From positions 1 to 35,622 of the forward strand of contig SOKC01000123.1 in the NCBI GenBank assembly GCA_004376325.1: 35,622 nucleotides of DNA, in the 5' to 3' direction. A program made the translations under genes and the position numbers. Below the pieces are notes generated by a model that did not search any database, was not told where the DNA came from, and saw only the letters and a program-made list of their open reading frames with translations. The stretch comes from Actinomycetota bacterium. Its GTDB lineage: Bacteria > Actinomycetota > Humimicrobiia > Humimicrobiales > Humimicrobiaceae. Below, in pieces: positions 1-35,622 of the stretch. Numbering within the stretch: position 1 is the stretch's first letter; the number at the start of each line of letters is the position of its first letter.

Positions 1-2
1 CG

Positions 3-725
3 ATTATCATTGTCTCCCATGATCTGGGTACTATTTCTGATTTATGCAGTAAGGTTGTATTTTTAAAAGATGGAGAAATAAAAGATATAGGCAAACCTTT
101 GGTTGTTGTTGCAAAATACAGGGCTTATATTGAGGAGTTGGATAAGAAGAGGATCATTGAACAGCAGAGAGCTGAGAGGAAAAAAATATTTAAGACGGTA
201 ATAGAAGGTAATAGAAAAGTAATTGACGGAGAAGAGATAAGCAAGCTATCAAATTTAAGTGTAAGTGGGGAGACTCTTAATAGGTTTGGAAGCGGGGATG
301 CAGAGATTCAAAATATTAAGCTCCTGGATGACAAAGATAGAGAAATAGACTTCTGCAAGTATGGGGATGATGTAAAGATAATATATGAGGTGTTATTTAA
401 AAAAGAAGTTGAAGAACCTATTTTTGGAATGAGAATTACAGATTTTAAAGGTAATATTGTTTATGGTACCAATACCAGATTAAATAATATTAAGACTGGC
501 ACGTTTAAAAAAGGTGACTTGATAAAAGTAATTTTTAACCAGAAGATAAATTTAATCGGAGGAGCATATTCGGTATCTCCTGCTGTTGGTTATAACGATA
601 ATAAAACCTACTGTGACTGGATTAATGATATGCTTACTTTAAATGTAATACATAATAATAAAGCTGAAGGAATATCAGATTTAAATCCTGAAATAATCAT
701 TAAAAAAACTGATTCTAGAAAATAA
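3..725 (+). CDS. wzt: Polysaccharide ABC transporter ATP-binding protein Wzt with C-terminal carbohydrate-binding (Wzt_C) domain; 5'-truncated by window
   Basis: The frame is open from base 3 and reads IIIVSHDLGTISDLCSKVVFLKDGEI (ABC H-loop and last NBD strands). A charged linker follows, then a Wzt_C pattern RFGSGDAEI...PIFG.RI.D..G..VYGTNT...L..GAYSVS. Confidence 0.85.
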   Translation: MIIVSHDLGTISDLCSKVVFLKDGEIKDIGKPLVVVAKYRAYIEELDKKRIIEQQRAERKKIFKTVIEGNRKVIDGEEISKLSNLSVSGETLNRFGSGDAEIQNIKLLDDKDREIDFCKYGDDVKIIYEVLFKKEVEEPIFGMRITDFKGNIVYGTNTRLNNIKTGTFKKGDLIKVIFNQKINLIGGAYSVSPAVGYNDNKTYCDWINDMLTLNVIHNNKAEGISDLNPEIIIKKTDSRK

Positions 726-736
726 TTTTTTTTATA

Positions 737-745
737 TGATATAAT
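737..745 (+). promoter_or_regulatory. Extended -10 promoter element (TGATATAAT) upstream of hicBA
   Basis: Exact TGnTATAAT match about 40 nt before the hicB ATG; a second TATAAT lies at 777-782. Confidence 0.45.
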
Positions 746-787
746 TGAAAAGGAATATTAGTTTAATAATATTATATATAATAAGTT

Positions 788-1012
788 ATGAAAAAATATA
801 AATTTTCTATAGTAATTGAAAAGAATTCAGAAGGATATTTCGCTTTCTGTCCAGAGCTTCAGGGGTGCTATACGCAAGGCAATACTTATGAGGAAGTACT
901 TGAAAATATTGAAGATGCTATAAAACTCCACATAGAAGATAGGATAGAATGTGGGGAAGGGATACCTCAGTCTGAGTCTGTAAGTTTAACCTCTCTTGAA
1001 GTAGCAGTATGA
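788..1012 (+). CDS. hicB: HicB-family antitoxin, short form without a DNA-binding domain
   Basis: 74 aa with the partial RNase H-fold signature YFAFCPELQGCYTQGNTYEEVLENIEDAI; ATGA overlap with the next gene. Confidence 0.9.
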   Translation: MKKYKFSIVIEKNSEGYFAFCPELQGCYTQGNTYEEVLENIEDAIKLHIEDRIECGEGIPQSESVSLTSLEVAV

Positions 1013-1239
1013 GTGGGAAGTTACCAAGAGTTACTGCTTCCGATGTAATAAAAGTATTAGAAAAGATTGGATTTTCTCTTGTTAGGCAGAGCGGTAGTCA
1101 TAAAGTTTATAGAAATAAAAGTGGTGAGAGAGCTACTATACCTTATCATGCTGGGAAGATTTTGCATCCTAAAACATTAATAAGTATTTTAAGAGATGTA
1201 GATTTGACAGTAGATAAATTCAAAGGGTTAATGAAATAG
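1009..1239 (+). CDS. hicA: HicA-family toxin (mRNA interferase)
   Basis: 76 aa basic protein with LEKIGF.LVRQSGSH (catalytic His) and TIPYH..K.L...TL.SIL. Confidence 0.9.
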   Translation: MSGKLPRVTASDVIKVLEKIGFSLVRQSGSHKVYRNKSGERATIPYHAGKILHPKTLISILRDVDLTVDKFKGLMK

Positions 1240-1261
1240 GTTAAGAAAGATTAAAATAATA

Positions 1262-1900
1262 CTATCTCCACGTTAAAAGTTTAAAATTCGAATTATTTTT
1301 TCTGAATCTTTTATTATTCACAATATATGCATTACCGAAAAGGCCTAACAAGTGTCTATCAGATTTATTGTCCGCAAAACAATATGATTCCTCCCAATTG
1401 ACATCTTCCTTTTTATATTCATCCAAAAGCATTTTGATTTTATTTTCACCATAACAGTCTTCACCGCAAATAGTGATTTTTCCATTTTTGAAATTGGTTT
1501 TTGTACAGATTAATTTTGAAAATCCTAATTTGTCTTTTATTTTTTTCAGGTAAAAATCAGGTGAAGCACTTAGAAGTACAAGTTCAAATCCATTTTCTTT
1601 TAACTTAGATATCTCTTTTTTGGCGTCTTTAAAAACTAGTCTCAGCAGATATTCTGAAAAACCATCAGCTATTTTTTCTGGGTCTTTTATCTTTGATGAA
1701 TCTATAACCAGATTAAGGAATTTTTCTTTATACTTCTTTTGGGAGTAAATTTTTAGGAAAAATTTTATTGTTTCCAGGTTCAATCGGAAAAGATCAGGTA
1801 TATTTTTCCAGGAGAAATTGAAATATCTTAGGAAAAATAAGACCATTGAATCTCTTTTTATCAATGTTCCATCAAAGTCAAATATTGCTATTAACTCCAT
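1262..1900 (-). CDS. HAD-IB family phosphatase
   Basis: Motif I FDFDGTL, motif II SASP, motif III Lys (GENK), motif IV ADNKSD; overlaps the upstream UbiA gene by 10 nt. Confidence 0.85.
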   Translation of the reverse strand: MELIAIFDFDGTLIKRDSMVLFFLRYFNFSWKNIPDLFRLNLETIKFFLKIYSQKKYKEKFLNLVIDSSKIKDPEKIADGFSEYLLRLVFKDAKKEISKLKENGFELVLLSASPDFYLKKIKDKLGFSKLICTKTNFKNGKITICGEDCYGENKIKMLLDEYKKEDVNWEESYCFADNKSDRHLLGLFGNAYIVNNKRFRKNNSNFKLLTWR

Positions 1901-2847
1901 ATTTTTAATAAAAATTCAAGGTATGGATTTAATATTTTTGCTAAAACCAGCACTATTATGGTTAATATAGTAAAAAAATAAAATTCTTTATGTTTTAGTA
2001 ATTTTTCAGGTTCTTTTGCTGGACTATCCTTTTTTAATGTTAATTTAAAATACCAGATAAATGAAGCAATAAACACTGGAACAGCCAAAATAACACTGAT
2101 AGAGTATTTGATGCATATAATTGCCAGGGAAAAGGATACCAGTGATATATATCCTATAATAGATACAATCAGATTTTCCTCTGTATAATATTTAAATGAC
2201 TTTCTATATTTTGCTGCTTTTTGAGGATCATTTATAAATCTATATTCGGCCAGTCTCTTACATGCCATCAGGAAGGCACCAAAGGCCCAGAAGGATACTA
2301 TGAAACTAACAGGTGGGAAAAAGACCATTTGCATAGCATACCATCCAATGACGAATCTAATTGGGTTATTAATTGATTCAGAAATAACATCAAGGTAAGG
2401 TAATTCTTTAGTCCTGAATGGTCTGACATTGTAAAAGAAACCCATTACAATTAAACTTATAATTGCAAAGAACACTTCTATAGGTAGATAAACAAAACTT
2501 ATTACTGCTGTTATTAAAACTAATAAAAGTGATCCAAAGAGAACCTTTTTCTTTGAAATTTTACCTGATGGGATAGGACGTTTTTTCTTAACTGGATGAT
2601 GCTTGTCAAATTCAGAATCTATTAATTCATTTATTCCGTAATTGGCTGAGGAAGCCAGGCATGTGCAAAGAAGGGCTATTAATATTAATTTGATGTTTTC
2701 ATAGGTAATGGAAGCATTAAAAAAAATGTAGGCAGTAAAGCTTCCAACTAACATAAATATATTCTTAAACCAGTGGCTGGGTCTGAAAACTCCAATATAG
2801 TATAATATTTTATTCTTGTATGTCAGTTTATAATTAGTAGTTGTCAT
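1891..2847 (-). CDS. UbiA-family prenyltransferase, polyprenyl-phosphate phosphoribosyltransferase (DPPR synthase)-like
   Basis: RPSHWFKN, SSANYGINELID.EFDKHHPVKKKRPIPSG and KRLAEY match the DPPR synthase subfamily; multiple TM segments. The ATG at 2847 is preferred over the TTG at 2946. Confidence 0.8.
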   Translation of the reverse strand: MTTTNYKLTYKNKILYYIGVFRPSHWFKNIFMLVGSFTAYIFFNASITYENIKLILIALLCTCLASSANYGINELIDSEFDKHHPVKKKRPIPSGKISKKKVLFGSLLLVLITAVISFVYLPIEVFFAIISLIVMGFFYNVRPFRTKELPYLDVISESINNPIRFVIGWYAMQMVFFPPVSFIVSFWAFGAFLMACKRLAEYRFINDPQKAAKYRKSFKYYTEENLIVSIIGYISLVSFSLAIICIKYSISVILAVPVFIASFIWYFKLTLKKDSPAKEPEKLLKHKEFYFFTILTIIVLVLAKILNPYLEFLLKIWS

Positions 2848-2957
2848 ACTAATAATATTAAGTATTAATGTTTTTAATAATATAAAGGTTTTTTTTAAAA
2901 ATATAAACAAAAAAATAATAATAAGTATTGAAAAAATCGGTTCCAAAACATATTTTT

Positions 2958-4112
2958 TTATAAGATAATTTCATTATATATATTCAGAGTTTTTCTGGCA
3001 GTTTTTTCCCAGCTAAATTTTTGAGCCTGCTTAAGTGACTTCTCTTTTAACTTTTTTTTTATCTTCTCATTTTTAAGGATATATGATATTTGCTTTGATA
3101 TCTCCCTATAATCTTCAGATGGAACCAGTATTCCTGCATTGCCTACAACTTCCTTAAGTGATGATGAATCAGAAGCTATTACTGGAAGTCCACAAGACAT
3201 GGCTTCAAGTGGTGGAAGACCAAAGCCTTCAAAGAAGGAAGGATAGACAAAGATTTCTGCCTGATTATATATCTGGACAAGATCTTTATCTGAAACTCTT
3301 CCAATAAAAAGTATATCGTCTTTATAAGGACTTAGTTCCCTTTCCCTGTAGGTAGCCTCACTTTTCCAACCTGTTCTTCCAACAATTACTAATCTGTAGT
3401 TAAAGTCGTTGTTATTATGCTTTATATAGTTAAATGCTTTTATTAAAGTAGGGTAATTTTTCCTTGGTTCTATAGTACCTGCCGATAGAATATATTTTTT
3501 ATCTATTCCATATTTTTTAAGCACCTTTTTATCTTTTTCCTGGTTTGCAAGTTTTTTGAACTGACTGTCCGATGCCAGGTAGACTACTTTCACCTTAGCA
3601 GGATCTATTTTAAAAAATTTTATAATATCATCTTTAGTGCTTTTTGAATCAGCAATAATTATTTTTGCTAATCTGGCATTTCTTTTAACTTCTTTAGTAT
3701 ATTTTTTAATAAACCAGTCAAAATTAAACTGGGGAAATCTTATAAAAGCCAGGTCATGTATGGTTAAAATTATGATTTTATTTAAAGTAGGCGGAATAAG
3801 GTAATCCGGGCAGTGAAGCAAATCTGCTTTAAAACCCATAAGCTCAATGGGCGGAAATCTTAGCCTGTTCCATAAGTTTAATTTCTTTTGAGTGGTTTTA
3901 TACAATTTGAATTCAATTTTATTATCTGTGCAGGTTGATTTAATTCTATTTATTATTTCTAGATATTTGTCTGTTACGTATCTTCCAGTTAAAATGTATG
4001 TATTTTTTTTATCAATTTTTAGAAGATTTCTTACCAGGTTTGTTATATATCTGCCTGCACCTATATCCTGGCCGTGATTTAAAACAGTAGATATATCAAT
4101 TCCAATTCTCAT
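2958..4112 (-). CDS. GT4 glycosyltransferase (MtfB/WbdB mannosyltransferase-like)
   Basis: TIHDL, GTIEPRKN and EGFGLPPLEAMSCG (EX7E) motifs, ending FSWEKTA. Confidence 0.9.
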   Translation of the reverse strand: MRIGIDISTVLNHGQDIGAGRYITNLVRNLLKIDKKNTYILTGRYVTDKYLEIINRIKSTCTDNKIEFKLYKTTQKKLNLWNRLRFPPIELMGFKADLLHCPDYLIPPTLNKIIILTIHDLAFIRFPQFNFDWFIKKYTKEVKRNARLAKIIIADSKSTKDDIIKFFKIDPAKVKVVYLASDSQFKKLANQEKDKKVLKKYGIDKKYILSAGTIEPRKNYPTLIKAFNYIKHNNNDFNYRLVIVGRTGWKSEATYRERELSPYKDDILFIGRVSDKDLVQIYNQAEIFVYPSFFEGFGLPPLEAMSCGLPVIASDSSSLKEVVGNAGILVPSEDYREISKQISYILKNEKIKKKLKEKSLKQAQKFSWEKTARKTLNIYNEIIL

Positions 4113-4123
4113 CTTTTTAAATT

Positions 4124-6490
4124 TTAAGTTATTTTATTAATGAACCGGTGAACTGATATAGGTTCATATTCAAATTTACCATGGAGTATTTCTTTAAATA
4201 TGCTGCTTTCAATGATAAATTTTGTATTCCCAAGGTTGGTAAGATAATTTACCATTTCTTCGTATCTCTCATTTCCAAGAAGTGCATGTAATCTTCTGTA
4301 TGAATGCAGCAAATTTGAAATGGAATAGACAGGTTCATTTTTAATAAAATCAAAATAGTTTCTTTCACCCCAGCTGAATTTAAGAATATCTGTATCAAAG
4401 ACCTGTCTTGAAAATTGTATATCTTTTCTTTTTCTTTTTAGGTATCTAATGCTTTTTTTAAAATCGCCCGTTATTTTTTTTGCTATGGGCTTTAAATTTT
4501 TATCTTTTAAATTTTGCTTTTGAATATTTAGTTCAATATCCATTATTCTTTTCAGATTATGTGATTCAGCATTCTTATAAATTGTTTTAAGTAAATTTAG
4601 CTTTTGATAATAATATTTCTGGGTAAAGGCAGAAGCGTCATCTCTGAAGCAAAAGGCGTATTTGTGATAGCAGATTGCAGTAGGACATGATCTAAATTTG
4701 TAACCCTGCTGGTTTGCTCTGTAACAGAAGTCAACATCTTCATAAAATAAAAAGAAAGTTGGGTCAATTTTTCCAACTTTATTTTCAGAAAAGATATCCT
4801 TTTTTAAGAATGCAGATGTAAATGAAACCCCAAAAATATCCTCAGGTCTATTATACTGGTCTAAATCTAATTGGCCTATTCCATGATATCCAATATAATA
4901 ACTGATGTCTAAATAAATTCCTGTGCTTTCCAGAAAATCCCGCAGGTAGTATAGTTTAATTTTTGGAGCAAGACCTATATAAAGGCTATCAAGTTTATTA
5001 ATCTCTCCCACCAGCATTTCAACAGCATCATGATTGTAGGTAATATCAAAATTTGATATTAAAACATATTCACAGTCAGTATGTTTAATTGCTTGATTCA
5101 AGGCTTCACCCAGGCCTAAGTTTCTTTCGGATAATATTACCTTTATATACCTGTACTCTTTTTTAATAGAGTCTAAAACATTATTGGTGGAATTATTGTC
5201 AAAAATTATAATTTCAATGTTTTTATGAGACTGATTTTTAATTGAGTCAAGACATTCTTTAAGACAGGAGTAGGAAGAATTATAGTTAACTATGATAACA
5301 GCTACCCTCTTACTTTTAGCAGGTTTGATTTTATCTTTATATTTTTTTACTAATACATCTGAATCTTTGAGTCCCAGTATGTTTTTTATTACTTTATCGT
5401 ATTTTTTTACGATGTTTTCCCATGAAAATTTCTTCGCGTATTCTATACCGTTTTTACCCATTTCCAGTCTTAATTTTGAATCACTGATTAGAATATCTAA
5501 TTTTTCTGTGAATTCTTGAGTATTATCTACAACGAATCCTGTTTTCCCGTCCACTGATACCTCTGGATGTGCGCCGATTCTGTAGCAAATTGTAGGCTTG
5601 TTAAAGCTCTGGGCTTCAGCAATAGGTAAGTCAAACCCTTCCCAATGGGAACATGTTGCATAAATATTACACGACTTGTATATTAGTGGCATAAGTTCCT
5701 CAGGTGCATTGCTGATGGCCAATATTCCCTGGTTCTTAAGCAGTTCTTCATCATTTTTTGAGCCATATCCAACAGCCAGAAGTTTAATGTTTTTGTATTT
5801 TTTAGATAAAGTTTGATAAATATTTGCCAGCTCAGCCAGTCCTTTGTAAGGTTGATTGGTAAGATTTAATCTTCCAACATATAGTATTATGATGTCTTCA
5901 GGGCCAGCCCCAATTTTTTTTCTAAAGTTATCAATATCCTCTGTGGATAAAACTCTTTGCTGGTAGTGGTCACAGCCGTTATAAATATAAGTGGCTTTTC
6001 CTCTTATTTTTTTTGGCAGACGGTTTAATAAATATTTAGATACTGCTACTATCTTGTTTGCTTTCTTAAAATAAGAAAGATTCTGGCTTATTTCCATATA
6101 TTTAAATCTAATCCTTCTTTTTAGAGGCAATCCACCTACAGATATTATTCCATGGTCCACAACTAAAACTGGCTTGTTTAATTTGGGTATTAAGCTGTAG
6201 AATGGAAATGACTGTATTATAAATAAGTCTACATTTCTACTGTTAAGATAAGGAACCAGTTTTCTTATCCTTCTTTCATAAATTATGGGATTATCTGCAG
6301 GTTTAAAGTAGTGAAGTTTTTCTATTCCGTATGATTTTCTATTAGTAAAGGTTTCATCAAAATAATTGCAATACACTTTACAATTATATCCTGATTTTGC
6401 CAGGCCATCTGCAAGTCTGTCTACAACTAAATCAACTCCATGACCTTTAATCATTCTATCAGTTATAAAAGCCAGATTTATTTTTCTCAT
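4124..6490 (-). CDS. Bifunctional glycosyltransferase, N-terminal GT4 plus C-terminal GT2
   Basis: GT4 motifs YVGRL and EGFDLPIAEA...FSWENI, then GT2 motifs IIVNYN, FDNNS, SNFD and FFLFYEDVDFCYRA. Confidence 0.85.
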   Translation of the reverse strand: MRKINLAFITDRMIKGHGVDLVVDRLADGLAKSGYNCKVYCNYFDETFTNRKSYGIEKLHYFKPADNPIIYERRIRKLVPYLNSRNVDLFIIQSFPFYSLIPKLNKPVLVVDHGIISVGGLPLKRRIRFKYMEISQNLSYFKKANKIVAVSKYLLNRLPKKIRGKATYIYNGCDHYQQRVLSTEDIDNFRKKIGAGPEDIIILYVGRLNLTNQPYKGLAELANIYQTLSKKYKNIKLLAVGYGSKNDEELLKNQGILAISNAPEELMPLIYKSCNIYATCSHWEGFDLPIAEAQSFNKPTICYRIGAHPEVSVDGKTGFVVDNTQEFTEKLDILISDSKLRLEMGKNGIEYAKKFSWENIVKKYDKVIKNILGLKDSDVLVKKYKDKIKPAKSKRVAVIIVNYNSSYSCLKECLDSIKNQSHKNIEIIIFDNNSTNNVLDSIKKEYRYIKVILSERNLGLGEALNQAIKHTDCEYVLISNFDITYNHDAVEMLVGEINKLDSLYIGLAPKIKLYYLRDFLESTGIYLDISYYIGYHGIGQLDLDQYNRPEDIFGVSFTSAFLKKDIFSENKVGKIDPTFFLFYEDVDFCYRANQQGYKFRSCPTAICYHKYAFCFRDDASAFTQKYYYQKLNLLKTIYKNAESHNLKRIMDIELNIQKQNLKDKNLKPIAKKITGDFKKSIRYLKRKRKDIQFSRQVFDTDILKFSWGERNYFDFIKNEPVYSISNLLHSYRRLHALLGNERYEEMVNYLTNLGNTKFIIESSIFKEILHGKFEYEPISVHRFINKIT

Positions 6491-6550
6491 ATTTTTTAAA
6501 ATTTTTAGTTTTTTACATTTTATACTAGATGTTGTTTAAAATAAATTGTT

Positions 6551-6559
6551 TGTTATAAT
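6551..6559 (+). promoter_or_regulatory. Extended -10 promoter (TGTTATAAT) for the 6615-12954 operon
   Basis: Exact TGnTATAAT in the divergent intergenic region; SD AGGAGA at 6601-6606 precedes the ATG at 6615. Confidence 0.55.
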
Positions 6560-6614
6560 TTATCCTAATTTATTCAAAAAACTTGAGCTTAATCGGTTTT
6601 AGGAGATTAATTTT

Positions 6615-9128
6615 ATGAGAGATATTCTTACATATCCTCAGATTTCAATTTCAATTATAAATTTAAATGGGAAAGATTATCTTGGGCAGTGCCTTGACAG
6701 CATAAAAAAACTGGATTATCCCGAAGATAAATTGGAAACAATTGTCATTGATAACGGTTCAAGTGATGATTCTGTAAATTTCATTAAATCAAATTATCCA
6801 CTGGTAAAATTAATCAGTAATGATAAAAATATGGGTTTTGCCTTTGCAAATAATCAGGCAGCAAAAGAAGCAAATAGTGAGTATATAGCCTTTTTAAACA
6901 ATGATACAAGAGTTGATAAGAACTGGCTTATAGAACTTCTAAGACCTATATATAAGAATAAAGAAGTTGTAGCTTCTGGCTCAAAGGTCCTTTCTATTGA
7001 CGGAAAAAATATCGATTTTGTTGGAGGAATGATAAATTTTGAAGGAAAGGGCTTTCAAATAGATTATGGAATTCCTGTAGAAAAAGGCAATTATAGCCAG
7101 TACAGGTATCTTCCTTTTGTAAATGGCGGGGCTATGCTTGTAGACAGGAAGATATTTTTAGGTGCTGGAGGGTTTGATGAAGACTTTTTTGCCTATTATG
7201 AGGATGTAGATTTTGGCTGGAGGTTATGGGTGCTGGGATATAAAGTTGTTTTTGCACCTGAATCTGTTGTCTACCATCACCACCACGGAACTTCTAAAAT
7301 CTTCAGTGAGGATAAGCTAAGATTTTTAAAAGAAAGAAATTCTCTGTATTCTATTTTTAAAAATTATGATGATGAAAACTTATCAAAAATACTAGCTGCT
7401 TCTCTGGCAAGTGTTTTTAACAGAGTTTTTGTAGATTTGAAATTTGATTATAAGAGTTATTATGACTTGAGTACTGAAAGATCCAAGGATGCTGAAACTG
7501 GTGACCAGAAAATTTCAAAAGAGCCTCTCAGCTCCTTAATGGCAGCCAGAAATTTTTTTGATGATCTGCCAAAACTTATAGAAAAAAGAGAGAGGATTCA
7601 AAGCAGGAGGAAAAGAGACGATAAGGCGTTATTCACCTATTTTAAAGGACAGTTTCTTGCAGTTTCACCGGATAGGCAATACCAGAAAAATCAGATAGAT
7701 ATGTTAAAATCGCTTGGAATCTATAAAGTATTTGAAAAAGAAATAAAAAGGACACTGCTTATAATTTCAAGTGAGGTTATATCTAAAGAGATGGCAGGTC
7801 CTGCAATCAGGGTGTGGAACTTCGCAAAAGTTTTAGCCGAGCATATGAATGTAATACTGGCTGCTCCGAATAAGGTTAGTCTGCAGGAACAGGAATTTAA
7901 AATAATCCAGTTTAGAAATGATGCAGAATTAAAGGAAATTATAAAGGATGTTGATATTATATTAACCGGTGGAATGACATTTTCTAAATACGGCAGTATA
8001 AAAAAATCAGGTAAATATTTAATTATTGATATTTATGATCCTTATAACCTCGCAACCCTGGCTGAATATGAGGATGAACCCATTAAGAAAAGGTTGGAAA
8101 TCCATAAATCAATTTATTATATTTTTAATGAGCAATTGCACTATGGAGATTTTTTCATCTGTGCTTCTGAAAGGCAGAGGGATTTCTGGCTGGGAATGCT
8201 GGCAGCGCTAAACAGAGTAAATCCTTATTCTTATAATGAGGATCCAACTTTAAAGAAAATGATAGATGTGGTGCCATTTGGGCTTCCTACTAATAAACCC
8301 ATTCATACCAGGGAGGTATTAAAAGGCCAGATTGATGGAATTGGAAAGGATGATTTTGTAATTATATGGGGTGGTGGAATTTATAACTGGTTTGATCCTT
8401 TGACCCTTATAAAATCTATGGCTAGAATTGCTGAAATAAGGGATGATATTAAACTGTTCTTTATGGGTGTGAAACATCCCAATCCACAGGTAAGAGAGCT
8501 AAGACTGGTAAATGATACTATTGATCTGGCAAAAAAATTAAATATTTTTGGTAAAAATGTCTTTTTTAATTATGGGTGGGTTGAATATAATGAGAGGCAA
8601 AATTACCTTTTGGAATCGGATGTAGGGATAATTACCCATCCTTTACATATTGAAACAAGATTTTCATACAGAACCAGGATATTGGATTATCTCTGGGCGA
8701 GTCTTCCTATAATTTCAACTGAAGGTGATTATTTAAGTGAGATGGTGGAGAAAGAAGGATTGGGTATTACTGTAAGAGATGGTAATGTTGATGATATTGT
8801 GAATGCCATAACTAAGCTTGCTGATGATAAAGAATTTTATAATGAATGTTTAAATAATTTAAGGGATATTTCAAGAGAATTTACATGGGAGAAAGTGTGC
8901 AGGCCTGTTATATCTTTTTGTAGAGATCCAATTCCAACTTCTTACAGGAAAAGAGAAGGATTTGAAAATATCTTTGATGATAAGGGTCAAAATTCATTAA
9001 AAAAAAATAACACCCACTCGAATAAAAAAGGATTTTCCTACTTAGTGAAAAGATTTTTACACCACTTATTTAAAAGTGGTCCCAGGCTGACTTCAAGATT
9101 TATATCCAACTATTTTAAGGGCAGATAA
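6615..9128 (+). CDS. Bifunctional glycosyltransferase, N-terminal GT2 (rhamnosyltransferase-like) plus C-terminal GT4-like domain
   Basis: GT2 motifs IDNGSSD, FLNND and GGFDEDFFAYYEDVDFGWR; C-terminal GT-B region MAGPAIRVW...WGGGIYNWFDP...ETRFSYRTRILDYLWA...FTWEKV. Confidence 0.85.
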   Translation: MRDILTYPQISISIINLNGKDYLGQCLDSIKKLDYPEDKLETIVIDNGSSDDSVNFIKSNYPLVKLISNDKNMGFAFANNQAAKEANSEYIAFLNNDTRVDKNWLIELLRPIYKNKEVVASGSKVLSIDGKNIDFVGGMINFEGKGFQIDYGIPVEKGNYSQYRYLPFVNGGAMLVDRKIFLGAGGFDEDFFAYYEDVDFGWRLWVLGYKVVFAPESVVYHHHHGTSKIFSEDKLRFLKERNSLYSIFKNYDDENLSKILAASLASVFNRVFVDLKFDYKSYYDLSTERSKDAETGDQKISKEPLSSLMAARNFFDDLPKLIEKRERIQSRRKRDDKALFTYFKGQFLAVSPDRQYQKNQIDMLKSLGIYKVFEKEIKRTLLIISSEVISKEMAGPAIRVWNFAKVLAEHMNVILAAPNKVSLQEQEFKIIQFRNDAELKEIIKDVDIILTGGMTFSKYGSIKKSGKYLIIDIYDPYNLATLAEYEDEPIKKRLEIHKSIYYIFNEQLHYGDFFICASERQRDFWLGMLAALNRVNPYSYNEDPTLKKMIDVVPFGLPTNKPIHTREVLKGQIDGIGKDDFVIIWGGGIYNWFDPLTLIKSMARIAEIRDDIKLFFMGVKHPNPQVRELRLVNDTIDLAKKLNIFGKNVFFNYGWVEYNERQNYLLESDVGIITHPLHIETRFSYRTRILDYLWASLPIISTEGDYLSEMVEKEGLGITVRDGNVDDIVNAITKLADDKEFYNECLNNLRDISREFTWEKVCRPVISFCRDPIPTSYRKREGFENIFDDKGQNSLKKNNTHSNKKGFSYLVKRFLHHLFKSGPRLTSRFISNYFKGR

Positions 9129-9158
9129 ACAGGAAAGAGAAAAATTCTTAAAATAAGT

Positions 9159-10235
9159 ATGAATTTAGAAAGTCAAAATAAGAAATCAAAAAAAAGGTGG
9201 CTTATACTTAGAATCATAAATATTGTAGTTGTGGTGGGCCTTGGGGTATTTCTTGTTTACTATTTGTTAAATCAGATTGATATAGAAGATATTAAAAGTG
9301 CTTTTATTAATATTTATACACCTTCTCTTATAATTGGTTTAATTCTTATATTCTCAATTGATTTTTTTAGAGCCTATAGGGCAAAAATTTTAATAGGGTC
9401 TGGCAGAATCAGAATGGTTGATATGTTTTTGGTTTCCCTTATACGAAATGGCTTTAACATGGTTCTGCCTGCAAGGACAGGAGAACTATCCTATATTTAT
9501 GTTCTTAAAAGAAAATTTAAATTTCCTGTAGAGATTGGTATTTCAACGCTGATGATTGCACTTGTTTTTGATTTGATCATTGTTTTTTCAATGATTGTCA
9601 TTTCTATAATTATTGTGGGTATAAATAAATATGCTGTTTCTTCTACCAGTGTTATTTTAATTGCTGTAGCACTTCTTATTTCCTCTTTGCTGGTCTTATT
9701 TTATCTGTCAAAATTTGTAGGACTTTTTATTAAAATATTTGATAGAATTTTGTCAAAATATAGAGTAAGTAAAAGTAAAGTTATTCAAAATATATATAAA
9801 AAATTAGTTGAGACCAATAAAAATATTGAATTAATTAAAAAAAGGGGAATATACTGGAAAGTATATTTAATCTCAGTACCTTCTCGAATTTTAAAATATG
9901 CAGCTTATTATTTTTTGATTCATGCAGTACTTAAGCCTATGGGCTTTGGTTTTAATGATCTTTCCTACTGGGTTATTATACTGGCTACAGCAGCGGCAGA
10001 AATATCTGCTGTTCTGCCTACCCATTCCCTTGCGGGCCTGGGTACCTATCAAGGGGTATTTGCTCTTGCATTTATAATGTTAGGTTTTGGTAAAGAGATA
10101 TCTATTATAGTTGGGTTTAGCTACCATATTATAAATTTGATTTTTACTATAGCATGGTGCCTTATAGCAATGGTTATATTAAGCTTACCTGTCTATAGAA
10201 TAAAGGAACAAAAATATCAGGAAAGTGGAAAGTAA
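9159..10235 (+). CDS. LPG-synthase TM (UPF0104) flippase-like membrane protein
   Basis: About 8 TM segments; NMVLPARTGEL and LP...AGLGTYQ motifs; no MprF synthase domain. Confidence 0.8.
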   Translation: MNLESQNKKSKKRWLILRIINIVVVVGLGVFLVYYLLNQIDIEDIKSAFINIYTPSLIIGLILIFSIDFFRAYRAKILIGSGRIRMVDMFLVSLIRNGFNMVLPARTGELSYIYVLKRKFKFPVEIGISTLMIALVFDLIIVFSMIVISIIIVGINKYAVSSTSVILIAVALLISSLLVLFYLSKFVGLFIKIFDRILSKYRVSKSKVIQNIYKKLVETNKNIELIKKRGIYWKVYLISVPSRILKYAAYYFLIHAVLKPMGFGFNDLSYWVIILATAAAEISAVLPTHSLAGLGTYQGVFALAFIMLGFGKEISIIVGFSYHIINLIFTIAWCLIAMVILSLPVYRIKEQKYQESGK

Positions 10236-10241
10236 GATTTT

Positions 10242-11087
10242 ATGAAAATATTAATCACCGGAAGCAAGGGGCAGTTGGGCATTGAACTGATAGATATCGC
10301 TCCCCAGGAGCATAAGATTTTCGGGTATGATCTTGATATGGATATTACTGACAGGTTTGCTATTGAAAGCAGGTTTTCGAAAGTTAAGCCTGACCTGGTT
10401 ATTCATTGTGCTGCCTTTACCGATGTGGATGGATGTGAAGGCTTTAGGGACAAAGCTTTTTTGGTAAATAGCACAGGTACGGAAAATTTAGCAAAAGTTG
10501 CAAGAAAATATGACTGCGAATTTGTTTATATAAGCACAGATTATGTTTTTAATGGAAAGAAAGATATGCCTTATGTTGAGGAAGATATACCAGATCCTGT
10601 AAGCATATATGGAAAATCAAAGCTTGCTGGAGAGGAGGCAGTAACTAATATACTTGAAAAATTTTATATTTTAAGAACAACCGGGATTTACAGCAGGTAC
10701 GGCAAAAATTTTGTAGAAACAATAATAAGAGCTTCAAAAAATTGCAGAGAGCTTGAAGTAGTAGATGACCAGGTATGTACGCCAACCTATAGCCTGGATG
10801 TTGCTGAATGCATATATAAACTTATAGAAACTGGAATGTACGGCATCTATCATGCCACCAATGATGGACAATGTTCATGGTACCAGTTTACAAAAGAAAT
10901 CTTTAAAATCCTGGGTAAAAGGGTGACTGTAATTCCTGTTAAAAGTGGTAGATTGGGAGGAAGAGCTTCGAGGCCTTCTTATTCAGTGCTTGCTAACTTA
11001 AAACTTGAAAAAAATAAAATATATTTCATGAGACACTGGAAAGAGGCTTTAAAAGGTTTTTTAGAGAGTTGCAGGATAAATGGATAA
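10242..11087 (+). CDS. rfbD: dTDP-4-dehydrorhamnose reductase
   Basis: ITGSKGQLG, HCAAFTDVDGCE, STDYVFNG, YGKSK, VVDDQ..TPT and RP.YSVL motifs. Confidence 0.92.
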   Translation: MKILITGSKGQLGIELIDIAPQEHKIFGYDLDMDITDRFAIESRFSKVKPDLVIHCAAFTDVDGCEGFRDKAFLVNSTGTENLAKVARKYDCEFVYISTDYVFNGKKDMPYVEEDIPDPVSIYGKSKLAGEEAVTNILEKFYILRTTGIYSRYGKNFVETIIRASKNCRELEVVDDQVCTPTYSLDVAECIYKLIETGMYGIYHATNDGQCSWYQFTKEIFKILGKRVTVIPVKSGRLGGRASRPSYSVLANLKLEKNKIYFMRHWKEALKGFLESCRING

Positions 11088-11090
11088 ACA

Positions 11091-12059
11091 ATGAATAAAA
11101 AAATAGGAAATATTATAAGAATTGTAGTAAGTCTTTCCCTTCTTTCATTTTTAATTTACAGGAATAAAGATAACTTTGAAAGCATTATAGATAAATTAAA
11201 GGATCTTAATGTAACTTTTTTGGTTATAGCTGTGCTTCTCTATACTTTAGCTTTAGCCTGTATACCATTGAGGTGGGGAATACTGCTTAAAGCTCATAAT
11301 TATTATATTTCAGGTAGTTTCCTGCTGCAGTCTGCATTTATTGGCTTTTTTTATAATAATCTGCTTCCAACGAGTATAGGCGGAGATTTTTATCGTGTAT
11401 ATGATCTTTATAAAAATAAGAATGTACCCATCAATGAAAACATTTCTGCTGTGGTTATGGAAAGAGTCATTGGCAACATAACCGGTATAACTTATTTTAT
11501 ATTTTCTTTTGCTTTTGGTATATTTGGATATCTAACCAGGGGGACTAAAATAGGGCTGGCAATTTCGCTTTTTGTTATTTTATTTTTTTTTACCCTGCTT
11601 TTCAGGCCAAGGCTGTTTAAAATACATGTCCTGCTTGCAAGATATAGAATCTTTTCTAAAATAAGGCCTAAGCTAAAGTCTTTTCACCAAATTCTTGTAA
11701 GTTACAGGTATAAGATTAAACACCTGTCTATAAGTTTTTTTTATAGTTTACTGCTGCAATTAATCTTTATGACCAGTCATTATTTTGTTTCACTGTCCCT
11801 GGGACTTGACCTTAAATTTTATATGTTCATTTTTGCAGTGCCTTTTGCTTCTTTAGCTGCGAGTATTCCTATTTCTATTGGTGGTATTGGAATAAGAGAG
11901 AATGCAATTGTTTTTGCAGTGATGAGTTTTGGTGTGGTGGAAAGTCAGGCAACTCTATTTTCTTTTATTATTTTATTTATTATTTTATTTAATGGACTGC
12001 TTGGAGGGATTGTATATTTATTTAAAAATATTTTTTACAGATCCAGAGGTATAATTTAA
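11091..12059 (+). CDS. LPG-synthase TM flippase-like membrane protein
   Basis: RW..LL, NNLLPTSIGGDFYR, ER and PISIGGIGIRE motifs. Confidence 0.85.
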   Translation: MNKKIGNIIRIVVSLSLLSFLIYRNKDNFESIIDKLKDLNVTFLVIAVLLYTLALACIPLRWGILLKAHNYYISGSFLLQSAFIGFFYNNLLPTSIGGDFYRVYDLYKNKNVPINENISAVVMERVIGNITGITYFIFSFAFGIFGYLTRGTKIGLAISLFVILFFFTLLFRPRLFKIHVLLARYRIFSKIRPKLKSFHQILVSYRYKIKHLSISFFYSLLLQLIFMTSHYFVSLSLGLDLKFYMFIFAVPFASLAASIPISIGGIGIRENAIVFAVMSFGVVESQATLFSFIILFIILFNGLLGGIVYLFKNIFYRSRGII

Positions 12060-12078
12060 TTGTTTGGAAGTTATAACC

Positions 12079-12954
12079 ATGAAGAAAAATAGAGGAAAAA
12101 TTCTTTCTACTATAATATTATTTATTATTATTGTTTTACCTGTAATTACTGCTAATTCCTGCAATTCTTCTATAGAATCAGAAAAACAATTAAAGGAAGA
12201 GGAATCACAATATCCCACATCAAATAATTACCAGGGCCTTAGGACAGAAACAAAGAATATAAATTTAGAGGAATTGGTTGATAACTACCCCAGGATAGTT
12301 TGTTTTGGAGATTCAGTTACCTTTGGATGGAATGTAGATTATAAGGATTCTTATCCTAATATATTGGAAAAACTATTACAGAAGGATTATCCAAAGGTAA
12401 AGGTTATTAACAGTGGTATTGGCGGAGACACAGTAATAGATGCTTATAATCGATTAGAAAGTGATGTTATTAGTTTTGAACCTCATTTAGTTATAATTAA
12501 TCTTGGACTAAATGATGGCTGGATCCAGGAGGTGGTTGAAGATGGAAACGGTGGTGAAGTTGAAGAGCCTTCAGATAATGAAAATAAAGAGATAGGTTTA
12601 AACACCAATGTTGATCTTGAAACTTTTAAGAAATATTATTGCGACATCATAGAGATAATAGAGTTAGCAGATATTAAAATCATTTTAATGGGAATAAACC
12701 CGGTTCTCGGTGATCCTTCTCTTGTAAATGATAATATCGCAGGAGGGCAGATAGAAATTTATAAAATGTATAATGAGCAAGTTAGAGAAATAGGTTTAGA
12801 TAGTAATCTGGTCTATTTAGATTTATGGAGTATCTTTAACCAGGATTATAAAGCTCATGATTATTTGCAGAATGATGGCATTCATCCTGATGAGAATGGG
12901 TTAGAACTAATAGCAAAAAGTATATATGATGCTTTAAAAATATGTGATTTTTAA
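12079..12954 (+). CDS. Exported or membrane-anchored SGNH/GDSL hydrolase-family protein
   Basis: Blocks GDSVT, GIGGD, GLND and DGIHP; N-terminal basic plus hydrophobic signal ending ANSC. The ATG at 12079 is preferred over the TTG at 12064. Confidence 0.85.
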   Translation: MKKNRGKILSTIILFIIIVLPVITANSCNSSIESEKQLKEEESQYPTSNNYQGLRTETKNINLEELVDNYPRIVCFGDSVTFGWNVDYKDSYPNILEKLLQKDYPKVKVINSGIGGDTVIDAYNRLESDVISFEPHLVIINLGLNDGWIQEVVEDGNGGEVEEPSDNENKEIGLNTNVDLETFKKYYCDIIEIIELADIKIILMGINPVLGDPSLVNDNIAGGQIEIYKMYNEQVREIGLDSNLVYLDLWSIFNQDYKAHDYLQNDGIHPDENGLELIAKSIYDALKICDF

Positions 12955-13092
12955 TAAATAGTTAAAGTTAAGTTTAGAAGAAAATATAATTTATTTTGTT
13001 TTAATTATAAAAATTTTTATGGTGATTGTATTAATTTTGAATTAAAATCTATAATATTTAGAATATAAGGTAACACAAAAGACGAGAATGCT

Positions 13093-14412
13093 ATGAGGGT
13101 TAAATCATTTTTTAGAAGTATTGGTAAAGTAATAGTAACCAAAGAAATTTTTGAGAATAAAAACTTATTAAGACTTCTTTATAAATATTTTCTTGTTGGT
13201 ATGCTTATTAGATTAATTCTTCTGCCATTTTTTTTCCAAAGAGATTTGTTATCAACTTATCAAAGAGCAGCACAGACTGTTTTTGGAGGTAATTTAGGTT
13301 CTGACTTTCAGCAGTTTATAATCAATTCTATTCATTCAATTTATTTATTTATAATAAAATCTATTTTACCAATAGTTGGTGAATATTCTGAAATACTACT
13401 TCAAACTGATACCTGGTCTTCCTGGGTTAATTTTATTAGTAGTGAAAATGTCTTCATAGTTATATCTCTATTTAAGGTACTATACCTTATATTTGATATT
13501 TTATGCATGTTCCTGGTTATGCGGCTTTTATTTGACGATGAACCGGAAAAGAAGCTAAAAGTTTTCAAACTTTGGGTTTTAAATCCTTTTGTGATATTCA
13601 TACTTTATATATTCGCAAGGCATGATATTATAGGGATTTTTTTAACTCTTGTTGCTCTACTTCTGGCAAAGTATAAAAGGAAGTACTGGGCAATTTTTGT
13701 TCTGGCTCTTGCTGTAGCGGCCAGGTTTTTCCCTATGATGATTCTTCCTATTTTAATTTTTTACCTGGCAGATAAGAAGAAAGATTATATTATTTTATTT
13801 TCAGCGGGTATCTCAGGTCTTATTGCAGTTGAGATATTCTCATACTTTTATTTTGGAAGAAGTGTAATATTTTCGCTTATTAATACACAACACTTTAATT
13901 ACATACTTTCTTCTAAATTAGAACTGGTAATTCATGATAGAATATTTATATTTATTGCAGTGTATATAATAATTATTCTAAGCTATTTGCATATCAGGAA
14001 AAAAACATTTGATATATTTTTAAATTATTGTGCCATTATTTACTTGATGTATGTAAGTATATGCTATTTTCATCCTCAATATCTTTTGTGGGTTGTGCCT
14101 TTCTTGATTTTAATTTTTGTTAGAAAAAAAGTACTTTACAGGTATCACTGGGTTCAATTTGCTTTACTTATGGTTATATTAATATATTGGGGAGATCTTG
14201 TAACAAAATTTGTTCTAGCCCCAATAGACCCAAAATACTTTATTTATTTAACAGGTCCTATACCAATTATAAATAGATTTTATAGTCCTTCCAAGTTTGT
14301 AAATATATTTAGAAGTGTTTTTACTGGAGTATCATTATGGATGATATATTTAATATACAAGGAGAATAAAAATATTTCGTTAGAAAACTCTATAAATAAT
14401 AATAAAAAATAG
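13093..14412 (+). CDS. GT-C fold membrane glycosyltransferase (GT87/PIG-M-like)
   Basis: Polytopic; Asp in the first loop (QRDL), K...LIFD, W.LNPF, ARHDI and FHPQYLLW motifs. Confidence 0.65.
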   Translation: MRVKSFFRSIGKVIVTKEIFENKNLLRLLYKYFLVGMLIRLILLPFFFQRDLLSTYQRAAQTVFGGNLGSDFQQFIINSIHSIYLFIIKSILPIVGEYSEILLQTDTWSSWVNFISSENVFIVISLFKVLYLIFDILCMFLVMRLLFDDEPEKKLKVFKLWVLNPFVIFILYIFARHDIIGIFLTLVALLLAKYKRKYWAIFVLALAVAARFFPMMILPILIFYLADKKKDYIILFSAGISGLIAVEIFSYFYFGRSVIFSLINTQHFNYILSSKLELVIHDRIFIFIAVYIIIILSYLHIRKKTFDIFLNYCAIIYLMYVSICYFHPQYLLWVVPFLILIFVRKKVLYRYHWVQFALLMVILIYWGDLVTKFVLAPIDPKYFIYLTGPIPIINRFYSPSKFVNIFRSVFTGVSLWMIYLIYKENKNISLENSINNNKK

Positions 14413-14428
14413 CTTAGAAAAAAGTAAT

Positions 14429-15148
14429 ATGAATATAAGTATTAAAGTTTTAAAACTAATCCTATTTAGTCTATTGATATTTCTAATTTTAGTAATTGGT
14501 ACTGGGTGCAACGGAATATTTTTTATTCCAGGGGCTAGTTATGGATATTACATATGGGAGGATAGTGAAGATAATATTCATATTGCCTGGAGCATAGATA
14601 GAAAAGAATCAGTTTTTAGTGGGTGGATTGCTACAGATGGTAAAATTAATGAATATAATTTATTGGGGTGGGAGGAAAATGATAGTATAAAATTATCTGA
14701 AGATTCTAGCAGGATTGAATTTAATGCTTCACTTGACGAAAATGATTATTCGGATGAAATTATTCTTGTTATAGATAATTATAGCTATTTAGAGTTTGAT
14801 CTAAGAATAAATGATGGATATGATCTTTCCAGAATTAATATTGGAGAATTTATAAATAGTCCTAAAGATAATATTTTTAGGATAGAAAAAGGTTACTTTA
14901 ACCAATTAAATAAAAAACCGTGGTATCAGAAACATCCATTATCCGGACTGTTTTATAAGCTTTCAGCCAACATCATTTTCAGCTTAGTCTATATATTCAT
15001 ATTAGGAGTAATAATTATTGAAATACTTAGAGTAACTGTGATAAGAAGAAGTAGCAGATACTGGTGGTATATTGTTATTTCATATTGTGTTTTGATTTTG
15101 ATAGATTCAGGAGTATATTTGTTTTTAACAAAATTAAGTTTTATTTGA
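14429..15148 (+). CDS. Hypothetical membrane protein, possible lipoprotein, with an extracytoplasmic beta-rich domain and two C-terminal TM helices
   Basis: Signal ending VIGTGC, acidic and aromatic-rich middle region, two hydrophobic C-terminal segments; follows the GT-C gene after 16 nt. Confidence 0.6.
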   Translation: MNISIKVLKLILFSLLIFLILVIGTGCNGIFFIPGASYGYYIWEDSEDNIHIAWSIDRKESVFSGWIATDGKINEYNLLGWEENDSIKLSEDSSRIEFNASLDENDYSDEIILVIDNYSYLEFDLRINDGYDLSRINIGEFINSPKDNIFRIEKGYFNQLNKKPWYQKHPLSGLFYKLSANIIFSLVYIFILGVIIIEILRVTVIRRSSRYWWYIVISYCVLILIDSGVYLFLTKLSFI

Positions 15149-15199
15149 ACAAATTCACAAAGATAATATTAACAACATCATCTCTTGCTTGAATTAGCT

Positions 15200-16774
15200 T
15201 TATTGTTGTTGATTATAATTTTTTATTTCTGTTACATCAAAAAAGTTATAAGGCTGCCAGTATGGTGAATAATAACATTTATCTTCCAGTAATTCATAAT
15301 CTCCATCAAAATAAATATTAAAAATTAATCTAAAAGTATTAACAGGAGTTATAGAATCATATAAAAGATTGCTACCATTTTGTGGTAAGTAGTATGCATT
15401 TAATATGAATGTACTTTCTCTAAGCATTTCAGCAGTTGGGTAAAGCCATCCAATATTAGCAGGATCTTCCCTATCGCCATGAGGGTCGCCAAGTGTTAAC
15501 CGTGCACCATGATCTCCCTGAAGTACTATAATTGGAGGGACTTCTGATTTTGATAAAATTTCTTCAATAAGAATTTTAAGCTTACTATTTACAAAAATTA
15601 ACTGATTCAAGTATTTTTCCTTATCCCAATATGCGGCTAATTTATATTCAGCTTCAGGAATAAGTTCACCATTAGCACCAAAGAAAAATGGAGGATGAGG
15701 AGTCATTATGTGTGCGAAAATATATTTTGGTCCCTCTATTTGGTGTACTTTGGCAAGATTTGAGAAAGAATATAGCACCTTTTGTATGCCAGAATCAACA
15801 ATAATATATTTCTCAAATGGTTTTAACATGGTTGTTTGAATTAGTAATATATTAAATTCATTAAACCTATTAACTCGAATGCTTATATCTGCATTTCTGT
15901 TTCTATCTGTGGGACCCCAGCCTGAACTATCAAAGTGGACAAACTGATATCCTTTTGAATGTAAAAATTTCCAAACATTACTATTTGTAATCATCTGGTA
16001 AGGTATTGTCCTATCATCAGATTCTAATCCTACCTTATCACTTAGATAATTAATATATTCCATATTAAGTGATGATGCTAAGGATGAGGTAGTCCATGGA
16101 TAATTACACCGGCTTTTAGAAGCTACATAGAAACCTTTTTCAGTTAAAAAATTGATAAATTCATGATTATCATAATCATAAAATTCTTCCAGAGAACTTT
16201 CCCCAGCGTAACCATCAAGAATTATATAATAGATATCTGGTAATTCAGTCAGGCTTTCGGATATAACAGCTTCTCCATCTTGTAATACTATACTGCTGTC
16301 TTCTTGTATATCTCTTGTTTTAAACTTATAGAATCCAATATTTACCAGAGAAAATAAAACCAGGACAACAGCTATCACGTTTAAAATATTACTAAAGTTA
16401 CGTAAATTTTTTTTTGTCCTTATAGTAAAATAAGTACCTAAAATAAATAATATAAGCCAGACAACCAGTAAGTATCTATGCCCGCCAATTACAAAATTAC
16501 CTATTTTAAAACCCTTTATTTGCTCATAAATACGACCGTAAGAAAAAAATAAAAATAAAAATATAGATACAATGATTCCTGCTTTTCTACTATCTTTTTT
16601 AAGGATTAACCATAACAAACCTACAGCAATGATAGTGAAACCTAATATAATAGCTATTGGTATTAAAATTTCAGATAATGAGACTATTGAAAGTTTTCCA
16701 ATATTATAAGAGTAAAGAAATAAAATAGGAAATATAGCAAATAAAAATGGATGAATAATAAATGTTTTTTTCAT
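15200..16774 (-). CDS. Membrane-anchored alkaline-phosphatase-superfamily (LtaS/sulfatase-like) protein, probable phospho-substituent transferase
   Basis: About 5 N-terminal TMs, then PDIYYIILDGY, NYPWTTSSL (Thr at the nucleophile position, no CxPxR), H..TPHPPF and QGDHG. Confidence 0.75.
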   Translation of the reverse strand: MKKTFIIHPFLFAIFPILFLYSYNIGKLSIVSLSEILIPIAIILGFTIIAVGLLWLILKKDSRKAGIIVSIFLFLFFSYGRIYEQIKGFKIGNFVIGGHRYLLVVWLILFILGTYFTIRTKKNLRNFSNILNVIAVVLVLFSLVNIGFYKFKTRDIQEDSSIVLQDGEAVISESLTELPDIYYIILDGYAGESSLEEFYDYDNHEFINFLTEKGFYVASKSRCNYPWTTSSLASSLNMEYINYLSDKVGLESDDRTIPYQMITNSNVWKFLHSKGYQFVHFDSSGWGPTDRNRNADISIRVNRFNEFNILLIQTTMLKPFEKYIIVDSGIQKVLYSFSNLAKVHQIEGPKYIFAHIMTPHPPFFFGANGELIPEAEYKLAAYWDKEKYLNQLIFVNSKLKILIEEILSKSEVPPIIVLQGDHGARLTLGDPHGDREDPANIGWLYPTAEMLRESTFILNAYYLPQNGSNLLYDSITPVNTFRLIFNIYFDGDYELLEDKCYYSPYWQPYNFFDVTEIKNYNQQQ

Positions 16775-16780
16775 AATATT

Positions 16781-18172
16781 TTAATTCTCTTTCTTCTTCA
16801 TTAAATACATGGTTCTTTTAGAATCCTTAATATTCTCAGCATTTTTTATAGTAAAATATTTTTTAAATTCAATCTCAAAGTTTTGCTGTGTATAATCAGG
16901 AAAAATATCTTCTCTTGTTGACAGGAGTCTTTGAACCTGAGAGTCGTCTTTGGGGACAAATTCAATGATGAGTGATTTACAGATTGAATTGAAGAAATTT
17001 GCGATTTTACCAATTGGAAGGTTATTAGAAATGGCTAAATGATGAATTAAAGCAAGAGCGAAAGCTGTGTCTGTTGGTCCACGTTCAATAAGAGACATTC
17101 TCTCCTGATTTTCCCAGCCAATAGCAGGACTTGGGTTAGTTAAGTCAAGCAGTAATGGGATAATATTAGTTTCACCCTTTTTAACGCTTCTGAGGTAATT
17201 TTTTTCAACTGCAGCAGGATCGATGTCAAAAGAGATTGTATGTATTCTCCTGTTGCTGGCAATACGACTAAACAAACCATCATTTGCACCGAGATCCCAA
17301 ACAGTTTCTGGATTAATCATATCCAAAAATTTAGCTACAATCTCCTTTTTATGATCAATTGCTGCTGGAGAATAGTTAGTATCTTCATAATAATCAGCCC
17401 ATTCAGTTCCTTTAGCTTTCCAATACATTTTACGGGTAGCAGATTCTAAGCTGTCTATAAGACCCATGAAAGACAGGCGGCTTATTTTATGTCCACCTAT
17501 TTTTACTGCTTTGTCAGCATAGTGTTTTTGGCTTTTGGCGTGAAGATGAATATGAGAAAGCAGTGAAGCCTTAAAACTGGTACTTGATGGAAGAAGAGAA
17601 CTTGCCAGATCTAAGGGTATTCCATCTATAAAAATTCTAAATAATTGATTTAGTCGAATATCTTTATAGCTCATTAGTGCCAGGGGTGCAAGAAAATGCT
17701 GACATACCTGTCTGTATGCAATCCAGGATTGTCCTGGATGATATTTCTCGAAAGAAAGTGTATCAATAAAGGTTGGCCTGCCTTTTCTGAATTGTATATT
17801 ATAAGCGCTACAATCTTTTAAAGTCATTTCAAAGTCCATTGCTATTTTCTGGATCTTAAAAGTGGCTAGTGCTGCATCCTTTAGTTGACTGAAGCACCAT
17901 TCATAAGGATATGATATAAATGGTATGGGCTCAGGTTTTATTATTTTATATGCTTTATCAGGTTCTAAACCATCAATATCAATTTCTTTATGAGGAATAA
18001 GCAAATTTGTATCCACAAGAGTCTTATAAAGACCGGATTCCATAAGATGGTCATAATTTTCTTTATATATGGTATTTATCTGACGGTAAATCGAACCATC
18101 TTTATAAAAAAGAAATCCGCACGGATCCCTAAATGAGCTTGGTTCATTAACACTAGTTTTTATCTTGTCCAT
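16781..18172 (-). CDS. NoeA-like protein: N-terminal kinase-like region plus C-terminal class I SAM methyltransferase
   Basis: SFRDP, LKDCSAYNIQF and FIDTLSF, then VWDLGANDGLFS, SFDID and LALIHHL. Start placed at ATG 18172 behind an AGGAG SD (463 aa). Confidence 0.75.
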   Translation of the reverse strand: MDKIKTSVNEPSSFRDPCGFLFYKDGSIYRQINTIYKENYDHLMESGLYKTLVDTNLLIPHKEIDIDGLEPDKAYKIIKPEPIPFISYPYEWCFSQLKDAALATFKIQKIAMDFEMTLKDCSAYNIQFRKGRPTFIDTLSFEKYHPGQSWIAYRQVCQHFLAPLALMSYKDIRLNQLFRIFIDGIPLDLASSLLPSSTSFKASLLSHIHLHAKSQKHYADKAVKIGGHKISRLSFMGLIDSLESATRKMYWKAKGTEWADYYEDTNYSPAAIDHKKEIVAKFLDMINPETVWDLGANDGLFSRIASNRRIHTISFDIDPAAVEKNYLRSVKKGETNIIPLLLDLTNPSPAIGWENQERMSLIERGPTDTAFALALIHHLAISNNLPIGKIANFFNSICKSLIIEFVPKDDSQVQRLLSTREDIFPDYTQQNFEIEFKKYFTIKNAENIKDSKRTMYLMKKKEN

Positions 18173-18389
18173 CTTCTTTACTCCTGGAAGGTAATCTCTT
18201 AAAGAAACCATAAATCCTGCGCCAGAATATCTTAATTCCAAATGCTCCTCCTACTGCAATAGCTATGATTATCTGAATCATATAACTACCGGTTCCGGCA
18301 TCAAGGTATGCGTAAAGCATGTTAGGAGTTATAAGATAAAAAAAGGTTATGAAACCAAGAGCAGTTAAAAAGGTTTTAAAATATTTCAT
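18153..18389 (-). CDS. Small membrane protein with YLDAGTGS (YLDPGTGS-type) motif
   Basis: 78 aa: signal-peptide-like segment ending LYA, then YLDAGTGS, one TM helix and a basic tail. GGAG SD present; overlaps the next gene by 20 nt. Confidence 0.8.
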   Translation of the reverse strand: MKYFKTFLTALGFITFFYLITPNMLYAYLDAGTGSYMIQIIIAIAVGGAFGIKIFWRRIYGFFKRLPSRSKEDGQDKN

Positions 18390-18415
18390 AGAAACTCCAT
18401 TTCTTGAATAAATAA

Positions 18416-18424
18416 ATTATAACA
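18416..18424 (-). promoter_or_regulatory. Extended -10 promoter (TGTTATAAT) for the three-gene operon
   Basis: Reverse complement of attataaca, 26 nt upstream of the ATG at 18389. Confidence 0.5.
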
Positions 18425-18562
18425 AATAAGTGCATGAAAGCCCTTTTACTTAATTTGTTTTATGTATTTTCACTGTATTGTCGCTTTAGTAATATAATAG
18501 TATAAATAATAAAAGACTACTCTAAATAATTAATTTAACAGAGTAGATTTTATTAGGCATAT

Positions 18563-18571
18563 ATTATAGCA
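18563..18571 (-). promoter_or_regulatory. Second extended -10 element (TGCTATAAT)
   Basis: Reverse complement of attatagca, in the same orientation as the element at 18416. Confidence 0.35.
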
Positions 18572-18659
18572 AAAATATTTTTATATTAAATTAGTTTTTT
18601 GCTTAATAAAATTCGTTTTTATATAATAGGTTAAATATTTTTTAAAGTAAATGAAGTAA

Positions 18660-18797
18660 ATGAGGAAGTTTATTCTAAAAAATAAAATAAAAATATTAGC
18701 AACTTTTTCCTTTATAATTCCTTTTATTGTTTATCTACTAACCTTAATATTATGTTATATTGGTTTTCAATTAGCAACCTCAAAAAAATATATTTGA
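18660..18797 (+). pseudogene. Truncated N-terminal relic of a DUF2723 paralog (45-codon ORF)
   Basis: MRKFILKNKIKILATFSFIIPFIVYLLTL matches the start of the 22786-24675 protein at 19 of 26 residues; similarity stops abruptly after YLLTL. Confidence 0.75.
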
Positions 18798-18870
18798 TTT
18801 AGATATTCTATGTGTGAGAAAATGATGGAGATAACCCTATAACCAAAAAATTTAGAAATTAACATTATAA

Positions 18871-21066
18871 ATGATTAATAAATTTGCTAAAACACTTCCA
18901 ATCATAATATTAATAATTATCATTATAATAGGGTTAGCATTAGTTATCATTTCATATTTACCTTTTGAATTAGTTAAAACAGAAATAGACATTTTTACTC
19001 AAGATGGAACTTCTGATTTTTTTACAGCAGGACTCTTATTAAAATCAAGATTTGTTGGAATTGCAATAATCATTATATGTTGGATATTTAGCACTGTTAT
19101 AAAAGAGAGCCAACAATTATTTTCTAGCACCATAAGTTCATGCCCTTCTTTCTTCAAAGAGATTGGACATAACTTTCGGAAAATAATAAAAAAAGAAAAT
19201 AAAACACACCTTTATACTTTTGTCATAATAATGACTGTAGCAATTGCAATAAGATTGTATTTCTTATTACAGCCAATACGTTATATTGAAGCTTCTACTT
19301 TTATATATTATGCCCAAAAGCCTTTATTCATTGGACTTTCAGACTATTCCTATCCTAATAATCACCTTTTCCACACTTTTTTGGTTCATATTGCTTATCT
19401 TTTTTTTGGCAGCTCATTATGGGCAGTGCGTTTACCTGCACTAATTTTTGGAATACTTATAATCCCAATGACCTATATAGTTGCACGTATGTTTTATAAT
19501 AAATACGTAGCACTTCTCTCAACTGGTATCGTAGCTTCATCATCGATACTAATTGAATATTCATCTAATGCTACTGGCTATACTACAATAATTTTCTTTT
19601 CCATAGCAATTACTGCTCTTGCAAAATATCTAATAAACAATAAAAATTCATTTGCATGGTTGCTTTTTGCTATATTGTCTATACTTGGATTTTATACAAA
19701 ACCAATTATGCTATATTCATTTGGAATTGTTATTATTTGGCTTCTAGCATCAATTATATTTAGAGACACAAAATTGACTCATATCTACCTATTTAAAAAT
19801 TTGATTATTTCCTTAATTATCACATTCATTTCAACATTTATATTATATTTACCTGTTCTATTAGGGTCTCTCATAAAGCAAACTACTATTAACAAAAATA
19901 TAAAGTTATCATGGTCAGATTTTATTACAGTATTTCCATCATCAATGCATCAGATTTGGAGTCAATGGAATAGAGATATTCCAATTGTAATAAGTATACT
20001 TCTTATAATAGGTTTTTTTACCTCATTAATTTTTCATAAAAAAATTACAAACTATAAAATTCCAATCATTCTGGCAGCATTTACCTGGCTTACCTTCTTA
20101 CTTTTAATACAAAGAGCTATACTTCCTGAACATGGATGGCTATTTTTATTACCTCTTTTTATAGTGGTATCATCTGCAGGAATAATCTTCCTACTGGGGT
20201 TAGTTTTTTCTAAGATGAGAAATTACAAGTCTTTAGTATTCTCTATTATCGCTCTCATTTTATCAATAGGTCTTGGTTTCACAGTTTTTTTCTCCCAATC
20301 AATCTTTTATTCTAATGAAAAAGAAACACTTAGAGATGCAGAAGAAATTACCATCATGCTAAAATATCATCTTAAATCTGGTGATAGAATTGTGGCCAGT
20401 CCTCCCTCTGACTTACCATTAGTGTATTATTTTAATAAACACAATATTTCAACTGATTACTTATTATATACTGATTTCTATTCAAGCACTCGCGTATTTA
20501 TAATAGAGAATAAGTCAATTAAACAAACAATAAATGATGTCTTAAAATATCATAATTTATCACTTACAGGCTTTAGTAAGCCAGAGCTATTCAGTGAATT
20601 TGCATCTGCTTATATTTACAAAACAAATAACTTAAAATTTGAAAGTAAACTCATCCTTGATTTTAGAGAATATAGTAATGGTGAATTTCAAAATTCAAAA
20701 TTATCTTCGGACAAAAAAGAAATAATAATTGAAGAGGGTGAAAATAAACTTAAAATATGCAAAATACCGATTACAATCAATAGTGGTACTGATTATCTTA
20801 TTAGTTTTAAAATAAAGAAAACTGAAAATTTAGACAATGTTATATATTTTGACCTTTTTGGTGAATATTACGATAGGCCTGAGCAGGAATTTAATTTAAA
20901 ACCTGAGAAAATTAGTGAAGATTATACACAAATAGTTGAAGTTTTAAATTCTAATAAAGTCCCCCCTAATATTGATATTTATTTTAGAATATTTACTTAT
21001 TCTACTGGAGAAGCGATAATCAAAGATCTAGAAATCTATGATATTACAACCTGTACACAACCATAA
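18871..21066 (+). CDS. ArnT/PMT-family (GT-C) membrane glycosyltransferase with a C-terminal extracytoplasmic beta domain
   Basis: AIRL, YSYPNNHLFH, WAVRLPALIFG and YSSNATGY motifs; many TMs; soluble C-terminal region of about 250 aa. Confidence 0.75.
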   Translation: MINKFAKTLPIIILIIIIIIGLALVIISYLPFELVKTEIDIFTQDGTSDFFTAGLLLKSRFVGIAIIIICWIFSTVIKESQQLFSSTISSCPSFFKEIGHNFRKIIKKENKTHLYTFVIIMTVAIAIRLYFLLQPIRYIEASTFIYYAQKPLFIGLSDYSYPNNHLFHTFLVHIAYLFFGSSLWAVRLPALIFGILIIPMTYIVARMFYNKYVALLSTGIVASSSILIEYSSNATGYTTIIFFSIAITALAKYLINNKNSFAWLLFAILSILGFYTKPIMLYSFGIVIIWLLASIIFRDTKLTHIYLFKNLIISLIITFISTFILYLPVLLGSLIKQTTINKNIKLSWSDFITVFPSSMHQIWSQWNRDIPIVISILLIIGFFTSLIFHKKITNYKIPIILAAFTWLTFLLLIQRAILPEHGWLFLLPLFIVVSSAGIIFLLGLVFSKMRNYKSLVFSIIALILSIGLGFTVFFSQSIFYSNEKETLRDAEEITIMLKYHLKSGDRIVASPPSDLPLVYYFNKHNISTDYLLYTDFYSSTRVFIIENKSIKQTINDVLKYHNLSLTGFSKPELFSEFASAYIYKTNNLKFESKLILDFREYSNGEFQNSKLSSDKKEIIIEEGENKLKICKIPITINSGTDYLISFKIKKTENLDNVIYFDLFGEYYDRPEQEFNLKPEKISEDYTQIVEVLNSNKVPPNIDIYFRIFTYSTGEAIIKDLEIYDITTCTQP

Positions 21067-22624
21067 TTTTTGTTCCACCAATTTTTATTGAAAAATATTC
21101 ATCTTCATATGGATATTCATCTTTGTGCCACCTGTAATTACTTATAAAATATTTTGCCTCATCTAAACTATCCCTTTTCACATAAACCAATCTTTTTCTA
21201 TCATCAGAAGGTAAAATAAGAGAATTGTACCATCCACAAGCATTGGCAACATAAATTTTTATAACCTTGTCTTTATCATTTTTTAAAATATATTCTAAAG
21301 CCTGCCTGTATGATAATCCCCAATAGTCTAATTCAAAGCTATTTTTTACCTCCTTCATATTCTTACCAGCTAATATATTAAAATATACATTCTGATGGGG
21401 ATGATACCTTATCATAAATTGAGCTGTATGAATTAAGCTAGATGCTATAATAAGAATAAAAATTATATTTATAACCCTATAACTTAACCCTTTAAATTTT
21501 ATCTTAATAGATTTAGATAAATATATCAGACCTTCCAAAGAAAGTATTACAATAGGAGGGTAGATAAAAAGCATATGTCGCCATGCATCATGTACCACCG
21601 ACTTTAATATAATTATAGATGCCAGTGGCAAAAAGAACCATAGTATAAATATAAGATCATCTCTCCTATTAATATAACACTGTTTCGGATTTTTAAACAA
21701 TAGCTTTATTACAGAAAAGCACCCAATAAGAAATAAAGCAGTATATAATAACGGAGTGGTGACAAGTATCCATATGGGAATATAGTGCCAGGGTACTCTT
21801 AAACTACTTATATAATCTCCTAAGTATAGCATAGATCCAATCCATGGATAACGACTCATCTCTTTAAAGGCTTCTATAAAATGATAAACTGGATTCTCCC
21901 ATAAAGTAGGCCAGAAAAGTATAGTAAAAGAAATCAGCAAAGCCATATATAACAGGAAACTTCCAATAATCTTCTTATTTTTTATCTTAATTGGCTTAAT
22001 TATTAATAAATCAGCAAAAAGAAAAATAACGGTAAACAAAGGAACAATAATTCCTAAAATTCGTATATCAATAAGTAAGGCACAGATTAATGCATGAATA
22101 GCTGCTCTGGGTAAGGTTTTTCTATTTAAATAACTAACCAATGTGTATATACTTATTATAAACATGGACAAAAAAGGAAGATCTTTTGGGTTATAAAATG
22201 AATGAGCAAATATTCGAGGGCTTAAAATCAAAAACAAACTACCTAAAAGACCAATTTTCCAACTGTTAAACCTATATTTACATAATCTATAGAAAAAAAA
22301 TACACTTGTATAAAACAATAGAAAAGTAACTAAATGTCTCATTAAATATATATATCTTGAATCTGTCAGATGTAAAATTTTTTCTATCACAGTCAATAAC
22401 ATTGTAAAAAATGGTCCATGATATTTATTCTTAATATTGAGTAACTCTTGATCTCCTTCCATAACATATCTTATTACTGTCACTCCATAGTCTCTTTGAG
22501 CCTGATCATCCCACGTCATGCCAAAATCTTTAAAGATAAATATACCAATAAGCAGAAAAACCATAAAAAATAAGCATACTAGAATTTTATATTTTTCTTC
22601 AATTAAAATCTTAATTTTAACCAT
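21044..22624 (-). CDS. ArnT/PMT-like (GT-C) membrane glycosyltransferase
   Basis: GMTWDD in the first loop, YHGP, SPRIFAHSFYNPKDLP, PWHY, WRH and DYWG motifs; GAGG SD. Confidence 0.75.
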   Translation of the reverse strand: MVKIKILIEEKYKILVCLFFMVFLLIGIFIFKDFGMTWDDQAQRDYGVTVIRYVMEGDQELLNIKNKYHGPFFTMLLTVIEKILHLTDSRYIYLMRHLVTFLLFYTSVFFFYRLCKYRFNSWKIGLLGSLFLILSPRIFAHSFYNPKDLPFLSMFIISIYTLVSYLNRKTLPRAAIHALICALLIDIRILGIIVPLFTVIFLFADLLIIKPIKIKNKKIIGSFLLYMALLISFTILFWPTLWENPVYHFIEAFKEMSRYPWIGSMLYLGDYISSLRVPWHYIPIWILVTTPLLYTALFLIGCFSVIKLLFKNPKQCYINRRDDLIFILWFFLPLASIIILKSVVHDAWRHMLFIYPPIVILSLEGLIYLSKSIKIKFKGLSYRVINIIFILIIASSLIHTAQFMIRYHPHQNVYFNILAGKNMKEVKNSFELDYWGLSYRQALEYILKNDKDKVIKIYVANACGWYNSLILPSDDRKRLVYVKRDSLDEAKYFISNYRWHKDEYPYEDEYFSIKIGGTKIMVVYRL

Positions 22625-22633
22625 TCTAACCTC

Positions 22634-22750
22634 TCATAAATTTTTTACGGGTGAACTTCTACATAAAAATTTGCATGTATCTTTGGCTATCCTCACTATA
22701 GAATCGCTAAAATTTGCCTAATGGACAGGGACTTCTTTTACTCTAAGTAA
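22634..22750 (-). pseudogene. C-terminal relic of a polyprenyl/dolichyl-phosphate glycosyltransferase (ALG5/DPM-like GT2)
   Basis: Reads LLRVKEVPVH*ANFSDSIVRIAKDTCKF, matching the family pattern (I/V)KEVPVxW...SKV..xxD with TAG at the conserved Trp; no 5' part present. Confidence 0.65.
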
Positions 22751-22785
22751 TATTTATATTTCACTTATCAACAAACTCTATTGTT

Positions 22786-24675
22786 CTATCCTTTTATTTC
22801 TATTTCAATATCATCAGAGTTAATATATACGTCATGTGCAGTAATCCTAAACTTCACTTGAGATTTCCCAGGCCTGGTTCCTCTCAATTTTAAAATTAAA
22901 TTAATTTCATCTTCTGCCTCTACCACATATGAACCGCTTACCCACATATACATGCCTCTACTTATGCCAGGATCCTGATTAATATATCCCTCAGGTTCAA
23001 CCTCTACAAGCTCAATATTATCAGGGAGTTCAAGCTCAAGTGAAGAAATCTTTACTCTTTTTTTATTTTTATTTTTTATTATATATTCGACAGTAAATTT
23101 TTCACCAAATTTTTTACTATATTCATCAATTACATATTCAATTTTAATACTTACCTTTGGACTTACTACTTTATATAGTTCCAAAAATTCTTTATACCTG
23201 GGCCAATAATACTGTTTACCTATGCGCTCTGTGTTAAATTGTAATTTAAGAAAATTTTTATTTCCAACAAAATATACAGGAACATCCTTCTCAAGACTTT
23301 CAACCATATCCCCAACTGAATATTTAGGGTTGTTATGATAAATAAACTCTATTTCCTTATCCCCATATTCATATTCGTTCACAAACATACCAACATTGCT
23401 TGAGAATGCAAGTACATACATAATCGAATTTTCTTCCATGTTATCAATAGCCTTGTCCCAGAATTTATAAACATCTCCAGGTTCAGAACGGTCAACTCTA
23501 TTATAATTAGCATATATTAGTGAAAAAGGTTGGAAGACAAAAAATAAAAATATAATTGATAACGAAAAATATTTTAAAATGTTATCTATTTTTAATATTT
23601 TCTTATTAGATAATAACTTTTCAAATACAAATTTAATTGAACCAACTATAAGTAAAAATCCAAATGAAATGTAAATAGACATAATTAGCATTATATTTAG
23701 TACATAATTAGGGACTGCCCAGCCTATGTATTGAGTTATTATAGCAAGGTTAAAGATTATTAATAAAAGTGAGGAAATAGCAAATTTTTTATTTTTCTTA
23801 ATTAAATAGACAAATCCTATGATTGATAAAATTATTAATAGAATGCCATAATTCTTATAAATAATCTCTAAATAGTCCTTAAAAACTTCAAAAGCTGTTG
23901 AAATAGGCCTATCCCCAAAACTGCCACCATGAATTTTTCCCGATGTTGTTCTTCCAGTAACATAGTAAATGAATGTCTTAAAACTAGTTACACTTCCATA
24001 TCCCTGAAGCGATCTTATTGGAAGATAAATATATGATAAAAGTGGTAAAATAAAACATAATAGACTGATTGGGATTACTTTAAGGTTTCTAAAAATTCTT
24101 GGGTTTATAATAATTATATATATAAGAAATGCTGGCATTATAAAAAACGCAATAGGATGATTTGTTAAACTTAAACCCAAACAAAAGAAAAAAAAGTATA
24201 GATGTTTTCTTTCTCTACTTCCATTATATAGCAGTGCTGAGAAAACCACCAAGGCTATAAAAAAACTATTTAACGTATCAAACTCCAACCTATTGGCTAC
24301 GCTCCAAAATGGATACACAAAAGCAAATGTAAAAGAACTTATTAAGCTTATTAACTCATTTTTTACAAGCTTATTTATTGATAAAAATAAAAATAAAATT
24401 GTAAGTGCCCCAAATATTGCTGAAAATAAATTAAGTCTATAAGCTAAATCACCAACTGGTAAATATGTGATTAGTTTGCCAAGTAGCGAAAAAGTTGGAT
24501 ACCCGGTTGGAACAAAGATTTGCATCTTGGGTATTTGAAGTGCATACCAGCTTGTATCCCCTCCAACCAATTTACGCTCTAAGGTTAGTAGATAAATAAT
24601 AAAGGGTATTAAAAATGACAAAAACGCTAATATTAATATACTATATTTTAAAATAAAATTTTTTAATTTTATCAC
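22786..24675 (-). CDS. DUF2723 / TMEM260-like GT-C membrane protein with a C-terminal Ig-like (DUF11-like) domain
   Basis: YLLTL....GGD, PTGYP, YRLNLFSA, FWS, LSLTNH and YLPIRS motifs; GTG start; C-terminal beta-sandwich pattern. Confidence 0.8.
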   Translation of the reverse strand: MIKLKNFILKYSILILAFLSFLIPFIIYLLTLERKLVGGDTSWYALQIPKMQIFVPTGYPTFSLLGKLITYLPVGDLAYRLNLFSAIFGALTILFLFLSINKLVKNELISLISSFTFAFVYPFWSVANRLEFDTLNSFFIALVVFSALLYNGSRERKHLYFFFFCLGLSLTNHPIAFFIMPAFLIYIIIINPRIFRNLKVIPISLLCFILPLLSYIYLPIRSLQGYGSVTSFKTFIYYVTGRTTSGKIHGGSFGDRPISTAFEVFKDYLEIIYKNYGILLIILSIIGFVYLIKKNKKFAISSLLLIIFNLAIITQYIGWAVPNYVLNIMLIMSIYISFGFLLIVGSIKFVFEKLLSNKKILKIDNILKYFSLSIIFLFFVFQPFSLIYANYNRVDRSEPGDVYKFWDKAIDNMEENSIMYVLAFSSNVGMFVNEYEYGDKEIEFIYHNNPKYSVGDMVESLEKDVPVYFVGNKNFLKLQFNTERIGKQYYWPRYKEFLELYKVVSPKVSIKIEYVIDEYSKKFGEKFTVEYIIKNKNKKRVKISSLELELPDNIELVEVEPEGYINQDPGISRGMYMWVSGSYVVEAEDEINLILKLRGTRPGKSQVKFRITAHDVYINSDDIEIEIKG

Positions 24676-24725
24676 TACTTAAAAAGTAAAACTAATATAT
24701 TATGTCTGTTATACTTGATTTAGTC

Positions 24726-24734
24726 ATTATATCA
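24726..24734 (-). promoter_or_regulatory. Extended -10 promoter (TGATATAAT) for the DUF2723 gene
   Basis: Reverse complement of attatatca, 50 nt upstream of the GTG start. Confidence 0.5.
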
Positions 24735-24743
24735 CAAAGGTTT

Positions 24744-24778
24744 ATAGAACTACGTAAAATTTTTTACAATAGTTCTAT
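24744..24778. repeat. 35-bp imperfect palindrome, possible operator
   Basis: atagaacta-c-gtaaaa-tt-ttttac-aa-tagttctat: perfect 9-bp outer arms and 6-bp inner arms. Confidence 0.5.
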
Positions 24779-24926
24779 CTTACAAATAATATTAAAATAA
24801 GAATCATTACTAATTACATGCATATTATTTATAATATTTAGATATTGAAATAGTGATAGACAGATAATATAATGTTTTTAATTTATACCAATAAGATAGC
24901 AAATTATATTAACAAGGATAATGTAA

Positions 24927-25613
24927 TTGGAAAATAAAGTTAATATATATGTAGTTGTACCAGCTTACAACGAAGAAAACACCATCTCTGATGTTATTAC
25001 AAATCTAAAAAATAACAATTACAAAAATATAATTGTTATAGATGATGGGTCTACAGATTCTACTTATAAAATTGCAAAAGAAAACAAAACTATTGTAATA
25101 AAGCATCCAATTAATTTAGGTGCAGGTGCAGCTGTAAAGACTGGGACTGATTATGCATTGTCAATAGGTGCAGATATTATAATTATTTTTGATGCAGATG
25201 GTCAACATATGGCAAAAGACATAAATAATTTAATAAAACCTATTATAAATAAAGAAGTAGATGTTACACTAGGCTCAAGATTTTTGGATAAAAAAAGCAA
25301 TGTTCCTCTACTAAAAAAAATAATCTTAAAAGGTGGTGTAGTATTGGTATTTCTAATGTATGGAATTTTGCTAACTGATGCACATAATGGTCTTAAAGCC
25401 TTGAGTAGAAAGGCAGCTGAAAGAATAATTATCAATGCAAGAGGTTGGGAATATTGTTCTGAAATAATAGAAGAAATAAAAATAAAAAAAATAAAATACA
25501 AAGAAATTCCTGTAACCATAAAATACTCATCATATTCAATTAAAAAAGGCCAAAAAATCTATAATAGCTTAAACATTTTTCTGAAAATGATAAAAAAATG
25601 GCTCATAGAATAA
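24927..25613 (+). CDS. GT2 polyprenyl-phosphate glycosyltransferase (GacI/PpgS/DPM1-like)
   Basis: VPAYNEE, IDDGSTD, N.GAGAA..TG, FDADGQH, GSRF and TDAHNG motifs; TTG start behind an AAGGA SD; followed by DUF2304. Confidence 0.88.
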   Translation: MENKVNIYVVVPAYNEENTISDVITNLKNNNYKNIIVIDDGSTDSTYKIAKENKTIVIKHPINLGAGAAVKTGTDYALSIGADIIIIFDADGQHMAKDINNLIKPIINKEVDVTLGSRFLDKKSNVPLLKKIILKGGVVLVFLMYGILLTDAHNGLKALSRKAAERIIINARGWEYCSEIIEEIKIKKIKYKEIPVTIKYSSYSIKKGQKIYNSLNIFLKMIKKWLIE

Positions 25614-25629
25614 AAATAGGAGGATAAAA

Positions 25630-25977
25630 ATGATAAAACCGATCCAAGTTATTGCTATTGTATTCGGCATTTTTGCTTTAATTAAAGTAATTCTGAAAAT
25701 GAAAAATAGAAAATTATCACTGAATGAGTTCATATTTTGGTGTTCTATATGGGTGGTTCTTATAGTTTTATCAATCTTTCCACAAATTAGTGGAAATATT
25801 GCAGATTTTTTTGGTTTCACCAGAGGAATTGATTTTTTCATTGTATCAAGTATCTTATTAATATTTTACCTAATATTTAGAATATATATTAAATTAGAAG
25901 AATTAGACGATAAGATTACAAAATTGGCAAGAAGTATCGCAATTAAAGAAATAGCCAATAATATAAATAAAACTTAA
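25630..25977 (+). CDS. DUF2304 family membrane protein (GacJ/Rv3632-like)
   Basis: Three TMs with W, FP....IA.FFG..RG.D and a C-terminal coiled coil KITKLARSIA; strong AGGAGG SD. Confidence 0.85.
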   Translation: MIKPIQVIAIVFGIFALIKVILKMKNRKLSLNEFIFWCSIWVVLIVLSIFPQISGNIADFFGFTRGIDFFIVSSILLIFYLIFRIYIKLEELDDKITKLARSIAIKEIANNINKT

Positions 25978-25989
25978 AAAGTAAAAAAA

Positions 25990-27024
25990 TTGCCAGCACT
26001 AACTAAGAATAAAAAACTTATAATCAGACTTTTAATAAGCATTACAATTACCGTTTTCTTCATTTATTTTATTGTCAAAAATTTAAATATAAATGATTTT
26101 AAAAACCTTATTAACAACATAAATATCTACTTTATATTAATTGCTTTAAGTATACACACAATATGTTACCTTGTAAGAAGTTTAAGAATTTTAGTTTTAC
26201 TTAAAATCAAATTTTCTGAATTTAATAATATTTTCTTTACAGTCTCAAGACATTATATTTTAAATAAAATCCTTCCTGTAAGAATAGGAGAATTATCTCT
26301 TGTATACTTTCTTAAAAATGAACAAGAAATATCTTATACTAAAGGTTTGGGAGCATTACTTTACTTAAGAATTTTAGATTTACTAGCTGTGCCCTTATTT
26401 TTTATTGTAGCTTTTTCAATCAACTTTTCATCCTTTTCTAACTCAAATAACATAATTATATTACTTATCTTCTTAATTCTCTTTATAATGCTATTTTTTG
26501 TTTTTATTTTCTTAGGTAAGATTTTAAACTTAATTTTAAAATTTCTAAAATTATTACCAAAAAAAATAAAGTGGCTTGAAAAAAATATTTATTTTAAATT
26601 TTTAGAAAAATATAAAAATTTAGCTGATGAAATCAACAAATTTATTAAACTCAAAACAAATATAAAAGTAATTATTCTAACAATATTAAATAGATTATTA
26701 AACTCCCTGGTAGCATACACTATCTTTTTTGGATTTGGAATAAGTATAGGATTTATTAATTTTATAATAGGCTCTACCCTATCCATACTAACCGAAGCAT
26801 TACCAGTTAGTGGAATTGGTAGTTTTGGCACTTTTGAAGCTGGTTGGACACTAGGATTTGTATTAATCGGTTATAACCAGAAGCTTTCATTATTAACAGG
26901 ATTTGGAGTAAACATAATATTTTTTATTTTTACCATATTCCTATTAATTATTAGCTTCTTCTTATCTAAATATAGGGAAATTATTACAAGAAAGTTTCTA
27001 AAATTGGTCAAAGGTAATAGTTGA
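25990..27024 (+). CDS. LPG-synthase TM flippase-like membrane protein
   Basis: RSLR, NKILPVRIGEL, R.LD and LPVSGIGSFGTFE motifs. Confidence 0.82.
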   Translation: MPALTKNKKLIIRLLISITITVFFIYFIVKNLNINDFKNLINNINIYFILIALSIHTICYLVRSLRILVLLKIKFSEFNNIFFTVSRHYILNKILPVRIGELSLVYFLKNEQEISYTKGLGALLYLRILDLLAVPLFFIVAFSINFSSFSNSNNIIILLIFLILFIMLFFVFIFLGKILNLILKFLKLLPKKIKWLEKNIYFKFLEKYKNLADEINKFIKLKTNIKVIILTILNRLLNSLVAYTIFFGFGISIGFINFIIGSTLSILTEALPVSGIGSFGTFEAGWTLGFVLIGYNQKLSLLTGFGVNIIFFIFTIFLLIISFFLSKYREIITRKFLKLVKGNS

Positions 27025-27056
27025 TTATAGATGATGGTAGTTCAGATAACACAGGT
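27021..27056 (+). pseudogene. 12-codon GT2 relic (LIIDDGSSDNTG)
   Basis: Exact GT2 nucleotide-binding motif IIDDGSxDxT lying between a stop codon and the ATG of an unrelated gene. Confidence 0.6.
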
Positions 27057-28889
27057 ATGAGTGGTATTAGTAAATTTTTAAAATATAATAAAAGATGGAT
27101 TTATCTTGCAGTTATAATTGTTATTATAGCTGCTGCAGCATCATATTCTACATATTATTATTTTAAGGTTTACCTGACAAGGCCAAATTTTGATGATGAG
27201 TCATTTAATTTTATATCCAGTGATTCAAACGAATATGTAAAACCCGGGGAACAAATAACATATATAATAAATTATAAGAATACGGGAAACAGGGATGTAG
27301 ATAATCTGGAAATAGAGTCAAAGGTACCAGAACATGCAGTTTTTATATCATCAAACCATGATGAAATTTTAGAAAATACCAGTGGAGCATTAACTTTTAA
27401 AGTTGGTGATGTTGAAAAGGATAGAAAGGGTACAATAGCTTTTACAGTTGAAGTAAACAAACCACTGGATGATGGTACTTTGATTGTATTTGATGGAGCG
27501 AAATTTAATTATAAGATTGGCCAGGATACTTTTAATAGAGAGGTCAGTGAAGATTTAAGTAATAAAGTTGAAAGCAGTCCCGATCTAAATAACTTTGATT
27601 TAGAAGCTGTTGATATAAATGGCGGAGTATTAAGATTAGGTGACATAATACAATATAAACTGGTAGTGGAAAATACTGGCGATATGAACGCTGCTAATGT
27701 AGAAATCAAAAGTAATTTATCAAAAAATGTAACTATAGTTGAAAGTTCTATTACTGATTCAGGTGAGTATAAGAGTAGTAGTGTCTTATGGAATATTGAT
27801 AATTTAGAAATAAATAAACCTAAAACTTTTTCATTTAAAGTCATAGTAAATGATGATTTAACTTCTGAAGAACTTATTACTAATAGTAGTGCCTTAAAAT
27901 ATGGGTCTGATGTTGTCATTGAAAAATCAGTAGAAGAAAAACTGAGCCTTTTTACTGATTTAACTACGTCAGAGGCATTTTTATATGATGTAAATGGTGG
28001 GCATCTTTGGGCTGGTGAGACCATAAATGCAAAAATTGTCATTAGAAATACTGGTGAAAAAGCAGAAGAAAGTTATCGGCTTATTTGTCCTACACCAGGG
28101 GGAGCAACTTATATCAGCAGGTCAGGTACTGCTGAAGGAATTAGCTGGAGTGATGATATAAGAGGACTGATTTGGGACTTAAAGAATCTGGGAGTGGGGG
28201 AAGAAAAAGAAATAATTTTTAATATGAAGGTAAATGAAAGTTTGGTTAATTCAGGTGGGGTAATAACTACCGATTTTAAGATTGAAAGCAGTAGTGGAGA
28301 AATAGAAATACCGTCCAAAAGTATAAATGTTAGAGGGCGTGTTAATATGACTATCGTAGCGATGGGTGATTCTTTAATAACCAAGTCTAATTGGGTGCAA
28401 ACGTTTGATGAACTTCTGGAAGCTAATTATCCATATGCAGATTATAATACGATTGCAAGTGCAAAGGGTGGTGAAATGGCTCGTAACGGTTATGCAAGAT
28501 TTGACAGCACAGTTGCAGTTCATAATCCACAAATAATCATAATAGCTTATGGGACTAATGATGCTGGCGTTGGACTTTGGAATTTCAGAGACAATCTGGA
28601 AGGTATTGTGATTAAGTCAAAGAATTTAGGTGCGAGAGTGTTTATAAATCTTATTGGTCCTATTGACTGGCCGGGGAAAGAAGATTATCCTAAATATAAT
28701 GATGAGATTAGACAAATTGCTGCCAGAAATGGTGCTGTTGTTATAGATGTATTGACTCCTCTTTCACAAAACCCAGGGGGATATTTTGTTGATAGAATGC
28801 ATTACAGTTCCGCTGGTGCTTCAGTTGTAGCACATACAGTATTTAGTTATGTCTCTCAATATCTGGGTGATATTGGTCAGAGGCTGTAA
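27057..28889 (+). CDS. Membrane-anchored protein with three DUF11-like Ig repeats and a C-terminal SGNH domain
   Basis: N-terminal TM; three repeats of G(E/D).I.(Y/A).(I/L)...NTG....W/F; SGNH blocks GDSL, GG, GTND and DRMH. Confidence 0.8.
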   Translation: MSGISKFLKYNKRWIYLAVIIVIIAAAASYSTYYYFKVYLTRPNFDDESFNFISSDSNEYVKPGEQITYIINYKNTGNRDVDNLEIESKVPEHAVFISSNHDEILENTSGALTFKVGDVEKDRKGTIAFTVEVNKPLDDGTLIVFDGAKFNYKIGQDTFNREVSEDLSNKVESSPDLNNFDLEAVDINGGVLRLGDIIQYKLVVENTGDMNAANVEIKSNLSKNVTIVESSITDSGEYKSSSVLWNIDNLEINKPKTFSFKVIVNDDLTSEELITNSSALKYGSDVVIEKSVEEKLSLFTDLTTSEAFLYDVNGGHLWAGETINAKIVIRNTGEKAEESYRLICPTPGGATYISRSGTAEGISWSDDIRGLIWDLKNLGVGEEKEIIFNMKVNESLVNSGGVITTDFKIESSSGEIEIPSKSINVRGRVNMTIVAMGDSLITKSNWVQTFDELLEANYPYADYNTIASAKGGEMARNGYARFDSTVAVHNPQIIIIAYGTNDAGVGLWNFRDNLEGIVIKSKNLGARVFINLIGPIDWPGKEDYPKYNDEIRQIAARNGAVVIDVLTPLSQNPGGYFVDRMHYSSAGASVVAHTVFSYVSQYLGDIGQRL

Positions 28890-28937
28890 TATTTTAAATG
28901 TTTGTTTTTTTATTATAAACATAGATAAGGTCAGAAT

Positions 28938-29099
28938 ATGATGTGGAAGATATGGATAATTAAATTTTTATATTATTTATTTTTTGGAATTATCTTTTTA
29001 ATAGCTGTTTTTATTTTCTTAGAAATAATGGATATTGGTTTTTATAAAGAATATTTTGGTGATTTTATTTATAATATGATTGATAAGTTAAATTTTTAA
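28938..29099 (+). CDS. Putative 53-aa single-TM small protein (not in the ORF track)
   Basis: MMWKIWIIKFLYYLFFGIIFLIAVFIFLEIMDIGFYKEYFGDFIYNMIDKLNF; TAAGG upstream; fills most of the intergenic gap. Confidence 0.5.
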   Translation: MMWKIWIIKFLYYLFFGIIFLIAVFIFLEIMDIGFYKEYFGDFIYNMIDKLNF

Positions 29100-29148
29100 A
29101 TCTCTGGTTTTTTTCTTGAATATTCATTAGGGTAAGGATTCTTATATA

Positions 29149-30192
29149 TCATGATTTACTGTTAGATAGTTTTTTAGTGGTTGAATGTTTTATATAATTA
29201 GGCCTTACACTATACGTGATACCCCCAATTATTCCAATAAATATTAACATTAAAAATATTAACAGGGCGCATATGGCAGCTTGCTCACTACCTACTCCCA
29301 TTGCTGTTATAATAAAGACCAGAGTATTTTCTCTAATTCCTATTCCTCCAATTGAAATAGGGACCATAGCAATGATAGTCACCACTGGAACTATAAATAT
29401 AAAGGCGGTTAAATTCAAATTAATTCCTAAAGATTTCGCAGCGAGGAAATAATTTAATATAACTGCGAATTGGAGTAAAAAACTATATATCAATACCCTG
29501 ACAAGAACCCATTTAAATTTTTTAAAACTTAAAAAAGTAAAATAAATATTGGCTAATTTTTCTTTTACTTTCTTTAAAAATTTTATTTTATTTATTAGTT
29601 TATTTAACCGGAGTATGGAAGGATTTAGTATAAGAAATGCAATGATAATACATATTATAAAGAATATTATTACTGGAATTATAAAAGACCGATTTCCAAT
29701 TGCTGTAAATCCTAAAAATAGTGCTATGATAGCATAAGTTGAAGCACTTATAATACCTGAAAATCTTTCTACTATAATTATTGAGGCGGATGTCTCAATC
29801 GGTATATTAGCTTTTTTAGCTGCATCATAAGTTCTAAAAACATCTCCGCCTATACTTGTAGGTAGAAAATTATTAAAGAAAAAACCTATGAGAACTGTGA
29901 GAGTTAAGGTAGTGGTACCAAGTTTTACTTTTTGAGTTCCAAGTAAGGTGTTCCATCTGACAGCAGTAATCCATATGCCAAAAATATGTGTGGACAGAGA
30001 AAGTATTAGCAAAGGCTTATTTACAGATTTTATAATTTCAAGGGCACTTCTTATATCCTTAAACTGTGTTTTTACAAGAAAAACAATTAATGAAACACTA
30101 ATTATTATTCTAACCAGCAGGAGTATTAGTTTTTTATTTTCTCTGTAGAAGGATATAATTCTGTTTTTCATTTTTTTATTTATTATTCTCAA
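29149..30192 (-). CDS. LPG-synthase TM flippase-like membrane protein
   Basis: RW..LL, NNFLPTSIGGDVFR, ER and PISIGGIGIRE motifs; the start may be ATG 30171. Confidence 0.85.
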   Translation of the reverse strand: MRIINKKMKNRIISFYRENKKLILLLVRIIISVSLIVFLVKTQFKDIRSALEIIKSVNKPLLILSLSTHIFGIWITAVRWNTLLGTQKVKLGTTTLTLTVLIGFFFNNFLPTSIGGDVFRTYDAAKKANIPIETSASIIIVERFSGIISASTYAIIALFLGFTAIGNRSFIIPVIIFFIICIIIAFLILNPSILRLNKLINKIKFLKKVKEKLANIYFTFLSFKKFKWVLVRVLIYSFLLQFAVILNYFLAAKSLGINLNLTAFIFIVPVVTIIAMVPISIGGIGIRENTLVFIITAMGVGSEQAAICALLIFLMLIFIGIIGGITYSVRPNYIKHSTTKKLSNSKS

Positions 30193-30936
30193 CTATTTTC
30201 TAGACCTTGCAACCCTGGCAGGAATTCCTGCTGCTATTGAGTGTGGAGGTATATCTTTAGATACCACCGATCCAGCTCCAATAATAGTTTCTTTCCCAAT
30301 GGTAGTATTATCAAATATTTTAGCACCTGCTCCAATCCAGCAGTTTTTTTCAATTTTTATACCATGTGAAGGTTTATTCTGTTCAGATATGGGAATGTCT
30401 GTTCTGGAATAATCATGCCCGCCTCCAATAATATAGACATAAGCAGCAATTAATGTATTCTCACCAACTGTCACTTTACTTCCAGAAAATATTTCACTAT
30501 TAAATCCTATATTTACATTTTTTTCGAGAATAATATCACCATTTTTACAGCTTAATATGCTATTTCTACCAATAAAAACTTGTTCTTTTATGTATATACC
30601 TTTATTATCCAGTCCTTTAGCATCCAGCACACAGTAGTCATCAATTACCACATCGCTTTCGATTGTTATCTTATAAGGATGTCTTAAGGTTATGGCTCTG
30701 CCGAAGATAACTCCTTTTCCAACTTTTTTAAGCAACAGAGGGTAGAAAAGATTTCTAAATAAAATACCTATTGCTCCTGGCATGTTTTGAAAAAGCATTG
30801 TTATTATCTCGTATTTCATTAAGCTGAGCATTCCTTTCTTACCCACAAATAAATCCATATACTTAGAAATTGTAGACTGATTTTTTGCAAAAAGATGCTT
30901 TTGTATTTTATCCTCATATCTCTCTATTTTAATCAT
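30193..30936 (-). CDS. Hexapeptide-repeat (LbH) acyltransferase
   Basis: Repeated (I/V)G hexapeptides, GGHD, CWIGAGAKI and IIGAGSVVSKDIP....AGIPAR. Confidence 0.88.
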   Translation of the reverse strand: MIKIERYEDKIQKHLFAKNQSTISKYMDLFVGKKGMLSLMKYEIITMLFQNMPGAIGILFRNLFYPLLLKKVGKGVIFGRAITLRHPYKITIESDVVIDDYCVLDAKGLDNKGIYIKEQVFIGRNSILSCKNGDIILEKNVNIGFNSEIFSGSKVTVGENTLIAAYVYIIGGGHDYSRTDIPISEQNKPSHGIKIEKNCWIGAGAKIFDNTTIGKETIIGAGSVVSKDIPPHSIAAGIPARVARSRK

Positions 30937-30988
30937 CTCCTTTTTTATATCCTGTATTATTAAATGTTGTGATTAAGGTATTTTAATA

Positions 30989-31969
30989 TTATATATATCC
31001 ATTATCTATATACCATTTTGCGGTGAGATGTATACCTGTTTTTAAGTCAAATTCAGGCTTGTAACCTAAAACTCTTTTAGCTTTAGAAATATCAAAAGCT
31101 CTATTCTTTTTAAAAAAGGCAATTCTTCTGCGATATAAGGGAGGCTTCTTCCCGAAGGGTTTATAAATATATTCTATTATGGCAGATAAAATTTCTACAG
31201 GTATTAATGGTAAATGGATCTTTGGTAACTTAACATCAAATTCGTCTGCGATAATTTGAAATAATTCATTTAAAGTTGTATATCTTTCACCTCCTATAAT
31301 AAATACTTCTCCTATTGCCTCTTTTTTTTCTGATGCAAGGATGAAGCCTGAAACTAAATCTTTAATATATACCATATGATAAAGGGCATTGCCGCTGCCG
31401 ATCATATATAATTTTTTATGAGCTATCATTCTGAACATTTTAAGCAACCTTAAATCTCCAGGCCCATATATAGCACAGGGCCTGACAACAGAAGCGGGAA
31501 GTTTTTTATCTCTTACATATCTTAGCACCTCTTTTTCCGCTGCACACTTCGATTCTTGATAAACATCTCCCGGGCTATAGGGTGCTGTTTCATCGGCAGG
31601 TGGATTTTTAACCGAACTTACTACTCCAATAGTACTGCAGTACACAAATCTTGAAACTTCATACTTTAAGCAGGCGTTAATTATATTTCTTGTGCCTTTG
31701 AAATTTACATCCCAGTAGGCTTTTGCAGGAAGGTTTGCCTCTCTGTATGCTGCAGCAATATTGAATACCTTATCAGTGCCTTTGACAGCCCTGAATACAC
31801 TATCCTTGTCAGTGATATCTCCAATTATTACTTCGGCTCCAAGTTTTTTTAGATTATCAATTTTACTTGTAGGTCTTGCTAACACTCTAACATTTATATT
31901 CCGATCTAATAATTTTTTTACTAAATGCCCACCAGTAAATCCACTACCTCCAGTAACAAGAGCTTTCAT
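30989..31969 (-). CDS. NAD-dependent epimerase/dehydratase (extended SDR)
   Basis: TGGSGFTG, CST, YQESK (YxxxK) and RPCAIYGPGD motifs. Confidence 0.85.
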   Translation of the reverse strand: MKALVTGGSGFTGGHLVKKLLDRNINVRVLARPTSKIDNLKKLGAEVIIGDITDKDSVFRAVKGTDKVFNIAAAYREANLPAKAYWDVNFKGTRNIINACLKYEVSRFVYCSTIGVVSSVKNPPADETAPYSPGDVYQESKCAAEKEVLRYVRDKKLPASVVRPCAIYGPGDLRLLKMFRMIAHKKLYMIGSGNALYHMVYIKDLVSGFILASEKKEAIGEVFIIGGERYTTLNELFQIIADEFDVKLPKIHLPLIPVEILSAIIEYIYKPFGKKPPLYRRRIAFFKKNRAFDISKAKRVLGYKPEFDLKTGIHLTAKWYIDNGYI

Positions 31970-31984
31970 AATGATTCTCCATCG

Positions 31985-32986
31985 TTATTTTCTTAAATTA
32001 TCTTTCAAAAATATCCCTAAGTATTCTCTTGGGATTCCTATAAATGTTCTCCTCCTGATTCTATCACAATCTTTACATGGTATAATTTTATTCATTTTGC
32101 TAGTTTTAAATTTTTTTCTTATATCTTTTATTGTTTTATGATTGAAAATTTCCTTTATTGAATTTTTATTTAGATCTCCAAGTAAAATTTTTCCTAAGAA
32201 ATCCTGTGGGCATAAATAGACTTTTCCATTATAAAAAATAGTAAGTGAATACCAGGGAAATGTGCATGAAATTGTCCTTTTATTTTCTTCGTAATTTTTC
32301 CCCAGTTCTTTTAGTTTTAGAAAACCTCCCCAGTTATGGGGATGTCTTGTGACCAACTTATCTAATGGAAGATTACTGAATCTTTTTAAAAATTTCTTTT
32401 TTTGTTCCATAATTTCTTCCAGGGATAATTTATCGTCAAATTCCATAACTTGAATAATAGTGAAAGGTTTCTTTGATTTTAATTCTTTTTTTATTCTTAA
32501 GAAGTCAATTATATTATTTAAGCTTTTTTCATAACTTGCCCCAATTCTATTTTTCTCATAGGTCTTTTTGGTGTACCCATCAAAAGAAAATGAAATCAGA
32601 TCCAGACCTGATAATATTATTTTCTTGCTAAGTTCTGGATTAAGCAGTGTAGCGTTAGTATGGATTCTTGTCTTGATACCCCTGCTTTTGGCATAAGAAA
32701 TTATTGGTATAAGTTTTGGATGTAAGAGTGGCTCGCCTCTATGGAAAAGGTTAATATCATAAACATTACCTGCTGCTTCATTTATTATTTTTTTATATAA
32801 ATCAAAATCCATATCCCCCTTTAAGCTGGGAGGAATATCTTTATTTACACAGAGCCTGCATTTTAAATTACATCTGCTGGTAATTTCTACCCATAATCTT
32901 ACAGGCATGTAATTACAATTACTTTTTTTTAAGATATAATTTAAGTAGATTCTGGCAAGATTAAAGAAGTGACTTATTTTCTTCAT
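31985..32986 (-). CDS. Radical SAM protein with a SPASM/Twitch auxiliary Fe-S domain
   Basis: CNLKCRLC (CxxxCxxC), GEPLLHP, TNA and SFDG; C-terminal CTFPW...GKV.LC..D...LGD...CKDC. Confidence 0.88.
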   Translation of the reverse strand: MKKISHFFNLARIYLNYILKKSNCNYMPVRLWVEITSRCNLKCRLCVNKDIPPSLKGDMDFDLYKKIINEAAGNVYDINLFHRGEPLLHPKLIPIISYAKSRGIKTRIHTNATLLNPELSKKIILSGLDLISFSFDGYTKKTYEKNRIGASYEKSLNNIIDFLRIKKELKSKKPFTIIQVMEFDDKLSLEEIMEQKKKFLKRFSNLPLDKLVTRHPHNWGGFLKLKELGKNYEENKRTISCTFPWYSLTIFYNGKVYLCPQDFLGKILLGDLNKNSIKEIFNHKTIKDIRKKFKTSKMNKIIPCKDCDRIRRRTFIGIPREYLGIFLKDNLRK

Positions 32987-33000
32987 TTTACTTTTATTTT

Positions 33001-34008
33001 TTATGAGATTATATCTTTAATTACATAGGTTGGCTTCTCTTGAGCTTCGTGATAAATCCGCATGGTAATTTCTGCTAGCAGCCCCATAGTGATAAGCTGG
33101 ATACCTATAAAAATCATAAAGATTGAAAGTATAAAAAGCGGTCTATCAGCCAATCCTTGATTAAAAAATATTCTCATAATAATTAAGTAGGCAGTTATTA
33201 TAAAACCAACTGTACCGGAAAAGAGTCCAACCAGTCCAAATATCTGTATGGGTCTTTGTGAATAGCTTAAAAGAAATTTTATAGTGATTATATCAAGGAT
33301 AACCCTTATAGTTCTTGAAATTCCATATTTTGATTTGCCAAATTTTCTGCTGTGATGTGTTACCGGGATCTCAGCCACTTTTACTCCCATCCAGCTGGCT
33401 ACTGCTGGAATGTATCTGTGCATCTCTCCGTAAAGTTCTATATTTTTTACCACTTCTCTCTTGTAAGCCTTAAGTGTACAGCCATAGTCATGAAGATAAA
33501 CTCCAGTTAATTTTGATATAATTTTATTTGCAATAACTGAAGGAAATCTCCTGGTAATGGCTTTATCTTTTCTATTTTTTCTCCACCCACTTACTATATC
33601 GTAACCTTCATTTAATTTATTTAACATTACTGGAATATCCTGAGGATCATTCTGCAGGTCAGCATCAAGAGTAATAATTGCATCTCCTTTGGAATAATTA
33701 AACCCGGCACTTATTGCAGCAGTCTGGCCAAAATTTCTTCTAAATCTTATAATTTTGTAAGAGCTGTTTTTTTTGTGAATTTCCAGTAATTTATTATATG
33801 TCCCGTCAACACTCCCATCGTCAATAAAAATTACCTCATAATCTATGCCTAATTTTAAAAGTGATTTGTCTAATTCTTTATAGAGACGATCAACACTTTC
33901 CCTCTCGTTATATATTGGAATAACAATGGATAAATCTATTTTTTCTTTAGAATTATTATTAATGGTATTAGTATTATCAATTGAATTTGTTTTAATTCTA
34001 TTAGTCAT
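33001..34008 (-). CDS. ArnC/GtrB-like GT2 polyprenyl-phosphate glycosyltransferase with two C-terminal TMs
   Basis: IPIYNE, IDDGS.D, RNFGQTAA, LDADLQNDP, DYGC.LK.Y and GEMHRYIP motifs. Confidence 0.88.
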   Translation of the reverse strand: MTNRIKTNSIDNTNTINNNSKEKIDLSIVIPIYNERESVDRLYKELDKSLLKLGIDYEVIFIDDGSVDGTYNKLLEIHKKNSSYKIIRFRRNFGQTAAISAGFNYSKGDAIITLDADLQNDPQDIPVMLNKLNEGYDIVSGWRKNRKDKAITRRFPSVIANKIISKLTGVYLHDYGCTLKAYKREVVKNIELYGEMHRYIPAVASWMGVKVAEIPVTHHSRKFGKSKYGISRTIRVILDIITIKFLLSYSQRPIQIFGLVGLFSGTVGFIITAYLIIMRIFFNQGLADRPLFILSIFMIFIGIQLITMGLLAEITMRIYHEAQEKPTYVIKDIIS

Positions 34009-34969
34009 AAAATGAGCTTCCTTCTTCCTTTTTTTTATACCATTTTATAAAGTTTTCGATACCTTCCTCTATAGAGGTCTCAGGTTGATATTTTAACATT
34101 TTTTTAGCTTTTCTAATATCAGCATAAGTTGTAAACACATCCCCGGGTTGAGCATCTGCATATTTTATAACAGCTTTGCGGTTAATTGCTTTTTCTATTA
34201 AGTTTATCAGTTTTAATAAATTAATTGGTTTTGAGTTGCCTAAATTTATAATTTCATATCCATTGATCTTATCGAGGCTGCTAATAATACCAGAGATTAT
34301 GTCATCAATATAGGTATAATCCCGTGATGAGGTTCCATTGCCATATACTTCTATAGGTTTTTCCTCTAATATGTGTCTGGTAAATTTATGAATAGCCATT
34401 TCAGGTCTCTGGCGTGGGCCATAAACGGTGAATAACCTGAAGCAAAGAATAGAGATATCGTATAGATGATGGTAGGTGTAACAAATAAGCTCACCTGATT
34501 TTTTGGTTGCAGCATAAGGAGATATTGGATTATCTACATTATCATCTTCTGAAAATGGGACTTTTTTGTTGTCACCATATACTGAAGACGAAGAGGCGAA
34601 AATGAATTTTTTTATGCCATAATCTTTGCAGGCTTCTAAAAGATTAATGGTTCCTTGAACATTTACTGCTTCATAAAGCAAAGCATTGCTTAACGAGGGT
34701 CTTACACCTGCTCTTGCAGCCAGGTGAATTATTATGTTTATCTTTTGAGCTGAGAATATCTCATTTATCTTTTCCTTATTTAATATGTCTAACCTGTATA
34801 AGGTGAAATTTTTGTTATCTATAATATTTTTTAGGTTGTTTTCCTTTATTTTTGGGTTATAGTAATTATTAAAATTGTCTATGCAGATTATTTTGTGATT
34901 CAGATCTATTAATTTTTCACAGAGATGGGAGCCTATAAATCCAGCTCCACCAGTAATAAGTATATACAT
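34001..34969 (-). CDS. UDP-glucuronate 4-epimerase-like SDR
   Basis: TGGAGFIG, HLAARAGVRPS, ASSSSVYG, SPYAATKK, YGPRQRPEMA and RDYTYIDD motifs. Confidence 0.8.
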   Translation of the reverse strand: MYILITGGAGFIGSHLCEKLIDLNHKIICIDNFNNYYNPKIKENNLKNIIDNKNFTLYRLDILNKEKINEIFSAQKINIIIHLAARAGVRPSLSNALLYEAVNVQGTINLLEACKDYGIKKFIFASSSSVYGDNKKVPFSEDDNVDNPISPYAATKKSGELICYTYHHLYDISILCFRLFTVYGPRQRPEMAIHKFTRHILEEKPIEVYGNGTSSRDYTYIDDIISGIISSLDKINGYEIINLGNSKPINLLKLINLIEKAINRKAVIKYADAQPGDVFTTYADIRKAKKMLKYQPETSIEEGIENFIKWYKKKEEGSSFYD

Positions 34970-35115
34970 GTTAATGTTTTTAAAAAGCTTTTAAATTATT
35001 CTGTAATGGTAATAAAATTATTAACTAATTATACACAAAAAAAAATTTTAGCAATATTGAATTTTTTAAGTTTTGCTAGTTGAGCTTGGTGTTTAAAAAT
35101 AATATATTAAAATTC

Positions 35116-35159
35116 TTGTTCCTAATAGACACAAGGCATCTATAGAGAGATAATTCCAT
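35116..35159 (-). pseudogene. Possible degenerate GT2 N-terminal relic
   Basis: ATG 13 nt after the upstream stop; reads MELSLY-(frameshift)-MPCVY*EQ versus the GT2 start pattern MELSIVMPCLNEE. Confidence 0.3.
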
Positions 35160-35172
35160 TTTTTTTATGTTT

Positions 35173-35622
35173 TTATTTATAAAAATCAATTTTACTAAAA
35201 TAAACTGCTAAGTTTCGATTATCATTATTTATCCCAAGTTGTATAGGGCTTATTAAATATTTAAATTTAAATTTTAAAATATTATATTCCTCTATTAATA
35301 ATTCTTTGGGGATAGTAAGGGTATATTTTTTTTGCTCAGGGCTATCTAAAGTAAATTTTCCTATATTATTACCATTTAAAAAAATTTCTACTGTCTGGTC
35401 TATTTCGGGAGTGTATAATGACATCATGGTTATATCAAGATTATAATTTGTCTGATCTTCAAAGTTTAAGAAGAGCAAAGACTCTTTCTGGTTGGCCCAT
35501 GTTCCAAGTTCATCTATAAAAGACCAGCCATAATTTAAATAATTAGAATTATTTAATTCATTAAATAAAAAGGTAAATTTATTATCATCAAGATCAACTT
35601 TTATTATCTCTTCTGATGTTGG
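35173..35622 (-). CDS. C-terminal extracytoplasmic beta-sandwich domain of a larger protein; 5'-truncated by window
   Basis: The frame is open to the window end (149 aa). GWS..E.GTW, V...LNG, N.L.F and SP..LG...DNRNLAV resemble domains appended to GT-C or sulfatase-like envelope proteins. Confidence 0.7.
   Translation of the reverse strand, partial: PTSEEIIKVDLDDNKFTFLFNELNNSNYLNYGWSFIDELGTWANQKESLLFLNFEDQTNYNLDITMMSLYTPEIDQTVEIFLNGNNIGKFTLDSPEQKKYTLTIPKELLIEEYNILKFKFKYLISPIQLGINNDNRNLAVYFSKIDFYK

Follow-up and report, generated by a model that had tools for sequence, protein, structure and literature searches.

A NoeA/Lani_1194-Family Protein with Kinase-Like and Methyltransferase Domains Lies in a Three-Gene, Probably Envelope-Decorating Module Apart from a Wzm-Wzt Locus

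Introduction

The chain terminator WbdD of E. coli O9a (PDB 4azs, 4azw, and 4uw0) carries a kinase fold and a class I methyltransferase in a single chain. The window analyzed here, the entire contig SOKC01000123.1 of an Actinomycetota bacterium (35,622 nucleotides), encodes a protein with both kinds of domain, P0001 (463 aa; 16781..18172, minus strand, stop included). The contig also begins inside a Wzt gene, cut by the contig start, whose 3' part encodes a Wzt_C domain (3..725, plus strand; Pfam Wzt_C, E 3.3e-34). A sequence-only reading of the contig had proposed that P0001 is a functional analog of WbdD with swapped domain order and that this Wzt_C could be the reader of its product. The locus raises the question of whether P0001 serves the Wzm-Wzt exporter as a chain terminator or belongs to another system.

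Results

P0001 Belongs to the NoeA/Lani_1194 Family

P0001 falls within the NoeA/Lani_1194 family, and the label "NoeA-like" that it had been given is correct. By BLASTP it is 34% identical (158/459, E 4e-83) to NoeA of Sinorhizobium meliloti, residues 12-462 being aligned with NoeA residues 21-476, which is the full length. The plasmid records matched by P0001 in tblastn, pSymA included, came mostly from Sinorhizobium (57/65), and the annotated ones call the match noeA. The family has 6292 cluster representatives at E ≤ 0.001 and is spread, according to MAG labels, over many bacterial phyla and some Archaea. P0001 falls in a subgroup that is 70-90% identical to it among the best 119 matches besides the query (411-484 residues long), compared with 34% for the S. 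meliloti protein. Searches of P0001 against Pfam gave sub-threshold matches only (Methyltransf_23, 13.7 bits for a cut-off of 27), NCBIfam gave nothing significant, and a single-sequence search of the PDB gave 0 matches at E ≤ 10. The ESM Atlas cluster names for P0001 include "Nodulation protein NoeA" (score 0.98), which we took as a lead only.

The 463-residue form is covered 97-100% by relatives of 460-465 residues, and an AGGAG is found 8-9 nt 5' of its ATG. An alternative TTG start at 18241 would give 23 extra residues. No hydrophobic segment was found in a sequence scan of the 463-aa chain; the explanation of the locus that we favor, and hold with good confidence as a whole, takes P0001 to be a cytoplasmic protein. 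A whole-protein model had a pLDDT of 96.2 and a pTM of 0.95.

The combination of domains is not new. The part of a 2022 bioinformatic survey that deals with the NoeA/Lani_1194 family (PMC9758233) presents it as an atypical kinase joined to a methyltransferase and draws it beside WbdD. The window copy thus adds no new kind of system, and the kinase-like domain, which the sequence-only reading had called cryptic, had been recognized already. WbdD itself is treated in that account with a second kinase-methyltransferase family, Lcin_0519, the two being described as clearly different and related only remotely. S. meliloti NoeA and Lani_1194 of Legionella anisa have the two-domain plan in common with P0001 as well as the conserved Arg, Asp, Asn, and Asp of the first domain.

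The N-Terminal Domain Is Kinase-Like and Atypical

The kinase-like domain occupies residues 1-250 (17423..18172, minus strand), as delimited from an AF2 model and structure searches. Within it, residues 118-141 (17750..17821, minus strand) hold a catalytic-loop-like LKD...N and a Mg-loop-like IDT: LKDCSAYNIQF (residues 118-128) is followed, after the six residues RKGRPT, by FIDTLSF (residues 135-141). These motifs had been quoted from the sequence together with two others farther on (residues 293-299 and 373-378), and all of them are present. A loose D-x4-N...hhD pattern was found in 2 of the 28 window proteins, and when P0001 was shuffled 2000 times it turned up in 173 of the shuffled sequences. 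The bare pattern is weak alone, so the weight rests on conservation and on the fold. Conservation was counted in 125 diverse relatives with 40-56% identity. D120 is kept in 123 of them and N125 and D137 in 124 each, and all three are kept in NoeA as well. R30, at the position taken as strand 3, is invariant (125/125), and R15, D16, and G19 of the first strand-loop are invariant in 80/80 sequences.

The fold was examined with an AF2 model of residues 1-252 alone (pLDDT 92.0, pTM 0.89). Every match listed in three structure searches had a kinase fold: 50/50 in Foldseek against pdb (E 1.3e-4 to 8.2e-4), 50/50 in VIA wide (Z 8.2-9.7, 165-207 residues aligned), and 50/50 in pdb_via (Z 8.8-10.4). 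The rows were protein kinases or pseudokinases, with alignments spanning residues 1-252, and they bear out the kinase-like fold that had been suggested from the motifs. Since Z-scores of 8.2-10.4 are middling on the tool's own scale, the case for the fold depends on the matches listed sharing one fold and covering the full domain rather than on the height of Z. Protein kinases, pseudokinases, RIO, WaaP, AmiN, and homoserine kinase were near-equal matches, within about 1-2 Z or at similar E-values, and none stood out. As no kinase subfamily is closest, the substrate class is not readable from the fold.

In the model, helix 94-113 and strand 116-118 precede the loop, strands 126-129 and 132-135 follow it, and D137 comes next, an order that we take to be that of helix E, strand 6, the catalytic loop, strands 7 and 8, and DFG in PKA. 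From this order and from the spacing, R30, D120, N125, and D137 would be the equivalents of PKA K72, D166, N171, and D184. No invariant Glu or Asp was found in helix 34-45 of the P0001 alignment, and so no helix-C Glu partner was identified. With the strand-3 Lys replaced by Arg, ATP binding could be unusual. As modeled, the N-terminal half is an atypical protein-kinase-like domain with Arg for Lys and with the putative catalytic Asp/Asn and Mg-binding Asp kept. The same picture is drawn in the text of PMC9758233 on the family, with a conserved Arg for PKA K72, equivalents of D166, N171, and D184 kept, and no helix-C Glu found.

The C-Terminal Domain Is a Class I Methyltransferase

Residues 253-463 (16784..17416, minus strand) form a class I SAM-dependent methyltransferase domain by structure and profile matches. 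The SAM motif I, DLGANDG (residues 293-299; 17276..17296, minus strand), is well conserved in the 125 relatives (D293 in 124, G295 in 122, N297 in 122, and G299 in 121), as is the His pair H377-H378 (17039..17044, minus strand) that ends LALIHH (residues 373-378), with H377 kept in 123 and H378 in 125. When the full model was searched with VIA wide, methyltransferases matched residues 252-463 with Z 15.8-18.4, and in Foldseek the top three matches were WbdD entries. The best profile match among solved structures was also the WbdD methyltransferase domain (E 8.4e-4). In that alignment, DLGANDG is placed against DLGCAQG of WbdD and H377-H378 against the WbdD His pair, positions 132-133 of chain 4uw0_A by counting along the printed alignment.

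According to PMC3482155, the methyltransferase activity of WbdD needs H132 and H133, the WbdD product gives a new 31P signal at 1.0 ppm, and the His pair is also present in NodS or RebM, which methylate groups other than phosphate. The pair being common to these enzymes, it is no proof of phosphate methylation by P0001. By Z-score, the phosphate or phosphonate methylators MePCE (18.4), BCDIN3D (17.3), DhpI (17.0), and WbdD (16.9) were tied with ordinary methyltransferases.

The description of P0001 as a WbdD with its domains swapped is therefore fair as architecture, with a kinase-like fold first and a class I methyltransferase second. The methyltransferase domains are detectably similar, sharing the DLGxxxG motif I and the His pair, whereas the order in WbdD is methyltransferase, kinase, and C-terminal coiled coil. 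P0001 lacks the coiled coil and ends at residue 463 inside the methyltransferase fold. Its kinase-like domain is atypical, unlike that of WbdD, and WbdD was absent among the 50 N-domain matches listed in each structure search.

P0001 Is Encoded in the Middle of a Three-Gene Module

The NoeA-like gene sits between its two partners in a compact module, in which a peptide gene, the NoeA-like gene, and a NoeB-like gene follow one another with a 20-nt overlap and then a 6-nt gap. The order is the same in S. meliloti (nodL-orf-noeA-noeB, nod box n5 operon), where a 23-nt overlap is followed by a 6-nt gap. The window copy differs in lacking both a nodL-like acetyltransferase and a nod box context, and it sits in an envelope-glycan cluster of a 1.33-Mb genome with 30% G+C.

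The upstream gene (18153..18389, minus strand) encodes a small membrane peptide of 78 aa, P0273, with an N-terminal hydrophobic stretch, AYLDAGTGS, a second hydrophobic helix, and a basic tail; its end forms the overlap with the start of the NoeA-like gene. Its S. meliloti equivalent before noeA has 72 codons with the stop and the motif AYLDPGTGS. A same-strand ORF bearing the motif was found within 500 nt upstream in 61 of the 74 related loci with at least 300 nt of upstream sequence, and Y28, D30, G32, S35, and Q39 are invariant in 62 aligned peptides. From the hydrophobic segments and the charge, the motif is predicted to be oriented outward. The neighbors of Lani_1194 named in the text of PMC9758233 are a small hypothetical protein, Lani_1193, and the alkaline-phosphatase-fold, NoeB-like Lani_1195; P0273 probably corresponds to Lani_1193.

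The downstream gene (15200..16774, minus strand), which begins 6 nt past the NoeA-like stop, encodes a NoeB-like membrane protein of 524 aa, P0271. Its residues 1-152 are filled by hydrophobic segments and are followed by a predicted alkaline-phosphatase/sulfatase-superfamily domain. P0271 shares 21% identity with S. meliloti NoeB (E 3e-6) and 31% (E 7e-72) with a Singulisphaera "LTA synthase family protein" that adjoins a NoeA homologue. Pfam and NCBIfam gave no significant match to P0271 itself, and a profile of its family matched solved sulfatases (6s21, E 5.4e-6). Six residues stand out in 23 sequences: D187 (22), T228 (21), H355 (23), H360 (23), D421 (23), and H422 (19). By analogy, they would include metal ligands (an Asp and an Asp-His pair) and a Ser/Thr nucleophile. 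P0271 would thus resemble the EptA, MCR-1, and LtaS transferases in having N-terminal hydrophobic helices before an alkaline-phosphatase-superfamily domain, and in their conserved Asp, Thr, two His, and Asp-His pair, although the similarity of P0271 to solved structures is seen through the family profile only and is to sulfatases. In the supplement of PMC9758233, EptA (5FGN, E 3.2e-27) is the best template of the Legionella counterpart Lani_1195, and MCR-1 is also listed. The hydrophobic segments and the charge suggest that this EptA/LtaS/sulfatase-type domain probably faces outward.

Beyond the window, the best 80 of at least 590 related loci were examined by tblastn or phmmer and spot checks. 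A tblastn match to the NoeB-like protein was present in 41 of the 80, and in 35 of these it lies on the same strand and starts no more than 300 nt downstream. At E < 1e-20, a match was present in 36 of the 67 loci whose downstream sequence reaches 1600 nt or more, and a Pfam Sulfatase protein lies directly downstream in six further loci of those 67. In 7 related loci, the NoeB-like gene is replaced by a family of 335-residue proteins for which there was no Pfam family and for which the PDB profile search gave a best E of 0.58.

Searches of 30 related genomes detected the NoeA-like gene in 4, and the module genes remain together in G001, G012, and G016. Copies 70-74% identical to P0001 occur in MAGs labeled Stahlbacteria, Clostridia, Pseudomonadota, and Ignavibacteria. 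The G+C content of the three genes (0.29-0.35, compared with 0.297 for the window) resembles that of other soluble-enzyme genes there, and this comparison within the window gave no compositional sign of recent transfer. Scans of 15000-19000 for promoter-like sites (30 for 24.4 expected) and terminator-like sites (2 for 1.6 expected) were uninformative.

The Module Is Independent of the Wzm-Wzt Locus

In the window, the NoeA-like gene and Wzt are 16 kb apart on opposite strands, and 13 ORFs of 100 aa or more separate them. A Wzt_C protein within 10 kb of the NoeA-like gene was found in 2 of the 80 related loci, L004 (72% identity) and L010 (64%), where Wzm/Wzt with Wzt_C lie within about 6 kb; a third locus gave a marginal match. 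Of the 7 related genomes without detected NoeA, 5 had Wzt_C, and G001, G012, and G016 carry the two on different contigs.

Three related genomes (G011, G004, and G016) carry the same Wzm-Wzt-GT locus in the same order with the module absent from it. NoeA was not found in G011 and G004, and in G016 the module is located on another contig. Identities are 74% for Wzt, 68-73% for GT4, 65-67% for GT4/GT2, 69-71% for GT2/GT1, and 53-66% for the next three genes, and no module follows the homologue of 14429-15148. Wzt at 3-725 was considered as a member of the module and was rejected, the locus being conserved without the module in relatives. Upstream of Wzm-Wzt in these relatives are genes for a PKD-repeat peptidoglycan hydrolase and for a Wzy_C ligase-like protein; no methyltransferase or kinase that could be a terminator candidate was seen there.

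These observations show that the module is independent of the Wzm-Wzt locus and suggest that it does not act there as the chain terminator. The module appears to be an accessory, horizontally mobile surface-decoration cassette inserted in a conserved glycan locus.

Discussion

The most probable explanation, which we hold with good confidence, is that P0001 is a NoeA/Lani_1194-family kinase-like protein and methyltransferase encoded in the middle of a three-gene envelope-decorating module that stands apart from Wzm-Wzt. At the inner membrane face, the kinase-like domain would transfer phosphate from ATP to a hydroxyl of a glycan or lipid precursor of the envelope. The same substrate would then be methylated by the methyltransferase domain, possibly on the new phosphate as in WbdD, and the NoeB-like enzyme would act outside the membrane on the same molecule or its product. 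For P0001 we infer two successive steps on an envelope glycan or lipid, phosphorylation first and methylation second. The rhizobial host-range genes noeA and noeB are counted in the family, and a biochemical answer for any of its members would name a common envelope modification. The window copy adds a clean case of the module inserted in an otherwise conserved glycan locus, evidence that the module does not depend on the Wzm-Wzt exporter, and another confirmation that the small peptide is part of the unit.

If P0001 acted as WbdD does, it would cap the non-reducing end of a polymer with methyl phosphate, and the Wzt_C at 3-725 would read the cap and license export. Both chemistries would indeed be in one chain, the methyltransferase is closest to WbdD by profile and Foldseek and aligns its His pair with H132/H133, P0001 is the sole SAM-methyltransferase-like protein seen in the 35.6-kb contig, and the closer relatives L004 and L010 have Wzm/Wzt with Wzt_C nearby. 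Against this stand the rarity of Wzt_C near the gene and its presence in most of the related genomes without detected NoeA or on separate contigs, the syntenic loci that lack the module, the distance and opposite strand of the two genes, and the lack of the coiled-coil extension. The idea of the Wzt_C reader fails because the conserved partners of the family are the peptide and the NoeB-like enzyme, two membrane partners that have no WbdD counterpart and are not needed by WbdD systems, and because the gene is not inherited with Wzm-Wzt. We consider this account very improbable; of the proposed functional analogy with WbdD, the two-domain architecture stands and the coupling to Wzt_C does not. 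It is less difficult, though still unlikely, to suppose that the N-terminal domain is a pseudokinase, which would bind substrate or scaffold acceptor or membrane partners for the methyltransferase without phosphoryl transfer. The Arg in place of the strand-3 Lys in all 125 relatives, the missing helix-C Glu, and the RNase L, IRAK3, and NFR5 pseudokinases among the best structural matches all agree with it, as does the literature search, which found for NoeA/Lani_1194 members the 2022 bioinformatic paper and genome papers only, with no activity shown for any of them. Pseudokinases, however, usually lose at least one of the catalytic Asp, the Asn, and the Mg-binding Asp, whereas D120, N125, and D137 are kept almost throughout and even in NoeA at 34% identity, and the invariant R15, D16, and G19 fit a nucleotide-binding loop.

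A route to a small metabolite, in which a kinase and an N-methyltransferase make a phospho-alcohol head group such as phosphocholine for attachment to the envelope by other enzymes, is hardly to be expected. Phosphoethanolamine N-methyltransferases do occur among the weak profile matches (4krg, E 0.028; 5wp5, E 0.13) and the fold matches (6wlf, Z 16.0), but they match no better than dozens of unrelated methyltransferases. EptA-like enzymes transfer phospho-alcohol groups, and EptA and MCR-1 are the best templates for Lani_1195; yet choline and aminoglycoside kinases match the kinase-like domain no more closely than protein kinases do, and the module holds no cytidylyltransferase or LicD-like gene. 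The preferred explanation, with P0001 acting on an envelope glycan or lipid, can be extended to a reading in two compartments that we regard as speculative and, for now, rather doubtful. According to it, the module would decorate surface molecules beyond the cytoplasm with methyl phosphate or some other small phospho-group by way of a lipid donor. The cytoplasmic kinase-methyltransferase would phosphorylate a membrane lipid and methylate the phosphate, giving a phosphodiester lipid donor. After flipping, the outward-facing NoeB-like enzyme might pass the methyl-phosphate head group to a glycan or to the Ser/Thr conserved in the YLDPGTGS peptide, much as EptA does with phosphatidylethanolamine. 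If true, this reading would account for the joint inheritance, across many phyla, of a cytoplasmic enzyme with an EptA/LtaS-like enzyme and a very small membrane peptide.

The NoeA homologue and its reading frame

The minus-strand open frame that ends at 16781 can start at 18241 (TTG) or at 18172 (ATG), the latter encoding 463 residues. We took ATG 18172 as the real start because relatives of 460-465 residues cover this form by 97-100%, AGGAG stands 8-9 nt before it, and the upstream small ORF terminates within its first codons. The strings quoted in the sequence-only reading are all found in the translated ORF (16781-18172, minus strand): LKDCSAYNIQF (residues 118-128), separated by six residues from FIDTLSF (residues 135-141), then DLGANDG (residues 293-299) and LALIHH (residues 373-378).

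The label NoeA-like was upheld. The protein is 34% identical to S. meliloti NoeA (158/459, E 4e-83) along the full NoeA length, with the D, N and D of the kinase-like loops identical, and is by this measure a NoeA homologue; a tblastn search of a plasmid collection matched 65 records, 57 from Sinorhizobium, and the annotated ones call the match noeA. The family is very large. A word-indexed search gave at least 8000 relatives (8000 of 8000 scored candidates matched), the best 119 matches, excluding the query itself, being 70-90% identical to the protein, and an exhaustive search gave 6292 cluster representatives at E<=0.001, 1851 of them at E<=1e-30.

The N-terminal kinase-like domain

A cryptic kinase-like domain had been proposed in the N-terminal half from the D-x4-N...hhD spacing of two of the quoted strings. 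Taken alone this pattern is weak evidence: of the 28 window proteins, 2 contain a loose form of it, as do 173 of 2000 shuffled versions of the NoeA-like protein. For the protein itself, nothing above threshold was found in Pfam, NCBIfam or a single-sequence search of PDB chains. The full-length AlphaFold2 model made from a 125-sequence alignment reached a pLDDT of 96.2 and a pTM of 0.95; residues 1-252 were also folded alone (pLDDT 92.0, pTM 0.89, with 79 locus-derived relatives), since the methyltransferase half filled the structure-match lists of the full model. Using residues 1-252, Foldseek against the PDB gave 66 matches at E<=0.001, and all 50 matches listed have the kinase fold (E 1.3e-4 to 8.2e-4), including CMGC, PknG, CK2, RioK1, GAK, WaaP, AmiN and homoserine kinase. 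All 50 matches listed by a Foldseek-independent VIA search of 48,161 chains are protein kinases or pseudokinases (Z 8.2-9.7, with 165-207 aligned residues spread over residues 1-252), and re-alignment of Foldseek's best 998 chains returned kinases only among the matches listed (Z 8.8-10.4); these Z values are middling by the search tool's own caution, while the list is uniform and the whole domain is covered. The predicted N-terminal structure is thus kinase-like, as proposed.

In the model, helix 94-113 and strand 116-118 lead into the D...N loop, after which come strands 126-129 and 132-135 and then D137, an order that we take, from PKA anatomy, to match helix E, strand 6, the catalytic loop, strands 7-8 and DFG. 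On the same anatomy, R30 presumably lies in strand 3. Conservation was scored in an alignment of 125 sequences, the query plus 124 of 150 listed representatives at 40-56% identity, 26 of the 150 rows having been excluded as two-stretch, truncated or extended matches. The D, N and D of the proposed loops are conserved among these homologues (D120 in 123, N125 in 124 and D137 in 124 of 125) and R30 is invariant (125/125). The methyltransferase residues are kept as well: D293 in 124, G295 in 122, H377 in 123 and H378 in all 125. The protein, which has no hydrophobic segment, is cytoplasmic and carries an intact-looking kinase-type catalytic core together with a SAM-binding domain.

This structural reading is right but has been published already. 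The excerpted text of PMC9758233 (Sci Rep 2022) describes the family of Legionella anisa Lani_1194 and NoeA as a novel atypical kinase domain joined to a class I methyltransferase, takes an Arg as the probable counterpart of K72, finds the D166, N171 and D184 equivalents conserved and the ion-pair Glu not found, and draws the domain plan alongside that of WbdD, the E. coli O9a methyltransferase-then-kinase chain terminator. It reports the methyltransferase retained in 94% of about two thousand homologues, and conserved neighbours among 816 neighbourhoods (Lani_1193 in 65%, Lani_1195/NoeB in 38%). A full-text literature search found no other article on Lani_1194, and the excerpts of the articles found on NoeA with NoeB report no biochemical activity for either. 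The window gene adds one more member to this known family, whose biochemistry is unsolved.

Likeness to WbdD

The sequence-only reading had called the protein a functional analogue of WbdD with the domain order reversed. The pairing of a kinase-like and a SAM methyltransferase domain stood, and is already in print (PMC9758233); the functional link to Wzt_C, discussed below, was not supported. The top match of the family profile against all PDB chains is the WbdD methyltransferase domain (E 8.4e-4, 21.7 bits), in which the DLGxxxG of the NoeA-like protein aligns with WbdD and its His pair with the WbdD pair at positions 132-133, counted along the 4uw0_A alignment; the three top Foldseek matches of the full model are also WbdD entries. 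According to the excerpted text of PMC3482155, phosphate methylation by WbdD requires H132, H133, R203 and Y16, and a similar pair of two His or two Tyr is also present in NodS and RebM. Residues 253-463 match class I methyltransferases with Z of 15.8-18.4, the phosphate or phosphonate methylators (MePCE 18.4, BCDIN3D 17.3, DhpI 17.0, WbdD 16.9) being tied with ordinary methyltransferases. Because of the pair shared with NodS and RebM and the tied Z scores, we regard phosphate methylation by the NoeA-like protein as a reasonable guess and no more.

A module with a membrane peptide and a NoeB-like enzyme

The NoeA-like gene lies between two others on the minus strand. An unannotated-looking ORF of 78 residues (18153-18389) overlaps its start by 20 nt; the encoded peptide is hydrophobic at its N-terminus, carries the motif AYLDAGTGS ahead of a second hydrophobic helix, and ends in a basic tail. 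Of the 74 loci with sufficient upstream DNA, 61 have a same-strand ORF bearing the motif no more than 500 nt upstream, and in S. meliloti an unnamed ORF of 72 codons (stop included) with AYLDPGTGS overlaps noeA by 23 nt. Many relatives' peptides have a signal-peptidase-like site (AxA) just before the motif, and some versions begin directly with M-YLDPGSGS (loci L013, L054 and L076); the motif therefore probably lies on the external side of the membrane.

The NoeB-like ORF (15200-16774, minus strand, 524 residues) begins 6 nt past the NoeA-like stop, the same arrangement as in S. meliloti, where noeB begins 6 nt after noeA. Hydrophobic segments fill residues 1-152. The protein has no Pfam match of its own and is 21% identical to S. 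meliloti NoeB (E 3e-6) and 31% identical to a Singulisphaera "LTA synthase family protein" downstream of a NoeA homologue (E 7e-72); Pfam Sulfatase is found in NoeB and several counterparts, and a 23-member family profile matches solved sulfatases (6s21, E 5.4e-6). Candidate metal or nucleophile residues are D187 (22/23), T228 (21/23), H355, H360 and D421 (each 23/23) and H422 (19/23).

Of 600 scanned genome stretches, 590 encoded NoeA relatives, and the best 80 loci were used for counts. tblastn detected a NoeB-like sequence in 41 of the 80, and in 35 of these 41 it lies on the same strand and starts no more than 300 nt downstream. At least 1600 nt of downstream DNA is available in 67 loci; 36 of them have a match at E<1e-20, and at least six more have a Pfam Sulfatase protein directly downstream, a lower bound because only 16 proteins from loci with no match were scanned. 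A Pfam Capsule_synth (KpsC/KpsS-type) gene replaces the NoeB-like gene in three loci (L026:11480-13093, L054:11366-12970, L037:11753-13090). A conserved protein of about 335 residues does so in seven (L021:11502-12500, L030:1490-2482, L036:4066-5079, L049:11471-12475, L053:11402-12421, L063:11438-12457, L074:5473-6480); its members are 44-53% identical to the L021 copy, and neither Pfam nor a PDB profile search gave a match.

The genes for the small membrane peptide, the NoeA-like protein and a membrane-bound enzyme of the alkaline phosphatase superfamily are inherited together and form an accessory cassette within envelope-glycan loci. We propose that the kinase-like domain would use ATP to phosphorylate a lipid, or a glycan linked to a lipid, at a hydroxyl group, that the methyltransferase domain would methylate the same molecule, perhaps on the phosphate, and that the NoeB-like enzyme would act outside the membrane; the peptide would be an anchor, an adaptor or an acceptor. 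On a bolder reading that fits everything seen, the NoeA-like enzyme may make a methyl-phospho-lipid donor which its EptA-like partner would use outside.

The Wzt carbohydrate-binding domain

The Wzt_C domain at 3-725 (plus strand, Pfam E 3.3e-34) had been put forward as reader of the cap. It belongs to the 3' end of a Wzt gene, the first ORF of the window, cut by the contig start, 16 kb from the NoeA-like gene and on the opposite strand. A phmmer search of 4171 stop-to-stop ORFs from the 80 loci found Wzt-like proteins in two (L004 and L010, Wzt_C confirmed by Pfam) and one marginal match. Four of 30 related genomes gave a NoeA match (83% identity in G001, 82% in G012, 72% in G016, weak pieces in G005). 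The pieces in G005, from the same genus (C241:1143-2405, 29-36% identity, one in-frame TGA), may come from a divergent paralogue or from a gene that has been disrupted. Wzt_C is on contigs other than that of NoeA in G001, G012 and G016, which is weak evidence by itself because the assemblies are fragmented. Where NoeA was not found, Wzt_C is present in five of seven tested genomes (G002, G004, G011, G015, G018) and was not found in G006 and G008.

Synteny was decisive against the coupling. The gene order of the window locus is kept in G011, G004 and G016: Wzm precedes Wzt (74% identical to 3-725), which is followed by glycosyltransferases (GT4 68-73%, GT4/GT2 65-67%, GT2/GT1 69-71%) and homologues of 9159-10235 (56-62%), 13093-14412 (62-66%) and 14429-15148 (53-57%). 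After the last of these, where the module starts 52 nt past 15148 in the window, these genomes go directly to an RmlD-like gene, and the peptide, NoeA and NoeB are all missing from the locus. Conservation of the exporter and its reader domain thus does not depend on the presence of the module. No methyltransferase or kinase was found adjoining Wzm-Wzt in the relatives, and a functional link of the NoeA-like protein to Wzt_C is not supported.

The three genes of the module stay together in G001, G012 and G016. In G001, a genome of the same genus, the module (contig C161) adjoins a homologue of window 22786-24675 (93% identical) and lacks the two intervening genes that the window has at 18871-22624. 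MAGs labelled Stahlbacteria, Clostridia, Pseudomonadota and Ignavibacteria (L003-L006) encode NoeA homologues with 70-74% identity to ours; such identities, against 4 of 30 relatives, suggest that this very constrained protein has often been transferred horizontally.

Other genes of the glycan cluster

Between Wzt and the GT4 gene, the window has a HAD-type hydrolase and a UbiA-family prenyltransferase (1262-2946, minus strand), absent there in G011, G004 and G016, where GT4 comes directly after Wzt. Besides the module, this pair is a second insertion here, and presumably resembles a polyprenyl-phosphate sugar donor pair. The 35-kb cluster holds four LPG_synthase_TM paralogues (9159-10235, 11091-12059, 25990-27024, 29149-30192) alongside three GT-C-like membrane proteins (13093-14412, weak GT87; 18871-21066, PMT_2; 22786-24675, TMEM260-like/PMT_2). 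A 622-aa protein (27021-28889, plus strand) has three DUF11 repeats and then a GDSL-type lipase/acylhydrolase domain, and a second GDSL protein is encoded at 12064-12954. A radical SAM/SPASM protein (31985-32986, minus strand) stands amid sugar-nucleotide epimerase, GT2 and hexapeptide-transferase genes, a block conserved in G011 and G016.
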